Shown here piece by piece: positions 1 through 64,000 of a stretch of DNA of 64,000 bases; positions within the stretch are counted from its first letter, which is position 1, and the number at the start of each line of letters is the position of its first letter. The notes under the pieces are model-generated. The model saw nothing but the letters and a program-made list of their open reading frames with translations, was not told where the DNA came from and searched no databases. The position numbers were made by a program, and so were the translations under genes. Source of the DNA: Myxococcales bacterium (lineage in GTDB: Bacteria; Myxococcota_A; UBA9042); the NCBI GenBank assembly GCA_037441385.1, contig JBBISH010000012.1:1-64000 (forward strand). The letters are read 5' to 3'.

Positions 1-659
1 GGTTGCGGGGCGTCCGGGGCCGGGGCGGTGGTTGGGGTGGGCTGGGCCGGCGCGACCACCTCCGGTTCCGGTCCTGCGCGGGACGGAACCGGCGGCGCGG
101 CGGGCGGTGGCCGTGCGCCAGCGGCCTGGGCGAGCTCGGCCTCTAGGCGTTCCAAGTGTTGACGCGCTCTAGGCAAAATTCGTTCGTCATGGCGACTGCG
201 GCGCACGACTTCGCGCAGATAGCGAACCGCCGCCTCTTTGTCCCCGCGCGCCATGGCGGCCAAGGCCGCCCCGTAGCCGTAGGCCATGGCCGCCGGGTCG
301 AGCTCCCACGCGCGCAGATAGGCCGCTTCGGCCTGGGCAAAACGCTTGGCTTGGTACTCGGCCAGTGCTTCGCGACCTACGGCAAGCGCCTGCCGATCCT
401 CGCGTTCTGCGGCAGCGACCACCGGGGCGGTCCCCACCAACGCGGCGGCGAGAACCGTGGCCAAGCAGGCAGAGATCCAGGACTGATGAGGAATACGGAA
501 ACCGTCTAATGCGGCTCGAAAACTCCGGCAATTCTTCGGGCCCGAACCGGGTTCCCCGCCTGATTCTCGCCGGTTGCAGACCGGGTCAGAGAAGCCGTAC
601 AGGCGTGAATCAGAGGGGGTTCTTACAAGGCGGTCAAGGCCGCCGCGCTGGGCTCGCAT
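1..659 (-). CDS. Secreted TPR-like protein, runs off the left edge; carries an in-frame MITE-like insertion in its signal peptide
   Basis: Not in the ORF track (no stop in window). ATG at 659 lies 3 nt after the kinase stop. The frame reads MRAQRGGLDRL-[insert]-PHQSWISACLATVLAAALVGTAPVVAAA-EREDRQALAVGREALAEYQAKRFAQAEAAYLRAWELDP (signal peptide plus TPR-like helices), then Pro-rich. Confidence 0.75.
   Translation of the reverse strand, partial: MRAQRGGLDRLVRTPSDSRLYGFSDPVCNRRESGGEPGSGPKNCRSFRAALDGFRIPHQSWISACLATVLAAALVGTAPVVAAAEREDRQALAVGREALAEYQAKRFAQAEAAYLRAWELDPAAMAYGYGAALAAMARGDKEAAVRYLREVVRRSRHDERILPRARQHLERLEAELAQAAGARPPPAAPPVPSRAGPEPEVVAPAQPTPTTAPAPDAPQ
491..628 (+). mobile_element. 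Dispersed 138-bp palindromic MITE-like element, copy 1
   Basis: Colinear without indels with 4471-4608 (reverse) and 42983-43120; 17 mismatches in 138 vs copy 3 by manual count. Confidence 0.85.
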
Positions 660-662
660 CGG

Positions 663-2144
663 CTACTCCGGCGGCAACACAGAATAGGGGTCGCCTGCAG
701 GCGCGGGGCGCGGCCGGGCTCCGCGTGCCGGGCGGCGCGAGGGCACAGACGCGGCCCGGCTTCCGTTCGCAATGACGTGATGTTCTGGGCTTGCGGGCTC
801 GACCGGCCGAGCCGGTGCAGGTTCGGGCGGGGCCGCAACGGATGGCGGGGCCTGCGGGCGACCTGGCTCCGCAGGTGTGCTGGCCGGCGGCAATGGGTTG
901 GGCAGCGGCGGCGCCGTGACCGCTGGGTGGGCGGAAATAGCGGTGGCCGGGGCAATCGGCGGCTTCGTTTGGGCCGCCGGGCCGCGATCGTGGACCTGGA
1001 CCGCCGCCAACCCGGCCAACGCCGCCACGGCCGCTGCCGCCAGGACCCAACCGCGAAGACTGCTCCGTGGGGCGCGCCGGAGGGGCAACGCCGCGACCGG
1101 GACGGCGTCGTCGATCGTGGCCAAGTCCAGGTTGGGCAAGTGCTGCACCTGGGCGCACTGGCGCAGCGCTGCGGCCATCTGCTCGGCGCTGCGGAAGCGG
1201 CGCTCGGGCGAGCGGGCGATGGCCGTCATCACGATCGCCGCGAACGCCTCGCTGACTTTGACGCCAGCCACAGCCCGGATGTCGCGCGGAGACTCATAGA
1301 CGTGCGCAAACATCGCCCGCGCGCCGGGAAGTTCGCCCCACGGCAGCTGACCGGACAACGCACGGTAGAGCACCAACCCCAGCGCATACAGGTCGGTGCG
1401 GCCGTCCACGACCTCGGCCATGCACTGCTCGGGACTCATGTATGCGGGCGTGCCAACAACGTTTTCCGTCAGCATCGACGCGCTCTCGTGCCGGGCTAGC
1501 CCAAAGTCGATCAGCTTGTAGCGCGGCTGGCTGCCGGGCCGACCTACCATGATATTGCCGGGCTTGATATCGCGGTGGACGATCCCCAAGGCGTGCGCAG
1601 CAGCCAAGCCATCCAGAACACAAATGCCCAGTTCCGTGGCCGCCCCCTCGGTCAGCCGGTACGGAGCGGGCGGCGTTTCGGCAAGGTGGTGCTGCAGGGA
1701 CTCGCCTGGCACAAGGTCCATCGTCAGGTACTCGCACCCGTCGGCCGTGGTGCCCGTGCCCAAGATCCGCACCAGACTCGGGTGGCTCAGGCGCGTCAGC
1801 GCGGCGACCTCGCGGCGAAACCGGCGTACATGCCGCTGGTCGTCGTTGCGCTGAAGGAGCTTGACGGCCACCAAACGCTCGCCAGTGACATCCCACGCCT
1901 TGAACACGGCGCCGTGACCGCCGCGCCCCAGCATGCCTTGGAGTTGGTAGCGGTCATCGATGGTCATGCCTGGCCGCCACGGCAGCCCGGCCCAAGGCAC
2001 CGTGGGCGTCGGCCGGCCCAAGTCGTCCAGGTCGGCAGACGGCAAGTCCGCCGCCAGAAGGTCACCGGCCGCAGACCCGCCAGCGGCGGGCTCGACAGCC
2101 CGTCTGAGCGGTGCGCGTTCAACGATGGCGTTGCGAGATTCCAC
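663..2144 (-). CDS. Membrane-anchored Ser/Thr protein kinase (start uncertain)
   Basis: LGRGGHGAV, VAVK, HRDIKPGN, DFG, GTPAYMSPE motifs; TM helix and Pro-rich C-terminus. GTG 2144 chosen because a sigma70-like promoter lies at 2200-2228. Confidence 0.92.
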   Translation of the reverse strand: MESRNAIVERAPLRRAVEPAAGGSAAGDLLAADLPSADLDDLGRPTPTVPWAGLPWRPGMTIDDRYQLQGMLGRGGHGAVFKAWDVTGERLVAVKLLQRNDDQRHVRRFRREVAALTRLSHPSLVRILGTGTTADGCEYLTMDLVPGESLQHHLAETPPAPYRLTEGAATELGICVLDGLAAAHALGIVHRDIKPGNIMVGRPGSQPRYKLIDFGLARHESASMLTENVVGTPAYMSPEQCMAEVVDGRTDLYALGLVLYRALSGQLPWGELPGARAMFAHVYESPRDIRAVAGVKVSEAFAAIVMTAIARSPERRFRSAEQMAAALRQCAQVQHLPNLDLATIDDAVPVAALPLRRAPRSSLRGWVLAAAAVAALAGLAAVQVHDRGPAAQTKPPIAPATAISAHPAVTAPPLPNPLPPASTPAEPGRPQAPPSVAAPPEPAPARPVEPASPEHHVIANGSRAASVPSRRPARGARPRPAPAGDPYSVLPPE

Positions 2145-2199
2145 GGCGTGGTCGCTTGGCCTCCAGAAAGTTGCGGGGACCGCTGACTTGGATACCACG

Positions 2200-2228
2200 A
2201 TCCTACGGATAAAACTGACGCAAGTCAA
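2200..2228 (-). promoter_or_regulatory. Putative sigma70 promoter of the kinase
   Basis: TTGACT-N17-TAGGAT on the minus strand. Confidence 0.5.
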
Positions 2229-2481
2229 TGCTTTACACGGCCATGAGTTGGCCGGCGGCCGTCTCGGTCGCGCGGGGCCGCATCGCGACAAGCCAGGCCT
2301 GTCCGGCGCGTCGCGCTTTGGCGACAGGTTGTCGGGATTTTTGGACACCAATACAACTACGCAAAATGGATAGCTATTCTCCAGAGACATCCATGTCGGC
2401 ATTTGCCGACGCCGACGCGGCGCCGACAGTTCGCCGATCGCCCTTACCTACTACTGATTGAAATTACATAGATCTGTAAGT

Positions 2482-2497
2482 TGGCACGACCCGTGCA
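2482..2497 (+). promoter_or_regulatory. Putative sigma54 (-24/-12) promoter
   Basis: TGGCACGACCCGTGCA with correct GG/GC spacing, AT-rich stretch upstream, about 85 nt before the CDS at 2582. Confidence 0.65.
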
Positions 2498-2581
2498 ATA
2501 GCCAAGGTCAGGACGGACGGCAGCACGGACACCGCCCGCGAGCGCAACAACGACACCCAAACGGGACTCTTGGAGGACACC

Positions 2582-2929
2582 ATGGCTACCACTCGCAACC
2601 ACATCGCTCTTCTTCCTACCTACATCGGCGCCGGCCTCAGCTTCATCGCCTTCTTGGTCATCGGCGCGGTCCCTGGCGTGCTGTACGGCGGCTACATGGG
2701 CATGACCATGGCGAATGTCCTCTTTGGTGCCGCGGGCGACGGCAGCTGGCTGAGCCGGGCAGTGGTCGGTGGCGGCATGGGCCTGGGTCTGGTCGCGACG
2801 GCCTTCTTCTTTGTGGTGGCGGGCGCCGTGACCGGCACGCTGGTCGGCCTGCCCTTCGCTCCCGTGCTGCGCCGCATCGCCCAGAGCCAGCCGGCCGCCG
2901 AGGCCCAAGAGGCGCTGGCTCACAAGTAG
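2582..2929 (+). CDS. Small Gly-rich multi-TM membrane protein
   Basis: GGAGG RBS before ATG 2582; hydrophobic Gly-rich helices. Confidence 0.8.
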   Translation: MATTRNHIALLPTYIGAGLSFIAFLVIGAVPGVLYGGYMGMTMANVLFGAAGDGSWLSRAVVGGGMGLGLVATAFFFVVAGAVTGTLVGLPFAPVLRRIAQSQPAAEAQEALAHK

Positions 2930-2984
2930 CGCACCAGAGAGAGCACCCCCTGCTAGTTGTTGAAACTATTGGGTGTCCGCCTAG

Positions 2985-3018
2985 AGGCCCTGCCCGAACG
3001 AAGGTTCGCGCGGGGCCT
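2985..3018. terminator. GC-rich hairpin between convergent genes
   Basis: AGGCCCTGC-CCGAAC-GAAG-GTTCG-CGCGGGGCCT imperfect stem; no strong U-tract. Confidence 0.4.
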
Positions 3019-3039
3019 TGGCGCATTTTGGGATGGCCA

Positions 3040-3082
3040 GGTCGACTAGCCAAGCCAGGGTCGACTAGCCAAGCCAGGGTCG
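3040..3082. repeat. 19-bp tandem duplication over the PAP2 stop codon
   Basis: GGTCGACTAGCCAAGCCAG twice, plus partial GGTCG. Confidence 0.85.
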
Positions 3083-3856
3083 CCAACCCAGCTGAAACGC
3101 CGCAAAGAAGCCGACGTAGACGCCAGCCGCGACGAACGCATAGGCCGCCGGTCCGCGCCAACTGCGGGCGGTTCGCTCGCCTTGGGGACGTTCGTAGACG
3201 TCGGGCCGCACCACGTAGTGCCAGATTCCTACGGCCAACAGCAGCGCGCCCACGCCGTCGGCAAGGTAATGCTGCTTCATGGTCAGGATCGACACGGCGA
3301 TGCCCGCCACCAGCGGCGACGCCACCCAGCCCCAGAGCGGCCGGGCGGTATAGGCCGACAACATCGCCAACACGGCAAACGACAGGTGCATCGACGGAAA
3401 GCAGTTGGTCGGCGGGTCGACAAAGTAGGTGACGCGGACGCCCCAGTGGGCAAAGCGATGCAGGTCCAGGCTGCTCAGGTCCGCCCGCAAGCCCACGCTG
3501 GTGACGGGCATGGCCCAAAACATGGCAAATGAGATGGCCAAGAGCCAGGCGTAGGCGCGGGCGATGCGCAGAAACAAACGCTCGGACCGGACGGCGAACA
3601 AAGGGTAGGTCGCGCACGAATAGACCATGCTGTAGGCGTAGATGGACTCGGGCACGAACGGGATGGCCCGGTCCAAGCGCGTCGCGAGCCCATGAGCGCG
3701 CGCCGGGTCGATGGCGAGGCCGACGAAGTGATAGCCAAAGACCATGGTGGCGATTAGTCCGAGGACGACGAGGGACGCGCGGCCGCGAACGGTCGGCGCG
3801 GGGTCCAGGACGAAGTCCTCGCTGAATGGAGAGGAGGAAGGCGGAGTGCGGTTCAT
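3065..3856 (-). CDS. PAP2-family membrane phosphatase / inositol-phosphorylceramide-synthase-like protein
   Basis: DPPTNCFPSMH and SILTMKQHYLAD motifs, multiple TM helices, GGAGG RBS. Confidence 0.85.
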   Translation of the reverse strand: MNRTPPSSSPFSEDFVLDPAPTVRGRASLVVLGLIATMVFGYHFVGLAIDPARAHGLATRLDRAIPFVPESIYAYSMVYSCATYPLFAVRSERLFLRIARAYAWLLAISFAMFWAMPVTSVGLRADLSSLDLHRFAHWGVRVTYFVDPPTNCFPSMHLSFAVLAMLSAYTARPLWGWVASPLVAGIAVSILTMKQHYLADGVGALLLAVGIWHYVVRPDVYERPQGERTARSWRGPAAYAFVAAGVYVGFFAAFQLGWRPWLG

Positions 3857-4114
3857 GGCGACCTCCTGCTTGTGTTGTGCAGTTTGCGGGGCCGTCTGTC
3901 AAGGATCGATGCTCACTGGCCTTTTTGACGCAGTGCGTCGCAGACCGGTGTGCGTCGTTCGGGTGTGGCGGGGCGAACCCGCGCTGCGCGCGGTCCCGTG
4001 CTGGTCGGCCGCGGCCGGCGCCGCGCCGACCAGAGGCCGGGCGACCCGAACGGGTCGACACGGCCTCTGCCCTTGCGGGCGACGCCCGGTTTCGCCTCCG
4101 CGGCGCCAAGCGCC

Positions 4115-4149
4115 GCGATACTGGTATCACGCGGTATCCGCGAGACCGG
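4115..4149. promoter_or_regulatory. Candidate activator-binding (UAS) motif, copy A
   Basis: GCGATACTGGTATCACGCGGTATCCGCGAGACCGG; 30/35 identical to 23530-23564; made of GATAC/GTATC-type inverted half-sites; about 50 bp upstream of a sigma54 promoter. Confidence 0.55.
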
Positions 4150-4199
4150 TGAGACGGGACCATACGATGCAAGCGGTGACAATTAGAGACCTTTGAAGT

Positions 4200-4215
4200 T
4201 GGCACGCCCTATGCA
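4200..4215 (+). promoter_or_regulatory. Putative sigma54 promoter
   Basis: TGGCACGCCCTATGCA, GG at 4201 and GC at 4213. Confidence 0.6.
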
Positions 4216-4225
4216 ACGGCTTCAG

Positions 4226-4345
4226 GTGCCCCAGGGAGCCGCCCTGGGGACCGCGGTCGCTGCGTACGGGCGACCGCGGACTACACCGGGTTCGGCGGAC
4301 ACATCGCCGGGCCGAAGGCTGGCCGGGGGTTGGATTTGGCCCCGG
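4226..4345 (+). ncRNA. Candidate sigma54-dependent structured small RNA
   Basis: Starts at the predicted TSS; consecutive hairpins CCCCAGGG/CCCTGGGG (4229-4249), CCGCGGTCGC/GCGACCGCGG (4251-4279) and two more; no convincing CDS. Confidence 0.35.
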
Positions 4346-4470
4346 GGGGCGCCAATGGGCCGCGCGAGCGGTCGGCTGGCGTCGGTGTGGTGGTGTGCCT
4401 GGGGCCGCGAGGTCCTGGGCACTGCGGTGGGGCGGGCTTGGCTGGGCGGTTTCCTGGCCTTTAGGCCAAG

Positions 4471-4608
4471 TTATACGCACCCCACCTGATTCGCGCCTGT
4501 ACGGCTTTTCTGACCCGTTCTGCAACTGGCGAGAATCAGGCGGGGACCCCGGTTCGGGCCCGGAGAATTGCCCGAGTTTTCGATCCGATTCGGACGGAAC
4601 TGGTATTA
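4471..4608 (-). mobile_element. Dispersed 138-bp MITE-like element, copy 2 (intergenic, inverted)
   Basis: Reverse complement aligns to 491-628; bounded by TTA...TTA on the plus strand. Confidence 0.85.
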
Positions 4609-5135
4609 GGTCCCCAGGGAACGCGGCGGGGTGGCACGCGGTTGCCGGACTGCCCGCACCGACGCCCGGTCTCTGGACCAGCGTGGGGCCCCGGAGTCCA
4701 CTGCAGGTTACCGGCGCCTCCCGGACTTGGGCTGCCCTGGTTTGGCCCGATCCGACCGCGGACTGGCGCAGTCGCGGCCTTGACGCGCCCGCCGGGGCGC
4801 GGCCACGCGGCAAGGATGCGAGCCCGCAGGGCGGCGGACCGGCACATCCCAAGTTTCCGTCCCAGGTCCCATCTCGCGCGTGCCGGGCCGCCGCAGCGGC
4901 GGCGTGATTTGGGTATGGGCGCCAGTTGCCCCGTCCGCCGCTGCCGCAGCCTGACGGCGCGCAGCGCCGGGCCGCCCATCTCCCAACCCAGCATGACCAA
5001 TCCGCGACCGACGCCACCCACAACCCGTTGACACCGCAGGCTCCGCGTCGCAACCTGCCGCCCGCGACCCGCGCACTTCCCGGGCCGCCGCACGACCGCA
5101 CCCGCGGCCCAAACCGCCACCCAGACGAGGTCCCC

Positions 5136-6785
5136 ATGAGCGAGCCAACCCTGCGTTCCATCTACGATGTCGCCGCCGACCTGGGCCTTCAGCCCGACGA
5201 CCTCGAGCCCTACGGCAAGGTCATGGCCAAGCTCAGCCCCGCCGTCCGCCAGCGTCCGCGCCACACCAGCGCCCCCGCCAAGCTCGTCCTCATGACCGCC
5301 ATCACTCCCACGCCCGCCGGCGAAGGCAAGACCACCACCACCATCGGCCTGGTCCAAGGGCTGCGGCGCCAAGGGATCCGCGCGGTGGCAGCGCTGCGCG
5401 AACCCAGCCTGGGCCCGTGCTTCGGCGTCAAAGGCGGCGGCGCCGGCGCGGGCAAGTCGACCATCGAGCCCTCGCAGCGCATCAACCTCCACTTCACCGG
5501 CGACCTCCACGCCATCACGTCGGCGCACAACCTGCTGGCCGCGATGATCGACAACCACCTGCAGCAAGGTAACGCCCTGAACATCGACCCGCGCCGGGTC
5601 GTGTGGCCGCGCGTCATGGACATGAACGACCGCGCCCTGCGCCAGGTCATGCTGGGCATGGGCGGCACCGCCCACGGCATTCCGCGCCAAGGAAGCTTCG
5701 ATATTACAGCAGCTTCTGAGGTCATGGCCATGCTCTGCCTGGCCGAAGACGCCGAGGATCTGCGCGCCCGCATCGACCGCACGTTGGTCGCCTGGACCCG
5801 CGACGGCCAGCCCGTGCTCGCTGGCCAACTCAATGCGTCGGGTGCGATGCTCGTCCTGCTCCGCGACGCGCTTCAGCCCAACCTGGTGCAGACCTTCGAA
5901 GGCGCGCCAGCGGTGGTCCACGGCGGCCCGTTTGCCAACATCGCCCACGGCTGCAATTCCATCGTAGCCACTCGCACCGCCCTGCACCTGGGCGACATCG
6001 TGGTCACCGAGGCGGGCTTTGCTTTTGACTTGGGCGGCGAGAAGTTCCTGGACATCAAAATGCGCACGGCCGGCCTGCCGGTCCACGCGGTCGTCTTGGT
6101 CGCGACCACTCGGGCGCTCAAAATGCACGGCGGCACGGCCCTGGCCGATGTCGGCACGGTCGACGTGGCTGCGGTGATGCGCGGCATCGCCAACCTGGAC
6201 GCCCACTTGGACAGCATCCAGAAGTACGGCATCCAGCCCGTGGTGGCGCTGAACCGCTTCCACACCGACGCGGACGAAGAGCTGCAGGCCGTGATCGCCC
6301 ACTGCGCCGCGCGCGGAGTGCAAGCCGCGATCTCGTCGCACTTCGCCGACGGCGGTGCGGGCGCCGAGGAGCTGGCCAAGATCGTCTGGAAGACCGTGCA
6401 GACCGCCAGCGGTCACTACCAGCCGATGTACGCGGTCGAAGACAGCATCGAACAAAAAGTCGCCGCCATCGCCAAGAACATCTACGGCGCCGACGGCGTC
6501 GAGTGGGCGGCCGAGGCCAAGAAAGACTTGAAGCAGCTCGAAAAATTGGGCTACGGCAAGCTCCTGGTCTGCATGGCCAAAACCCAGGGCTCGCTGTCCG
6601 ACGACCCCAAGAAGGTCGGCCGACCCACCGGCTGGAAACTCAACGTCCGCGGCCTGGTGCTGAGTGCCGGCGCCGGCTTTGTGGTCGTGCTGACCGGCGA
6701 CCTGATGCGCATGCCCGGCTTGCCGGCCAAGCCCGCCGCCGAGCGCATCAACCTGGTGGGTGGCGAGATCGTGGGGCTGTCGTGA
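5136..6785 (+). CDS. fhs: Formate--tetrahydrofolate ligase
   Basis: TPTPAGEGKTTT, INLHFTGDLHAITSAHNLLAA, HGGPFANIAHGCNS, VTEAGF, MRMPGLP motifs; GAGG RBS. Confidence 0.97.
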   Translation: MSEPTLRSIYDVAADLGLQPDDLEPYGKVMAKLSPAVRQRPRHTSAPAKLVLMTAITPTPAGEGKTTTTIGLVQGLRRQGIRAVAALREPSLGPCFGVKGGGAGAGKSTIEPSQRINLHFTGDLHAITSAHNLLAAMIDNHLQQGNALNIDPRRVVWPRVMDMNDRALRQVMLGMGGTAHGIPRQGSFDITAASEVMAMLCLAEDAEDLRARIDRTLVAWTRDGQPVLAGQLNASGAMLVLLRDALQPNLVQTFEGAPAVVHGGPFANIAHGCNSIVATRTALHLGDIVVTEAGFAFDLGGEKFLDIKMRTAGLPVHAVVLVATTRALKMHGGTALADVGTVDVAAVMRGIANLDAHLDSIQKYGIQPVVALNRFHTDADEELQAVIAHCAARGVQAAISSHFADGGAGAEELAKIVWKTVQTASGHYQPMYAVEDSIEQKVAAIAKNIYGADGVEWAAEAKKDLKQLEKLGYGKLLVCMAKTQGSLSDDPKKVGRPTGWKLNVRGLVLSAGAGFVVVLTGDLMRMPGLPAKPAAERINLVGGEIVGLS

Positions 6786-7165
6786 TGCCGTGGACGTTGG
6801 TCGCCGCGATTTTGGGCGGTCTGGGCGTAGCGACCGGCGCGTTTGGCGCCCATGCCCTGCAAGGCCGCCTGGATCCGCAGCATCTGGACTGGTGGGACAA
6901 GGCAGTCCGCTACCAGTTCTGGCACGCCCTCGCGCTGTTGGCGGTGGAGCCGGCGTGGCGCTGGGCCATGGCACAAGCCCGCCCCGAGTTGGCGCAATGG
7001 GCCCATCGCGCCGGCTGGGGCTTCCTCGTTGGCGTCGTATTGTTTTGCGGCAGTTTGCAGGTCATGGCCCTGACCGACTGGCGCAAGCTCGGCATGATCA
7101 CGCCACTTGGCGGCCTGTCGCTCATCGCCGGCTGGGTATGCCTGGCCTTGGCCGCGCGCCGCTGA
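6785..7165 (+). CDS. DUF423 (YgdD/TMEM256-like) membrane protein
   Basis: GAFGAHAL, AVRYQFWHALALL, LFCGSL, ITPLGG; TGATG coupling to fhs. Confidence 0.9.
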   Translation: MPWTLVAAILGGLGVATGAFGAHALQGRLDPQHLDWWDKAVRYQFWHALALLAVEPAWRWAMAQARPELAQWAHRAGWGFLVGVVLFCGSLQVMALTDWRKLGMITPLGGLSLIAGWVCLALAARR

Positions 7166-7187
7166 AGAACGCCACAACCGGTCGCCC

Positions 7188-7730
7188 CTACTTGGCCTTG
7201 TTGGTGCACGCCCCGGTCGCGGGGTCGCACGAGTCCACGGTGTTGGCGTTGCCGTCATCGCACTTGGGCGCGGTCTTGCAGGCAAAAACACCCGAAGAGT
7301 CCACGCATTCATCGCCGACCGTGCACAAGTCGTTGTCGGTACAGGCGCCTGCGTGCAGTTCGTGGCGGCAGGCGGCGTTGGCCGTGTTGCAGTAGTCGTC
7401 GGTGCAGACGTTGCCATCGTCGCAGTAGTCGGTCTTGCACACGTGGTCAGGCGGCACGCAGGCTTGCTTGACGCACACGCCGTCGCCGCAGTCGGCCGAG
7501 CTGGAGCACGAGCGGCCGCACAACCCTTCGATGCACAGGCCGCCGTCGCCGCACGATCCGCCGTTGTTGTTGCAGGTGCCGCTGTACCAGCGTCGCGCGC
7601 CGTCGCTGCAGCCCCAAACTCCTACGCAAGCGGTCAGAAATAGGGCCACAACCTGGGCCCGCAGCGCGACCTGCGCTCCCCGACCTGGGCACGATCGCTG
7701 GCAGTGGGTCATCATCCGCGCCTCTGCCAC
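7188..7730 (-). CDS. Cys-rich repeat putative lipoprotein
   Basis: Hydrophobic leader ending VWGC; CDDGNVCTDDYC / CDDGNANTVDSCDP repeats. Confidence 0.75.
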   Translation of the reverse strand: MAEARMMTHCQRSCPGRGAQVALRAQVVALFLTACVGVWGCSDGARRWYSGTCNNNGGSCGDGGLCIEGLCGRSCSSSADCGDGVCVKQACVPPDHVCKTDYCDDGNVCTDDYCNTANAACRHELHAGACTDNDLCTVGDECVDSSGVFACKTAPKCDDGNANTVDSCDPATGACTNKAK

Positions 7731-7731
7731 G

Positions 7732-9204
7732 CTAGCGGTGCCGCCCCGCGCCCTTGTCGTCCGCTTTGCCGCCCTGCGCCGCCAGCCGCGTGCACTCGTC
7801 CACGGTGGCTACCGGGGCGTAGCCGGTCGACAAGACCAGGCTGCAATCGGCCAGGCATTTTGCGGTGTCGTGCGTACGGCCATTGCACGACTTCTGCCGC
7901 TCCAGGTCCGCCAGCAACGCCAGCGATTGCAGCGACTTTTGCGCATCCGCCCCGTAGACCGAGGTGGTGGGCACCTGCTTGTGCAGCGAAATCGCCGTCT
8001 TGAAGTCCTGCCGCTTGAAGGCGTCTTCGGCCTGGGCGATGTCCGCCCCGGCGCGCTCTTCCAGCGAGACTTTGTTGAGCGCCTCGTTGGGCTCGGTGGC
8101 CAAGACGTCGGTCTGGTGGGCTTTTTGGAACCAACTTTTGGCCTCGGACCATTGCCGGCGCAGCATCGCGTCGCGCCCGCGGGCCATGGCGTCTTGATAC
8201 TGGGCAGCATTGAGGGCCCGGGGATCGACCACCGCCTTGGCCTCGGCCTTTTCGGCCGGTTCGCTGTCGTCGGCCTTTCGCGCCGCCGCCCGACTGGGAC
8301 GATCGCCTGCCACGCGCTCTTCGTAGGCCTGCTTTTCGTCCAGACGCGGCGCGACAAAGCGGAAGAAGGCAAAGCCGACCAGCACCACCAGCGCCATCAA
8401 GGCCACCAGGATCACGGCAATCGCGGCGAGCTGCGGCAAGAAGCTGCGCTGGGCAGGCGCGTAGACCGGTTCGGGCGGATGCTCCATGGGCGCATAGGCC
8501 TGGTGCGCGCGCTGCCCGTACTGCGGCATCGACGTTTGGCGCACCGGCGCCGCGAGCATGGGCTCGGGGTCTTCGTCTAGGTCCGGCTCGGGCATCCCTT
8601 CGATCTGGAAAGAAAACGCCACCGTACCAAAGCGCACGCGGTCGCCGTGCATCAGTTCGGCATGATCGATGCGTCGGTCGTTGACGTAGGTGCCGTTGCT
8701 CGAACGCAGGTCCTCGACCGCGACCCGCCCAGACTCGTCTTGGGTGATCTTGGCGTGGATGCGCGACACAGAGACGTCTTGCAGCACCACCGCGCAGTCC
8801 TTGCCGCGCCCAATGAGCACGGTGGGGTGCGACAGCTCGGTCAACTCGCCGATACTGCCCGGCATTGGCACGAGCCGCGCATACACCGGCGTAGTCATCG
8901 GCCGCGAATAGGCCGCCCCCTCGATATGCAAGAAGAAATCGCCGATGCGCACCTGGGCAGAGCGCGGCAATTCGGTCACGGTGTGGATACGGCGACCGTT
9001 GACCCACACGCCGTTGGCGGCCTTCAGATCTTCTACGAAACAGCGGCCGTCTTGGGTAAAGACCCGGGCGTGGCGGCGCGAGACGTTGTCGGCGGCAAGT
9101 TGGATGTCGGCCTGCTGGCTGCGACCGATGATGAACTCACCGTCTTCAAAGGTGTACTCGCCGACCAGGGCGCCGTTCTTGTCCTCGATGATTAGCGTGA
9201 ACAA
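7732..9204 (-). CDS. Double FHA-domain membrane protein with C-terminal TPR-like helices
   Basis: Two GR...SR.HA...DL.S/A.NG FHA motifs, a TM helix, helical C-terminus. Confidence 0.88.
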   Translation of the reverse strand: MFTLIIEDKNGALVGEYTFEDGEFIIGRSQQADIQLAADNVSRRHARVFTQDGRCFVEDLKAANGVWVNGRRIHTVTELPRSAQVRIGDFFLHIEGAAYSRPMTTPVYARLVPMPGSIGELTELSHPTVLIGRGKDCAVVLQDVSVSRIHAKITQDESGRVAVEDLRSSNGTYVNDRRIDHAELMHGDRVRFGTVAFSFQIEGMPEPDLDEDPEPMLAAPVRQTSMPQYGQRAHQAYAPMEHPPEPVYAPAQRSFLPQLAAIAVILVALMALVVLVGFAFFRFVAPRLDEKQAYEERVAGDRPSRAAARKADDSEPAEKAEAKAVVDPRALNAAQYQDAMARGRDAMLRRQWSEAKSWFQKAHQTDVLATEPNEALNKVSLEERAGADIAQAEDAFKRQDFKTAISLHKQVPTTSVYGADAQKSLQSLALLADLERQKSCNGRTHDTAKCLADCSLVLSTGYAPVATVDECTRLAAQGGKADDKGAGRHR

Positions 9205-9277
9205 CGGCGCCCCCTGCTATGCCTGACCGCGGGTGCCTCGGTGCACCGCCGGCGGTCGAGTCCATCCGTGGCCGCGG

Positions 9278-11233
9278 TCAGCCACCGATGCCCGGAACCA
9301 CCTCGACCAACGCCGCGTCGCCTTTCTGGGCGCGCGTGACCTCGCAGATCTGCGACAACACATGGTTGCCGTTGACATCCTTGACGAAGACGGCCACGGC
9401 GTCAAGGCTGCGCAGCACGCGCGCCCGGGCCACACTGTCGGTCAGCCCCGGGTGCTCCAACTGCAGCGCGTGCATGGCGCGGTGCACAAAGTCGTCCGCG
9501 TCGCGGGCAATGAACACGCCCAGCCAAGTCGGCAGCGCATCCGCGGCCACCGCGAACACTTCGTGCAGTTGCAGACTCACCGCATCCCCGAACAGGACCG
9601 CGTCGGGCCGCAGCCGCAGCGCAACCTGCAGAGCCGTAACCCCGCCGTCGCCCAACAGCGCCGTGTCGATGCGCACCACCTGCTCGGAGGGCAACCGCAG
9701 GCGCTGGCCGTCTTCGAACACCGCAAGCCGCGCGCCGGCAGTGTACACCAGACCCAGCGCGTTCAGCACGGTGCGCTTGCCTACGCCGTGCGGCCCCACG
9801 ATGGCCACGCTGCGACGCTCGCCCACCAAGCGGGCCAAAACCTCGGCCGCGTGGGCAGAAACCGTGCCGCGCGCCACCAGCAATTCCAGCTCGGGGGCTT
9901 CGGCCCGGGGCTTGCGCAGCACTACCGCCGGGCCAAATGGGCAAGCCGGCGGCCAGACGACGTACACCGAGGTCCCATCGACCAGGGTGCCTTCCATCTG
10001 CGTGCCGCCGCGGGCGCTCTGTCCCGTCGCGCGCACCAACCGGTCCACGGCCAGGGCCAACGCGGCCTGACAGCTGAAACGTTCGCTGGCCCGCTCGCGG
10101 CGACCGTCGCGAACGACGTGCAACTGGTCGTGGCCATTGACCTCGATGGACTCGATGGTGGGGTCGTCGAGCATCGGCTCCAGCGGCCCAAACCCTGTGA
10201 GTTCGTAGATCAAATCGCGACAGACCTGGCGTGGATCGTCGCCAGCTGCCATCGCTCCAGCCGCCACGGCGCGGTCCACAAAGTTGGTGACGCGGTCTTC
10301 CAGCTCCGTCCAGTCGCTGTCCGACATCTGCGTCGTATCGGTGGGGAGCGACGGCCGCAACTCCTGCATGGCCTCGCGGAAAAGCCCCGCCAAGCGATCG
10401 TGGTAGCCCCCTTCGGCCGGAGCTGCCGGCGCCGCAGCGGACGCCGCGGGCGTGGGAACCGCCGCAGGCTGGTGGGCAGGCGCGATCGCCGGCTTGGGCT
10501 GCGAGGCCGGCCGCGACTCAGGCAAGGGCGCCACCGCCGGCGCCTGGTTTTGTGGCTTGGACGGGGCCTTGATCGCCCCCGCCAGGCCGGGGATCGCGGC
10601 CAGGGCCGAAGCCGCGGCCCCCAAGTCGCCGCCGGCCGCGTGCAGACCATCGCCGTGCAGACTCTCGAGCGGACCGGTCAGGCGGTCCAGGAAGTCGACA
10701 CCCAGGCCGCCCTCTGGCGGCGGTTGCTGTACCAATTCCGCTGGCATGTCCAAAGGTTCGATCGGCGGCAGCTCCGACGCCACCGGCTCAGCCGGCGTGG
10801 GGATGCTGGGGGGTGCCGACATGTGGAGCGTTGCCCGCATGTTGGCGCCTGCTTCGCCACTCGCTGCCAGATCGGGCAGATCGGGCACGGCGGGGAAATC
10901 CGGCACGGCCGGTGGCTCGGGCAGTCCTTGTCCGGCCACCGCGGACAAGTCCATGAACGTCATCACAAAATCACCAAGATAGACCTTGTCGTCTGGGCCA
11001 ATCTCAACCGCCGAGGTAATGCGATGCCCATTGACGTACGTGCCGTTGGTCGACCCAAGGTCTTCTACCGTGAAGCGCTTGCCCGCCGTCCGCACCATGG
11101 TGTGGCGCTTGCTGATGTTCTGCTTGGGCAAAATGACATCGTTGCCCTTGACGCGGCCAATCAGGACTTCGGGCTTGTCGAAGTGGAAGGTGTAGTCCTG
11201 GCCGCTCCGCTCGCGGATCGTGATGGCAAACAT
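9278..11233 (-). CDS. FHA domain fused to a degenerate CpaF/TadA-like secretion ATPase
   Basis: N-terminal FHA (IGR, SKRH, GSTNGT); GFGPLEPMLDDPTIESIEVNG, Walker A-like GPHGVGKRT, ALRLRPDAVLFGD. Confidence 0.8.
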   Translation of the reverse strand: MFAITIRERSGQDYTFHFDKPEVLIGRVKGNDVILPKQNISKRHTMVRTAGKRFTVEDLGSTNGTYVNGHRITSAVEIGPDDKVYLGDFVMTFMDLSAVAGQGLPEPPAVPDFPAVPDLPDLAASGEAGANMRATLHMSAPPSIPTPAEPVASELPPIEPLDMPAELVQQPPPEGGLGVDFLDRLTGPLESLHGDGLHAAGGDLGAAASALAAIPGLAGAIKAPSKPQNQAPAVAPLPESRPASQPKPAIAPAHQPAAVPTPAASAAAPAAPAEGGYHDRLAGLFREAMQELRPSLPTDTTQMSDSDWTELEDRVTNFVDRAVAAGAMAAGDDPRQVCRDLIYELTGFGPLEPMLDDPTIESIEVNGHDQLHVVRDGRRERASERFSCQAALALAVDRLVRATGQSARGGTQMEGTLVDGTSVYVVWPPACPFGPAVVLRKPRAEAPELELLVARGTVSAHAAEVLARLVGERRSVAIVGPHGVGKRTVLNALGLVYTAGARLAVFEDGQRLRLPSEQVVRIDTALLGDGGVTALQVALRLRPDAVLFGDAVSLQLHEVFAVAADALPTWLGVFIARDADDFVHRAMHALQLEHPGLTDSVARARVLRSLDAVAVFVKDVNGNHVLSQICEVTRAQKGDAALVEVVPGIGG

Positions 11234-11381
11234 GCAAAATCCCCACTTCTGCGCAGCCCTGCAGTCATTGGCTCAGTGGCCTGGAACACCGCGCTCAACC
11301 TCGTATCGTGGTCAAGTAGGGCAAGAACGTCAATAGACTGGCCCACGCCCCGCGCAATCGCCGCGGCTGCGCCAAGGGCAG

Positions 11382-12032
11382 CTACATGCTGTATGCCGCA
11401 ACTAGCTGTTTGGGCTCGGCCGTCCAAGACCGCAACACCGCCACGCCAGCCGCTCCCGCCTGCAGCGCGGGCGTGACCTGCGCTGATCCCAGACCGCCCA
11501 GGGCCACCACTCGGCCCGGAAAGCGGCGGGCAATGTCGGCAAAAAGGCTCCAACCCAGGCCCACATGACCGGGCTTGGACGGCGTGGGCAACACGGGCGA
11601 CAGCGTCACCCAAGCTGCCCCGGCGGCCAAAGCCGCAGCGACGCCGGCTTGGTCGTGGCAACTTCGGGCGACCGCAAGCCCGCCCGTGGGCCAGCGCTGG
11701 GCCTGGGCCTCGCTAACCTGCAGCCACGTGATCGGCAACGGCAGGTTGGCGGGTGGCGGCACGGCTTCGCTGAGCGAGGGCGCGGAAATTCCGATTCGTA
11801 CACCGGATTGCCCCAGCCAGCCCAGCCGCTGCAGGGACTCGTCCCACCACGGCCAGCCGCGGTCATGGGCCCGCAACCACAGCCCGCAGTCGGCGGCCGA
11901 CAAGTGGGGACTGCGATGCAGCTCGGCAAGAAACCGTCCAAAATGGAAAGAGAACTCCACACCAGCCAACGGATCGGCAAACTGCGGCTCGTCCGCCACC
12001 AGCACCAGGCGCGGCGCTGGGAGGTCGCTCAT
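11382..12032 (-). CDS. thiE: Thiamine-phosphate synthase / TenI family protein
   Basis: [27 protein letters not shown]; coupled to thiG; divergent N-terminus, so TenI is possible. Confidence 0.7.
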
Positions 12033-12817
12033 CCCAAGAGACCGGTCAGTGGGCTGGACGCCGACGCGTACAGCTTCTTGGCGATCCGACCTGCCAAGTA
12101 GGCCTCGCGACCGGCCTGGACGCCCAGCTTCATCGCCCGCGCCATCCGCACCGGGTCGCGCGCGCCAGCGATCGCGGTGTTCATCAGCACGGCCGTGCAG
12201 CCCAGCTCCAGCGCCAACGCCGCATCACTGGCCGTGCCCACGCCGGCATCGACCAGCACGGGCACCGTCGCCTGCTCCAGGATGATGCTCAGGTTGTGCG
12301 GATTGCGGATGCCCAAGCCCGAGCCGATCGGCGCCCCCAGCGGCATCACCGCCGCGCAGCCCAGATCCTGCAAGTGCCTGCAAAGCACCGGGTCGTCCGT
12401 GACATACGGCAGCACGACAAAGCCCTCTTGCACCAGGATTTTCGCCGCGTCCAGCGTGGCTTGGTTGTCTGGGAAGAGCGTCTTGGGGTCGCCGATCACT
12501 TCGAGCTTGATCAGATCACCCATCCCGGCTTCGCGGGCCAAGCGGGCGTAGCGGATCGCGTCCTCGGCCGTGAAGCAGCCCGCGGTGTTGGGCAACAGCG
12601 TGTGCCGCTTGCGGTCCAGCGCGTCCAGCACGGTCTCTTTCGCGGAAAAATCGATGCGGCGCACGGCCACGGTCACGATCTCGGCGCCCGACTCGTCGAT
12701 CGCTTGGCGCGCCACCTGGTTGTCTGCGTACTTGCCCGTGCCCACCAGTAGGCGCGAGTGGAACGTCCGCCCGGCCAGGGTCCAGCTGTCCGCCGAGGTG
12801 GTCATTTGTGTGCTCAT
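12029..12817 (-). CDS. thiG: Thiazole synthase
   Basis: [47 protein letters not shown]. Confidence 0.97.
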
Positions 12818-12831
12818 TGCGGCTCCCATCG

Positions 12832-13053
12832 TCAGCCACCGCCGACAAAAGTAACGATTTCGATGTGATCGCCCTCCAAGATGGGCGTGTTCGCGTGGTC
12901 GGCCCGACGCACCACCTGGCGATTGCGCTCGACCGCCACGCCAAAGGCCGGCGTCTTCAGGCGTTGCAGCAGGTCGGCCACCGTCTGCCCGGCAGGCTCG
13001 TCGCTGGGTTCACCGTTGAGGACGATGCGGATGGTGGCGGTGGGTTGCGTCAT
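12832..13053 (-). CDS. thiS: Sulfur carrier protein ThiS
   Basis: LNGE...VAVERN...[10 protein letters not shown]-terminus; ATGA overlap with upstream gene. Confidence 0.95.
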
Positions 13054-14813
13054 GGCAGGCTCGGTGCGGAAGGTTCGTTCGCGACAGCGGCATGGCCCGC
13101 CGCGCTGCGGCGCCCCGCCAGACCAAGCAACAGCCCGATCAGCGGCCAGACCACCACGGCGATCTGGGTATACGCAAAGAAGAAATCGACCGTGCTGTGG
13201 ACGATGAGGCCGCACAGGCCGGCGGCGATGGCCAGCGCGGCGCCGCGATCAGACCCCCATCGCTGCCGGAATGCAAGCCGCACGGACCGGCCGACCGTCA
13301 GCAGCAAGAAGGCGAGCACCGCCACGCCCAGCAGTCCCAGGTCCACGGCGGTCTCCAGCACGATCGAGTGGGCCCGAGCGCGCGGATCGTACCCCTGCGC
13401 GGGCACGTACTCGCGGTGAATCAAGGCAAATCGGTCCGAACCCCAGCCCAGCCAGGGTTTTCGCTCCCACAGCAGCACGGCCGCGCGCCAGTAGTGTCGC
13501 CGCTCTAGGTCCAGGCCCCGCCAGGCGCGCACAGCATCAAACCGGCTGATATCCAAAGGCTGATCGGCGGGCGGCGGCAGCGGCTGATCGCCCGGAACCA
13601 CGGTGCAGCTCAGCAGCGCGAGCGGCGCGCCCACCCCCGAGATACGGAGCACGCGATCGCGCAAGATATCGGCCGCCACCACGTAATCGCCTGGTCTGGA
13701 AGGCAGATCTAGCGGCACGGCCACCGTGACCGTCGCGCCGGCAGGCAAAGCCGGCATCGCCGTGTAGTCCCAGGCGTCGAGCAGTTGGTGCCCCGTCCGG
13801 GTGAGCCAAGTGTGCACGACATGCGCCGGCGCTTGGCGGTTCGCCAGATCCCAAGTGCCACGATTGCGAATCTCTAGCGGCACTTGCAACCGGTCGCCGG
13901 GGTGGCCCACACAGCCTTGCAGCCAGCGGTACTGCGGCCGGTACGACCGCTCGTCCAGGCCGATGCGCGCCCGCATGTCGGGATTGGCCGCGTAGGCGCC
14001 CAACACCAACAGCGCGTAACCCACGGCGATGGCTCGCCAAAGCCCAGGCTGCTCCTGCCAGCGCGCCGCCCAGGCCAGGGTCAGCGCACCCGCCATGCCA
14101 GCGAGCAGCCCGGCGCGCGAGTACGTGAGCGAGAGCAAGACCGCCACGACCGCGGCCCACAGCAAAAACCCCACACGCGTCCAACGCTTTTGAGCAGGCG
14201 CTGCGGCCGCCACCAGCAGCAGCGGCGTCGTGATCTCCAGATAAGCCGCGCAGGTATTGGCGTGGTAGAACACGGTCGACAGGCGCTGCTCGCCCAGCAT
14301 CCAGGTCGGCTCGTCGCGGAACTGCACGAGCAGGAACTCCGCGCCGCGGCCCAGGAACCGCTCGATCACGCCCAGCAACGTGATGATCGCCAGGCCCGCC
14401 AGCGCCCCCGCCAGCGCCCGCTGCCGGAACCGGTCGTGGCGCGCCCAAAAGGCCGCCAGCGCTGCCAAAGTGACTTGTCCGGCAATACGCAACGCGGCTT
14501 TGGCGACATGGCCGCGATCGCCGCTCGCCCACAGCGCGCTCGCCATGTGCACAGCGGCCCAGGCCGCCAGGGCCAGCAAGGGCCACTTGAGCTCGCGCAG
14601 CGCCGGCCGCAGCGGGTGCTGACGGGCGTGATCCACGGTGGCCAGCAGACCCAACGCCGCCGCCAGCGCCGCCAGCAGTTCCGTCGTGGTCAGGTGCAAC
14701 GGCCCCAAGGGCACGCTGTCGCGCAATTCCAGCGGCCCCAAAGCCAGCAACGCCGCAAGAGCCAAGCCAAAAACGGCAGGCAGGTCTCGCCGAGCGGGTG
14801 CGTCGCCGGGCAT
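13050..14813 (-). CDS. O-antigen ligase / Wzy_C family membrane protein with inserted beta-rich domain
   Basis: Multi-TM; TYSRAG, R..YW..A, PWLGWG, AHSIVLE motifs. Confidence 0.85.
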
Positions 14814-14819
14814 GATTCG

Positions 14820-16178
14820 CTACCCCGCCGCCACCGACCGGCCGTCGGCATTCAACTGGGCTTCGTGTTGGGCGCGCACGCGCAGCCCCAGCTCGCGGTG
14901 GACCAGCGGCAGCACAAAGGCGAGCAGCACCACCTCGGTCACCGCCGTCGCGAGCGCCGCACCCACCCCGCCCAGCGCCGGGATCAGCGCCAAGTTGGCC
15001 ACGACATTGACAGCGATCAGCGCGACGGCAAAGGCCATTTGCGCCTTCACCAGCCCCATCGCCACCAGCATGTGCGTCTCCAAGTAGTTGACAAACGTCA
15101 ACACGACCGACGGCGCCAGCGCGCGCAGGGTCGCCGCCGCCGGGGCATACTCGCGGCCGTTCAAGATGGCGATGAGCAGGTCTGGCACCGCCAGGAGCAC
15201 CAATGCGCCCGACAGACCGGCCAATAGCAGCACCTTGCGCGTGGTGCGGTGCAGACGGCTCGCCGCGGCTGGATCGCTGTCCACCGTCGAAGACAGCGCC
15301 GGGAAAGTCGCCGCCAACAGCACCGCCGGAACGATGCTCATGTTTTCAAGGATCTTGTAGGCCGCGTTGTAGAGCCCCACATCCACGTCGCCGCGCAGCA
15401 TCCGCAGCATCGGCACATCGATCTTGAAGTAGATCAGGCTGGCCACGATCGCAAAGCCAAGCGGCAGCACTTCGCGGGTAAAGCGCTGCAGCATCGGCAT
15501 CGAAAAGCCGAATTGCGGCGTCACCACCCGCATCAGCAGCATCACCGAGTAGCCCAGCGCCACCAGCGACGCCGCCAGCATGGCCACGGCGATCGCCACC
15601 ATGACCAGTCCCTTGTCGTGCGCCACCGCCGGCATGGTCGGCACCAGCGCCAGCGCCACCGACACGCACGCCAGCTGCGCCCCCGCAAACACAGCCGACG
15701 AGCGCGCCTCGTACTTCAGCTGCTGAACCCCGCGAAACACCTGCCAGATTGACTCGATGGTCGAGACGGCGAGCCCCGCCAGGCCGGCCAGCGCCACCGT
15801 CCAACCCAACGGCCCCGGCCGCGGGTGGAACAGCGCGGTCGACTTGAACTCGGGGTCGGCAAAGTGCCACCAGGTCAGGCCGCCGATGACCAGCAAGTAC
15901 AGAAGCGCCAAAACCATTTTCAGCGAAAACACGTGGCCGATCAGCTTGGCCGGCGGCACGTCGTGCTTGGACACTTCGCGGGCCAGGAACAGGCCCAGGC
16001 CCATGTCCGTCATCTGCACCCACAGCAGGGCCAGGGCAGTCGCGTAGGTGTATTGGCCGTAGATGCGCGGACCCAAGGCGCGCGAAATCAGGGCAACCAA
16101 GAAGAAGCGCAGCGACTTCTCGGCCAGCGTGCCCAGGGTCTTCCAGCCAATGTTCCTTGCGATTTTACTGGTGAGCAC
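14820..16178 (-). CDS. wzx: Polysaccharide flippase (Wzx family)
   Basis: Many TM helices, ISRALGP..YG.Y, IYFKIDVPML, VGLYNAAYKI. Confidence 0.88.
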   Translation of the reverse strand: MLTSKIARNIGWKTLGTLAEKSLRFFLVALISRALGPRIYGQYTYATALALLWVQMTDMGLGLFLAREVSKHDVPPAKLIGHVFSLKMVLALLYLLVIGGLTWWHFADPEFKSTALFHPRPGPLGWTVALAGLAGLAVSTIESIWQVFRGVQQLKYEARSSAVFAGAQLACVSVALALVPTMPAVAHDKGLVMVAIAVAMLAASLVALGYSVMLLMRVVTPQFGFSMPMLQRFTREVLPLGFAIVASLIYFKIDVPMLRMLRGDVDVGLYNAAYKILENMSIVPAVLLAATFPALSSTVDSDPAAASRLHRTTRKVLLLAGLSGALVLLAVPDLLIAILNGREYAPAAATLRALAPSVVLTFVNYLETHMLVAMGLVKAQMAFAVALIAVNVVANLALIPALGGVGAALATAVTEVVLLAFVLPLVHRELGLRVRAQHEAQLNADGRSVAAG

Positions 16179-16187
16179 CGGGTTTGC

Positions 16188-16973
16188 CTACTCGCCTGCG
16201 ATCACAGCGCCAAAGGTCTGCAGCAGGATGCGGGCGTCCAGGGCCAGCGAAAAATTGCGCACGTACCACACGTCGTACAGCGTGCGGTCGGCGATCGACA
16301 CGTTGCCGCGCAGGCCGTTGACTTGCGCCCAGCCCGACAGCCCGGGCTGCACCGTATGCCGCAGATCGTAGTCCGGGAATTGCTGGCGGAACTTCGCGAC
16401 GAACACCGGCCGCTCGGGGCGCGGACCGATGAGGCTCATGTCGCCGACCAGGATGTTCCACAGCTGCGGCAGCTCGTCGACCGAGGTGCGGCGTAGCACG
16501 CCGCCCACGCGGGTCACGCGGCTGTCGAACGAGCGCGCCCAGCGCGGCCCGTCCTTTTCGGCATCCACGGTCATCGAGCGAAACTTGAGGCAGGCAAATG
16601 ACTTACCGTTCTTGCCCACGCGCTCCTGGCGATACAGCACCGGCCCAGGCGAGTCGAGCTTGACGGCGACCGCCACGGCGGCCAGAAGGGGCGCCCCCAC
16701 CGCCAGCGCGGTGCCCGAGGCGGCGACGTCGATCGCGCGTTTGATCAAGAACTGCAAGGGCTTGTGCGGCGGGTGTTCCGCCGGCATGGCAAACACCGGC
16801 CCCTGCGGCTCGGCGGCCTGCGCCACCTGCTTGGACGGGCCGGCCTTGTCGTGCAAGTCGGGCGCAAACGCCGGATCCAGCGCCTGCGACGGCTCCACGA
16901 CCCGCAGCGGTCGGGACGCGGTGTGCGCCGCGGCAGAGGGCATCGAAGCAGGCGTATTTGTGGCGCTTTCCAT
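16188..16973 (-). CDS. Initiating sugar transferase (Bac_transf domain)
   Basis: IKRAID, KFRSM, DELPQLWN, GDMSLIGPRPE, PGLSGWAQVNG. Confidence 0.95.
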   Translation of the reverse strand: MESATNTPASMPSAAAHTASRPLRVVEPSQALDPAFAPDLHDKAGPSKQVAQAAEPQGPVFAMPAEHPPHKPLQFLIKRAIDVAASGTALAVGAPLLAAVAVAVKLDSPGPVLYRQERVGKNGKSFACLKFRSMTVDAEKDGPRWARSFDSRVTRVGGVLRRTSVDELPQLWNILVGDMSLIGPRPERPVFVAKFRQQFPDYDLRHTVQPGLSGWAQVNGLRGNVSIADRTLYDVWYVRNFSLALDARILLQTFGAVIAGE

Positions 16974-16992
16974 CTCGCTCCTGGGTCACCGG

Positions 16993-18159
16993 CTAGCCAA
17001 CGGGGCGCCGTTGCTGCAAGGCCAATTCGACACAGTCTGCCATTTCTCGCAAGAAAACGCTGCGGTCGAAGCGGCGAGCCTGCGCACGGCACGCGTCGGG
17101 CCCGATCGCCAGCGCATCCAGCTCGCGAGCCGCTTGGGCCAACGCTTGCGGGGTCGGATCGTCAAAGAACAGCCCGGTTTTGCCGCCAACCACCGTCTCT
17201 AGCGCCCCGCCGCGGCCAAAAGCCAGCACCGGCACGCCAGCGGCCTGGGCCTCGACCGGCACGATACCGGCGTCTTCCTCGCCCGGAAAAACCAGCATCC
17301 GCGCACGGGCATACCACCCCGCCAGCTCTTCTTCGGCCACCCGCCCGACAAAACGCACGTTGGTGCCGGCCATTTGCTGCAGCCGCGGCCGCTCGGGCCC
17401 GTCGCCCACGATCACCAACTGCCGCTCGGGCATCAAAGCCCAGGCGCGCACGGCCAAATCGACGCGCTTGTAGGGCACCATACCGCCCAGCACCAAGTCG
17501 TAGTCGCCGCCGGGCTCGGTCCGTGGCACGGCCTCGAACTGCGCACACTCGGTCGGCGGAGCCACCACGTGGGCATCGCGATGATAGAAGTCTTTGATCT
17601 TGTTCGCGGTATTCTGGCTATTGGCGACAAAGGCGTCGACGCGGCCCACGGTGCGCGCGTCCCAATTGCGAAGCCAGGTCGCCGCCAGCCCGATCGCCGG
17701 CCGCGCCAGCTTGAGCACCGGCGAACTTCCAGAGAGATAATCGTCCGTTCGGTCCCATGCGTAGCGGACGGGCGTGTGACAGTAGCACACATGCACCGCC
17801 CCCGGCCGAACGATCGCGCCCTTGGCCACGCAGTGGCTAGACGACACGACCAGATCGAAGGCCGTCAGATCCAGCCTTTCGATCGCCAGTGGATAGATCG
17901 GCAGCAGCCAGCGGTGGCGCTTGCTCGCGCCTGGGACGCGGTCCGCCACCGAGGTGACGTGGCGCATCGCCTCGATCCGCGGCGAGGCGATCCCAGGCGC
18001 CCGCACCAGCGTATGCACCGTAGCTCGCGGAAACAACTCGCAAAGCGCGTCGAGCACCCGCTCGCCACCGCGGGCCGTCACCAGCCAATCGTGCACCAGA
18101 GCGACCCGCGCGGGCGCGATCTGGGCCAAGGCAGGGTAGTTGCGCTGCGGCTCGAACAT
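16993..18159 (-). CDS. Glycosyltransferase family 4
   Basis: VHDWL..GGERV, YCHTPVRYAWD, EDAGIVPVEAQAAG. Confidence 0.92.
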   Translation of the reverse strand: MFEPQRNYPALAQIAPARVALVHDWLVTARGGERVLDALCELFPRATVHTLVRAPGIASPRIEAMRHVTSVADRVPGASKRHRWLLPIYPLAIERLDLTAFDLVVSSSHCVAKGAIVRPGAVHVCYCHTPVRYAWDRTDDYLSGSSPVLKLARPAIGLAATWLRNWDARTVGRVDAFVANSQNTANKIKDFYHRDAHVVAPPTECAQFEAVPRTEPGGDYDLVLGGMVPYKRVDLAVRAWALMPERQLVIVGDGPERPRLQQMAGTNVRFVGRVAEEELAGWYARARMLVFPGEEDAGIVPVEAQAAGVPVLAFGRGGALETVVGGKTGLFFDDPTPQALAQAARELDALAIGPDACRAQARRFDRSVFLREMADCVELALQQRRPVG

Positions 18160-18387
18160 GGCAGGGCGACTCGCGAGCCCGCTCTGGCGGGCCAAGGAGC
18201 GGAATAGTTTAGAGGTTGACCGCCAGATTGTCGACAGCGCGGCGCGCCCGAAACCCACCGGGCCACCAATGCGCCAACCGGGGCAGGCGCTTGCCAGTAG
18301 GCGGCAAGGTTTGGCAAGGTTCCGCCGCAGTCGCCCGTGGCGGCCGGACTTTGCATGGCCCTTGGCTCGCCCACACCGCCCGCTTGG

Positions 18388-20085
18388 ATGACGACGCGCC
18401 GCCGCCTCGCGGTCGTGATCGCGCTGCTCCTGGGCTATGCCTGGCTGTTTCCGTTCAGCGAACAGATCAACAATCCCAACGAGATGGTGCGCATCTACCT
18501 GACGCGCGCGATCGTCGATCACCACACCTACGCGATCGGCCGGCGCGATGCGCTGCCCGGAGGCGGGTTCACGGACCGCGGCTCGGTGATGGCTGAATGG
18601 GGCTACGTCAACGACAAGGCCCTGCAATGCGATGATCCGACTCAGAAACCGCCGGATTGCGCCGGCTGGCTCTATCCCGCCAAGGCGCCGGGCCTGTCGC
18701 TGCTGGGCGTGGTGCCCTACTGGCTGCAGAAGCAGTTCTTTGCCCTGCGCGGCGCGCCGTTGACCAAGCCGGCGATCGTGTGGTGGCTGCGCCTGTGCTG
18801 CGTGGTGCTGCCCAGCGTGGCCGGCTGGTACCTGCTGATCCTGCACCTGACCCGCCGCTTGCGCCGCCCGGAGCTGGGGCTGGCCGTGGGTCTGGCCGCC
18901 GCACTCGGGTCGCTATCCCTGACCTATGGCCAAATGTTTGCCGGCCATCAACCCACTGGCATGGCGCTGCTTTTGGCCTATTTGGCGGGTGTGCGCGCGC
19001 CCACCGCCGCCCAGGGTGCGCCGCAGGGGCGGGGCTGGGTGGTGCTGGCCGGCCTGGGCATTGGCCTTGCCGTCCTCATCGAATTCCCCGGAGCGCCGGC
19101 GGGGTTGCTGCTCGCCGGTTGGCTGCTGGCGCGGCGACGCCACCTGCAGGACCTACTGTGGTTGGGTCTGGGCGGCCTGCTGCCGGCCGTGGCGCTGGGT
19201 CATTTCGACACGGTCGCGTTTGGCGCGCCGTGGCAACTGCCCTACAGCCATCTGGAAAACCCCGAATTCGTCAAGGACATGGCCCCGGGCTTCATGGGCA
19301 TCTCGCTGCCCACGGCCGAAAAGCTCACGGGCTCGCTGATTTCGCCCTTTACCGGGCTGTACTTTTGGGCGCCGTGGGCGCTGTTTGCGTGGCTGGGCCT
19401 GTTGGGCGCGCGCCGCCACGTCGACCCCGCCGGCTTGCTGGGCACGCGCCGCGACGAGGCCCTGATCGCCTGGCTGATCTGCCTCTATTTCCTGTTCTTT
19501 CAGACCACACACGCCCTGTGGCGCGGTGGCTGGGTGGTCGGGCCGCGCTACATCACGGCAATCGTGCCGTTTCTGGCGCTGGCGGCCGCCCACGGCTTGG
19601 ACAGCCTGCGCGGCCCGTGGCAGGCCCTGGGGCGAATCCTGTTCAGCACGGCGGGGATAGCGGCGATCGTGGCCACGGGCGCCGCTACGGCCGTGTGCCA
19701 GGGCTTCCCGCTGGAAGTGTGGAATCCGCTAAACGAGGTGGTGCAACCCCTGTTGGTGCATGGCTTTGTCTGGTCCAGCCCGCTGTACTGGGTGGGTCTG
19801 TCGGCGCGGATGGCTGCCCTGCCCTACGCGATGGCGCTGGGTGGCGCGATGGTGGGGGTGGCGTCCGCCATGAACCCGTTTGGACACGCTCGCTTGCCGC
19901 TGCGGCTGGCGGCCACGGCGACCCTGCTGGGTTTGGGCCTGATCATGGCCGCGACCCTGTGGCACCTGCAGCCCGCCAAGCCGCGCACGCCCGACGATCA
20001 GCGCGGTACGGTGCGTTTCTTGATGAACACCTGGTGGCCACCGCAGCCGCGCGGGAGCTACCCGCTGCCCCCCGAGCCCAAGTAG
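18388..20085 (+). CDS. Polytopic membrane protein, probable GT-C glycosyltransferase
   Basis: Many TM helices; YPAKAPGLS, GGWVVGPRY motifs; adjacent to polysaccharide operon. Confidence 0.65.
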   Translation: MTTRRRLAVVIALLLGYAWLFPFSEQINNPNEMVRIYLTRAIVDHHTYAIGRRDALPGGGFTDRGSVMAEWGYVNDKALQCDDPTQKPPDCAGWLYPAKAPGLSLLGVVPYWLQKQFFALRGAPLTKPAIVWWLRLCCVVLPSVAGWYLLILHLTRRLRRPELGLAVGLAAALGSLSLTYGQMFAGHQPTGMALLLAYLAGVRAPTAAQGAPQGRGWVVLAGLGIGLAVLIEFPGAPAGLLLAGWLLARRRHLQDLLWLGLGGLLPAVALGHFDTVAFGAPWQLPYSHLENPEFVKDMAPGFMGISLPTAEKLTGSLISPFTGLYFWAPWALFAWLGLLGARRHVDPAGLLGTRRDEALIAWLICLYFLFFQTTHALWRGGWVVGPRYITAIVPFLALAAAHGLDSLRGPWQALGRILFSTAGIAAIVATGAATAVCQGFPLEVWNPLNEVVQPLLVHGFVWSSPLYWVGLSARMAALPYAMALGGAMVGVASAMNPFGHARLPLRLAATATLLGLGLIMAATLWHLQPAKPRTPDDQRGTVRFLMNTWWPPQPRGSYPLPPEPK

Positions 20086-20118
20086 CCGGGACCAACGGCA
20101 GGCAATTGCTTGAAAATA

Positions 20119-21129
20119 CTACAGATTTGCGGCGATACGCTGCAGACTCACCAGAATGCGCTGGTCGTTGCCCATGTGACCGCCCTCGAATTCTTCGAGT
20201 TGGTAGGGAACGCCCGCCAACTGCAGTTGCTTGGCCAAGATGCGGTGACCGATGTCCAGGCACCACTCGTCCAACGTTCCGGCATCTAAGTAAAGCGTTT
20301 TCAGCGACTTGAGCGCCGTGGCGTGCCGCGGCGCGAACCGCACCGGGTCGCACTCCAGCCAGCGTTGCCACACGTCGGCGCGCAGGTCGCCCGTGTCCAG
20401 GTCAAAAGGCAGGTCGCAGAAGATACCAGGAACCGCGGGGTTGGGCGAATAGGCCTGGGCGTAGGCGATCACCATCATGGCCGAGAACTCTTGCGAGCTG
20501 CGCGACGCCTTGGTCACGAACTGCTCGACAAAATCCGCGGGCTGAGCGTAGCGCCGCAACACCTGAAAACACTTGCCCAGATCCAGCCGATAGCTCAGTT
20601 CGAAGGCGCTGTCGCCGGCCGTAGAGCACACGTGACCGAACACGTCGGGCCGCTCGGCGCCAGCTAGCAAGGCCCCGTAGCCACCCGAGCTCTTGCCCAT
20701 GACGCCGCGCGCGTCGCGGTGCGCAACGGTCCGCAATTCGCGGTCCACCGCCCCAACCAAGTCGTTGCACAGGTAGTCCAAATAGTTGCCACATACCGGC
20801 GAGTTGCGGTACTGCGCGCCGCCCAACCGGGTAAAACCATCCGGAAACGCGACCAGCAGCGGCGGCAAGCTGCCGGCGGTGATCAGGCGGTCCAAAGCTA
20901 GGTGGATCGGCTCTTCCCAACTCTTTTCGCCCAGTTTCTGTCCGCCCCAGCCGGCGTAGCCCGCCAGATAGAAGACCACCGGAAAGCGCTGCTCGGGCTC
21001 GCTGTCGTACTGGGGCGGCACGTACACCGGCAGCAGCCGCCTGGTAGGATCGCCAAGTAAGTTGCCAGAAAGACTGAGACTATCCACAACGAGTTGACGA
21101 TAATAGGCACGACTCGGGGCGGCGGGCAT
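20119..21129 (-). CDS. Esterase (Fes-like alpha/beta hydrolase)
   Basis: VYVPPQY, GKSSGGYGA nucleophile elbow, YLDAG, GGH. Confidence 0.88.
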   Translation of the reverse strand: MPAAPSRAYYRQLVVDSLSLSGNLLGDPTRRLLPVYVPPQYDSEPEQRFPVVFYLAGYAGWGGQKLGEKSWEEPIHLALDRLITAGSLPPLLVAFPDGFTRLGGAQYRNSPVCGNYLDYLCNDLVGAVDRELRTVAHRDARGVMGKSSGGYGALLAGAERPDVFGHVCSTAGDSAFELSYRLDLGKCFQVLRRYAQPADFVEQFVTKASRSSQEFSAMMVIAYAQAYSPNPAVPGIFCDLPFDLDTGDLRADVWQRWLECDPVRFAPRHATALKSLKTLYLDAGTLDEWCLDIGHRILAKQLQLAGVPYQLEEFEGGHMGNDQRILVSLQRIAANL

Positions 21130-21241
21130 GGCGCATTCCTGAGCGCCGGAGTGGCGCGACGCCGCAAGGAGACACGCATCCCGCTGCAGATTCAAGCGGC
21201 CGCGCGACAGATCGCGGTGCCGGTCCTATACTTATCGCGCC

Positions 21242-22513
21242 ATGCCCAAGTTCCGCACCGCCGATGTCAACGACTTCTTCAACCTGACCGGGGGCGGCGT
21301 GCGCCGCTACCACCTGGAAAAACTGCGCTACATGGCCAAGCGCAGCGACATCGAATACCACCTGCTGCTGCCCAGCGATCGCGCAGCCATCGAGGTATTT
21401 GGCAACGCCCGTGTCCATCACGTGCCGGCGCTGCATGTGGGCGCAGGGTACCGGCTGATGCTGAACCCGCTGCGGCTGCGGGCGGTGCTGCAGACGATCC
21501 AGCCGGATCTGGTCGAAGTGGGCAGCCCCTACAACACCCCGGACATGGTGCGATTTGCCCTGTGGGGGCGCCAGGTTCCGATCGTCGGCTTTTGGCACGC
21601 CAACTACCCGGTCACGGATGTGGGGCGGGTGTTCGCCCGCCAGGGGGAGCGCGCCGGCAAGCTGGGCGAGCGGCTGGCTTGGTGGTGGGCGCGCCGGACC
21701 TACGGGCAATTCGCCGCCACCATGGCCGCGACCGACTGCATGATCGAGCAACTGCGCGGCAATGGCGTGGATCGCGTGGTGCACACGCCGCTCGGCGTCG
21801 ACACACAGATGTTCCATCCCAAGCACCGCGACCACGCGCTGCGGCAAAGCTGGGGTGCCGGCCCTGAGCAGGTGGTGATGGCCTGGGCTGGCCGGCTGTC
21901 GGAAGAGAAAAATTACCATGCACTTTTAGGTGCTTACGATATCTTGCGCCGCACGACCGAGCACAAGCCCGTGCTGGTGATCGCCGGCCACGGCCCCGGT
22001 CTGCCCGAAGCACAGGCCCTGGCGGCCCGCTACCCGGAGGTGCATTGCCTGGGCTTTGTCGAGCAGTCGCGGCAGATGGCCAAGATCCTGGCCTCGGTCG
22101 ACGTGTTGGCCGCGCTGTGCCCGTACGAAACCTTTGGCCTGGCCGCGGTGGAAGCGATGGCCTCGGGTGCGGCCGTGCTCGGCGCGTCGCAGATGTCGAT
22201 CGGCGAGCTGCTCGGCGTGTGTCGCAGCGGGATCGCGCTGGATCGGGCAACCCCAGACTCGGTGGCCGAGGCTTGGCTCGAACTGCTGCGCCCAGGCCGC
22301 GCCGCGTTGCTCGGTGCCCGCGGCCGCGTCGAAGTCGAGCAGCGCTACAGTTGGCGCGCGACCTTCTCGCGCATTGTCCAAGTCTATCAACAAGTCCTGG
22401 CCGAGTCGGCGAGCTCGCGCCGGCTGTCCACGGCGGTGACACCTTTGCTGGAGCAGGAGCCACCGCCGCCGGCCGACGAACAAGACCTGCCCGAAGAACG
22501 CCTGCACCGCTGA
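21242..22513 (+). CDS. Glycosyltransferase family 4
   Basis: GGGVRRY, PLGVD, GRLSEEKN, ETFGLAAVEAMASG. Confidence 0.92.
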   Translation: MPKFRTADVNDFFNLTGGGVRRYHLEKLRYMAKRSDIEYHLLLPSDRAAIEVFGNARVHHVPALHVGAGYRLMLNPLRLRAVLQTIQPDLVEVGSPYNTPDMVRFALWGRQVPIVGFWHANYPVTDVGRVFARQGERAGKLGERLAWWWARRTYGQFAATMAATDCMIEQLRGNGVDRVVHTPLGVDTQMFHPKHRDHALRQSWGAGPEQVVMAWAGRLSEEKNYHALLGAYDILRRTTEHKPVLVIAGHGPGLPEAQALAARYPEVHCLGFVEQSRQMAKILASVDVLAALCPYETFGLAAVEAMASGAAVLGASQMSIGELLGVCRSGIALDRATPDSVAEAWLELLRPGRAALLGARGRVEVEQRYSWRATFSRIVQVYQQVLAESASSRRLSTAVTPLLEQEPPPPADEQDLPEERLHR

Positions 22514-22906
22514 GATTCGCTCGCGCTGCCAGCGACTTGGCTGGTTGGGCACGGGGGCGGGCGCCGGCTCGCCGGCTGGACACAAGGCCGCGCTCAGCCG
22601 AGTCGTCAGTACGGGCCCCAAGCCCTTGATGCCCAAAGGCGGCGCGCCCCGCACACATGGCGCTTGCCGGCAGTGCTCGACCAGGGCGGCTGCGAGTCGC
22701 GGCCCAACCCCCGGAACGCTGTGAAAATCCTCGACCACCGCGCGACGACCGTCGATGCAACCCTGGCCAGCCAACTGGGCTCCCGGCGAGGCCACCACCT
22801 GCCCCGGCGGCGGTTGGCCCACCGAGTGGCCCAGCTGCAGCCAAGCCGCGAGCGACGCCAGGGCCAGCGCCCCCAACCGAACCAAGACTGGGTCGCTGGG
22901 CTGCAT
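21926..22906 (-). CDS. ComEA-like membrane-anchored helix-hairpin-helix DNA-binding protein (ORF reads on antisense into the GT gene)
   Basis: N-terminal TM, HhH motifs VPGVGPRLAAAL and IKGLGPVL in the first ~110 aa; ATG directly after the radC stop. Confidence 0.6.
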   Translation of the reverse strand: MQPSDPVLVRLGALALASLAAWLQLGHSVGQPPPGQVVASPGAQLAGQGCIDGRRAVVEDFHSVPGVGPRLAAALVEHCRQAPCVRGAPPLGIKGLGPVLTTRLSAALCPAGEPAPAPVPNQPSRWQRERISAVQAFFGQVLFVGRRRWLLLQQRCHRRGQPARARRLGQDLLIDLDNAREGRAPTVALLDFDAAAGTEQRGAAWAQQFEPSLGHRVWGCPIQRDPAATHAEQLADRHLRRAEHGRTRGHRFHRGQAKGFVRAQRGQHVDRGQDLGHLPRLLDKAQAMHLRVAGRQGLCFGQTGAVAGDHQHGLVLGRAAQDIVST

Positions 22907-23380
22907 CTATCCCTCTGATCCCACGTAGAAACTCTGCCGGACTTTCTGCTCCCGGCCGGCGCTGCCTGGCCCCTGCTGGCGCGGAAACAGCCCCCGGTCG
23001 GCCAGGCTCGACCAGCCGCGACTCGCGACGACCACGTGGTCCAGCAGCGCCACCCCCAGCAACCGCGCCGCGGCGGCGACCCGGCCCGTAAAGGCGATGT
23101 CGGCCGCGCTGGGTTGCCCCAGTCCCGACGGGTGGTTGTGCACCAGGGCCAACGCCGGCGCCCCGGTGGCAATCACAGCCCGCAGCACCTCAGCCGGCCG
23201 CACCGCCACGTGGCCGCGACTTCCGCGGACCACCGTCTCGCAAAGCACCGCTCCACTGCGGTCGAGCCCAATCACCACCAGCACTTCGCGAGTCAGCAGC
23301 GCCAGGTGTGCGTAACGCGCTGCCAGGTCAGCAGGTTTGCGCAGCGGCGCGCGGCGGGCCGCCTCGGCAAAATGGGCCAT
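22907..23380 (-). CDS. radC: RadC-family JAB domain protein (JAB domain only)
   Basis: E...HNHPSG...PSAAD...LLDHVVV motif; purine-rich RBS. Confidence 0.9.
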   Translation of the reverse strand: MAHFAEAARRAPLRKPADLAARYAHLALLTREVLVVIGLDRSGAVLCETVVRGSRGHVAVRPAEVLRAVIATGAPALALVHNHPSGLGQPSAADIAFTGRVAAAARLLGVALLDHVVVASRGWSSLADRGLFPRQQGPGSAGREQKVRQSFYVGSEG

Positions 23381-23457
23381 TTCCTTCCCCTTGTGCGGTG
23401 CGCTAGCTTCCGGGCGACCTGGGCAACGGCGCTGCGCCAGCCGCGCGCGAGCGAAGA

Positions 23458-23473
23458 TGCAAGGACCGTGCCA
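23458..23473 (-). promoter_or_regulatory. sigma54 promoter of the radC-comEA-like operon
   Basis: TGGCACGGTCCTTGCA, consensus -24/-12, about 78 nt upstream of radC ATG. Confidence 0.75.
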
Positions 23474-23529
23474 TCGACCTACACCACAGAACCAGATGCG
23501 CACATTCGGCTTTTTGGTCGGCGGGGACG

Positions 23530-23564
23530 GCGATACTGGTATCAGGCGGTCTCATCGATACCGG
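23530..23564. promoter_or_regulatory. Candidate UAS motif, copy B
   Basis: GCGATACTGGTATCAGGCGGTCTCATCGATACCGG, 30/35 match to 4115-4149. Confidence 0.55.
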
Positions 23565-23666
23565 CGCAGCGCGGAACGCCGGACCTGCGACTTCCTTGAC
23601 CGCAGCCGCGGTACAGAGACAATACAGGTGGAGTGCTGCACTTTTTGCCGTTCCGCGAGTTCGCCC

Positions 23667-26600
23667 ATGCCTGACCTCCAGCCTGCCCGGCCGCTCTGCC
23701 ACCCCCGGACGCTTCTACGTCAAGTGGGCATGGCTCTTGGGCTTCTTTGCCTGACCGCCAGCCAGTTTGCCTGTTCCCCCAACGACGAAGACCCCTCCAC
23801 GGGCACCTCCGTCGCCACCGCCGATATCACCGTCACGGTCACCGAGCCGGCCCTGGGCGACAAACCGCCGGTGCTGGGCAATACCTTCACGCTCAAGGTC
23901 ACCGCCAAGGCCCCCAAAGGCACCACCATCAACTCGGTCAAGGCGACCTACCCGAACGGAACAGTAATACCATTGGCCAACGCGAGCGGTGTTTGGTCGG
24001 CCGTGCTCGACACCACCAAGATGTTGGCGGTGGCCAGCCCCGAAAAGGCTTGCGGCAAGAAGGCTTCGATCGACATCACCGCCACCGGCAACGCCGGCGC
24101 CTCGGGCAACACCATCCTTGAGATCGACGTGGATCACTGTGGCCCGGTGCTCGAGATCGTGAATCCCAAGCAGCCTGGGCCGGGCGAGGCCAACCCAGTG
24201 TTCATCGGCAAGGTGCCCTATGAGTTGAAGGTCAGCGATCCCAAGTTGGCCAAGGCACAGCTGTTTGCCTCGACCGATGCCGAACCGGCGCCCGTACAGC
24301 TGGGCGAAGACATGACCCGCACCGGCAGCTACACGGGCCTCATCGACCGCACCAAGAGCGACTCGGCGACGGTGCACCTGCAGCTCAAAGCCGTGGATCA
24401 GGCTGGCAACGTGAGCGAACTCACGCGCGACGTCTCGGTGCTGCGGCAGCCGTCGTTCTTGGGCAACACGGACGACAACGACCTGTACGCCAAATCGATC
24501 GATGACGTGGTGGCCCTCGACTTTGACGGCGACACCATCTTGGACGAGGTGATCGGCGGCGATTTCGGCGTCATTGTGCGCCGCGGCCTTCCGGTAACGG
24601 GCAAACCCACCCAGCCGTCGCTGACGTTCGAACCCATCTCGGCGCTCGCCACCAATCCGCTGGCGCAGGCAAACACCTTCCAAGACAAGGACTTCACGGT
24701 ATCGCGCCTGCTGGCGACGCATATCCTGAGCAAGAACGCCGCCGGCCAGCCGGCCAACCTCGACTTGATTGCCGCGGGCACCTGGGGCGGCAGCCCGGCC
24801 CTGATCGCCTTGGTGCTCGTTGCGCAACCTGACAGCAAGACGGGCAAATTCCGCTACGGTTATCGGGCGATCCAAGCCCACCCGGTGCCAGAAGCCATCA
24901 AAGCCGCCGAGTTGGGCGACCTGGACGCCGACGGACTGCCCGACGTGATCGCGGCCATGGGCACCGGCAACACCGGCCTGCTCACCGTGCTGGTGCAAAA
25001 GGATCCCACCTGCTACCTGGGCAAGACGCCCAAAGCGTGCAGCGAGACCGATCCGCTCAAGATCACGGACTCGAACGTGTTCCGCGAGGGCGATCACCAG
25101 CCGCTGCACAAAGGTGTGGCGGCGATCAGCTCGATCGCGGTCGGCGATTTCTACTCGGACAAAGAGAAGCTCAACGACGTCTGCGTGGGCGACGCGAACC
25201 GCCCCTACGTGACCTGTTACGAGAACACCAGCAAAGACGGCGCGTTGCAGCAGGGCGAAGACGGCTTCTTCTCGGCCGACACGGGCGACACCAATTTGAT
25301 CTTGAAAGTCGAATTCACCTCGCCAAACGGCTCCGATGGCCCCGACCTGATCTACGCGAGCAAGAACGGCACGGTCCGCTGGATCAAGGGCCAGCCCAAC
25401 GGCACCTTCAACTTCGATCCGGGGTCCAAGAGCTTCCGCACGATTTTGGGGTTCGTCGCGACCGATCTGCGCGTCGCCAACGTGGGCCCCACCGGGACGC
25501 CGTGGCTGGTGATGGTGTCGGGCGGCCGGCAAGTAACCACTGTGCCGGTGTCGCTGACCGAAGACAACATGGTGCTCGAGTGCTTCCGCAGTTGGGTCAT
25601 GGGCGGCTCGGTCAAGAAGACGCTGGTCGACGACTTTGACAGCGACGGCACGCTGGACATCCTGGCCTTGGCCGCAGGCCCCAACGGCACACCCGTGTAC
25701 CGCGGCCTGGGCGGCGGCGATTTCCGCGCGCCCCACGTCCACCACATGTGCTACGTCAAGCGCGGCACCAAGCGGTTTGGCGTGTCGAACATCGTCCAAG
25801 CCACCGCCGTGGACCTGCAGGCCGACGGCAAGCCCGACATCTTGGCGCTCGGCGACCTGGGCGATTCGCTGATGCCCCTGCCCGGCGACGGCAATTGCGG
25901 CCTGGAGATGGCCAGCCCCAAGTTCTTCCCGGTCTGGCCGTGGCACGCGTGGATGAACGCCACCGGCCTGCCCGGCTTCATGCCGCGCGCCACCGAGTTC
26001 AATCCCAATTACAGCAAGTTCAAAGCCGAGGCGGGCGTCAAGACCGACTGCAACATCGAAAATGGCAACGCCCCGCAACAGTTCGGCTCGCCCAAGCGGT
26101 TCGCCGTGGGCGACTTGAACAACGACAAGCTGCCCGACGTGGTGATGCTGCGCAAAGAGTCGTCGTACTACGTGGGCGACAAGGATCCGTCGTCGGACAA
26201 GTGCGCAAAGTGCAAGGCTTTCAAGACGTCGAACGAGTTCCAGAACGATTATGGCGACGAGGGCAAGGAAGGCGACAGCTGCTGCCACTACTACGCCGTG
26301 TCGGATACGGACAAGCAGACGCCGCTGGTGGGTTTTGGCGGTGGCGCCCCCCTGCCGCGGGCCTCGCTCTTCATCCAGCTGTCGGGCAAAAAGGACGCGC
26401 CGCTGGGTCTGGATGTGACGGCCAAGATTCCAAGCCCGATTCCCGTCAAGGCCAATTTTGCCCAAGCGGCCGGTATCGAGCCGGTCGACGTGGTCATTGC
26501 CGACTTGAGCGGCGACAAGAAGAACGATTTGGCCGTGGCGCTGCCCGATTTCGGGACCAAGGGCCAGGCCGTGTCGATGTCGGCGCGAGTGCGCGTTTTC

Positions 26601-27290
26601 TTGGGCAATGGCGCCGGTGGCATCAAGCACGCGGACCAGAGCGGCGACTACCGCGACCTGCTCGATGATGGGGGCATCTGGATCGGCAAGGAACCTGTAG
26701 AGTACCGGCGACTGTACGGCACGCCGGCTTCGCTGTTCGCGGCGACGTACGGCAACAAGGGCCTGCTCGGCCTGTTCGCGGTCGAGAAGGTGGCCGACGC
26801 GGTGGACGCCCTCATGTCGACGGGCACTGGCGGGACTTTCGAGTCCGCCAAGCAAGTCCCGGTGGGTACCGGCGTCGCCGCCTGCAGCGGCCGCGACGTC
26901 AACGGCGACACGATCACCGACCTGCTGTGTGCCACCAGCGACGCCGTCGGCTACCTGAAGGGCCTGGCCACGGGCAAGGGCGACTCATTCGAAGCCAAGA
27001 CCAACTTGGTCGAAAACGGCGTGCCGCTGGCGGCCGTCGAGATCGGCGACGTCAACAAAGACGGCAAGATGGACTTGATCGCACTGGACGCGACCTCCTC
27101 GATGGTCCAGTTCTACCTGGGCGACGGCAACAACGGCTTTGCGGCCTATACCGGCCAGTTGCTGCCCTTGGCCGAGGTCATGGCCATCCAGTCGGCCGAC
27201 TTTGACGTGGACGGCTGCGTGGACCTGATGGTCACCAGCAAGATGGGCGTCACGGTGCTGCGCAACTTGGCTTGCGACAAGACCAATTAA
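23667..27290 (+). CDS. Large FG-GAP/VCBS-repeat lipoprotein (putative adhesin)
   Basis: Lipobox-like QFAC; Ig-like N-terminal part (AVDQAGN); many D.D.DG..D repeats. Confidence 0.88.
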   Translation: MPDLQPARPLCHPRTLLRQVGMALGLLCLTASQFACSPNDEDPSTGTSVATADITVTVTEPALGDKPPVLGNTFTLKVTAKAPKGTTINSVKATYPNGTVIPLANASGVWSAVLDTTKMLAVASPEKACGKKASIDITATGNAGASGNTILEIDVDHCGPVLEIVNPKQPGPGEANPVFIGKVPYELKVSDPKLAKAQLFASTDAEPAPVQLGEDMTRTGSYTGLIDRTKSDSATVHLQLKAVDQAGNVSELTRDVSVLRQPSFLGNTDDNDLYAKSIDDVVALDFDGDTILDEVIGGDFGVIVRRGLPVTGKPTQPSLTFEPISALATNPLAQANTFQDKDFTVSRLLATHILSKNAAGQPANLDLIAAGTWGGSPALIALVLVAQPDSKTGKFRYGYRAIQAHPVPEAIKAAELGDLDADGLPDVIAAMGTGNTGLLTVLVQKDPTCYLGKTPKACSETDPLKITDSNVFREGDHQPLHKGVAAISSIAVGDFYSDKEKLNDVCVGDANRPYVTCYENTSKDGALQQGEDGFFSADTGDTNLILKVEFTSPNGSDGPDLIYASKNGTVRWIKGQPNGTFNFDPGSKSFRTILGFVATDLRVANVGPTGTPWLVMVSGGRQVTTVPVSLTEDNMVLECFRSWVMGGSVKKTLVDDFDSDGTLDILALAAGPNGTPVYRGLGGGDFRAPHVHHMCYVKRGTKRFGVSNIVQATAVDLQADGKPDILALGDLGDSLMPLPGDGNCGLEMASPKFFPVWPWHAWMNATGLPGFMPRATEFNPNYSKFKAEAGVKTDCNIENGNAPQQFGSPKRFAVGDLNNDKLPDVVMLRKESSYYVGDKDPSSDKCAKCKAFKTSNEFQNDYGDEGKEGDSCCHYYAVSDTDKQTPLVGFGGGAPLPRASLFIQLSGKKDAPLGLDVTAKIPSPIPVKANFAQAAGIEPVDVVIADLSGDKKNDLAVALPDFGTKGQAVSMSARVRVFLGNGAGGIKHADQSGDYRDLLDDGGIWIGKEPVEYRRLYGTPASLFAATYGNKGLLGLFAVEKVADAVDALMSTGTGGTFESAKQVPVGTGVAACSGRDVNGDTITDLLCATSDAVGYLKGLATGKGDSFEAKTNLVENGVPLAAVEIGDVNKDGKMDLIALDATSSMVQFYLGDGNNGFAAYTGQLLPLAEVMAIQSADFDVDGCVDLMVTSKMGVTVLRNLACDKTN

Positions 27291-27305
27291 GCCAAGTGAG
27301 CGCAC

Positions 27306-28313
27306 CTACTTGGGCGGTCGCCGCGCGTAGAACCCGTCGATCACCGCCGCGTCCAGTGTGACGTGCAGCGCGCGCTCGCCGCGGATGTAGACCGATCCCG
27401 CGGGCGCGCCCTTGACCTTCTTGACCCCCTTGCCCGGACATACGCTGACCTCGGCGCGATCGCCCTTGGCCAAACCCGATAGGTGCGCAGCCAGCATGGC
27501 ACAGGCGCGCAGCTCGGCGTCGCTGGGAGCGCCCTGCCCCTCCAGCCGCAGCACCACGTGGGCGCCGGTCTGGTCGCGCACGTGGAACCACAGGTCGCGG
27601 CCGCGCAGCAGGCGGGTGACCAGCGCGTCGTTGCCCAGCGCACTGCGCCCGACCAGCACCGGCCGCCCCTCTGGACTACGGAACAGCTCGACTCCCTTGG
27701 GCAATTCAGCTCCGGCCTTGCGGGCAATCTGGCGTTGCACCGCGTCGGGCTTGTGCTCGCCGCCCACTTTCAGGCGCAGAGCCCGCACCTGTTGCAGCCA
27801 CGCGTCGGCATCGCGAAACAAGGCGCACGGCCGATCGTCAAGCTGTTCGCGCTCTTGCGTGGTCGCCGCCTGCCACCTCTGCGCGCGGGCCAGCAGCAGC
27901 GCCCAGGCGGCTTGCACGTCGGCCACCTGCTGCAGGCGCACTTCCGTGGCCCCGCGCCGCTCGGCGATGATGCGAGCACCAGCAGCAAGCCCGCGTGCCC
28001 GTTGGAAAATCTTGGCGACGTTCTCTGCCGCGCTCAGGTCGGGCCGCAGCGACACGGTCAGCGCCTGGTCCGGCGCCCATGGGACCACCCCGCTCCATGT
28101 CGCGGCACCGCGCGGCACCTGCCCAAGCTGACCTTTCAGAACTTCGCCGGCTAGACGCAACTCGCCAGCCTGGTCGGCGCGGAGCTGGTCCTGTGCCAGA
28201 TTCTGCAAAAGGCGCTTGAGCTTGGCGACCTCGGTCTTGAGCGACTGCCGGGCCACGGCGGTCCGCTCGGCCAGGGACTGCGGCAGGGGCGGTGGGGCAG
28301 GTACAGGTTCCAT
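27306..28313 (-). CDS. NFACT (RqcH/FbpA-like) coiled-coil plus NFACT-R RNA-binding domain protein
   Basis: LSAAEN..IF, VLVGRSALGND, DLWFHVRDQTGAHVVL, KKVKGAPAGSV. Confidence 0.8.
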   Translation of the reverse strand: MEPVPAPPPLPQSLAERTAVARQSLKTEVAKLKRLLQNLAQDQLRADQAGELRLAGEVLKGQLGQVPRGAATWSGVVPWAPDQALTVSLRPDLSAAENVAKIFQRARGLAAGARIIAERRGATEVRLQQVADVQAAWALLLARAQRWQAATTQEREQLDDRPCALFRDADAWLQQVRALRLKVGGEHKPDAVQRQIARKAGAELPKGVELFRSPEGRPVLVGRSALGNDALVTRLLRGRDLWFHVRDQTGAHVVLRLEGQGAPSDAELRACAMLAAHLSGLAKGDRAEVSVCPGKGVKKVKGAPAGSVYIRGERALHVTLDAAVIDGFYARRPPK

Positions 28314-28451
28314 CGAGTTCAAATGCCTCCCGCACCCGGTATGCATAAAAATCGAGCATTTGAACTACGCGGCCGTGGCTGCGGCCGTGCGCGGGGGTCG
28401 CAGGGGGCGGGGGTCCTAGAGTGCGCGGCGCGCCCCCTTGGCCCTTTCTAC

Positions 28452-29105
28452 TTAGCCTTTCTGCGGGCGCAGCAGCGCCACCGCGTGGGCGCGCGGTCCA
28501 GGCACGGCCAGCACCTGCACCACCCGCCCAAGCGGACCCAGCGACTCGGCCAGGGCCTCGGGCGGCCCCTTGCCGTGCACGGCCGCCACCCCGCGAGGCG
28601 TCAACAGGGGCCAGGCGCGCGGCAACCACTCGGGGGCGGGCCACACGGCACGCGCGGTGGCCAGCTCGAAGTCCGCCGCCAGATGAGCGCTGTGCAGCGA
28701 AGCCGCCACCGTTTGCAGGTTGGCGAGCCCCAGCGCCTGAGCGGCCTCGGCGATGAATTGCGCTCGCAGCTTGCGGGGCTCCACAGCGACCACGCGCACG
28801 CTGGGCCAGCAGGTCGCCAGGGTCAGCGCGACGATGCCCGCCCCAGCGCCCACGTCGACGACCCCGGCCGGTGCCCGCCCCAGCTGCTTGTGGGCTGCGC
28901 TGGCCAGGACCAGGGCTTCCAGCACATGCTCCGACACACCAGCGGGCGACGGGTCCCCCACCAAGTTGACGCGAGTTTGCCCGTCGGCCACCTGCGCGAG
29001 CAGCGCCTGCAGCGGCTGCGACCACACGGAATCCCACAAGAATCCGCTAGCTTGACAAGCCTCTGCCGCCAAAGCGATCGCTTGCGACCGGGCGGACGCG
29101 CTCAC
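28452..29105 (-). CDS. rsmG: 16S rRNA m7G527 methyltransferase
   Basis: VNLVG, HVLEAL, DVGAGAG, VEPRKLR, ATARAV, KG. Confidence 0.85.
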   Translation of the reverse strand: MSASARSQAIALAAEACQASGFLWDSVWSQPLQALLAQVADGQTRVNLVGDPSPAGVSEHVLEALVLASAAHKQLGRAPAGVVDVGAGAGIVALTLATCWPSVRVVAVEPRKLRAQFIAEAAQALGLANLQTVAASLHSAHLAADFELATARAVWPAPEWLPRAWPLLTPRGVAAVHGKGPPEALAESLGPLGRVVQVLAVPGPRAHAVALLRPQKG

Positions 29106-31156
29106 GGGGTGGCCTTGGGCGCCCCTTGGGGCGGCTGGCCGGCGTCGCGCATCATCTTGGCCTCACTCTCCGCGCTCTCGATGGCCTGATTCAGGAGCGC
29201 CTTGACCTCGTCGCCCTTGTCGCCATAGCTCTTGACCAGCCGATCACGCAGTTGTTCTGCCTTGGGCTTCTGCCCCGTGGCCACATACACCGCCGCCAGC
29301 GTCGCCGCCAGGTTGGGATCGGGCTTGTCGCCCGCCACTTCGGACTCCAGGATCTTCTGCGCCCGCGGCAGATCGCCGGCCTGCAGCCAGACCTCTACGA
29401 TTTCCAGCGGTTTGAGCAGCTTGTCGGCCACTGCTTTTTGCGCCTCTTGGTCGGCCCGTTCGGCGGAACCCGTCATCGCCAGCGTCACCACGTGCAGCAT
29501 GGCCGCGTCGCGGTCGGTCGGCACCTTCTTGCGCACAGCCTCGATGATCGGCAACGCCATGGTCGGTTGGCGGTTTTGCAGATAGAGCTGCGCCTGCAAG
29601 AGGGCCATGCGGTCGCCATCGGGGTCGTTCTTCAGCGGCTCCAGCGCGGCGATTGCCTCGGGCACGCGGCCATTTTGACGGAGTAAGTCCGCTCGCAGCA
29701 AGGCAATGTTGTGGCTGTCGGGGAGCGCGGCAAAGGCCTTCTCGGCAATTTCCAGCGCCTTGCCGGTCTGCTTGGCCGCCATCAGGGCGCCCGTCCAGGC
29801 CAGTACCGCGCGCTCGTCCTCGTACGGCGGCGCCAGCGTATCGAACAGCTTGGCCGCCTCGTCATGCTTGCGCTGGCCCTGCAGAATCTGCGCCAGCAAG
29901 ATCCCCGCCTCCAGATCCTTGTGCTCGCGCACCGCCTGGCCAAGCAGCATCTCGGCCTGCTGGTCCTCGTGCTTGGCCAACAACCACTGGCCTTTGGCGG
30001 CGCGGGCGCCCGGGGGCGGCGGATCCGCCTTGAGCGCTTGGTCCAGCAGGCTGCCCACCTCGGCCAGGGCCTTGTCCTTCTGGTCTGCCGGCAGGGTCGG
30101 GACACGCGCCAACTGCAGCATGGCCTTGGCCGTCAGCGCCTCGGGCAGACCGGGGGCGATTTGCAGTGCGTCTTCGCATCGTTGCAGCGCCTTGACCGGC
30201 TGCTGTTGCGACTGCGCCACCTGAGCCAAGAACAGCTTGGCCAGCGGGTCCGGGGCCTTCTGCAGCGCCGCCTCGCACGACGCTACGCCCTGGTCTTCCA
30301 TGCGCTGGTCCAGTTGGCCCACGCCGCGGGCAAATTGAATGACCGGCAAACCCGGCACCAGCGCTTCGGCCGCCAGCAGGTCTTCAGCCGCCTGTTTGAA
30401 GCCGCTGCGCGCACGTTCGGCATTGGCGCGCACCACCAGCCACAGCGCCACCGCCTGGGCCTCGGACACCGGCTGCGCCTTGGCGACGGGAGTGTCGGTC
30501 AGCGGATCGAACACCGTCCCGTCGTGGAGGCGCACCGCCAGGCGATAGCGGGTCAGGGTCAAGGGCGTCTGCACGCCGGCCGCATCGGTCACAAATTCCG
30601 TTGCCTCGCCGCGAGCTTGCAAGAGAGCGCGCGCCATGAACGCGGCCTCGATGGGATGGATCGGCAGGGCACTGCCGGCCTGTACGGCGGCGAACAGCGC
30701 GGGGGTGTCCAGCGCCAGCCCTTTGCGGCGCACGTCGTAGCGGAGCGCCTCTAGTTTGCCAGGCGCACGCAGTGCCTTGATCTTGCTGATCAGATCGCTG
30801 GTCGACGCAGCGGATTTGGCAAACGTCTGCATGGCGGCGTCGGCCTGACCTGGCAAACTGGCCCGCTCGAGCGGCAGGCCGGCCGCCCGCACTTTGGCCG
30901 CCAAGTCCTGCGTTTGCCCGCCCGGTGCCGCCGCTTCGCCGGCCAGCTTACCCGCCTCGGGCTTGAAATGGCACACCCCCGTGGCCACGCCGGCCACCAC
31001 GGCCACGCCCACACCGATCATCAGCCACTTGCGCGATCCGCCCGCTTTCTGTTCGCTCGGCGGCGCGGCCAAGCCCTGCATGCAGGTGGGGCAGCGGCTG
31101 TCGCCTTCGCTGGCGACGTCGACCAACTTGTCACAATTGGGACAGAACTTCTTCAT
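29102..31156 (-). CDS. Membrane-anchored TPR protein with N-terminal Zn ribbon
   Basis: CPNC...CPTC, TM helix, long TPR-like helical repeats. Confidence 0.8.
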   Translation of the reverse strand: MKKFCPNCDKLVDVASEGDSRCPTCMQGLAAPPSEQKAGGSRKWLMIGVGVAVVAGVATGVCHFKPEAGKLAGEAAAPGGQTQDLAAKVRAAGLPLERASLPGQADAAMQTFAKSAASTSDLISKIKALRAPGKLEALRYDVRRKGLALDTPALFAAVQAGSALPIHPIEAAFMARALLQARGEATEFVTDAAGVQTPLTLTRYRLAVRLHDGTVFDPLTDTPVAKAQPVSEAQAVALWLVVRANAERARSGFKQAAEDLLAAEALVPGLPVIQFARGVGQLDQRMEDQGVASCEAALQKAPDPLAKLFLAQVAQSQQQPVKALQRCEDALQIAPGLPEALTAKAMLQLARVPTLPADQKDKALAEVGSLLDQALKADPPPPGARAAKGQWLLAKHEDQQAEMLLGQAVREHKDLEAGILLAQILQGQRKHDEAAKLFDTLAPPYEDERAVLAWTGALMAAKQTGKALEIAEKAFAALPDSHNIALLRADLLRQNGRVPEAIAALEPLKNDPDGDRMALLQAQLYLQNRQPTMALPIIEAVRKKVPTDRDAAMLHVVTLAMTGSAERADQEAQKAVADKLLKPLEIVEVWLQAGDLPRAQKILESEVAGDKPDPNLAATLAAVYVATGQKPKAEQLRDRLVKSYGDKGDEVKALLNQAIESAESEAKMMRDAGQPPQGAPKATP

Positions 31157-31160
31157 CTGA

Positions 31161-31928
31161 CTACGACTCCGTGGCGTCGGTCGGTTTGTGCCCCCGCGCC
31201 AGTCCATGTTTGTCGACAAACCGCCGCAACCCGCCGGGGTCATCGGTGATGATCGCCGCAATCGCCTGCGGTCCGGCCATTTCCACGGCACGCTGCCAAG
31301 CCGCCGGGCCGTTGAGCGTCCAGGGCCACACGGGCCACCCCTTGGCTTGCCATTCGTGCAGCCGATCGGCGCTGAGCAGCGCGGCGCCCGGGTGCACCTG
31401 CGCAATTTCGCCCAGATCGCCCATGGCCCGCAAGTCGCTGTCGCCCTCTGCCAAAGCGCCGCGTCGCCAGTGCGGGGCCACCTGCCCAAGCAAGTCCAGC
31501 GCACCGCGGTCAAACGACGAAAACACCCAGTTGGCCGGCGGACATTCCCCAATCCGGCGGAACACCGTCTCGATCAGCGGCCGCGCCAGCACCTGGGCCG
31601 CCACCTTCAGCTCCACGTTCAAATGCAGCGAGCGCAAACTGGCCCACTCCAACAGCTCGTCCAGGTGGGTGGGCGGTTGGGGCCTCCAGTCGCCCACGCG
31701 TTGCTCCAGACTCCGCAGTTCGCGCCAACTCACCTGGGCCAGGCGCCGCCGATCGCCGGTCAGCCGCCGCAGATCGTCGTCGTGAAACAAGACAGGCTCG
31801 CCATCCGCCGTGAGCTGCACGTCGCATTCCACGCCGTCTGCGCCTTCGCTCAGCGCAATCTGCAGTGAATACAAGCTGTTTTCAACTGCGAGCTGCCGGG
31901 CGCCGCGGTGGCCAATCACCCACACCAT
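31161..31928 (-). CDS. Glycerophosphodiester phosphodiesterase
   Basis: GHRGA, ENS, VECDVQLTADG, FHD, NVELK, WTLN, IITD. Confidence 0.93.
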   Translation of the reverse strand: MVWVIGHRGARQLAVENSLYSLQIALSEGADGVECDVQLTADGEPVLFHDDDLRRLTGDRRRLAQVSWRELRSLEQRVGDWRPQPPTHLDELLEWASLRSLHLNVELKVAAQVLARPLIETVFRRIGECPPANWVFSSFDRGALDLLGQVAPHWRRGALAEGDSDLRAMGDLGEIAQVHPGAALLSADRLHEWQAKGWPVWPWTLNGPAAWQRAVEMAGPQAIAAIITDDPGGLRRFVDKHGLARGHKPTDATES

Positions 31929-31958
31929 CGTCTTCCTGTTGGCTGGACGGCCCGACCG

Positions 31959-34871
31959 CTATCCCGCGCGCTCGGGGTCAAACGTGACGAGCTCGGTTTG
32001 CAGCATCAAGAACAGCACGTGCAAAAGCGCCAGGCGTTGCGGGCGGTTACCGTAGCAGTCCTCGTAGGCTGGCCGCGGCGTCTTGTTCGACAGCAGCATG
32101 GTGACGGCCTTGGACTCGCGGGCCTGCAGCTTTAGGTCAGACAGCGAAATCAACGGGTTGTGCCGTTGATACAACGGCCGATCCAGCTTGTCTTGAAAGA
32201 GTGGATCCAAGACGGCCAGCGACACGCGCTCGCGCACGCCCTCGGCCAGCACGGCGATCGGGTCAAAGTCCAGGGGCACGATGTCGCTGGGGGGCTCCAC
32301 GCCCTCGTAGAACGCGTAAGTGCCGCTGTCCCAGCCAAAAGCGTCGATAAAGCGCGCGTGGGTCTGGCCTTCGAGCACTTGGTACAGCTGGAACGGCTTG
32401 ATCAGGTTCATCCCAACCAGCAAATCGCCTAGCTTGGTGCCCGTGGCGCGCGAACGACCGACGGCCAAGTCCACATCGGCTTGGCTGATATAGCCGTTGG
32501 CGACCATGAACGGCCCCAGCAGTTCTTGATGCTGATTGCTGGTGATGTATTGCGTGCGGCCGCGGCGGAAGTAGATCGACTTGGCGGCGTCGCCGCGATG
32601 CAACTCCAGGGAACCCGTGGCGCGATCCGCAAACATCTTGTAGAGGAGGCGCACGAACACCCACTGCGACAGCGGCCCCGACAAGGTCGGCGGTTTCGCG
32701 GGCTCGGCGGTTTCTTCTACCACCGCGCTCAAGGCCGCCAGCGAGCGAATCGACGAGAACGGCCCGTTGCCGTGGGCGACCAAGTCGTCGGCGCTGGCCG
32801 TCTTGGCGCGCAGCATGGCCTCCAGCCCGGCCAAGGTCAGCCCTGTCAGCTCAGCGCCGTGGGCCTGCCTCAAGCGATAGAGCGAAGCAACCGGCGCCGA
32901 CGCGCGCAGCGTGTCGTTGACGTTGTCGTTGATCGGCGGGTGCTGCGTGACGCGCGCCGTGGGGAGAGGCGCGCTCGGCGGATCGGCGCTGACGATGGGC
33001 GGCACCTCGGCGGTCGTCCGCACCGGTTCGGCGCCCAGGCGCTGCTTGACGAAATCGGGCGCGATCTCAAAGGCGCTGGCCGAGATGGGTTGAAACACGG
33101 GCAGATCGGCGAGCGAGAGCGGTGCGCGCGCGGGCTCCGGCGTGGCCGCCAATGTGCCCTCGGTCGACGACACCGGCGAACTGTGCTCGACGGCCATGGC
33201 CACAATGCCCGACTTGTTGGTCGCGGCGTCGGCCACGTCCTCCAGCGGAAACGGCGCGGTCTGGAACTCGGGGCGCATCGCGCGGGCCGCCAGCGAACGG
33301 GCCTGCGGGTTGGTGGCGGGCGGTGAGGCAATGGCGATGTCGACGGCGCGCTGCGAAGCACCCGAGCCTTCGGGCATGGCGGCCACGGACAATTCGCCCG
33401 TGTTGGCCCGCATGGCCCGGTCGTCCATGGCGCGGATGCGCGAGCGCGACGGTGTGGCCCCATGGCGCAAGACAACGCCGCTGGCCGACGGAGCGGAAAC
33501 CGCTTCGTGGGCCCCGCTGTCGTGCGACGCCGCGTCCCGAACGGCTCCCGGCCGGGGCACCCCGTCTACCGGGGTCACGTCTGCCGAAGCCTGCCGCCGC
33601 GGCACCTCGGCGTGCCCGACTTGCGGCACCGTAGGCCTGGCCAGCTCGCCAGGCTCGATCGGCAGCGGTGGCAGGCCACTTTGGGCGCGGGATTCAGCGA
33701 TCCGTGCGCGAATCCGCTCCATTTCGTCGGCCGAGAACGAGAGCGAGGCCACGGAAGTGGGCGCAGCCACCGCCGTCGGTTGCTGTTGTTGCGCGGCCGG
33801 CTTGGTGCGGGCCGGGGCAACCGCACGCTTGGGGGGCTCGTCGTCGGGGATGGGCGGAGGCTCGTCGCCGGGAGGCAACGCCGTTGGCCCCTGCCCCACA
33901 CCCACGGCCGAAGCGCGGGTAAGAACTGGAACCGCCTGGTCGTCCCCGGCAAACAAAGCCTCCAAGTAGGCCGACAGCTGCCCGGTCGCCACGTGTTGCC
34001 GCCGCTCGAACATCACTTTCATGATGTCGTCGTGCATGGCCATGGCGGTGGGGTAGCGCTCGTTTGGATCGCGCGCCAGCGATCGCCGAAGGATGTTGCG
34101 AATATCCTCGTCGATGTAGCTGTGCTTCTTGAACTTGTGCTCGATGCGCGCGTCGCGGATGTTGACCAGCGTCTCCAGGTCGGTCTTGGCCAAGAAAAGG
34201 CGCTTCAGGGTCAGCGACTCGTACAGGATGATCCCCAACGAAAAGATGTCGCTGCGGTGGTCAAAGGCGCGTCCCGTCACCTGTTCCGGGCTCATGTAGC
34301 CCAGCTTGCCCTTGAGCACACCGGAGCGCGTGGCGTTGTCGCGGTCGCCCGACGAGGCCTTGGCGACGCCGAAGTCCATGACTTTGACCTCGCCCCCCTC
34401 GGCCAGCAGGATGTTCGACGGCGACACATCGCGGTGGATGATGTTCAGCGGCCGGCCATAGTGGTCCTTGGCAAAGTGGGCGTAGTGCAAGCCTTTCGCC
34501 GTCTCAGCGGCGATGTATAGGCACAACTCGGGCGGAATGCGCATCTGCGTCTGGGTCGCGCGCGACAGGACCTTGAACAGGTCGTGGCCGCGCACGTACT
34601 CCATCGCGATGTAGAAGATGCCCTCGATCTCGCCGTTTTCGTAGGTCTGCACGATGTTGGCGTGCTGCAGCACCGCACACAGGCGCGCCTCGGCCAACAG
34701 CATGTCGATAAAGGTCTTGTTCGAGGCAAAGGAGGGAAGGATCTTCTTGATGACGACGATCTTCTCGAAGCCGCCCACGCCGCCGACCTTGGCGCGCCAG
34801 ACTTCGGCCATGCCGCCCAAGCCGATGCGGTCTAGCAGCTCATAGCGGCCGAACATCGTCCCCAAAATCAC
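31959..34871 (-). CDS. Ser/Thr protein kinase with C-terminal DUF4388-like domain (start uncertain)
   Basis: IGLGGMAEV, HRDVSPSN, DFG, GKLGYMSPEQ; C-terminal TG.L...KSIYFRRG...LGPFMV...FGWDSGTYAF. Confidence 0.9.
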   Translation of the reverse strand: MILGTMFGRYELLDRIGLGGMAEVWRAKVGGVGGFEKIVVIKKILPSFASNKTFIDMLLAEARLCAVLQHANIVQTYENGEIEGIFYIAMEYVRGHDLFKVLSRATQTQMRIPPELCLYIAAETAKGLHYAHFAKDHYGRPLNIIHRDVSPSNILLAEGGEVKVMDFGVAKASSGDRDNATRSGVLKGKLGYMSPEQVTGRAFDHRSDIFSLGIILYESLTLKRLFLAKTDLETLVNIRDARIEHKFKKHSYIDEDIRNILRRSLARDPNERYPTAMAMHDDIMKVMFERRQHVATGQLSAYLEALFAGDDQAVPVLTRASAVGVGQGPTALPPGDEPPPIPDDEPPKRAVAPARTKPAAQQQQPTAVAAPTSVASLSFSADEMERIRARIAESRAQSGLPPLPIEPGELARPTVPQVGHAEVPRRQASADVTPVDGVPRPGAVRDAASHDSGAHEAVSAPSASGVVLRHGATPSRSRIRAMDDRAMRANTGELSVAAMPEGSGASQRAVDIAIASPPATNPQARSLAARAMRPEFQTAPFPLEDVADAATNKSGIVAMAVEHSSPVSSTEGTLAATPEPARAPLSLADLPVFQPISASAFEIAPDFVKQRLGAEPVRTTAEVPPIVSADPPSAPLPTARVTQHPPINDNVNDTLRASAPVASLYRLRQAHGAELTGLTLAGLEAMLRAKTASADDLVAHGNGPFSSIRSLAALSAVVEETAEPAKPPTLSGPLSQWVFVRLLYKMFADRATGSLELHRGDAAKSIYFRRGRTQYITSNQHQELLGPFMVANGYISQADVDLAVGRSRATGTKLGDLLVGMNLIKPFQLYQVLEGQTHARFIDAFGWDSGTYAFYEGVEPPSDIVPLDFDPIAVLAEGVRERVSLAVLDPLFQDKLDRPLYQRHNPLISLSDLKLQARESKAVTMLLSNKTPRPAYEDCYGNRPQRLALLHVLFLMLQTELVTFDPERAG

Positions 34872-35035
34872 CTCTCCGCCCTGAACTCCGTGCGCCAGCT
34901 GAGCAGTGGCAAGCCGACACAGGGCAGAGCATCCTATACCTGACACCCGGCTTGCAACTGCCGCAGCCCCGTCGCGGACGTAATTCTCGCGAATCCGCGC
35001 CGCAGCGGTGCATCAAGCACAAAACATGATTTGGA

Positions 35036-35254
35036 TCAGTTCTTTTCGAGTTGGTCGAGATAGATCTTTCCGGCTCGGCACATCTCTTGATCGCGGTCGC
35101 TTGGCGACGCCGCAACCTGACGCAACTGCAAGCAAAGTCCGTCGCGCTCGCCGGCCCGGCTGCATGCGCGTTCGGCGACTTCCTCGCACGGCCCCTTGCA
35201 GGCCCCCACCGAAGTCGCCACGATCGACAGCGTCAACCACCATCGCAACTGCAT
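35036..35254 (-). CDS. Small Cys-containing lipoprotein
   Basis: MQLRWWLTLSIVATSVGAC lipobox; TGATG coupling with ribB stop. Confidence 0.65.
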   Translation of the reverse strand: MQLRWWLTLSIVATSVGACKGPCEEVAERACSRAGERDGLCLQLRQVAASPSDRDQEMCRAGKIYLDQLEKN

Positions 35255-36438
35255 CAAGGCTCCTCGGCCGGCGCTGGGCTGGCATCGCCCACGGGCAGCC
35301 ACTCGACAATGTCGAGCCCATAGCCCGACACCGCCCGCAGCCGCCGCGGCTGGTTGGTCATGACACGCAGCTTGCGCAAGCCCAAGTCGCGCAAAATCTG
35401 AGCGCCAATACCGAATTCCTGAAAGTCCATTTTGGCCGCCAGGTCGTCACTGGAGCGCTGGGCACCAGCAGCGCGCTCTGCGTAGGTCTGCAGAGCCTGG
35501 CCCAAGGCGTCGGCGTCGCGATCGACGTCCAAGTACAGCAAGACGCCCGAGCCGGCTTCGGCAATCCGCTTCATCGCCGCCGCCAGATTGCGCTGCGCCG
35601 ACGACAGGACAAAGCCAAAAGCATCCGCCAGCGGGTTGCTGCGGTGGACGCGCACCAGCACGGGTTCGTGCGTGGCCACCTGGCCGTAGATCAGCGCCGC
35701 GTGGGTGGCCGTCCCCACCAGCGACCGGTAGATGGCGATGCGAAACTCGCCGTACTCGGTTGCCAATTTGCTCTCGGCCTCGCGCACCACCAGCGGCTCT
35801 TTTTGCAGGCGGTACTCGATCAGGTCGGCGACCGTCACCACGCGGATCCCGTGCAACGCCCCAAATTCCAAAAGGGCCGGCAGCCGGCTCATGCTGCCAT
35901 CGGGCGCCATCACCTCGCAGATCACGCCCGCCGGCACCAAACCGGCTAAGCGCGCCAGATCGACCGAGCCCTCGGTCTGGCCGGCCCGCACCAGCACCCC
36001 ACCCTGGCGCGCGCGCAGGGGGTAGATGTGCCCAGGAACACGAAAATCCTTGGCCGTGGCGTCGGGCGCGATCGCCCGCAGGATGGTGTGGGCGCGGGCC
36101 TTGGCCGATACGCCCGAGCCCTGCACGTCCACCGAGTCCATGCTCACGGTAAACGCCGTGCCCAGCCTGGCTTCGTTCTGCGGCGCCATCGGCGGCAGTT
36201 CCAGGCGGTCGACCAGGGCCCCCTGCATCGCCAGGCAGACTAGCCCGCGGCCGTGCTCGGCCATGAAGGCGATCGCCTCGGGCGTGACACGCTCGGCGGC
36301 GATAACCAGATCGCCTTCGTTTTCGCGATCTTCGTCGTCGACCAGGATCACCATCCGCCCAACGGCGATGTCGGCAATGGCTTGTTCGATGGGAGCAATC
36401 CGCAGCAGGGCAGGATCGGGGGCTGGCGCGGTTTGCAT
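35254..36438 (-). CDS. ribB: 3,4-dihydroxy-2-butanone-4-phosphate synthase fused to degenerate GTP cyclohydrolase II-like domain (RibBX-like)
   Basis: DDEDRENEGD, FTVS, PGHIYPL, GQTEGSVDL, ICEVM; C-terminal GIGAQILRDLG, but no Zn-binding cysteines. Confidence 0.9.
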   Translation of the reverse strand: MQTAPAPDPALLRIAPIEQAIADIAVGRMVILVDDEDRENEGDLVIAAERVTPEAIAFMAEHGRGLVCLAMQGALVDRLELPPMAPQNEARLGTAFTVSMDSVDVQGSGVSAKARAHTILRAIAPDATAKDFRVPGHIYPLRARQGGVLVRAGQTEGSVDLARLAGLVPAGVICEVMAPDGSMSRLPALLEFGALHGIRVVTVADLIEYRLQKEPLVVREAESKLATEYGEFRIAIYRSLVGTATHAALIYGQVATHEPVLVRVHRSNPLADAFGFVLSSAQRNLAAAMKRIAEAGSGVLLYLDVDRDADALGQALQTYAERAAGAQRSSDDLAAKMDFQEFGIGAQILRDLGLRKLRVMTNQPRRLRAVSGYGLDIVEWLPVGDASPAPAEEP

Positions 36439-36489
36439 CGCGTGGGGCTCCAAGTAGATGGAAGGCAAGCAGAAGTTCGTCGCGGCCGG

Positions 36490-37107
36490 TCAGGGCTCCA
36501 GCGGCGACAGGGCCCGTGCACTGCTGCGGCGCTGGGCGGCGGCGTCACAAGTCTCTGGCGCGGGCCGGGCCAGGCGACGGGTCTGAACCACGGTACCAGC
36601 CGGCGCGCCCGTTTCCGCAGCCTGCAGCGCGGCTTCGATGTCGTGCTGATCCCCGGCGAGCACCGCGTGGCCTTGGCCGGCCAACTCGGTGGCAAAACGC
36701 AGACGGAGCAGTTGGGTCTCGGCGGCCTTCAGCGCCCGATCCACCGCCGCCAGCGTGGCGATCGGCGTGTGGCACTGCAGAATTCCCAAGGCATCCTGGC
36801 GGGCTTGCGCATCGGCGCTGGTCAGCAGGTGGCCATGCAGGGCCGAGCGCAGCAGTTCGTGCGCAAAGGGCAACAGCAGCGTCTCGGTCACTTCGCCGGG
36901 CACTTCCGCCGCGCCGCGCTGCAGCGACGCCTCGCAACTGGCCACATCGCCGCCAAAAACCACCAAGTACCGACCGGGATCGATATCGCCGGCAAAAATC
37001 ACATGGACGGGCGCCTCTTTGACCAGCGCATCCAGCGCGCACAAGCCGGCGGGCACCGAGATGAGCTCGATGGCGGCCAGCGTGTCGTGTTCGGAGGCAA
37101 GAACCAA
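36490..37107 (-). CDS. BMC-T tandem shell protein
   Basis: Two BMC domains (IELISVPAG..DALVK; AVDRALKAA, LARP). Confidence 0.85.
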   Translation of the reverse strand: MVLASEHDTLAAIELISVPAGLCALDALVKEAPVHVIFAGDIDPGRYLVVFGGDVASCEASLQRGAAEVPGEVTETLLLPFAHELLRSALHGHLLTSADAQARQDALGILQCHTPIATLAAVDRALKAAETQLLRLRFATELAGQGHAVLAGDQHDIEAALQAAETGAPAGTVVQTRRLARPAPETCDAAAQRRSSARALSPLEP

Positions 37108-37118
37108 AAGGGGCTCCG

Positions 37119-38534
37119 TTAGACGATGCGGAAGTAGCCGTGCAGGGTGCAGCGGCGTTGCTTGGTCCAGGTGCGTGCGTTGGTCAGGCCCTCGCCAGTG
37201 GTGCCGGCGATGGTCCAGGCCGTGTAGCCCTCGCCGCCCAAGCCCAAGCCAGCGTACGACGGCGCATTCTTGACGAAAATCGAGGTGTTGACGGCCTTGG
37301 CCATGCGGTCCAGACGGTCGATCGCCATCGAGTGCATGGTCGCCGTATGCAAGAAGCCGTGCTCGCAGCGCACCGCCGCTTCAACGGCCGCTTCCCAATC
37401 GGGCACGCGGAAGAAGCCCAGCACCGGCAGCAGGCCCTCCAACTGCACAAAGGGATGGGACTCTTCCACCTCGGCGTAGGCGATGCGGGTGTCCTCGCTC
37501 ACGTTGACGCCGATCTCGCGCAGGATCACGTTGGCGTTCTTGCCCACGAACTTGCGGTTGATGTGGCCGTCTTCGATCAGCAGCTTCTCCAGCGCCTGCA
37601 GTTCGCGGTCCTTGACCTCGTACGCGCCGTTCTGGTTCATCTCGCGCTTGAGCTCGTCGGCGATCTTGGCGACCGCGATGATCTCTTTTTCCACGATGCA
37701 GACGATATTGTTGTCCAGCGAGGCGCCCGCGATGATGTTCTTGGCCGCCTGGCGCAGGTCCGCCGTCTCGTCGACCACCGCCGGCGGATTGCCCGGCCCG
37801 GCGCACACCGCGCGCTTGCCCGAATTCAGCGCCGCCTTGACCACCGGCCCGCCGCCCGTCACCGCGATCAGCCGAATCCCCGGGTGCTTCATCACCTGAT
37901 TGGCCGACTCGATCGACGGCTCGGTCACCATCGTCATCATGTTGTCGGGCGCGCCAGCTTCCACGCACGCCTGGTTCAGCATCTGCACGTACCACGCCAG
38001 CGTCCGCTTGGCGCTGGGGTGCACGTTGAACACCACCGTGTTGCCGCCGGCCAGCATCGAGATGCCGTTGTTCAGGATCGTCTCGGTCGCGTTGGTGGTC
38101 GGCGTGATCGAGCCGATGATGCCCAGCGGCCCAAATTCGTCGATGGTCAGGCCCGCATCGCCGGTGTGCGCCGCGGGTTGCAGGATCTCCATGCCGGGCG
38201 TCTTGAGCGCCACCAGCCGGTTCTTGTTGATCTTGTCGGCCACGCGCCCCAGGCCCGTCTCTTCCACCGCCCGCCGCGACATCTCTTCCAGGTTCTTCAG
38301 GGTCACCTGGCGCATGTTGTCGATGGCGCGGGCGCGCACATGCACCGGCGTCTTGTGCATCTGCTCGTAGGCAGCGCGGGCGGCCTTGACGGCGTCGTCG
38401 ACCGTGTCAAAAAGCCCGTTCTTGCCCGGAGCATAACGCGGGGTGCTGATCGTGGGACCACCGCCGCCCGCCGCGGGCGTTCCCAGGCGGCGAACCACTT
38501 CGGCCACGATGGCTTGGATGCGCGCTTCGTCCAT
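37119..38534 (-). CDS. Acylating aldehyde dehydrogenase (EutE/PduP family) with N-terminal encapsulation peptide
   Basis: MDEARIQAIVAEVVRRL amphipathic peptide; ITPTTN, TGG, AGPGNPP, NNIVC, GGEG, TTGEGLT. Confidence 0.95.
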   Translation of the reverse strand: MDEARIQAIVAEVVRRLGTPAAGGGGPTISTPRYAPGKNGLFDTVDDAVKAARAAYEQMHKTPVHVRARAIDNMRQVTLKNLEEMSRRAVEETGLGRVADKINKNRLVALKTPGMEILQPAAHTGDAGLTIDEFGPLGIIGSITPTTNATETILNNGISMLAGGNTVVFNVHPSAKRTLAWYVQMLNQACVEAGAPDNMMTMVTEPSIESANQVMKHPGIRLIAVTGGGPVVKAALNSGKRAVCAGPGNPPAVVDETADLRQAAKNIIAGASLDNNIVCIVEKEIIAVAKIADELKREMNQNGAYEVKDRELQALEKLLIEDGHINRKFVGKNANVILREIGVNVSEDTRIAYAEVEESHPFVQLEGLLPVLGFFRVPDWEAAVEAAVRCEHGFLHTATMHSMAIDRLDRMAKAVNTSIFVKNAPSYAGLGLGGEGYTAWTIAGTTGEGLTNARTWTKQRRCTLHGYFRIV

Positions 38535-38616
38535 GAGGTTCTCCCTTCGGCCCGGACCTTGGCGGTCACCCGGCAGGCGCTAGCCGCACTCCGGACAGAC
38601 CGCGTGGCCCGGCCAG

Positions 38617-38925
38617 CTACTCGCCCTCGCCGCTTGGATACTTCTCGTAGACGGCGGCACCATCGGCGTGCACGCTGTCCACGATCGCCATGATCACATG
38701 ATCCACCGGGCGATCCTTGGTGGCCGAGGTCAGGCGCGCCGACGAGCCAGCCGCAAACAGCACCACCTCGCCATCGCCCGCGTTCACCGCGTCAACCGCG
38801 ACGATCACCTTGCCGGTGGCCTGGTACTTGGCGTCGAGCTCGCGCACCAGCAACAGCCGCAAACCAGCAAGTTCGGGCTCTTTTCTTGTCGCGACTACCG
38901 TGCCGACTACTTTGCCGAGCAGCAT
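38617..38925 (-). CDS. BMC-P pentameric vertex protein (EutN/CcmL family)
   Basis: [39 protein letters not shown]. Confidence 0.95.
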
Positions 38926-39138
38926 CTGATCCTCGCCTGCGGGCTCCGGTTGGCCCCGCTCGCGCCGCTGCGGGAGTGACCCGGCCAGCCGCGCTTGGTG
39001 CGCATCACGCGGTGATCGCCCACCGCCATCCCGGCGCGACCGGTGCGGAATTGGCTGACGGCACCGCTGCAATCAGCGATGCGGCCAACGCAATTGCCGC
39101 CCCGGCACCGGCTGGGCGACGCTGTGGGCCACGACCAA

Positions 39139-39444
39139 CTAGACGATCTTGTTGTCGGACTTGGCCGGGCCGCGGCCCAGAGGCAGCGTCGCGTCCACGT
39201 TGGCGTGCGGGCGCGGGATCACATGGACCGAGACCAGCTCGCCCACGCGCTCGGCCTGGCGCTGCCCAGCTTCCACCGCCGCCTTGACCGCCGCGACGTC
39301 GCCGCGAACGATCGCCGTGACGTAGCCGCCGCCGATCTTCTCAAAACCGACGAGCTCGACCTTGGCGGCCTTGACCATGGCATCGCTGGCCTCGACCAGG
39401 GCCACAAAACCGCGGGTTTCGATCATTCCCAAAGCGTCCGACAT
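39139..39444 (-). CDS. BMC-H hexameric shell protein
   Basis: [39 protein letters not shown]. Confidence 0.97.
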
Positions 39445-39553
39445 GATAACTCCTTGCTAACGGCTAGACTGACAGAACACGCTAATCTCTTTGCACTTCA
39501 ACAGCTGGGCTCCGCGGCAGGCGCCCCCCGACCGGCGGAGCGGGCGGCCTTGC

Positions 39554-40180
39554 CTAGCGCGACGGCGCCTGCCCCTCAACCCCTTCCAGAGCGGCGATCG
39601 CCGCGGCGCGCGCCGAGTCGATCTCGGACTCGCTGCCCGACATCCACAACCGGCCAAAAGCACCGAACGGTCGCACTTCGATCAGCTTGACGTTGGCGGC
39701 CTTCTCCGCTTCGTTGGCCGCATAGGCCGCGTAGCCAGCGGGCTCCGTCTCCAAGATGAACAGGCTATCGCCCGGCAAAATCATGTTGCCGTACGAGTCC
39801 TTGTTGATGATCTGTGCCTGATATGGCTCGATCGCCCGGATCACCTGATTGGTGGCGATGCGCGGCTTGAGGCGCTGCGACTCGTCGATGCCCAAGTCTT
39901 CCAGGATGGCGCGACCGGCGCTGCGAACCGCACCTTGGTCGGCGTCGTGCACTTCCAGCAGGCCAAAAGCGCGCTCGACCACCTGGATCGCCGGCGTCAC
40001 CGTAGTCGCTTTGAGCGCCACGTCGGTGATGCGGTTCACGGCGATACCCGGAGCGATTTCGACGTAGAGCGCCGCCATGTTGGGCAGCGGCAAGAAGCCG
40101 CGCGCGGTTTTTCCAATGAACGACGCCAGTTGCGGCTGCAAGCTGTCGAGAACGATGAAGGTGCGCAGCGCGATCGCCAT
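39554..40180 (-). CDS. BMC-T double-stacking trimer (CsoS1D/CcmP-like)
   Basis: [49 protein letters not shown]. Confidence 0.93.
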
Positions 40181-40619
40181 GGCCCCTCGTACGCCGCGGA
40201 TGGGCGCGGGCAAAAAGAAAACGGTGGCCGGCACACGTGGCCGGCGTCGGGCATGTTGTAGCCCAAGATTGCCGCTGTGCAAAGTGCACGGCCGGCGTTG
40301 CCCACCGATTTTTCGATCGCGACTGTGTGGTCCTTCCGACAGACCCGGCCGGTGGGCGACCGGTACGGCGATCGCGGTTGGGAAATGCAGTGCCCAGGGC
40401 CGCGCGGATCACGCAGGTCGTCAAAAATCCTCGCCAGATTGGTCGCACGGGTTGGCTCGCGAGCATGGTTTGTGAGAAATTGTGGCACCCGACCAACAAG
40501 AAGGCTTGACGGTGTTGCGAGCGAACGGTACGACAGCCATGCTGATGGGGCCTGCCAGGCGACGCTGGTCGCGGTAGGCGCCCTGGGAAATCTGCGGCGG
40601 CTGTGGAGGGTCTGGGCTG

Positions 40620-42359
40620 ATGGCAACGTGTCCGCGCTGCGGCAGGAGCAACGAAGGCAAGTACCGATTCTGCCTTGGCTGCGGCGCGGCCTTGGGCGCG
40701 ACGGAGGCCAAGCCCGCCGTGGGCGCGCCCCGCTCGGCTGGCGGAACCGGCCCGGCTGGCGGAACCGGCCCGATACCCGGTGCGACCGCTCCGTCCTCGC
40801 CAGCGCCGGCCGCAAGGAGTGGCCCAGCCAACGCCCCAAGTCAGAGTCCTGCGGCTGCTGCCCTGCCCGCCCGACCGGCAGTGAGCCAATCGGCCGCCGC
40901 TGCCGTGGGTCGCGTCCGACCGGAGTCGGCGCCGCCCCCGGCCGCAGCCGAGCCCGCCGCACCGCCTGCGCCTCCCGCTGAAGCCCCTGCCGAATCCGAA
41001 GGAGGCGACCGGCTCCGCGCCAGTTCGATGCCGCTGCGTCGCTCTGCGAGCCTGATGGGCGTGGCCAACCGCGGCGAGCCAATGCTGCACCGCGAAACAC
41101 AACCGCGCACAGCACCGCGCGCCGATTCGGAAATGCCAAGCGCCGCCGCGGCCGTGGAACTACCGCCGCGCCCCGGCAGCAGTGGCGCCGTCGTGGGCCC
41201 AGCGGGAGCCGCCAAGACCGAAGCGCATCCCACGCTGCCCGAGGCGATGCAAGACCCCTTGGTCCGGGCGCGCCGCACCGCTGGCCAGCCCGTGATCGGT
41301 GTCCCGCCAACACCGGCCGCCATGCCGGCCGCGGCAATTCCGCCTTTGGTGGCTAGGCCGATGCCCGGTCCGAGTCCGACCGACTACGCCTCGGCCGAGC
41401 AGGTCGCGCCGCGTACCCCGGGCAAGTACGAGCCGCCGCACCAGGAAGTGGACGAGCCCAAACGCATTTTGACGCCGCTGATGACGCGCCCGCCGCTTGG
41501 GGTGGAGGACGCGGCCCCCACGACCCAGCAACCGGCCCAGATCGACGCGCCGATGCAGCCCGTTCGGTCCGCGGTCGTGCCGCCTCCGCCGCGCCCGGGA
41601 CTGCCGCCGCGGCCGGCCACCATCGACCGACCACCGCCGCCACCGCAAGTCCCACCGCCGTCTGCCAGCGCGGGCAACGTGGCCCCGCCCGCGCCGCAAA
41701 TCAGCCGCTTGGGTCATTTGGCCCTCATCGACGACAACGGCGCCGAGTCGCTGCAGTTCCCGCTTGTACTGGGCGAAAACCGCATCGGCTCGGGCGAGGG
41801 CTGCCAGCTCCGCTTCCCAGACGATGGCTTCTTGACCGGCGTGCACTGCATCATCCACGTTGAGCCAAGCAAGATGACGTTGCGGCCCGTCGACTACGGC
41901 AACGGTACGTACCTCCGCATTTCAACTCCGATCGAGTTGCACCACGGCGACACGATGCGAATCGGCCAAGAGGTGCTGCGCTTCGAGCGAATCGACCGGC
42001 TGACCCCCGAAATCAACTTTGCCGGCAAGGCCGAGATGGTGGGCTTCCCGCTGGGGCGCGAAGTCTGGGGTCGCCTGTGCCAAGTCGGCTTGGGTCGGCA
42101 AGTAGCGAACGCGTATATGCTCGCCACGCCAGACGTTTTCTTAGGGCGTGAGCGGGGGGACATTCTGTTTCCGCGCGACGGCTTCGTGTCTGGTTCGCAT
42201 GCCGTCGTGTCCGAGCGCAACGGTCGCTGCTTCCTCAAAGATTTGGTGAGTTCCAACGGTACGTTCATCAAGGCCAAACAAGACGCGCCGCTGCGCAATG
42301 GCGACTTGTTCTTGCTGGGCCGGAATTTGCTCAGGGTCCACTTGGGGCCCCCGAACTAA
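40620..42359 (+). CDS. Zn-ribbon, Pro-rich linker and double FHA-domain protein
   Basis: CPRC...FCLGCG; C-terminal FHA pair (NGTY; LGRE, VSGSHA, SSNGTF). Confidence 0.85.
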   Translation: MATCPRCGRSNEGKYRFCLGCGAALGATEAKPAVGAPRSAGGTGPAGGTGPIPGATAPSSPAPAARSGPANAPSQSPAAAALPARPAVSQSAAAAVGRVRPESAPPPAAAEPAAPPAPPAEAPAESEGGDRLRASSMPLRRSASLMGVANRGEPMLHRETQPRTAPRADSEMPSAAAAVELPPRPGSSGAVVGPAGAAKTEAHPTLPEAMQDPLVRARRTAGQPVIGVPPTPAAMPAAAIPPLVARPMPGPSPTDYASAEQVAPRTPGKYEPPHQEVDEPKRILTPLMTRPPLGVEDAAPTTQQPAQIDAPMQPVRSAVVPPPPRPGLPPRPATIDRPPPPPQVPPPSASAGNVAPPAPQISRLGHLALIDDNGAESLQFPLVLGENRIGSGEGCQLRFPDDGFLTGVHCIIHVEPSKMTLRPVDYGNGTYLRISTPIELHHGDTMRIGQEVLRFERIDRLTPEINFAGKAEMVGFPLGREVWGRLCQVGLGRQVANAYMLATPDVFLGRERGDILFPRDGFVSGSHAVVSERNGRCFLKDLVSSNGTFIKAKQDAPLRNGDLFLLGRNLLRVHLGPPN

Positions 42360-42444
42360 CTTTTCTGCTCAAATTCAGGTTTGGCGAATTGGCCGACCTG
42401 TGAAACACTGCGGGAGTCCCCCAACCCCGAGCGCGAGAATCACG

Positions 42445-42840
42445 ATGAGCAAGGCAACCGTACCCCAGACCAGCACCCCCGCGCGTGCCAGCGACCGCCG
42501 CGAGCTGGTCCGCAAGGCCTTCGATATCCAAGTGGGAATCGCCACGGATCATCGGCTCTTTGTCGGGCTGGTTAGCAACATTTCGGCCGGCGGGTTGTTC
42601 ATCGCCACCGACGAGCACCTGCGCAAAGGCGACCAAGTCGAGGTCCGCTTCTCGATCCCTGGGCACAACCACGTCTTTGACAAGCAGGCTACGGTGATGT
42701 GGACGCGGCCCCTTTCCGAGGGGTCCAACCAGCGCACCAAAGCCGGAGCGGGCGTAAAGTTCGCGGACTTGACCGAGGAAGAGACCAAGATGCTCAATGC
42801 ATTCTTGCAGATCCACGAGCCGATCTTCTTCGATACTTGA
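42445..42840 (+). CDS. PilZ-domain protein (myxobacterial TIGR02266-like)
   Basis: RRELVR, NISAGGLFIAT, V.WTR, GAGVKF, EPIFFD. Confidence 0.88.
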   Translation: MSKATVPQTSTPARASDRRELVRKAFDIQVGIATDHRLFVGLVSNISAGGLFIATDEHLRKGDQVEVRFSIPGHNHVFDKQATVMWTRPLSEGSNQRTKAGAGVKFADLTEEETKMLNAFLQIHEPIFFDT

Positions 42841-42982
42841 GCCCTGGGCGGGCGCACGCGAGCGCCTCCAACCACTCGTCAGCGACTTCCAAGGTGCGGA
42901 CGCGCGGAGAAAGGCTGGAGCACCGATCAGAAACCCGAACCTGCGTGCAAACGTCGCGGCGGGTCGCGCCAGTGCAGGGCTC

Positions 42983-43120
42983 TGATACGGTTTCCGTCCA
43001 AATCGGCTCGAAAACTTCGGCAATTCTTCGGGCCCGAACCGGGGTCCCCGCCTGATTCTCGCCGGTTGCAGACCGGGTCAGAGGAACGGTACAGGCGTGA
43101 ATCAGACGGGGTTCATATGA
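42983..43120 (+). mobile_element. Dispersed 138-bp MITE-like element, copy 3 (intergenic, between convergent genes)
   Basis: Aligns to 491-628; bounded by TGA...TGA. Confidence 0.85.
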
Positions 43121-43210
43121 GGGGCCCGCTTGCGACCCACAGAGCATCAACGAGTTTTCGTCAGCGAGTCGTTACGTTGCTCTGAACATCGGAGATTTGT
43201 GATTGGTGTT

Positions 43211-44083
43211 CTACAGTAGCTGCAGTCCGTGGCGCCGGCTCCAGACTTCGATTCGCAATTCCAGCAATTCGGGCAATTCCAGCGGCGCCGTGTGGCTGCC
43301 GCCAGGGACTTCGCACAGTTCTGCGGCGGGCAGACCGGTAGCGAGCTCGCGCTGGAGCTTGACCGGCGTAAAGTGATCCTGAGTGCCAGCAATTACGAGC
43401 GCGGGCATCGTCAGTTCCGCGAGCCACGGCCGGGCGGAGTGGCCCGCGACGCTTTGTAGGAACTCGAGGAAAACGAGCGGCTCCATCCGCGACATGTGGT
43501 TGAGATAGGGCAAGAAGTCGTCGCGGCGGATCATGCGCGGGTTGATCTCGGTCGCCACGGCAAACTGGTAGGCCCACTCCGTGGGCACCACGCGCTGCCA
43601 GATGCGCCGCAACCCCTCTTGGTACTTCAAAGCCGCTCCGCTCAGCAGGGGCAGCAGGCGGGCGCCCAGATCACTGCCCTGGAACGTGTCCAACGGCCGC
43701 TCGAAGGCCCCGCAAATCGGCACGATGGCTCGGGTTTGCTGCGGTCGCAGGTGCGCAGCTTCGAGCAAGACCTGCACGCCCATCGAGTGCCCCAGCAGCA
43801 CCACCGGGCCGACACCGGCCCAGTCTGCGACCGTCCAGAGATCGCGGGCACTTTGCTCGATGGTCAGCGAGGCCATGTCGCTGGGGATCTCGCTCTGGCC
43901 GTGGCCCCGATAGTGGAAATGCAGAACCTTGCAGCGATTCTCTAGTGCAGGGCGCAAGTAGCGCCACACGTAGCCGTCGCAACCCACACCGTCGCAAAGG
44001 ATGACCGCGGGACCGTCGGGCTTGCCCGTGACGCGGACCGAGAGCTGGGTACCGTCGGGCGCAGCGACCGTCTGCGACTTCAC
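43211..44083 (-). CDS. Alpha/beta fold hydrolase
   Basis: YRGHGQS, GHSMG, IAGTQD, GGSH; GTGA overlap with pssA. Confidence 0.9.
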   Translation of the reverse strand: MKSQTVAAPDGTQLSVRVTGKPDGPAVILCDGVGCDGYVWRYLRPALENRCKVLHFHYRGHGQSEIPSDMASLTIEQSARDLWTVADWAGVGPVVLLGHSMGVQVLLEAAHLRPQQTRAIVPICGAFERPLDTFQGSDLGARLLPLLSGAALKYQEGLRRIWQRVVPTEWAYQFAVATEINPRMIRRDDFLPYLNHMSRMEPLVFLEFLQSVAGHSARPWLAELTMPALVIAGTQDHFTPVKLQRELATGLPAAELCEVPGGSHTAPLELPELLELRIEVWSRRHGLQLL

Positions 44084-44874
44084 GGCTTGGCCTCGTGCTC
44101 GGCCTTGGCCTCTTTCCACATCTTGGGGCCCAAGATGGCAAAACCAACGGCCAGATAGCCAGCAATCAGCAAGTGGGTGATCCAGATGCCCTGTCGAGCC
44201 AGAACAGAGAGATAGATGAACACGCCCGCCGCGAGCTGCACCATCTTGAACGCCTTGTTCTTGCTGGCCTTGAGTTTGGGTAGGGGCAGATTCGACACCA
44301 TGGCCAGCGCGTTGAACACAAGCGCCACGGGCAGCCAAGTCAGTATTTCTGGGTGGGTTTTGTCCCAGCCCAGCTCGATCCAGGCCAAGTAGGCGCTGCA
44401 AATCATCGCACCCGACACGGTGGAGGGCAGGCCCAAAAACAGCAGCGGCCCGATCGTGGAGGTCATGACGTTGAAGCGCGCCAGGCGGACCACGGTCATG
44501 ATGGCATAGAACAGCGCGATTCCTTTGAGGACTGCCGCGGCCGGCAAACCCAGGAGTTGAGCCTGGGGGCCCCAGACGCCTGGGACCAGCGTCTCGCACA
44601 GGCCAAGAACCAGCGCCCCAGGCGCGGCGCCAAAGGCGGTGGCGTCGGCAAACGAGTCGAACTGGACGCCGAATTCGGTGGAACCGCGCAGAGCCCGCGC
44701 CACCGACCCGTCCAGCTTGTCGAGCAAGACGGACAACAGCACCAGCCAGGCAGCCAGGGCGAAGTCGTGCACCGCGAGCGAGCAGTACATCGACGAGAGG
44801 CCGCAGCCGAGTGCGGTGGCCGTGATCAGGTTCGGCGGGATGGTGCGCGGTGGCACTGGGTCAAAAAGTCTCAC
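44080..44874 (-). CDS. pssA: CDP-alcohol phosphatidyltransferase (phosphatidylserine synthase-like)
   Basis: PNLIT, DKLDGSVAR, FGVQFDSFAD..AFG.AP, RLARFN, FLGLPS, LAMVS. Confidence 0.85.
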   Translation of the reverse strand: MRLFDPVPPRTIPPNLITATALGCGLSSMYCSLAVHDFALAAWLVLLSVLLDKLDGSVARALRGSTEFGVQFDSFADATAFGAAPGALVLGLCETLVPGVWGPQAQLLGLPAAAVLKGIALFYAIMTVVRLARFNVMTSTIGPLLFLGLPSTVSGAMICSAYLAWIELGWDKTHPEILTWLPVALVFNALAMVSNLPLPKLKASKNKAFKMVQLAAGVFIYLSVLARQGIWITHLLIAGYLAVGFAILGPKMWKEAKAEHEAKP

Positions 44875-45084
44875 GGCTTGGGCCTTGTCGCGCGAAGTGG
44901 TCGCGTGCGGCTGCGTCCGATGTCTGGCACGCAGCGGGCCTAGCTTAGCGCGCCTGGGCCGCGGCGAGCAATTGCCGCACGGCGGCCGCCACTGTCGCGG
45001 TTTTGCGCGGGCCTGCTACAGTTGCACGTGAAGACCTTGTTGGGGTTTGCTTTGCCGCTCGCCGTCCGCCACTGGAAGCCGCAC

Positions 45085-47199
45085 ATGCGCATCGGCGCGT
45101 CGCTGGTCCTGCTCCGGCAGATCGGCGAGGGCGGCATGGGCCAAGTATGGCTGGCCCAAGACGAATTGCTGGATCGACAAGTGGCGGTCAAGTGGCTGCG
45201 GGCGGACTCGGACCTGGAGGCGCTGGCGCTGCGGACCTTGCTGGAAGCGCGGGCGGCTGCGCGCGTCGTGCACCCCCACGTGGTGGCCGTTCACGCCATC
45301 GGCGACGATCAAGGCCTGCCGTACATCGAGATGGAGTGGGTGGATGGGCCGTCGCTGCGGCGCGTGCTGGCCAATGGGGCGGTCCCCCGGCCGCAGGCGG
45401 CGCTTTGGCTCGTGCAGATCGCGGCGGCTCTAGACGCTGCCCATCGGCTTGGGGTCATCCACTGCGACATCAAGCCAGAAAACGTGCTGTTGCGCACCCT
45501 GAGCGACGGCCCGACCATCGCCAAGTTGGCCGATTTTGGGCTCGCACGCAGCCGGCAAGACGGCCGGGCCGATGCGCCGCTCAGCCACGGCACCGCGGCC
45601 TACCTGGCGCCCGAGCTAGAGACTAGCGCCCCGCGAGCGACCTCGGACCTGTTCGCGTTGGCCGTGATGGCGGTGGAGTTGCTGACCGGCGACCTGCCGG
45701 AGCGGCCCGACTGGCGCACCCAACCGCAGATTATCGCCGACCAATTGCCACCCGCGGCCCGCGACGTGCTGCGGCGCGCGACGGACGCCAACCCGCAGCG
45801 GCGGCCTACTTCGGCCGGGGCCTTTGCCGACGAGCTGTTGCGGGCCCTGGGTCTCGCCAGCTTGCGATCGGGCCTGCCATCCGCGGATTTCAATGCCACC
45901 AGCGCCGAGATTGCCTTGCCCGTGCTGGGGGGCCAGGTGCCGCTTGAGGTGGCGATTCCGCTGCTGCTGAGCGTGTTGCCGCCGCAGACTGGGCTGCTGG
46001 ACCTGGCGCTGGGGTCTCGGCCGCCCGCGGACCTGTTGGCCCAACTGCGCCACGACGGCACGCTGATCGGGACCAACGCCGCCCCCGAGCTAGCGCCGGA
46101 GATGGATCGGCACAACCTGACCCAGTCGCTGCCGCCGCGGGCCCTGCGCGTGGTGCTAGCGCGCGCGGCGTCGGCAATCGAGGCGGGCTGCGCACAAAGC
46201 GAGTCCAGTCGGGAAGATGCGACCCGCTTGTACTTGGCCGCCCGCCGGTTGGGCGATGCCGCCCGTTTGGCGCGCGAAAGTGCTGCGGCTACGGCGAACG
46301 CGCGGGCGCGCCGGCAGCACTTGTCCCGGGTGGTGGCGCTATCGGCCTCTGCGACCCAGGCCGGGCCGTGGCTCGCGGCCCTGCTCGACGGCATCGAGTG
46401 GGATCTGCGCTGCGGCTGGCTGGAGGCGGTGCGAGCGCCGCTGGCCGAAGCCCAAGGCCTGGCCGCGGATTTGGCGCTGGCCCCCGGAGATCCCCTGCGA
46501 CTCCGGGCTGATCTGGCCGATGCGGCGCTGCGCCTGGGGCACGGTCATCCTCGCAAGGCGCTGGAACGCTTGGACCGGGTCGCTGCGGCGATGCCCGCCG
46601 AGGCGGCGGAACACCCTTTGGGGCCCGAGGTTTGGGCGCTGCGCGTAGCCGCACTGGCAGAGGGAGAGCGGCCGGAGTTGGCGCTGGCCCAGGCCCGAGC
46701 GGGCAGCGGCGGTCAGGCCATCGAGCCAGCCGTGCAAGCGTCGCTGGCGGCCGCTTGGGCGGCGATGCGCTTGAACGATTGGAACAGTGCCGAACGCTTT
46801 GCGCTGCAAGCCACGGCCGGTGCTGCCGAATTGGGCGACGCCCTTTTGGCGGCCGAAGCGGCCCTGCGCCGCGGTGAGTGTGAGCTGGGTCGCGGCCGGC
46901 CCACGCGTGCCAGGAAACTCGCCGACGACGCCTTGGCCCTGCTGGAGTCGCTGGGTACCGTGGCGACGACTGCCAAGGCGCTGTGGTTGGCCGGCCGCTG
47001 TTGCGAGCCGTTGCGGCAACCGCTGGCGGCCGCGCGCGCCTACGGTCAGGCCGAAGTGCTGGCCGGCGAAATGGGCTTGCCGCGGCTGCGGTTAGATGCA
47101 CTGCTTGCGCTGGCCGAGCTCGCGCAGACCGCCGGCCAAGGCGACGTGGCCGAGGCTTGGCGGCAAGAGGCAGCGCGGCTCCGGCGGCGGATGGTCTAG
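45085..47199 (+). CDS. Ser/Thr protein kinase with Ala/Leu-rich TPR-like C-terminus (start uncertain)
   Basis: IGEGGMGQV, VAVK, HCDIKPEN, DFG, GTAAYLAPE. Confidence 0.88.
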   Translation: MRIGASLVLLRQIGEGGMGQVWLAQDELLDRQVAVKWLRADSDLEALALRTLLEARAAARVVHPHVVAVHAIGDDQGLPYIEMEWVDGPSLRRVLANGAVPRPQAALWLVQIAAALDAAHRLGVIHCDIKPENVLLRTLSDGPTIAKLADFGLARSRQDGRADAPLSHGTAAYLAPELETSAPRATSDLFALAVMAVELLTGDLPERPDWRTQPQIIADQLPPAARDVLRRATDANPQRRPTSAGAFADELLRALGLASLRSGLPSADFNATSAEIALPVLGGQVPLEVAIPLLLSVLPPQTGLLDLALGSRPPADLLAQLRHDGTLIGTNAAPELAPEMDRHNLTQSLPPRALRVVLARAASAIEAGCAQSESSREDATRLYLAARRLGDAARLARESAAATANARARRQHLSRVVALSASATQAGPWLAALLDGIEWDLRCGWLEAVRAPLAEAQGLAADLALAPGDPLRLRADLADAALRLGHGHPRKALERLDRVAAAMPAEAAEHPLGPEVWALRVAALAEGERPELALAQARAGSGGQAIEPAVQASLAAAWAAMRLNDWNSAERFALQATAGAAELGDALLAAEAALRRGECELGRGRPTRARKLADDALALLESLGTVATTAKALWLAGRCCEPLRQPLAAARAYGQAEVLAGEMGLPRLRLDALLALAELAQTAGQGDVAEAWRQEAARLRRRMV

Positions 47200-47255
47200 C
47201 CGAAGGCGCGGGAGTCGCCCAATTCGGCACGCGGTGTCGGGAGTCACGAGCAGAA

Positions 47256-47630
47256 GCAAAAGCACGAAAGGCCCGGGAATTGCTTCCTTGGGCCTTTCTT
47301 GGTCGCTGGGGCAGGATTGCACGCCTGGGCCGGTTTGCTCAAATCCCGCCTCGCGGATGGCAAAAGCACGAAAGGCCCAGGAATTGCTTCCTTGGGCCTT
47401 TCTTGGTCGCGGGGGCAGGATTGCACCCCTGGGCCGGCTTGCTCAAATCCCGCCCCGCGGATGGCAAAAGCACGAAAGGCCCAGGAATTGCTTCCTTGGG
47501 CCTTTCTTGGTCGCGGGGGCAGGATTGCGCCCCTGGGCCGGCTTGTTCAAATCCCGCCCAGCGGACGGCAAAAGCACGAAAGGCCCAGGAATTGCTTCCT
47601 TGGGCCTTTCTTGGTCGCGGGGGCAGGATT
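47256..47630 (-). repeat. tRNA-linked tandem array, 104-bp period (3 full units plus partial)
   Basis: Units start at 47256, 47360, 47464, 47568; each has a terminator hairpin plus a copy of the tRNA 3' end. Confidence 0.95.
47578..47610 (-). terminator. Intrinsic terminator originally following the tRNA (repeated in each array unit)
   Basis: GAAAGGCCCA...TGGGCCTTTC stem followed by GTGCTTTT on the minus strand. Confidence 0.75.
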
Positions 47631-47678
47631 TGAACCTGCGACCTTCGGGTTATGAGTGGCGGACGCTGACCTTGGTGG
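47614..47678 (-). repeat. att site: 65-bp direct repeat containing displaced 3' part of tRNA-Met
   Basis: Identical to 61642-61706; adjoining host sequence ends ACCA, but there is no 5' acceptor strand. Confidence 0.92.
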
Positions 47679-47762
47679 ACGCGCGGGGCCTTGGATTTTG
47701 CCCTGTTGTGAGTCATCGCCGCCTTGAGTACCTTGTCGAACTTGCCCGGCAAGGATAGCCGT

Positions 47763-47784
47763 TGGTCACAAAATGGGAACAGAC
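47763..47784. promoter_or_regulatory. Putative integrase arm-type sites (left end)
   Basis: TGGTCACAAAA-TGGGAACAGAC, 11-bp period, matches the pair at 61570-61591. Confidence 0.6.
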
Positions 47785-49104
47785 GAGCCGAAGAAAGACA
47801 CCAAGAGGCCGCGACGGACGAGCGAAGAGGTAGCAAGAGCGAAGAAGGCGAGAGAGAAGGCGAAGAAGGTGAAGGCGGCGAGGAAGGTCGCGAAGGAGAA
47901 TGCTAAGAAGGCGATCGCTGACAAGAAAAGGGCGGTGCGGGCCGCCGGGGGCACCTGGCCGAAGGTGACCAAGGCGCAGAATGCGGCGGCTTTGAGCGAT
48001 CCCGCGCGGCGACCCAGCCTGGGAGACCTGCACGCAGCGATCAGGACGTTGTCGGTGATGGTCGACTGCTACGAACGGCAAGAACCCATGCTCGACCCGA
48101 AGAATGGCGCCGTCGATCGCGAAAACGACACTGTGCTGCTAGAGGTGATCGAAATCCTACGCAATGCCGCAGCACGACAGAGTTACACCGGTGCAATCCG
48201 GTCCGCCGCTGCCCAGTTGAGCCAGTCGGTTGCACAGGCGGTCGCCACGGCTATCGGCAAGCGGCACAGGGGGCGCGGCGCCCCAGTCACGCGGTCCGGA
48301 ATCGTGCCTCCGGGTTGGCCGGAGTCCTCAGATCGCTTCGTCACAGAATTCGGCATGGCCATTTGGGAATTTCAGCGCGCTACGGGTCAAAGCGTTGACG
48401 CGAAGTTGGCGGCAGAGGCCCTACACACCGCACAGGAAGGCGTCCACAATGCCCGAGCCGCTCACACCGATGTCGGCCCAGCAGACGTTGGGCTACAGGC
48501 TGCAGCTGACATAGCCGGGGTGTCGATTTCGACGATCAAGAAGTGGGCTGCGGCCCAGCGCACAACCGGCAGCAAGAACGCGGAGCCGGAACATGGCCGG
48601 GCAACGACCTTCTACGGTGCACGGTTCGACAACAGCGACCTCGACCAATTCGCACGCCGCTTGTGTAGGCCGTTTGGCGGTGACGCATTCATTCGAGCAG
48701 CTGCGGCCGAAATCGGCGTCGACGACGTGTTGCGGCTGGCTACCCGAATCTTCGACGGAGCCGCCTGGAGCTTGCCGGCATCGCCGGAGTTCTACGCGAA
48801 GCGCGATGCGTTGAAGGCCCTGGTGGCAGCACTCGGGGGCAATCCGGCGCTCTACGGGGCACGAGCTGATGAGCTACCTGCAATCTCGCCACGGACAGGC
48901 GCCGCGCCCGGGTCAATGGAAATTCGAGGGCGGGACGCGCAGGGGGACGGATTGTGGCTGTTTGAGGAAATAGACAAAGGTGCGCGTCTTGTCGACGTTG
49001 CACGCGGGGCTTGGTCCACCGAACCCCTGGCGATTGAGGAGCGCTATCGGAAAATGGTGAAGGAGTTCCTGAGCCAAATGGCACGTGAACTGGCAGGCAA
49101 GTAG
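47773..49104 (+). CDS. Hypothetical protein, Lys-rich N-terminus, possible internal HTH
   Basis: 443-aa ORF; LQAAADIAGVSISTIKKW resembles an HTH; start uncertain. Confidence 0.6.
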   Translation: MGTDEPKKDTKRPRRTSEEVARAKKAREKAKKVKAARKVAKENAKKAIADKKRAVRAAGGTWPKVTKAQNAAALSDPARRPSLGDLHAAIRTLSVMVDCYERQEPMLDPKNGAVDRENDTVLLEVIEILRNAAARQSYTGAIRSAAAQLSQSVAQAVATAIGKRHRGRGAPVTRSGIVPPGWPESSDRFVTEFGMAIWEFQRATGQSVDAKLAAEALHTAQEGVHNARAAHTDVGPADVGLQAAADIAGVSISTIKKWAAAQRTTGSKNAEPEHGRATTFYGARFDNSDLDQFARRLCRPFGGDAFIRAAAAEIGVDDVLRLATRIFDGAAWSLPASPEFYAKRDALKALVAALGGNPALYGARADELPAISPRTGAAPGSMEIRGRDAQGDGLWLFEEIDKGARLVDVARGAWSTEPLAIEERYRKMVKEFLSQMARELAGK

Positions 49105-49245
49105 GTAACGCCTGGCCGCGCCTGGTGGCGGGACGGTGGGCGGATTGGTGCCGAGGCATCCCTAACTTGAGCTTGCTGCCCACTTGATAGCCAAACCGCG
49201 CAGATCGCAACACTGCAGCCAAGCCCAACCCGCGTTTGCTCTGCC

Positions 49246-49644
49246 CTACCCCACCCGCCGCCGGTCCCACAACTGCGCCTCGATCAGCTCCATCGTCGCC
49301 GGATCCGCCGGCCCGCCGAGCGCCTGCCATTCGTCGCGGCAGGCGTTCTCGAACTCCCACACAGCCAGGTTGGCGACCACCAGCGCGTCGACCTTGCACC
49401 CCAGCGCACGGGCCGCGCGGGCGACAACTCCAAGGTTTAGGGCATAGGCCCCGGTCTCGTAGCGGCACAGGGTTACCGGGGCGACCGGCGGCGCCATGCG
49501 GGCTGCTAGGTCCTGCTGCCGATACCCGCGCCGGATCCGCTCTTTGGTCAGGCGCCAGCGGCTGGGGATCAGGCCAAGGCGCGCGAACCGCCGGTGCATG
49601 CGCTTTAGATCGGGCAGTTGGCCCGCAGGCTGGATCGGGTTCAT
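49246..49644 (-). CDS. XRE-family HTH regulator
   Basis: ERIRRGYRQQDLAARM...TLCRYETG...ARALGC; GGAGG RBS. Confidence 0.75.
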   Translation of the reverse strand: MNPIQPAGQLPDLKRMHRRFARLGLIPSRWRLTKERIRRGYRQQDLAARMAPPVAPVTLCRYETGAYALNLGVVARAARALGCKVDALVVANLAVWEFENACRDEWQALGGPADPATMELIEAQLWDRRRVG

Positions 49645-49647
49645 GGG

Positions 49648-51126
49648 TTACCTCCCTCGCAGGGCGCGATCGCGGGTCGCCTCGGCACGGGCAGGCGGTG
49701 GGCCCGACACAGGCATTGGCACTTCCTCGACAGCGCGGCCGGCTGTTGCAGCGTTCCGCAGGGGGCGCAGGCGCACATTTCGCGACGTAGCGCGGGGTTG
49801 CGGCTTCAAGTAGCTCGCCGTGCGAGCGGCGGCCTCCTGCCTGGAGTGTTCGGCCAGCGTCTGCAGCAGCCTCGGCCGCTCTGGGGGCATGTTGGCGGGC
49901 CATGTGCGCCACTTTCCCCCGCAGCGGCTGCAGGATTGCAGTTGCCGGGTAGCAACTCGGCCGCAACCGGTGCACGTCCAGAACTGACGAACCTGGGTGT
50001 CGGCGGGCTGGGCGGCCAAGGTCCACTCGCGATCACCGTGCGCCAAGCCCAGGCGGCGCCAGTTGTCGCCAAAGTCGACCACGAGCAGCGCGTCTTTGCG
50101 GTGCGCCGGCAGCCGACCGATGGCGAGCTCTTGCAGCCAGCGCGAGCGCGACAGTGTCGAGTGGGCGACGAAGATGGCGTCGACGGCGGGCGCTTGCACT
50201 CCTTCGGTAAATAGATCGACCACGCACAGGGCCCCGACCTTGCGCGAGGCGAGTTGCTCGAAGGCCGCGGCGCGTTCGACGTCGGGTGTGCGGTCGTCGA
50301 TGCACGCCGCGCGGATCCGGGCCTCGGCCAGCGCGGTTGCCAGTTCCTTTGCGTGGCGCAGGCTCGCCGCGAAGATCAGCAGGCGCTGGCGGCTGGCAAG
50401 GCTGGTTGCCGCCTCGACGACGGCGCCGATCAACCGCGCGCTGCAGAACGCCTCTTCTTGGTCGCGGGCGTCGAATTCGTTGTCGTAGCGACGGAATAGC
50501 GACACGTCGGGGCATTCGCTGGTGTGCAAGTGGCTCGGCACCAGGTGGCCGGCGCGGACCATGTCGGCGTCGGTCACTGCGACAACGGCCGTGCGGTACA
50601 GGCGCAACAGGGCGTCGTCGGCGACTCGCTCGGGGGTGGCGGACAGGCCGACTAGCGCGGCACCGGGGAAGGCGTCGGCCAGCGCGCGGGCTTGCTCTGG
50701 GTCGACGTGGGCCTCGTCGATGATGATCAGGTCGGGCGCGGCGTCTTGGGGCCAGCGGCGGGCGCGGCGGCACATGGTCTGGGCCATTCCGAGCGTGAGG
50801 TGCGGCGCAGGGCTGGGGGGCTTGGCGGTTGGCGAGCCGAGGGCGGCGACGTCGGCGGTCCAGCGGTGGATCTCGGCGAGGGTCGGGGCGAAGAGTTCAA
50901 GCCGGGGCACGACGTACAGGGTCTTGTTGCTTTGCTCGGCGACGCGGCGGGCCAGCTCGACGGCGATCGCGGTCTTGCCGGCGCCCCTGGGCGCGCAAAG
51001 CATGACGCGGGCCGGTTGGCGTGCGGCGAGCTGGGCACGCAGGGTCGCGAGGAGGCGATCGACGGCGGCGGCTTGGTAGGGGCGGAGAGCGGGCCGTGGT
51101 GTATGCGGGGTTTGGGGGGTGGCCAT
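49648..51126 (-). CDS. SF2 (DEAH, ResIII/YejH-like) helicase with C-terminal Zn ribbon; motif VI degenerate
   Basis: LRPYQ, APRGAGKT, IIIDEAH, GLSATP, FTEGV, CTGC..CSRC. Confidence 0.85.
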   Translation of the reverse strand: MATPQTPHTPRPALRPYQAAAVDRLLATLRAQLAARQPARVMLCAPRGAGKTAIAVELARRVAEQSNKTLYVVPRLELFAPTLAEIHRWTADVAALGSPTAKPPSPAPHLTLGMAQTMCRRARRWPQDAAPDLIIIDEAHVDPEQARALADAFPGAALVGLSATPERVADDALLRLYRTAVVAVTDADMVRAGHLVPSHLHTSECPDVSLFRRYDNEFDARDQEEAFCSARLIGAVVEAATSLASRQRLLIFAASLRHAKELATALAEARIRAACIDDRTPDVERAAAFEQLASRKVGALCVVDLFTEGVQAPAVDAIFVAHSTLSRSRWLQELAIGRLPAHRKDALLVVDFGDNWRRLGLAHGDREWTLAAQPADTQVRQFWTCTGCGRVATRQLQSCSRCGGKWRTWPANMPPERPRLLQTLAEHSRQEAAARTASYLKPQPRATSRNVRLRPLRNAATAGRAVEEVPMPVSGPPPARAEATRDRALRGR

Positions 51127-51353
51127 ATGGCAACTGCGCGCCGCGAATTGGCGGAATTGCCAATCAGTATAGCGATTTCCATGACCTCAGCCAAGGCCGA
51201 CGTGCAAAGTACCGGTTTCGTGCTGCCGGGGCGGCCGCGACATGTAGCGCGCGGCCGTGCCAGGTATCGCCGGAAACTGCACACAAACCGACGGACATGA
51301 AGGTTGTCATCCGCCAGTTGATAGCAACCCGCAGAGTATTGTTTGAATGTCAA

Positions 51354-52100
51354 CTACTTGACACAATCCCCATCGCGGGCAGTGCACTTCTTGAGGACCT
51401 GGCAGTTCAGCGACTGCCGGCAGCTTGCATTATTGGCCGCAACACACTTAGTGCCGTCTGTGCTGCACCGCCCGAACTTCTGACACTGTTCGGAATCAAA
51501 GCAGTCCTCGTCCGATAGGTGAGCGCTCTTTGCTGGAGCGACGGGTGGTGCGGTATCTGCCGCCTTGGCTGGCTTTGTTGTTCCCTGAGGCGCCTTCTTG
51601 GCCCCGGTGCTCTTGGCGCTTGCCGCTGTGCCTTCGTCGGTGGGCGTTTCTTCGACGGGTTCAACTGGGGCAGCGGCCTTCTTGGGCGCTGCTGTTCGCT
51701 TGGGCGGCGGCGTGTAGATGCCAGCACCAGAGTCGACACGGCACGCATACTCAACCGTCCGCGTGGCCAAGATCGTCGATGCCGATGAGCCGAGCGAAGC
51801 CATCGACGTGATACAGCCGGTGTCTCCTTGATTGCAACTGCGCGACAGGGCGTAGCCGGTTGCGGCGGCAAGCCCGAAGGAGATCAACAGGTCGCTGAAG
51901 TCTTGCTTACTCTCAGACCACGCCACGCCGGCCGCTCCGCATTCCCGGGCCGCGTCCGCGGAAATTCGCGTAGCCCCCCAGAAGAGGAACCACTGCTTTT
52001 CCGATTGCGCCGGGCCTGCGGGCGCACTGGTCATTAGGGAGGTCGTAAAGCAGCCGGGGAGGCTCAGGGCGATCGCAATGACGCATAGGATCTTGCGCAT
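51354..52100 (-). CDS. Bor/Iss-like lipoprotein with Cys-rich C-terminal repeat
   Basis: Lipobox LPGC; QWFLFWG...DAARECG...SESKQDF...VEYAC resembles the lambda Bor pattern; C..SEQC...GRC repeats. Confidence 0.6.
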   Translation of the reverse strand: MRKILCVIAIALSLPGCFTTSLMTSAPAGPAQSEKQWFLFWGATRISADAARECGAAGVAWSESKQDFSDLLISFGLAAATGYALSRSCNQGDTGCITSMASLGSSASTILATRTVEYACRVDSGAGIYTPPPKRTAAPKKAAAPVEPVEETPTDEGTAASAKSTGAKKAPQGTTKPAKAADTAPPVAPAKSAHLSDEDCFDSEQCQKFGRCSTDGTKCVAANNASCRQSLNCQVLKKCTARDGDCVK

Positions 52101-52344
52101 GGGAATTCCTGGATGTCACGGATCGCGACAGGGGGCCGCCGGGACACGTACTGCACGGTGCCGGCGTTGGCCGCGCTGGGTTTGGCAAATCGCGACAGAC
52201 AAACCCGACGAGGTGAATGTGCTGACGCCGAAGTGGATCATGCTGCTTTCATTCATGGAGTTTGCGCCGATGAGCACATGCAAGCCAGCGTCACGATCGG
52301 TTCACGGTCAGCAGCAGACTTGATCGTCCAGTTGACTACTTCGG

Positions 52345-53619
52345 TCAGAACGTCGGCGCGATCGTGAACTCGACCTCGACCACGTCGTTGAAGAGAAATC
52401 CCGACTTTGCCCCGGCCTTGATCAGGCCGAGCAGTCCTGTCGTGGACCAAGCGCTACCGTCCGCAAGATCGTCCGAGAACACGTCTTCATCGTACGCCCA
52501 CACGTCAAGCTCTGAGCTTTGGAACAACTTGACGGAAAACGACTCGGAAAACGTGGCCTGAAATACGTCCTGGGCCGCCTTGGTACAGAAAAGGCTCTTG
52601 CCGTCCACCCCAACACACAACTTGGGATCGGGCGCGCCACCCCCGGAGTCCCAGGCAGACTTGGATTTTGGGTCGAGCACCGGGAATTTCGCCGACTTCA
52701 GTGACACGAGGTAAGTCATGCCGTCATACGGCTGGCATTTGCCGCCTGCGCACACGTCGGTGGGGCCGCATTGGCCAGACGACGAGCAAGCCGTGCAACC
52801 TGAACCTCCGTAAACGCAAACCTTGCCACCAGTGCACGCCGCGGCAGCTAGCTTCTTCTTGCACCCGTCGGTGCCATTGATGCACTGCTCAACCTTGCCC
52901 GCACTGGTGCACTTGTCGCCCGAACACTCGTCAGCGCACGGTACCTTGCACGTTCCCGAGTTGCAGACCGCACCGCCCGTGCATCCACAAGTTGCGCCGC
53001 AGCCGTCGTCCTGCCCGCACGACACGCTGTTACAGGCGGGCACGCACGTCGGCTTGGCTAAGCACGCGCCGCCCTGACAGACCTGGTCGAGGCTGCATTC
53101 GGAACTCTTCTTGCAGGGCCGACACTCCGAGTCTCCGGTTGGGCAGACCTGACCATTGCCGCACGATGACGGCGAGTTGGTGACGGGGCACCCGTCGGCG
53201 CCGGTTCCGCAGGTCTGAATTTCGTTTCCGCCTAGGCACAGTTGGACACACGTTGCGGTGCAGGTCACGCCGTTTGGTTGCCCTTCGCAAACGCCACCCT
53301 TGCAGACCCGCGAAGAGCCGTCGAAGCGACACTCAAAGTCGCCCGCGCATGCCCTACATTTGGCCTCGCCGGGGACGCACACGGCACCGCCCGGGCAGAT
53401 CATCGTCTGCGACGGGACAGAGCAGCCGCCGTTGTCGGTTCTGCAGGTCACCAGCCTTCCCTTTGTGTCGCACGCTTGGGAGCAGGCAATCCCACAGGTC
53501 GATCCCGGCGACACGTCAGCGCCCACGCCAGACCCGCCGGTTCCACCACCGGATTGACAACTGGCGGCCGTCGCTATGAGGCAAGCGGCGCAAAAAGATA
53601 GAACCAAGTTGCCGCGCAT
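52345..53619 (-). CDS. Cys-rich lipoprotein with C-terminal C2-like domain
   Basis: Lipobox AASC; dozens of Cys; C-terminal WD..GGAPDP...T....D...F.ESF...VWAYDEDVFSDD pattern. Confidence 0.75.
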   Translation of the reverse strand: MRGNLVLSFCAACLIATAASCQSGGGTGGSGVGADVSPGSTCGIACSQACDTKGRLVTCRTDNGGCSVPSQTMICPGGAVCVPGEAKCRACAGDFECRFDGSSRVCKGGVCEGQPNGVTCTATCVQLCLGGNEIQTCGTGADGCPVTNSPSSCGNGQVCPTGDSECRPCKKSSECSLDQVCQGGACLAKPTCVPACNSVSCGQDDGCGATCGCTGGAVCNSGTCKVPCADECSGDKCTSAGKVEQCINGTDGCKKKLAAAACTGGKVCVYGGSGCTACSSSGQCGPTDVCAGGKCQPYDGMTYLVSLKSAKFPVLDPKSKSAWDSGGGAPDPKLCVGVDGKSLFCTKAAQDVFQATFSESFSVKLFQSSELDVWAYDEDVFSDDLADGSAWSTTGLLGLIKAGAKSGFLFNDVVEVEFTIAPTF

Positions 53620-53732
53620 TCGATCACCGTTACGATGTTGCACGCCGTATAACATGACGTTCAACATCGGTCAAGTTGCAGCGCGTTCCGACGCAAACTC
53701 CCCTGTCGCCCACGCGGCAAGGGCCTGCGCAA

Positions 53733-54173
53733 ATGGCACAGCGGTCGACGAACAATCCTGAATGCCGAGCGCTCGCCGCCGTAATAGCTAGGAATTTGCG
53801 CAAGCGACGACTCGCCCACGGGCTCTCTCAGGCGGAAGTGGCGGAGGTGCTTGGCGTAAGCGTTGAATCCTTTTCGCGAATCGAGCGCGGCTTGTCCCTG
53901 CCCAGTTTCCCGACACTGCTGCGGATGGCGACAATGTTCGGAGCGCAAGCGGGTGACCTATTGAAATCGGAGGGCGAGCCTGAGATGGCTCGACGGCAGC
54001 CGCGTGTAACTGCAGATTACTTGGAGACCGCACCCACTCCGACCGCCATCGCCCCACAGCACGACGCGCAGCAGGCCGCGGTGCTATTTCTGCGAATCGT
54101 TGACGCGAGCCGCACACTTGATGCCGCTCGTCTGGAGAAGTTGGCGGTCGCCGCAGAGGAACTGGCAAAATGA
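53733..54173 (+). CDS. XRE-family HTH repressor
   Basis: NLRKRRLAHGLSQAEVAEVLGVSVESFSRIERGLSLPSFPTL. Confidence 0.88.
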   Translation: MAQRSTNNPECRALAAVIARNLRKRRLAHGLSQAEVAEVLGVSVESFSRIERGLSLPSFPTLLRMATMFGAQAGDLLKSEGEPEMARRQPRVTADYLETAPTPTAIAPQHDAQQAAVLFLRIVDASRTLDAARLEKLAVAAEELAK

Positions 54174-54870
54174 TCCGCGGTTCGCGGCCGGACAGGTGGC
54201 GCCGCCCCGGTGCGCCTGCAATCCGATGCGGGGAGCGCTGCTCCGGCCTCGCTGCTTCCGGTCGTCCTTCCCTTAGCTTATCCAGGCCGCGCCAGCGGCG
54301 CCACCCAAAGTCGCCTGCACTTCGCCCTGCACCGGCGTAGCACCACCGGAAACCGGTTGAGCGAGTTCAGACTCTTGGGGGCAAGTCTCGGCGGCGTCAC
54401 CCGTGATCCCAGCTGCGCCGGCGTTACCCGCGCGTTGCTGCTTGTCGTTGCCCGACCACGGCCGGATAGCTTGGCGACGGACTGCGACGCCTGCCGCGGG
54501 CTGGATGCGGCCGCGCCATGCGATGCCACGGATGATCGCCGGGCGCCAGCCCGTGCACCGTCCCGCACCGGTGCGCAGCAGCGAGAAACCACGGCGCAGC
54601 TCTGGCGCGGTGGGGCCGCCACCGCACCGCAATAGCGCGCGACGCCCTGGAGCACACCCGCGGCGGTAGCGGCGCGCGAAAAGCCCAGGTGCCGGCCCAC
54701 ACCGTCTGCAGGCGAGGCACGTGAACCCGCGACGCGGCGCAGTAACCCGATTGCGGGGCAGTTCCATACGATGCGGTTGTTGTCGCCATTAGTGCAGGCA
54801 TGGATGGCAGGCATTAGACAGCATAAACGAAGGTAACAACCTGGCGCTGAGGTTACAGCAACGCCGCGGG

Positions 54871-54900
54871 GGTCAACCGGCACCAGGTCAACCGGCACCA
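54871..54900. repeat. 15-bp tandem direct repeat
   Basis: GGTCAACCGGCACCA twice; core CAACCGGCAC recurs at 54989. Confidence 0.8.
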
Positions 54901-55199
54901 GGGCCCAACGGAGTCGGTTAGCCAACAGCGTGGGGCCGATCCGCGTGCCCTGGCTTTTCGGCGCAATGGCCGGCAGCCGGAAGGCGCACAACCGGCACAG
55001 GGAACCGTTGCTGGGCTGCGGTTCTTGCCCTCGGAGCCGGCGGCTTTGGGGGCATCTTTGGCCGCTATGTCATGCGGGCGGGCCGGGGCCCGTGCCGCAG
55101 GCGTAAGGGCCAGCGGTCCCGCCCTACTTACACTCCGTTCCGTTCCGTGTACGGTTATTGCACACAACGGCCTAAAATTATTGGACGCGGCATGAGATA

Positions 55200-55281
55200 G
55201 AGTGTGAAGCGTTGCCGGTTGGAGTGTGAAGTGTTGCCGGTTAGGCTGTGAAGCGTTGCGCGCAGAGTGTGAAGCGTTGCT
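55200..55281. repeat. Iteron array, putative replication origin
   Basis: TGTGAAG(C/T)GTTGC at 55203, 55225, 55247, 55268 (22/22/21-bp spacing); AT-rich CCTAAAATTATT nearby; directly after the putative rep stop. Confidence 0.8.
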
Positions 55282-55285
55282 GAAT

Positions 55286-56770
55286 CTACATCAACGACCT
55301 GTGTTTACGTCTGTTTCCTTTGCGGCCGTTTGCGCGGCCTTCGATTCGGAGTCTGCCGCTAGCGGCGATAAAGTCGCGCTCCAGGCCGTGCGGGTCCGCC
55401 AGCGTGAATTGGCCGGGTTCGGGCTCCAGCAACAACGCAGGCGCCTCTTCGCTCTCGCCTTCCCGCCACAGCTCCAGCAACTTCGGCAGCGCCGCCACTG
55501 GCAGGCCCGCCGAGCGAGCGAGCTCGCGCAGTCGGTCCTCGCTGATGCAAACAGAGCCAAATCGGAACAGCTCTTCGGCTCGGTCCACCAGTTCGACCAA
55601 GAGAAGTCGGTGCAGCATCCAGGCCTTGCCCCAGTCGTTGGACCGTAGGGCCGAGACTGGCGGCTCGAACCGCAGTTCGGGCACCAGACGCCGAGCCATC
55701 CGGTCTGCATGGGTGCCGCCTGCCAGATTTGCCATCTGCGCCGCCATCCCCGGCAACAGCGCTTCGCCCAGCGTAATGCGCACGACGCTCACTTGCCCGG
55801 GCGCTGGTTTGGTGACGCGCAGCCATGTCCACAGGCCTCCGATCTTGAGTGTGGGCTGCATCCACGTGATGTGCTGGCCGGCAGTGAGCATGGCTTCAAG
55901 GGCGCCAAAGTCGCGACTGGTATGGCGCACTGCCAGGGCCAGCGCCGACAGACCGCCAAGAAACTCGACAACGCGAAAATCGACACCGGGCTCACCGGCC
56001 GCGTGCCGCTCCCGTTGGCTGTGCCCGGTACTTACAAGCAGTCGCAGCAAGCGATGCCACGCCACCGTGCCGAACTGCGCAAGACCTCCGTGCACCGCTG
56101 TCAGGATCGCGGGGTCAAGGGTAGCGACCGTGCCGAGGATATTGGGACCATCACCGCGGACAGCGCCATCGGTCGGGGAAATCGTCAGTCGACCGCTGCC
56201 AGCTGGGACCAGCACGTCGTAGGCCACCACTCGGGGCAGCCCAGCTGGTGCAACTGCGTGCCGGTGTAGCCACTGAGCCTCGACATGGGCCTCCCAGAGA
56301 GTGCGCGCCACGGCAGCGAGTGCCGGGTGCGCGCAATCGCCCCATAATTTGTAGAGGTCGCTGTCGGTGCCGTCGCCGCCGCGGTAGGCCTGCAGCCGCT
56401 GGGCCGAAAGTGTACGCAGGTTGGTCGCGCGGCCGGATTCGATGGCGTCCATCCAATCGGCCAAAGCGGCGTCCAAGGCCAACATGTCGTCGCGAATCGT
56501 CGGGCCTTGCCCGCCGGCCGCGTGGTCCCCCTGCGCCGGAAGAACGAATGTCGCCGCCAAGCGCCTCGTTGCGTCAAGAAGGGCAGTGGCTAGCATCGCC
56601 TGCGCAACGCGGTCAACCCTGGCCGATTCGCGCGACAGCGTAGTGGTCACGGCGGCGGAGCGCGCATTGGCCCCTGCCGATTCGGGCCATAGCCTAACAG
56701 CCGACAGCGCCTCCGCTTCGTATGCGGCAGGGCATTGGCCGACGGCAGCTGGCAGCGAATCAGAGGTCAT
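55286..56770 (-). CDS. Hypothetical protein, putative replication initiator
   Basis: ATG 56770 overlaps the helicase end; gene ends just before the iterons; function inferred from position only. Confidence 0.55.
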   Translation of the reverse strand: MTSDSLPAAVGQCPAAYEAEALSAVRLWPESAGANARSAAVTTTLSRESARVDRVAQAMLATALLDATRRLAATFVLPAQGDHAAGGQGPTIRDDMLALDAALADWMDAIESGRATNLRTLSAQRLQAYRGGDGTDSDLYKLWGDCAHPALAAVARTLWEAHVEAQWLHRHAVAPAGLPRVVAYDVLVPAGSGRLTISPTDGAVRGDGPNILGTVATLDPAILTAVHGGLAQFGTVAWHRLLRLLVSTGHSQRERHAAGEPGVDFRVVEFLGGLSALALAVRHTSRDFGALEAMLTAGQHITWMQPTLKIGGLWTWLRVTKPAPGQVSVVRITLGEALLPGMAAQMANLAGGTHADRMARRLVPELRFEPPVSALRSNDWGKAWMLHRLLLVELVDRAEELFRFGSVCISEDRLRELARSAGLPVAALPKLLELWREGESEEAPALLLEPEPGQFTLADPHGLERDFIAASGRLRIEGRANGRKGNRRKHRSLM

Positions 56771-58208
56771 CGTCGTCCGCCAGCGCTCGCTCGCGCCCGG
56801 ATATCGGCACCAGATGGCCGTGTCCCGTCGATTTTGTAGCTGCCTGCAAATTCGGAAGGTGTCGAACCCGAATCTGTTTGTGCAGCTGGTCAAGTTCACG
56901 GTCAATCTTGGCGAGCTCAGTTGTGTTGCCCTGGGCTTCACACGCGGTGCGTTCGTCAACCAAGGCCGCCACGCGCGCTTCTGCTTTCTGCAAGGCGTCC
57001 TTGGCACGGCGCACCGGCGCGGGGTCACCTGCGGTCTTGCGTCGTTGCGGGGCAACGTATGCAGCCGCCTCTGTGTTAGCCGGTCCCCGCGGCGCGCCTT
57101 CGCTGAGCCATCCCTGCGACTCAACCAATCGGCACCATGTGCTCTGGCCGGCCCGCAGCTTGGCGGCTCCAATCCACATAGCGCCGGGGTCGGCACCATA
57201 GGTGTTGCCGTCGTCCTTGGCTTCCCCCGTGGCCCGCGCCAGCACCAGCGAAGAGTCACTCGCAAACTCAATGTCGCCACTCTCTTTGCCGACACCGATG
57301 AGGTCGGCGGCATGCGTCTTGGGCCAGCCCATCTCGTCGAGAACAATACCATTTAGTGCCGCGTAGTTAGTCCGCGCCGTACTCGACAGGGCCAGCACGA
57401 CCACGTTGTGCTTCCGGGCCACCTCGCGTGCCTGATAGGCGGCCTTGCTGAGACGCTCTCGGGTATCCTCATTCCGCACCGGCGCGCCATTCTCCGGCGT
57501 TGCACCGCCAAGAAGTTGAAGAAAGTCCAGGACAAATAGGACTGGAGCCGTGGGCGGAAGCTCGGGGTGCGCCGTGCGCAACTGCTCCGCCGCGCCACCA
57601 ATCTGGTCGTAGCCCCAGCCGTGCGGACCTTGTTCGGTGCACAGGTAGAGCGGGAGTTTGGCCAGCATGGGCCCGCCATCCGCAACCAATCGCTCCAGGT
57701 GCTGGACTCCCGGCGTCTTCCCCCACTTGCCTGTGTAGAGGGACGACCACCAGGTCCCAGCAGATTCACCGGCAGTCATACAGAGCAGGCGTGCGACCAG
57801 GCCGAGGCTGTCTAGCTCAAGCCCAACATACCGAACAGGAATCCCGGCCAGCGCCGCCTGCAGGGCCACCTGCAGGGCAAACTGGCTCTTGCCAGTGCCG
57901 GTGCCGCCGGTGAGGATATGCAGGCCCGGCCAAAAGCCGCCACCCAACATCGCAGCCAGATTCGGCCAGTTGGGCAGCAGTATCGGACCATCCTCGCCCG
58001 AGGCGCGTCGGCGCAGGTGGCCAATCGCGTCAGGCAGGATTTCGCCGATTCGCTCCTTGGCCAGCGCAGCGCGGGCTTCGGCCACCTTGGGACCCAGCAT
58101 GGGCACCGTATCGGCCAGCCGCTGCGCCACAAGTGCCGCTTTGGCGTCCTCGGCGAGCCAGTCAGCCGGTTTGATGTCGCAATCGTGAAATGGTCTGTCG
58201 TCGCTCAT
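56760..58208 (-). CDS. DnaB-like replicative helicase
   Basis: GGTGTGKS Walker A, YVGLEL, VLDFLQ, KESGDIE, AAKLRAG. Confidence 0.88.
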   Translation of the reverse strand: MSDDRPFHDCDIKPADWLAEDAKAALVAQRLADTVPMLGPKVAEARAALAKERIGEILPDAIGHLRRRASGEDGPILLPNWPNLAAMLGGGFWPGLHILTGGTGTGKSQFALQVALQAALAGIPVRYVGLELDSLGLVARLLCMTAGESAGTWWSSLYTGKWGKTPGVQHLERLVADGGPMLAKLPLYLCTEQGPHGWGYDQIGGAAEQLRTAHPELPPTAPVLFVLDFLQLLGGATPENGAPVRNEDTRERLSKAAYQAREVARKHNVVVLALSSTARTNYAALNGIVLDEMGWPKTHAADLIGVGKESGDIEFASDSSLVLARATGEAKDDGNTYGADPGAMWIGAAKLRAGQSTWCRLVESQGWLSEGAPRGPANTEAAAYVAPQRRKTAGDPAPVRRAKDALQKAEARVAALVDERTACEAQGNTTELAKIDRELDQLHKQIRVRHLPNLQAATKSTGHGHLVPISGRERALADDDDL

Positions 58209-59626
58209 GCCGCCCCCATTTCGCGCAATTGCTGGTTGTATATGTTCAGTTCCCAGTCATTCAAAGCGCTCAGCTGGCACCGCAGCACGTTAGCTACCGC
58301 CGTGGGCACAGCGTCGGGGCGGCCCCAGTCGCGACAGCAGTACGCCCAGACCACCGCGAGGCCGTCGGGGCCGATGGCATCGCGCAACGCCTCGCAAGCC
58401 TGTGCCACCTGGTCTGCCTTTGCCGGCGCTGACACCGCTGCAAAGGTCGGGCCCGCGCGTTGGATCGCAGGCGCCGCAGGTTGCGGTACGTTCGGCTTGA
58501 ATTCTCGACGCATTCTGCAGCCGCGGGCGATCAGCAGGGTTTGCCACGCCGCCGCATACTTGTCGCCTGCATCGTCGGCATGAGTGCGGAGCGCCACGGG
58601 CCATCCCTCGGGCACCACAGCACCCAGCGCCGGATCAGCCGATCCGTTCCAAATCCCCCACACGGCAGATCGCTTGCCTTTGGGCAGTTCCGACGCAACC
58701 GTCACCGCCAACCGCAACCAGTCGGGCACGCCCTCGGCAATTTCGACCAGGGGGAGGCCATGCGAGCGCGGGTCGGCCCCTGTCGCAAGCACAAGGCCAG
58801 CCGCTGACGCACGGCCGGGCCACGCGGCCTTGTCAGCCGGGCCGTAGGCCGGCAGCACGTTGCGCGCGTGCAAGCTCGCCACCCGCAGCCGTCCAGGGGT
58901 GTCGGGGTCCGCTTCCCATGCTCGCACCACCAGGCGGTGCCCGCTCGCCGTCCAGGGCTTGCCGTCTTTGTACCGCGCCCACCGGGGCAGGTTCGCCAGG
59001 TCGGCCGGCAACGCGCGCGCCAAGTCGAACTTTGCGACCGTCGCCGGGTCGATCGCGCCGTCGTGTCGCCCGGCCAGCCAAGCCGCCATCTCGGGGTCGG
59101 CAGTCACGGGCAGGCAGCGCGCCCAAAGGGCCGCAACCTCTGCCGCAGGGGGCCGGGGCTTGGGTTGGTTGACCTGGACGGCCACCGTTGCACGCCGAGG
59201 CCGGGCAAGTGTAGCCGGGGTCGATCCGCCGTCTGGCGAAGCGTCACACCAGCCGCGTGCCGCGTACCATTCGCGCACCTGCGCGCTCGTGTCGCTGTCG
59301 CCCTTTGCCCACGCCCTGCCGGTCAAGGACCAGGCGACCAGCGCCAGCCCGTCACCTTTGGCGCCGCAACCTTCGGTGCCGTTGCTGCAGCAGGCCCAGC
59401 GCTTGCCGTCGGCTTCGATGCGGCACCGCCCACGCCGGTCGGTTCGGCCTGGGTTGGCACGCGTGGCCATGCCGCAGCTCGGGCACGGGCCAAAGCTCTT
59501 GCCGTCGCGATGCAAATCGAGGCCCAGTGTGGCCACCACTTCGGGCAGTGGCGCGCGGCAGGCGTCGTCGAGCCAGTTGCTCGGTGTGCGGTCCGTGCCG
59601 TGACGGCTCAGGGTGGGCGGCGTCAT
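58205..59626 (-). CDS. Primase-like protein (Zn finger plus TOPRIM)
   Basis: GPCPSC...W.CC...CGAKGDG zinc-binding domain; IAEGVPDWL and HADDAG TOPRIM-like motifs; ATGA coupling. Confidence 0.75.
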   Translation of the reverse strand: MTPPTLSRHGTDRTPSNWLDDACRAPLPEVVATLGLDLHRDGKSFGPCPSCGMATRANPGRTDRRGRCRIEADGKRWACCSNGTEGCGAKGDGLALVAWSLTGRAWAKGDSDTSAQVREWYAARGWCDASPDGGSTPATLARPRRATVAVQVNQPKPRPPAAEVAALWARCLPVTADPEMAAWLAGRHDGAIDPATVAKFDLARALPADLANLPRWARYKDGKPWTASGHRLVVRAWEADPDTPGRLRVASLHARNVLPAYGPADKAAWPGRASAAGLVLATGADPRSHGLPLVEIAEGVPDWLRLAVTVASELPKGKRSAVWGIWNGSADPALGAVVPEGWPVALRTHADDAGDKYAAAWQTLLIARGCRMRREFKPNVPQPAAPAIQRAGPTFAAVSAPAKADQVAQACEALRDAIGPDGLAVVWAYCCRDWGRPDAVPTAVANVLRCQLSALNDWELNIYNQQLREMGAA

Positions 59627-59949
59627 GGCGCCACATCGGTTGCCAGTTCTTCGGTCCTGGGCGGCTGCGGTGAAGGTGAGTCGGCCAGCGAAGGGCTGGG
59701 CAACTCCGGGGCGGGCTCGGTCAGCCGCAGCAGGAACTCGATCGCTTGCCGCGCCTGTTCGCGATCCAGCTTGTTGGCCAGCCCGAAAAGGTACAGCTGC
59801 TGACCGCGGCTCATGGCCTTCGGCGGGCCCATCAACCAGGCGATGAGAAACCCGGCTTCGGGCTTGCTCAGCGCCTTCAAGCGGTCCGGGGCGGTCAAGC
59901 CATCGAGGTAGCGAAGTTGACCGTCGCTGGCGGTGACATGCGTGCTCAT
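59623..59949 (-). CDS. Hypothetical protein with two short Q..YL..L repeats
   Basis: ATGA-coupled on both sides; ASDGQLRYL / MSRGQQLYL. Confidence 0.7.
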   Translation of the reverse strand: MSTHVTASDGQLRYLDGLTAPDRLKALSKPEAGFLIAWLMGPPKAMSRGQQLYLFGLANKLDREQARQAIEFLLRLTEPAPELPSPSLADSPSPQPPRTEELATDVAP

Positions 59950-60170
59950 TTCTGCACCGCCGCGGGTACCCGGTGCGACTTCAAGAACGCCTCCAAGGCG
60001 TGTTGCTCAAACAGGACCGTGCGGGCCCCGAGCCGGACGTGGTCGATCCGTTTGTGGTGGACGAGGGAGTAGAGCGAACCAACTGGAATTCCAAGGAACT
60101 TCGCAGCCGACTCGTAGCGGTGAATGATGGTGCTGGTGGGCTTGTCCGTGGCTTCAGGGCTTGTCGCCAT
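59946..60170 (-). CDS. Excisionase / HTH_17 (AlpA-like) DNA-binding protein
   Basis: SAAKFLGIPVGSLYSLVHHKRIDHVRLGARTVLF; AAGGAG RBS. Confidence 0.85.
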   Translation of the reverse strand: MATSPEATDKPTSTIIHRYESAAKFLGIPVGSLYSLVHHKRIDHVRLGARTVLFEQHALEAFLKSHRVPAAVQK

Positions 60171-60308
60171 CTTGGCTCCTTCGTACGGCGGCTGATTCCG
60201 TCGTACACGAGCCAAATTGCGCTGAGCTTGAGGGGCGCGGAAGACGCCGGATCCGTGCGAATCCTGGTTCTTCCCGGCAACATGCCATTCTACATGGCAT
60301 TTTTCGTG

Positions 60309-61418
60309 CTACTGTGCACGAAATTGCAGAACCTTTGCGCCCGTCGAGGCTGGCGCCGCCGAGCCGAACCGGCCGTAGTCTTCGGCAAACGCAGCGGGCT
60401 GCAGGTGGGCGTAGCGCATGGTCATCTGGATCGACTGATGGCCCAGAATCTTCTGCAGTTTCCACAGGTCGCCGCCGTTCATCGCCCAGTGGCTGGCAAA
60501 CGTGTGGCGCAAGCTGTGAAAGTGGATCGCGTGCTTGTAGCGGCCCGACGCGGGACGCTTGAACCCGGCGGCGTCCAGCACGTCATGTAGGCGCTCTTGG
60601 AAGATCCGGGCGCTGGGCTGGTGCTGCTGCCCATCGCGGTTGGGAAAGACCAGGTCCGTTGGATTCCGCTGCAGCCAGTCGCGCAGCACAGGTAGCAGCG
60701 GATCCAAGATCGGTACGGGGCGCGAGCGCCCGCTCTTGGTCGGGCCCGCGTGGCTGCGCTGGACCATGATCAGTCGCCGTGCAAAGTTCACATCGGACCA
60801 GCGCAGGGCCGCCAGTTCGCCAACCCGCAGACCGGTGTACACGGCAGTCGCATACATCACGAAGACGTCGGGGCCGGCCTCGGCGGCTGCGGCCAAGAAG
60901 CGGTCGATGTCGTCCTGGCTCTGCAGAAACGTGTAATCTTCGGCATCTACATAGGTCTTGGGCTTCTTGATGCGCGGCAGGGTCGCCAGCCACCCCAGGT
61001 CGATCGCTGTGCGGAGCATGGTGCCGAGGAGCGTCAGGATGTTCGACACCGTCTTGGGGCTCAGATCGCGCTTGCTTGCCCGCAGGGCGTCGATGTGCGC
61101 CACGCCGATCGCCGTGAGCCGCAACGGCCCCAAGGCAGGCTTGAGGTGCTTGCGGATGACGCTCTGGTCGTCCTTCTGGCTGCGCTTCTCCACCGCGTGG
61201 TTGGCGAGCCAGTACTCGCACAGCTCGTCGAACGTGTGCTCGATCGGCGGAGCCGGGCGACTCCCCGCCTTGATCGCGTCGACCTCGGCTTGGCGGGCCC
61301 GCAGCGCCTTCTCGGCGTCGCGGTGGTTGTCGTGGAGTTCAGAGCACCGCTTTCCCGTGTGATCGGTCCAGCGGATACGGTACTTGTCGCGGAATTTCTC
61401 GGGGGTTGCCATGCGCAT
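60309..61418 (-). CDS. Tyrosine recombinase / phage-type integrase
   Basis: TGLRVGE, TKSG, HSLRH, LGH, MRYAH catalytic residues; adjacent to att. Confidence 0.96.
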   Translation of the reverse strand: MRMATPEKFRDKYRIRWTDHTGKRCSELHDNHRDAEKALRARQAEVDAIKAGSRPAPPIEHTFDELCEYWLANHAVEKRSQKDDQSVIRKHLKPALGPLRLTAIGVAHIDALRASKRDLSPKTVSNILTLLGTMLRTAIDLGWLATLPRIKKPKTYVDAEDYTFLQSQDDIDRFLAAAAEAGPDVFVMYATAVYTGLRVGELAALRWSDVNFARRLIMVQRSHAGPTKSGRSRPVPILDPLLPVLRDWLQRNPTDLVFPNRDGQQHQPSARIFQERLHDVLDAAGFKRPASGRYKHAIHFHSLRHTFASHWAMNGGDLWKLQKILGHQSIQMTMRYAHLQPAAFAEDYGRFGSAAPASTGAKVLQFRAQ

Positions 61419-61569
61419 CCTTTTAGGTGCGCGCGTCCAGTTGCGGAAGAATACGAAACCGACCGGATCCTGGTTTTCCAGCCCGGTATGCGACTTCTAG
61501 CGACGAAAGCGCCCGGGTGCCGGCCGCGCAACAGTGTCTTGCGCAGCGGCAGGGGCCCCGGTGGGTCCG

Positions 61570-61591
61570 TGGTCACAAAGTGGTCACAAAA
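61570..61591. promoter_or_regulatory. Putative integrase arm-type sites (right end)
   Basis: TGGTCACAAAG-TGGTCACAAAA tandem 11-mers between int and att. Confidence 0.65.
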
Positions 61592-61595
61592 CGCC

Positions 61596-61636
61596 GAAAG
61601 CCCGGCACCTACGGCGAACGTAAGTACCGGGCTTTC
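61596..61636 (-). terminator. Element-supplied hairpin terminator for the tRNA
   Basis: GAAAGCCCGG...CCGGGCTTTC stem followed by GGCGTTTT on the minus strand. Confidence 0.6.
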
Positions 61637-61642
61637 TTGGAG

Positions 61643-61716
61643 TCGCGGGGGCAGGATTTGAACCTGCGACCTTCGGGTTATGAGTGGCGGACGCTGACCT
61701 TGGTGGCCACCCCGCA
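61643..61716 (-). tRNA. tRNA-Met(CAT), initiator-like, with non-canonical nt 11-32 (possible pseudogene or consensus error)
   Basis: TGCGGGGTGG...CTCATAACCCGAAGGTCGCAGGTTCAAATCCTGCCCCCGCGA: acceptor stem, T-arm and CAT loop intact, length correct (74 nt before CCA), but D-arm and 5' anticodon-stem strand do not pair canonically. Confidence 0.7.
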
Positions 61717-61723
61717 GTCAGGC

Positions 61724-61752
61724 CTTGTAAAGGAAGTGGGGCAGGCTGTCAA
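61724..61752 (-). promoter_or_regulatory. sigma70 promoter of the tRNA
   Basis: TTGACA-N17-TACAAG ending 7 nt before the tRNA 5' end. Confidence 0.7.
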
Positions 61753-61871
61753 CGCGCCGCACAAAAAAACGGACAGGCGCCTGTCGATTGTTTCGGCCAC
61801 TGGTCGGGCTGGTTGGCCGGCAGTATGCATTTCAGGACATTGTGCCGGCAGCGCGACGGCGGGAACGGTGA

Positions 61872-62201
61872 TCACGCGACGGCGTCGTCGATCTCTTCCA
61901 GCAGGTCCTCCGCATCGCCGCGCGGCCCGGCGTGGGACTGGGCGATCGCGAGCCGGAGCGCCTCTTGCGCCAGCGACCGGGCCTGGGCATGGGCCCCGAG
62001 CGCGACCAGTGCCTGCGCCCGGCGCAACCACGCCATCATCAAATCCGGCTGCAGTACGGCAGCTCGCTCAAAGGCGTGCTCGGCCTCGGCGTAGCGCAGG
62101 CCCTCGAACAGCGCTTGCCCGAGCGAGAACCACACCAGCTCGTTGTCGGGATCCTCAGCCAACATGGCCCGGAAGCTCTGGATTCGCGCGTCATCGGTCA
62201 T
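61872..62201 (-). CDS. Small TPR protein
   Basis: MTDDARIQSFRAMLAEDPDNELVWFSLGQAL...A...F..A....PD. Confidence 0.82.
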   Translation of the reverse strand: MTDDARIQSFRAMLAEDPDNELVWFSLGQALFEGLRYAEAEHAFERAAVLQPDLMMAWLRRAQALVALGAHAQARSLAQEALRLAIAQSHAGPRGDAEDLLEEIDDAVA

Positions 62202-62531
62202 CGTTGCCCAAAGCCGCCCTCCAAGGCGGCAGTTGCGGCGATTGTGGCGCAGCGGCGCGACCAGCGCCAGCAGCGCGCGACCAATCCTTCCTGCTTGGGC
62301 TGGGCCGCCAGCAATCGCACAGGATAGTCCTATGAAATCATCGGACATCAGAGGGAACGTTTTGCGCGGTGCTCGGCCAGGATTCCGCCGGCGGCTGGTC
62401 TGCGGACTGCGCGCAGGTTGCGTTTTTTTGCGCGACGCTCGGCCTGCTCGTACGCTGCGTGCGGCGTTTGGGCTGCGACTCGCTGGGCGGCGAGTTCGGA
62501 TCGCTACCGCCCGCAAACTGCCGAGGTGTCC

Positions 62532-63827
62532 GTGAAGCGCCCGCGTCTGCAACTGTCGATAACTCAAACGCTCGCCGTCCTTGGCAGCCTGACTGTGGTC
62601 GCCGCGACCCTGGCCTGGGCCAGCCGGCCTGTGGCGGTGCCCCCAGCGCCTCCCCGTCCGCAGGCCGCCGCTCCGGCCCCGCGACCGGCACCGCCGCCGC
62701 CCCCGCTGGTCATGCAGGCTGCCGAGATCAAGACGGCCCAGGCTGGCCCAGACGGCCGCCTGGTGCTGCCGCGCGCTCCGCATCCGCAGCCGACCACCCT
62801 GCAAGACGACCTGCAGCGCGCCGTGGCCGACGAGCTGGCCAAGTCTGGGCTGCCCTACGGCGCCGTGGTGCTGATGGACCCCAAGACGGGCGCCGTACTC
62901 GCGATGGCCGAGACCCGCGACGAAGCCGACCCCGTCGGACGCATCGGCGATCTGACCCGGCCCACGGTGCCGGCGGCGTCGGTGTTCAAGATCGTCACGG
63001 CGGCGGCCCTGCTCGAATCGGGGCACAAGCCCGACCTAACGGCGTGTTTTCATGGCGGATTGCATGGTCTCGACGCATCGCACTTGGTGGAGCGCCCGAG
63101 CGATCGGCGTTGCGAGACGCTGACCGAAGCGCTGGCACGCTCGTCGAATGCCGCGTTTGCGCGGTTTGCCCTCCGCGACCTGGAGCCAGGGGCGCTGACG
63201 AAAATGGCCAATGCTTTTGGGTTCAACCGCACCCTGCCCGGCGATGTGGCGCTGTCGCCGTCTCCGTTTGCCGAAGCGACGCAACCGCTGGAGCGTGCCC
63301 GCAACGCCGCCGGTTTTGCCGGATCGCAACTGAGCCCATTGCATGCCGCCTGGTTGGCCGCGGTGGTGGCGAGCGACGGGCATGTGCCCAGGATTGCTGC
63401 GCTTGGCTTGGGCGATCCGGCGGTGGTGGGCCCAACGGCCGTACCACCGATCAGCGAGGCAACGGCCCGCAGCTTGCGCGCGATGATGGTGCAAACGACG
63501 GAGATCGGGACCGGCCGGCACGCGTTTGCCGTACGCCCCAAGTCGCTCCGAGGTATCGATGTGGGCGGCAAGACGGGTTCACTCTCTGCTCCAGAAGGCG
63601 AGATGTTTCGCCATGTTTCGTGGTTCGTCGGCTTTGCCCCGGCCGACCGGCCCCAGGTTGCCGTGGCCGCCTTGGCGATCAACGGCTGGAAGTGGAAGGT
63701 CAAGGCTCCGGCCCTGGCCCGCGATGCGCTGGGGATCTACTTCGACAAGTCCGGTGCGCGCACCGCCTTGGATGTTTCGCCGCCAGCCTCGCCAGCCCCC
63801 ACTCGTGCGGCCACGCCCGCTGGCTAG
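62532..63827 (+). CDS. Penicillin-binding protein, transpeptidase domain with membrane anchor
   Basis: SVFK, SSN, KTG motifs, WFVGFAP; N-terminal TM and Pro-rich linker. Confidence 0.9.
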   Translation: MKRPRLQLSITQTLAVLGSLTVVAATLAWASRPVAVPPAPPRPQAAAPAPRPAPPPPPLVMQAAEIKTAQAGPDGRLVLPRAPHPQPTTLQDDLQRAVADELAKSGLPYGAVVLMDPKTGAVLAMAETRDEADPVGRIGDLTRPTVPAASVFKIVTAAALLESGHKPDLTACFHGGLHGLDASHLVERPSDRRCETLTEALARSSNAAFARFALRDLEPGALTKMANAFGFNRTLPGDVALSPSPFAEATQPLERARNAAGFAGSQLSPLHAAWLAAVVASDGHVPRIAALGLGDPAVVGPTAVPPISEATARSLRAMMVQTTEIGTGRHAFAVRPKSLRGIDVGGKTGSLSAPEGEMFRHVSWFVGFAPADRPQVAVAALAINGWKWKVKAPALARDALGIYFDKSGARTALDVSPPASPAPTRAATPAG

Positions 63828-64000
63828 AAAGCGCTCAAAAGAACTCCCGAATCTGCGACAGACGTCGCGTGCAAGCCGACCACGCCAAGCGGGCGTGCGG
63901 CCGCGATGTGGCCCAACGCAGCGCGGTTCTGGCCGCTACCGCGACGCCCCCCTTCATGTCGAGCGATCTGCCGGCCGTTGGGGGGCTTGACGCCGCACGC

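What the first reader, a model, noticed from the sequence alone, without database searches (positions are those of the whole stretch)
491..628. Repeat element inserted in frame into a signal peptide (Rickettsia-palindromic-element-like behaviour)
Seen: on the minus strand the element is stop-free and in frame between ATG 659 and the hydrophobic signal of the TPR gene, adding 45 codons (VRTPSDSRLYGFSDPVCNRRESGGEPGSGPKNCRSFRAALDGFRI). Removing 135 bp (element plus one 3-bp end repeat) gives MRAQRGGLDRLPHQSWISACLATVLAAALVGTAPVVAAA, an ordinary-looking signal peptide. The same frame is open in copy 2. Known: Rickettsia palindromic elements insert in frame into CDSs. Inference: a similar peptide-donating repeat family may exist in this lineage.
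Basis: partly seen in the sequence, partly recalled or inferred. Interest (0 to 1): 0.75.

Follow-up and report, generated by a model that had tools for sequence, protein, structure and literature searches.

The report
Mobile repeat inserted in a signal peptide
A 132-base mobile repeat, which together with its 3-base duplication adds exactly 45 codons, sits in frame inside the export signal of a TPR gene; a related gene shows the same event, but most copies lie between genes.

Summary
Window 494-625 is a 132-nt dispersed repeat flanked by 3-nt duplications (491-493, 626-628). It has 3 copies in the window, and 11 of 23 loci from one genome scan hold it, all from one "Deltaproteobacteria bacterium" MAG. 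Element plus duplication is 135 bp, or 45 codons. It reads stop-free from ATG 659 into the hydrophobic leader of a TPR gene.

The element looks like a MITE: short, dispersed, with target-site duplications (5 of 14 identical, consensus T-N-A), no RNA covariation and no Rfam match.

Thirteen of 14 DNA copies are intergenic, often on a stop codon or just upstream of a start. Stop-free frames follow from base composition, and 1-nt indels break the peptide frame in 3 copies. So this is not a Rickettsia-like peptide-donating family.

In-frame insertion into a signal peptide is nevertheless real for this family. Protein P0076 (604 aa) carries the 45 residues between MKTARL and its lipoprotein leader. 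Its 87%-identical orthologue P0077 (559 aa), and all 35 other homologues, lack them.

For the window gene no close orthologue exists, so the empty allele is inferred and the translation start is untested.

The parts
494..625 (+). Copy 1 of the 132-nt MITE-like element. Its 3' half holds an imperfect internal palindrome.
   Evidence: Boundaries come from the 14-copy alignment. nhmmer gives E=1.9e-37.
491..493 (+). Left 3-nt flank GAA, a degenerate target-site duplication.
   Evidence: It matches the right flank CAA at 2 of 3 positions.
626..628 (+). Right 3-nt flank CAA, a degenerate target-site duplication.
492..626 (-). The 45 in-frame codons (VRTPSD...DGFRI) contributed by the element plus one flank.
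   Evidence: No in-frame ATG, GTG or TTG lies inside.
629..659 (-). ATG 659 and codons 1-11 (MRAQRGGLDRL; the last codon ends inside the right flank). Inferred ancestral start and positively charged n-region.
666..669 (-). GGAG, 6 nt upstream of ATG 659: a Shine-Dalgarno-like motif inside the end of the kinase gene.
   Evidence: Read from the sequence.
663..2402 (-). Upstream Ser/Thr protein kinase gene. Its TAG stop (665-663) is 3 nt before ATG 659.
   Evidence: Pkinase, E=9.4e-42; ORF.
3..491 (-). Remainder of the TPR gene (it runs off the window): hydrophobic leader WISACLATVLAAALVGTAPVVAAA, then TPR repeats. The alternative start TTG is at 464-462.
   Evidence: Weak TPR matches. 73 homologues; the best small full-length-type hit is P0002, E=2.9e-13.
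42983..43120 (+). Copy 2 (element 42986-43117) with a perfect TGA/TGA duplication. It lies between the convergent PilZ and alpha/beta-hydrolase genes.
4471..4608 (-). Copy 3 (element 4474-4605) with a perfect TAA/TAA duplication. It lies in the divergent spacer between a PAP2 gene and the formate-tetrahydrofolate ligase gene.

Best explanation
The repeat is a small non-autonomous mobile element of MITE type. It is 132 nt long, duplicates 3 nt of target (consensus T-N-A) and so always adds 135 bp, or 45 codons.

Inferred steps:
- One copy landed after codon 11 of a TPR gene, between the charged n-region (MRAQRGGLDRL) and the hydrophobic core of its signal peptide.
- The length is a multiple of three and this orientation and frame has no stop, so the reading frame from the old start ATG 659 survived.
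- The gene now encodes a pre-protein whose leader is 45 residues longer. The element-encoded ...FRI end still places an arginine next to the hydrophobic core.
- The leader is cut off after export, so such an insertion costs the mature protein nothing. This would explain why rare intragenic copies of a mostly intergenic element are seen in signal peptides.

Shown: repeat family, boundaries, duplications, in-frame ORF, absence of the segment in homologues, and an empty allele for a sister copy.

Not shown: that ATG 659 was and still is the start, that export still works, and the survivorship argument.
For: Family and mobility:
- 3 copies in the window and 11 in one MAG.
- Flanking 3-mers are identical in 5 of 14 copies and match at 30 of 42 positions. 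Permutation gives P=0.006 and 0.00035.
- Both orientations occur relative to neighbouring genes.

Ancestral start at 659:
- The ATG is in frame, 3 nt after the kinase stop, with GGAG 6 nt upstream.
- With residues 12-56 removed, the N-terminus maps to query position 46. The N-termini of the 13 fetched homologues (of 73 hits) map to positions 27-63, median 44. This is my arithmetic on the table and sequences.
- Every one of those 13 has K or R before its hydrophobic core. A start at TTG 464 would give MATVLAAALVG with none, and would map to position 66, beyond all 13.
- No homologue covers residues 12-56 (0 of 73).

Sister case:
- P0076 reads MKTARL + 45 aa + TLLFHFLCAVLLASSGGC. P0077 reads MKNARHPLSSLLAAAALLVGSAGC.
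- Without the element, both have 24 residues up to the lipobox Cys.
- Residues 68-604 align gap-free to 23-559 at 87% identity.
- 36 of 36 homologues lack the peptide.
Against: - Thirteen of 14 DNA copies are intergenic, several within 0-51 nt of a start codon. An intergenic landing just upstream of a start at TTG 464 would therefore fit the family habit.
- L004 shows how an upstream ATG can read through the element into a gene that has its own complete signal peptide 6 codons later. An open frame alone proves nothing.
- Copy 1's flanks (GAA/CAA) are imperfect and are not T-N-A.
- No orthologue closer than 41-44% identity was found, so there is no empty allele for this gene.
- Codon-position GC does not discriminate here: 0.78/0.56/0.77.
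- There are no expression data.
Confidence: 0.5

Rival explanations
1. The element landed in the spacer between the kinase stop and a TPR gene that started, and still starts, at TTG 464. The ATG 659 frame is then a chance open frame that a gene caller would over-extend.
For: - 13 of 14 copies are intergenic and many sit just upstream of starts: 18 nt in L004, 51 nt in L021, abutting the SD in L016.
- L004 shows exactly such a spurious read-through.
- Stop-free frames are common: 4 of 6 in the consensus.
Against: - TTG 464 yields a leader with no charged n-region, unlike all 13 homologues inspected.
- No purine-rich motif lies upstream of it.
- The hydrophobic run WISAC continues upstream of that TTG.
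- ATG 659 has GGAG at the right spacing.
- My rough estimate of the chance of an in-frame ATG plus an open element frame is about 0.03.
Confidence: 0.2
2. The element did land inside the ancestral signal-peptide coding sequence, but it damaged the gene. The long leader is not functional. The protein is now made from TTG 464 or later, poorly exported or not exported, or the gene is decaying.
For: - A 61-residue n-region is far outside the homologue range.
- The copies are 85-90% identical to each other, so the insertion need not be old enough for purging.
- The open frame shows no sign of selection.
Against: - The ORF is intact for all 219 codons seen.
- A second gene (P0076) keeps the same arrangement with a full 604-aa ORF.
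- Element-encoded arginines sit next to the hydrophobic core.
Confidence: 0.2
3. This is an RPE-like family that is adapted to live inside genes and donates a conserved peptide.
For: - 132+3 = 135 bp keeps the frame in every insertion.
- Four predicted proteins carry the peptide: the window ORF plus P0074, P0075 and P0076. Three of them carry it at residues 7-61, ahead of a hydrophobic stretch.
Against: - Only 1 of 14 DNA copies is possibly intragenic.
- Only 3 library proteins carry the peptide.
- 1-nt deletions occur in L008, L014 and L001.
- The number of open frames is not above shuffles (P=0.16).
- In P0075 the peptide lies in a tail beyond a MYXO-CTERM-like end.
- The search covered this one frame only, so the shared frame is by design.
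Confidence: 0.07
4. The repeat is a structured small RNA or a cis-regulatory RNA, or else an ancestral protein segment.
For: - It has a conserved internal 17-bp imperfect stem.
- It often lies near gene starts.
Against: - Covariation is absent: 2 of 27 pairs compensatory, covariation term +0.73.
- The folding z-score is 0.05 on one strand and -0.29 on the other.
- Rfam gives no match (at gathering threshold; at E<=1 on L004 and L021).
- Both orientations occur relative to genes.
- Target duplications are present.
- Homologues lack the segment.
Confidence: 0.03

Closest known systems
Bacterial MITEs found inside genes as in-frame fusions (intragenic ERIC, BOX, QMITE1 of Coxiella, Anabaena MITEb/MITEe). 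Source: review PMC10969869, passages read.
   Same: A short, non-autonomous, dispersed repeat with target duplications that occasionally sits in frame in a host ORF. The review calls such fusions 'not unusual'.
   Different: This is a different sequence family in a different lineage (source names: Deltaproteobacteria and Myxococcales MAGs). Here the two best cases are at the n/h boundary of signal peptides. My two literature searches did not show that site described, nor a MITE described in Myxococcota; I saw listings only, apart from the review.
Rickettsia palindromic elements (RPE; Ogata et al. 2000, as summarised in PMC10969869).
   Same: About 100-150 bp, partly palindromic, and able to add a peptide in frame without breaking the host ORF.
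   Different: The review says nearly half of the RPEs from three of ten families are inserted in ORFs, each encoding a conserved peptide. Here only 1 of 14 DNA copies is possibly intragenic, the frame is not conserved, and the open frames are compositional. There is no sequence relation to test against; no RPE sequence was on hand.
IS5-family / PIF-Harbinger-type elements that duplicate a T-N-A trinucleotide (recalled, not from any call).
   Same: A 3-nt duplication with consensus T-N-A: TGA, TAA and TCA in the 5 perfect cases.
   Different: No parent transposase was found: the 14 ORFs scanned in the window include none. Terminal inverted repeats are weak, 11 of 20. This is a lead only.
Extended signal peptides with long N-terminal regions, for example the ESPR of autotransporters (recalled).
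   Same: A long charged segment ahead of an ordinary hydrophobic core and cleavage site.
   Different: Those extensions are conserved, family-specific sequences. Here the extension is a recent mobile-element insertion with no sign of selection.

Membership tests
MITE | Small size with no room for a transposase | tested here: met
   The element is 132 nt (131 in 3 copies).
MITE | Multiple dispersed copies | tested here: met
   There are 3 copies in 64 kb.
MITE | Target-site duplication | tested here: met
   Flanks are identical in 5 of 14 copies, match 2 of 3 in 6 of 14, and match at 30 of 42 positions. Permutation gives P=0.006 and 0.00035.
MITE | Terminal inverted repeats | tested here: inconclusive
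   The consensus ends match at 11 of 20 positions (shuffle P about 0.009). Only the TA...TA termini are clear.
MITE | A related autonomous IS with the same ends | not tested
   No transposase was found among the 14 window ORFs scanned.
Rickettsia palindromic elements | Sequence membership in an RPE family, in the genus Rickettsia | not testable with these tools
   No RPE sequences were on hand. Source names of related proteins are Deltaproteobacteria and Myxococcales MAGs.
Rickettsia palindromic elements | A large share of copies inserted in frame in ORFs | tested here: not met
   One of 14 DNA copies is possibly intragenic. Only 3 proteins carry the peptide in the library search.
Rickettsia palindromic elements | A conserved element-encoded peptide frame | tested here: not met
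   The peptide frame is open in 12 of 14 copies, but another frame is open in 14 of 14. Three copies have 1-nt deletions. Shuffles reach at least 4 open frames in 15.6% of cases.
REP/BIME | A 20-40 nt palindromic unit with no target duplication (recalled definition) | tested here: not met
   The unit is 132 nt and has duplications.
Structured RNA family (Rfam) | A match to a curated model, or covariation | tested here: not met
   Rfam gives no match. Two of 27 pairs are compensatory.
Sec-type signal peptide (host gene, element removed) | Charged n-region, hydrophobic core, small residues at -3 and -1 | tested here: inconclusive
   By eye on the translation: MRAQRGGLDRL.. / WISACLATVLAAALVGTAPVV / AAA-E. 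No signal-peptide predictor was available. The homologues have comparable leaders.

The most novel reading that the evidence does not exclude
Signal peptides are a safe harbour for this frame-preserving (135-bp), stop-poor mobile element. Insertions at the n/h boundary, in at least two or three unrelated exported proteins, are translated from the old start, still exported and then cleaved away. On this reading, a mostly intergenic MITE family repeatedly makes functional extended leaders that could tune export.
Probability: 0.25. Interest if true: 0.55.

Novelty: new member of a known kind. Interest (0 to 1): 0.4.

Why it matters
- It adds a documented natural case, with an empty allele in an 87%-identical orthologue, of a mobile repeat adding 45 residues inside a signal peptide. 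This is a natural test of how much length the n-region tolerates.
- It warns annotators. In high-GC genomes such repeats next to starts produce both true and false N-terminal extensions; compare P0076 with L004.
- It describes a repeat family in uncultivated Deltaproteobacteria/Myxococcales-type genomes for which my searches found no description.
- It is not a new kind of biology. In-frame intragenic MITEs are already known.

Tried and rejected
- Structured RNA. Single-sequence folds are no better than shuffles, there is no covariation and no Rfam match. Rejected.
- Promoter or terminator carried by copy 1. The scan of 300-900 found 0 promoter-like and 0 terminator-like sites.
- Selection for open frames. 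Not above shuffles.
- Split or in-frame intragenic copies in the MAG. L016 and L006 have the same coding phase on both flanks. In each, however, an upstream ORF ends with its own stop before or at the element. Rejected.
- Orthologue of the window TPR gene with an empty site. The word-index search returned only P0074, which matches the element peptide alone. The exhaustive representative search gave nothing closer than 41-44% identity. The test could not be done for this gene.
- Parent transposase in the window. None among the 14 ORFs scanned.
- Further degenerate copies. nhmmer found only the 14 copies plus one weak second copy in L019.
- The listing of cluster members on P0074, P0075, P0076 and P0002 did not complete because the database was switched off. 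Accessions and source organisms of P0074-P0076 therefore stay unknown.
- A Pfam call with a wrong frame failed and was repeated with corrected coordinates.
- Ascertainment caveat. The 11 MAG copies were found through an exact 19-mer, so the conservation of that stretch is not evidence of anything.

Full report
**What is there**

The minus-strand ORF 3..659 starts at ATG 659. It reads MRAQRGGLDRL, then the 45 residues VRTPSDSRLYGFSDPVCNRRESGGEPGSGPKNCRSFRAALDGFRI, then PHQSWISACLATVLAAALVGTAPVVAAAERED... and continues into weak TPR matches.

The ATG lies 3 nt after the TAG stop of a Ser/Thr kinase gene (Pkinase, 9.4e-42). A GGAG motif sits 6 nt upstream of it.

The 45 codons coincide with a repeat. 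Copies lie at 493-630, at 42985-43122 (89%) and, inverted, at 4471-4614 (85-87%). A 71-nt piece has no match in 100 shuffles.

**The family**

- Eleven loci, all from one MAG titled "Deltaproteobacteria bacterium", hold the whole element at 77-82% identity.
- The other 12 share only 19-34 nt and are chance matches.
- The 19-mer's conservation in these copies is by ascertainment.

The alignment of the 14 copies gives sharp ends: 132 nt (131 in three copies), beginning TAC.. and ending ..ATA.

The 3-mers on either side are identical in 5 of 14 copies (TGA, TAA, TGA, TCA, TCA) and match at 2 of 3 positions in 6 more. In total 30 of 42 positions match. Re-pairing the flanks among copies reaches these values with P=0.006 and 0.00035.

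Copy 1 has GAA (491-493) and CAA (626-628). Element plus one duplication is 135 bp, so every insertion adds exactly 45 codons.

Other features:
- Terminal inverted repeats are weak, 11 of 20.
- There is no support for a structured RNA. Fold z-scores are 0.05 and -0.29. Two of 27 consensus pairs are compensatory and the covariation term is +0.73. Rfam gives no match.
- No promoter-like or terminator-like site lies in 300-900.
- I found no transposase in the window among the 14 ORFs scanned.

The best description is a MITE-like element. Its 3-nt T-N-A duplication recalls IS5/Harbinger-type transposition; that link is recalled, not tested.

**Where copies sit**

In the window:
- Copy 2 lies between the convergent PilZ and hydrolase genes.
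- Copy 3 lies in the divergent spacer between a PAP2 gene and the formate-tetrahydrofolate ligase gene.

In the MAG:
- L006, L018 and L001: the duplication is the TGA stop codon of the upstream ORF.
- L004: the element ends 18 nt before the ATG of a GH31 lipoprotein (MNTRLALPILAALAGLTWGC).
- L021: it ends 51 nt before an ATG.
- L013: it ends 2 codons before an ATG.
- L016: it fills the spacer between a TAG stop and a GGAGGA motif.
- L001: it abuts an ATG that opens a signal-peptide-like ORF.
- L019 and L010: the flanks have no coding periodicity.
- L008 and L014: the flanks are coding-like but in different phases.

So 13 of 14 DNA copies are not in-frame intragenic insertions. Only copy 1 may be. 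Both orientations occur next to genes.

**Is the open frame special?**

No.
- Of the element's six frames, one is stop-free in 14 of 14 copies.
- The peptide frame and one other are each stop-free in 12 of 14 copies.
- A further frame is stop-free in 9 of 14 copies.
- The consensus has 4 of 6 frames open, and 15.6% of 2000 dinucleotide shuffles do as well.
- Three copies carry 1-nt deletions that switch frame.

**Was the insertion inside the gene?**

No close orthologue exists in the libraries. The exhaustive representative search found 73 hits. The best small, full-length-type one, P0002, is 41-44% identical, and none covers residues 12-56. The 45 residues are therefore not ancestral, but an empty allele of this gene could not be shown.

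Indirect evidence favours an ancestral start at 659:
- The ATG is in frame and has a GGAG motif.
- With the element removed, the N-terminus maps to query position 46. The 13 homologues I fetched (of the 73 hits) map to 27-63, median 44. This is my arithmetic.
- All 13 have K or R ahead of the hydrophobic core.
- TTG 464 is the only other in-frame start before the core. It gives an uncharged MATVLAAALVG, maps to position 66 (beyond all 13), and lacks a purine-rich motif upstream.
- The hydrophobic run (WISAC) continues upstream of that TTG.

Evidence against:
- The family habit is to land just upstream of starts.
- L004 is a cautionary case. There an upstream ATG reads through the element into a gene that has its own complete leader.

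**A sister case with an empty allele**

A profile of the element peptide (11 translations) was searched against proteins of 80-2000 aa. It found only three:
- P0074 (295 aa) has the peptide at 12-55. It lies ahead of a hydrophobic stretch; this case is ambiguous.
- P0075 (840 aa, DUF2330) has the peptide at 751-795. This is in a tail beyond a sub-threshold MYXO-CTERM match at 660-688, so it is probably a 3' read-through.
- P0076 (604 aa) has the peptide at 7-51.

P0076 reads MKTARL + 45 aa + TLLFHFLCAVLLASSGGC. A homologue search returned 36 relatives.
- The closest, P0077, is 559 aa, which is 604-45.
- It begins MKNARHPLSSLLAAAALLVGSAGC.
- It aligns gap-free, 68-604 to 23-559, at 87% identity.
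- Without the element, both have 24 residues up to the lipobox cysteine.
- None of the 36 carries the peptide (hmmsearch), and those I aligned (9 of the 36) have ordinary lipoprotein leaders.

This shows that the family does insert in frame between the n-region and the hydrophobic core of a signal peptide while retaining the old start.

**Verdict**

- The element and the in-frame arrangement are real.
- The insertion-into-signal-peptide reading is likely for the window gene. I put insertion into the ancestral coding sequence at about 0.7, and continued use of ATG 659 with export at about 0.5.
- The same reading is demonstrated for a sister gene.
- The Rickettsia-like claim of a peptide-donating family is not supported. 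This is a mainly intergenic MITE, and its rare intragenic survivors sit where 45 extra residues are cheap.

A review states that in-frame MITE fusions are 'not unusual' in bacteria (PMC10969869, passages read). My searches for MITE plus signal peptide and MITE plus Myxococc* gave nothing relevant in the listings, and a search on T-N-A duplications returned no paper.

**Unchecked**

- The other frames' peptides.
- The metagenome and viral collections (closed).
- Accessions of P0074-P0076 (one search did not complete).
- The full copy number (the scan was truncated).

Noticed in passing
window 47614-61716: A 65-nt exact direct repeat (47614-47678 and 61642-61706). The second copy overlaps a borderline Rfam tRNA hit (61643-61716, minus strand, 29.1 bits), which ARAGORN does not call. 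Between the repeats lie a tyrosine integrase (60309-61418, PF00589 1.4e-36), a DnaB_C helicase ORF and a ResIII/DEAD helicase ORF, and GC dips to 0.60-0.64. It looks like a roughly 14-kb integrative element at a tRNA gene.
   Followed up: partly
window 47256-47630: A tandem array of period 104 nt, 3.6 copies, 96% matches. It abuts the left 65-nt repeat, and each unit contains the first ~17 nt of that repeat. Its origin is unexplained.
   Followed up: partly
L006 1753-1755; L018 1427-1429; L001 2383-2385: In three MAG copies the element's 3-nt duplication is the TGA stop codon of the upstream ORF. The T-N-A target seems to steer insertions onto stop codons, and the duplication regenerates the stop.
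   Followed up: partly
L004 2429-2581 (minus strand): An ATG-ATG at the element boundary opens a frame through the element into a GH31 lipoprotein gene. That gene has its own start and a complete leader 6 codons after the element, so this is a ready-made gene-caller over-extension.
   Followed up: yes
protein P0075, residues 660-840: The ORF runs about 150 residues beyond a MYXO-CTERM-like end (16.7 bits, below the cut-off of 20). The tail is arginine-rich and includes the element peptide at 751-795. It is probably a lost stop or a read-through annotation.
   Followed up: partly
L019 836-981: A second, weak copy of the element (nhmmer E=5.7e-10) in opposite orientation overlaps or abuts the main copy at 909-1038. 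It may be a nested or tandem inverted insertion.
   Followed up: no
window 666-2402 and 44944-47196: Two Ser/Thr protein kinase genes lie in one 64-kb window, the first directly followed by the TPR gene with only 3 nt between stop and ATG. This suggests translational coupling.
   Followed up: no

Follow-up and report, generated by a model that had tools for sequence, protein, structure and literature searches.

tRNA-linked repeats (TLRs) lie in tRNA and rRNA operons, and what defines them is a last stretch of 18-19 bp that reproduces the 3' end of the gene upstream. Each locus holds one to five of them; known since 1978, they were still credited with "no known function" in 2021 (PMC8144298, main text). 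Those of the E. coli rrA, rrB and rrF loci give rise to read-through RNAs that are processed and bind Hfq and CsrA, and the word "inverted" is absent from the main text of this source, whose supplements may show TLR alignments (PMC8144298). In the annotated tyrT region of E. coli, each of the four tyrT/tyrV units carries an inverted arm, cognate to the tRNA, ahead of the direct copy, and the tyrT unit is present at 1-14 places per E. coli genome. Neither this arm nor a prokaryote-wide class of TLRs was found described in the literature consulted; the primary TLR papers (Bosl and Kersten 1991, 1994; Williams 2002) or Rudd (1999) may well describe the arm. REP/BIME elements and MITEs are short palindromic non-coding modules which occur in tandem and have no enzyme of their own. 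The attR fragments of integrated islands (Islander classes A and J) repeat the tRNA 3' end in direct orientation, downstream of the gene, and a crossover in the T-stem region is reported for 1836 of 3919 islands (PMC4383910, Table 1).

We analysed here a tandem array standing behind the displaced 3' half of a tRNA-fMet gene in a 64,000-nt stretch of a Myxococcales contig (hereafter the window). Judged by its sequence, this array is a real and very compact TLR. As in the E. coli TLRs (the 178-bp tyrT/tyrV repeats with the RtT RNA and those of rrA/rrB/rrF), the units lie directly behind a tRNA gene, in tandem and in variable number, and their 19-nt end is identical to the tRNA end and starts at the same place of the T-loop. 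They directly follow the tRNA-fMet 3' half in the window and an intact tRNA-fMet gene in two related genomes (G001 and G003), and there are three of them in the window and one to three in relatives; the match of each direct copy to the gene end is given in Table 1. The units differ from the E. coli TLRs by their inner part, which spans 15-19 nt instead of ~100 nt of structured sequence, by the terminator-like hairpin that each of them contains, by their hosts, an initiator tRNA and tRNA-Gly, and by the lack of sequence similarity to any Rfam family at the gathering score. Eight weak Rfam matches on the array, all below that score, were treated as chance, and the RtT covariance model gave no match up to an E-value of 10; the unit has the same layout as RtT without being its sequence homologue. 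The earlier note had likened the array to tyrT as a repeat of a tRNA 3' end, a comparison which is right and stronger than it claimed, the inverted arm being present in all four tyrT/tyrV repeats. The inverted copy, which it took for a new feature, is therefore already part of the E. coli repeats.

The module resembles REP/BIME elements and MITEs in its shortness, its palindrome, its tandem copies and the lack of an enzyme of its own, but it is not dispersed and its stem is built of the sequence of the neighbouring tRNA; neither dispersed copies in the genome carrying the window nor a cognate transposase was found, and its contig carries no RAYT/Y1 gene. With island attR fragments the units share the downstream direct repeat of the tRNA 3' end, and an island of the class A type occupies the tRNA-fMet gene of the window. 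They differ from such fragments in being ~100 bp long, in having neither integrase nor anticodon loop, and in containing an inverted copy.

Layout of the array

The 104-bp tandem units proposed earlier were recovered by Tandem Repeats Finder (96% matches), with a score of 687 that is the clear maximum among the 11 arrays of the window. Every unit consists of a hairpin resembling a terminator, the tRNA-fMet T-loop/3' end in inverted copy, a loop of 18 nt and the same end copied directly over 19 nt. Along the minus strand, the displaced tRNA 3' half is followed by one hairpin and then by three successions of inverted arm, loop, direct copy and hairpin (Table 1), in agreement with the claim that every unit holds both a direct and an inverted copy of the tRNA end; all three direct copies in the window bear the announced ACCA end. 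The interior of the array (47393-47513) is identical in a contig of the sequencing run X1, at a depth of 10.8, close to that of the flanks as for a single-copy sequence; X1 is possibly the source sample, and its contigs represent a separate assembly and not a separate sample. No second copy of the unit was found elsewhere in the genome carrying the window (G000), where the module occurs at one locus only, nor was any antisense target of the unit found in this genome.

A terminator had also been placed after each unit. The hairpin is indeed stable (two of its copies were folded, with z-scores of -3.65 and -4.50), and homologous hairpins stand behind tRNA-fMet in the genus; but its U-tract is interrupted and a consensus terminator scan made no call, so that it is a terminator by shape only.

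Table 1. Features of the array, the tRNA-fMet gene and the island in the window
Feature	Position	Strand	Evidence
Tandem array of tRNA-linked repeat units, period 104, 3.6 copies	47256-47630	-	Repeat finder; agreement of X1 contig
Displaced host 3' half of tRNA-fMet (attR), ending in CCA	47612-47656	-	Sequence match
Terminator-like hairpin, copy 1 (further copies at 47474-47507, 47370-47403 and 47266-47299)	47578-47611	-	Fold z-scores; genus homologues
Unit 1, inverted arm, complementary to tRNA ~53-72 save for one missing base and one G.U	47545-47563	-
Loop of unit 1, 18 nt, partly like the loops of genus fMet and Gly units	47527-47544	-
Direct copy 1, matching the final 19 nt of the tRNA at 19/19	47508-47526	-
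Inverted arm of unit 2, the sole arm with a full 7-bp acceptor-like stem to its own copy	47441-47459	-
Direct copy 2, 19/19	47404-47422	-
Inverted arm of unit 3	47337-47355	-
Direct copy 3, 18/19; distal unit, the most diverged	47300-47318	-
Integrated island between attR and attL	47657-61641	.	One contig over 47627-61671 without difference
Tyrosine integrase of the island	60309-61418	-	PF00589, E 1.4e-36; phrog_1
tRNA-fMet gene, attL side	61643-61716	-	Rfam tRNA, 29.1 bits; canonical in relatives
Promoter-like site of the tRNA gene (TTGACA, 17 nt, TACAAG)	61724-61752	-	Read from sequence; similar hexamers in relatives

Distribution in the genus and among other prokaryotes

Eleven genomes of the window's genus were compared (G000 to G010). 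Of 107 genomes of the class, 3 matched the exact fMet pattern, each of them within this genus; a loose pattern independent of the tRNA matched 5 of 37 genomes of the family, again all from this genus and none from the 26 of other genera. Inspection shows a recognisable fMet unit in six of the eleven genomes (G000, G001, G003, G004, G006 and, in a decayed form, G005); G002 and G009 have kept the hairpin with at most a remnant of the unit, the far end of the fMet locus lies outside the view in G008 and G010, and no fMet gene was found in G007. The number of units varies between species of the genus. The module is also present behind tRNA-Gly in G003 (two genes), G004 and G010, with both arms fitting the local tRNA. 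The search for analogous arrays at other tRNA loci, proposed earlier as a check, has a positive outcome in these three genomes but not in G000, where none of the three tRNA-Gly genes is followed by the module and no cognate inverted end was found behind the 50 tRNA calls.

Over tRNA positions 58-65, all eight positions pair with the arm in 13 of the 14 genus units. Positions 58-62 are fixed by the search pattern and positions 63-68 are free of it; the latter, which are not alike in fMet and the two Gly genes, covary with the arm. The loops of the fMet and Gly units are partly alike, which suggests that a single module moved between loci. Mismatches display no G.U excess on the tRNA strand (Fisher p 0.19-0.83), hence no sign of strand-specific RNA pairing. 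The arm has a 15-nt core that is nearly invariant in species whose flanking genes are just ~67-77% identical in DNA, and four bases of this core have no partner in the unit's own direct copy. Decay is most advanced in the distal copies. The last direct copy is succeeded by an island-type terminator in G003, G004 and G005, and in G003 further by arm repeats and the remnant of an integrase.

Loci from many groups of Bacteria and Archaea, at least 120 in all, matched a generic pattern (T-loop motif, 50-80 nt, inverted motif, 6-35 nt, AATCC). Among the matches listed, 107 tRNA genes have a downstream inverted motif outside antisense tRNAs (three rows dropped), and there are 80 distinct tRNA ends, a pattern-selected set which includes related genomes and one locus from the window's genus. 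A cognate direct copy lies within 250 nt in 50 of these 80, as compared with a mean of 0.85 and a maximum of 4 in 200 permutations, and none of the copies is inside another tRNA. Still among the matches listed, the arm agrees with its own tRNA beyond the motif at 4.0 of 10 positions, against 2.8 ± 0.15 for permuted pairs, and none of 2000 permutations reached 4.0. In an even sample of the phylum, the exact tRNA motif with the inverted motif was found in 10 of 301 genomes; a metagenome scan with the fMet-specific pattern gave one locus and no new unit type, and none of the four viral matches had a cognate extension at the pattern. Six archaeal loci (L067, L077, L079, L094, L100 and L114) show the same arrangement of parts and a loop motif that recurs among them; in five of the six the direct copy is 33-36 nt past the arm.

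The search for a helper covered 79 of the 105 ORFs from 72 survey loci, 26 near-duplicates or short overlaps being left out. No recurring nuclease, recombinase or reverse transcriptase stands beside the units among these 79 ORFs, which comprise one tyrosine integrase, one weak HNH and no Y1_Tnp. G000 has a single GIY-YIG match, within a frame of 691 aa, and six Y1_Tnp (RAYT/Y1) matches, all of them on contigs other than that of the array.

Folding of the units, origin of the module and possible functions

The earlier note viewed the array as a series of tRNA-mimic minihelices. Its description of unit 2 (47404-47459, minus strand) is accurate for both sequence and fold, with 7 bp, one bulged C and 7 bp; this predicted fold (-30.8 kcal/mol, z -1.98, 10 of 200 shuffles equally stable) is weakly above chance. 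The extension to every unit fails, however, since, when the units were folded one by one, the full 7-bp acceptor-like stem was obtained in unit 2 only: unit 1 (47508-47563) takes an alternative fold (z -1.01) and unit 3 (47300-47355) forms this stem in part only. Among nine variable columns between copies, three fall in the acceptor-like stem (47560, 47351 and 47307), and all three changes break pairs, with none compensated within a unit. The bases substituted at 47560, in the unit 1 arm, and at 47307, in the direct copy of unit 3, are complementary to each other, possibly what is left of a compensated unit that was divided by a later duplication, although chance could produce it as well at this single position.

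The T-stem is not closed by a 7-nt T-loop but by an unrelated loop of 15-22 nt, and the distal part of the acceptor-like pairs is decayed in relatives. The encoded NCCA of the three window units is copied from the host gene; it is found in only one of ten relatives' units with a visible end, the tRNA genes of these relatives being mostly devoid of encoded CCA. In continuous RNA, arm 1 is predicted to bind the end of the upstream tRNA through 16-18 expected pairs, at the expense of the T-stem and with no pair to its own copy, in all four sequences folded (the natural and intact G003 fMet, G003 Gly and G010 Gly loci, and the window attR with unit 1). In the predicted fold of the whole array, similarly, no arm is mainly paired to its own copy, and according to these models a minihelix would form only if the unit is excised from the longer RNA. 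Stem decay, scarcity of NCCA, absence of a T-loop and pairing of arm 1 with the upstream tRNA end together leave the tRNA-mimic proposal unsupported and make a minihelix function unlikely; an anti-tRNA role, as predicted from folding only, would be a better RNA hypothesis. None of the three 18-nt loops contains the GGA motif that a CsrA sponge would display.

The array is probably a minimal TLR, that is a palindromic module at a tRNA 3' end which was amplified by slippage and is largely a passenger. Such a module would enter at the 3' end of a tRNA gene and duplicate that end, with no enzyme of its own and with the assistance of a putative helper. DNA-level copying within the palindrome, by template switching or conversion, would keep the outer inverted arm matched to the local tRNA, and new copies would arise on the tRNA-proximal side when the 19-nt repeats slip or undergo unequal exchange. 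In island-free cells, transcription would occur only by read-through of a leaky terminator, the RNA being perhaps trimmed like the E. coli TLR RNAs; in the window, the island cuts the array off from the tRNA promoter, at the distance of ~14 kb indicated earlier. The island-type terminator after the last copy in G003-G005 is as expected if the unit entered after the island, but this arrangement could also stem from recombination between 18-bp repeats. The passenger interpretation has further to contend with the absence of a mobilising enzyme among the 79 neighbouring ORFs, with the restriction of the module to one locus in G000 and with the near-invariant core of the arm, which is better conserved than the flanking genes and may reflect selection. 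A more general proposal would regard TLRs as pan-prokaryotic, enzyme-less mobile hairpins which recognise the universal T-loop motif of tRNA genes, insert at the tRNA 3' end while duplicating it and re-template their arm to every new tRNA under the action of a putative helper, with the smallest form present here at two tRNA types and an arm able to act as an anti-tRNA on read-through RNA; in this full extent, it is tentative and on balance unlikely.

The arm could instead act in cis as an anti-tRNA. In read-through RNA, it would zip onto the upstream T-arm and acceptor strand and misfold the precursor, causing its decay or delaying its processing, the direct copies and tandem units being by-products or sinks for the arm. 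This agrees with the pairing predicted for the three natural sequences and for the window attR with unit 1, and with the fact that the arm keeps bases complementary to the start of the T-loop and absent from its own direct copy, bases which in the window are unchanged only in unit 1, the unit adjoining the full T-loop. Equilibrium folding, however, leaves out co-transcriptional folding, tertiary structure and tRNA modification, the wobble pairs have no strand bias, and the arm is absent from most relatives' tRNA-fMet genes outside the genus; we consider this explanation improbable. An equally low probability is given to small-RNA genes, whereby units would be cut from read-through RNA via the copied tRNA end into short hairpin RNAs, either CCA-ending minihelices or RrB-like regulators. 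The processed, Hfq- and CsrA-binding read-through RNAs of the E. coli rrA/B/F TLRs provide a precedent (PMC8144298, main text), unit 2 alone is predicted to fold as a 14-bp hairpin ending in ACCA, and the missing CCA in relatives is not fatal to this explanation because many tRNA genes of the window's genome lack an encoded CCA. It is weakened by the presence of the full acceptor-like stem in one of the three window units, by the three stem changes, which all break pairs, by the decay of the distal stem in relatives, by the lack of both a T-loop and a GGA in the 18-nt loop, by the whole-array fold, and by the promoter now lying 14 kb away.

That the units are remnants of integrase traffic or decoy att sites, left over from an island of the T-loop/junction class, seems very improbable to us. 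Islands with a T-stem-region crossover are common (1836/3919; PMC4383910, Table 1), tRNA-fMet is an island hotspot in the family, and direct copies can border islands, since an island-type terminator follows the last of them in three relatives. Yet the fMet att repeats observed begin at the anticodon loop, which is lacking in the units, and such traffic leaves unexplained the inverted arm matched to the tRNA; the same module is found at tRNA-Gly genes, and none of the four viral matches has a cognate extension. The crossover region of the resident integrase (43 bp from the anticodon loop onward) is itself absent from the units, and as they share only its last 19 nt they are not att sites for this enzyme. 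The idea of spare att sites put forward by the earlier note consequently falls for the resident integrase, although the copies of the three relatives can border islands.

In kind the locus is ordinary, and copies of tRNA ends such as these can lead island finders astray. As a passenger TLR or otherwise, the unit of this genus is the shortest TLR version seen in this analysis, at two tRNA types, and it isolates the essentials, namely an inverted arm that matches the tRNA, a short loop and a direct copy of 19 nt. Two questions thereby become testable: the origin of the match between arm and tRNA and the refolding of the upstream tRNA by the arm in read-through RNA.

The tRNA-fMet gene and the resident island

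The tRNA-fMet gene on the attL side is the single initiator tRNA gene found in the genome; ARAGORN reported no tRNA in the window, and Rfam recovered the gene at threshold. In the window as given, the island ends share 65 bp and the D-arm of the tRNA looks destroyed, 22 nt of the gene (61685-61706) being identical to the island arm adjoining attR. The corresponding X1 contig (depth 13.8) differs at 61686-61706, where its letters are those of the canonical tRNA sequence, and the promoter-linked tRNA-fMet genes of relatives are all canonical at the D-arm. An aberrant initiator tRNA was rejected on these two grounds, and the broken-looking tRNA is probably an assembly artefact, an example of att repeats corrupting assemblies. 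The true att repeat is most likely the 43 bp at 47614-47656, from the anticodon loop to the discriminator and followed by CCA, like the attR sites of relatives.

In addition to its integrase, the island encodes an excisionase-like HTH protein (HTH_17), a DnaB-like helicase, an HTH_3 repressor and a ResIII/DEAD helicase. Its large ORFs at 58205-59626, 52345-53667, 51354-52100 and 47773-49104 have no Pfam, PHROG or PADLOC match, and no capsid gene was recognised over its 14 kb. The island has a depth of 16.6 against 12.5-13.8 in the flanks, a difference too weak to argue for excision. A 22-bp repeat in 3.8 copies (55198-55280) lies downstream of the helicase region and may be iteron-like, considering its position. 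Arm-type repeats are present at both island ends (47763-47781 and 61570-61599), and similar paired repeats follow the attL terminators in relatives. Tandem islands occupy tRNA-fMet in other family members (L041, L053 and L036), with integrases 44-57% identical to that of the window. Finally, the initiator tRNA genes of many members of the class (L016-L030 and the window) have T1 and G72, a weak and less usual first pair.
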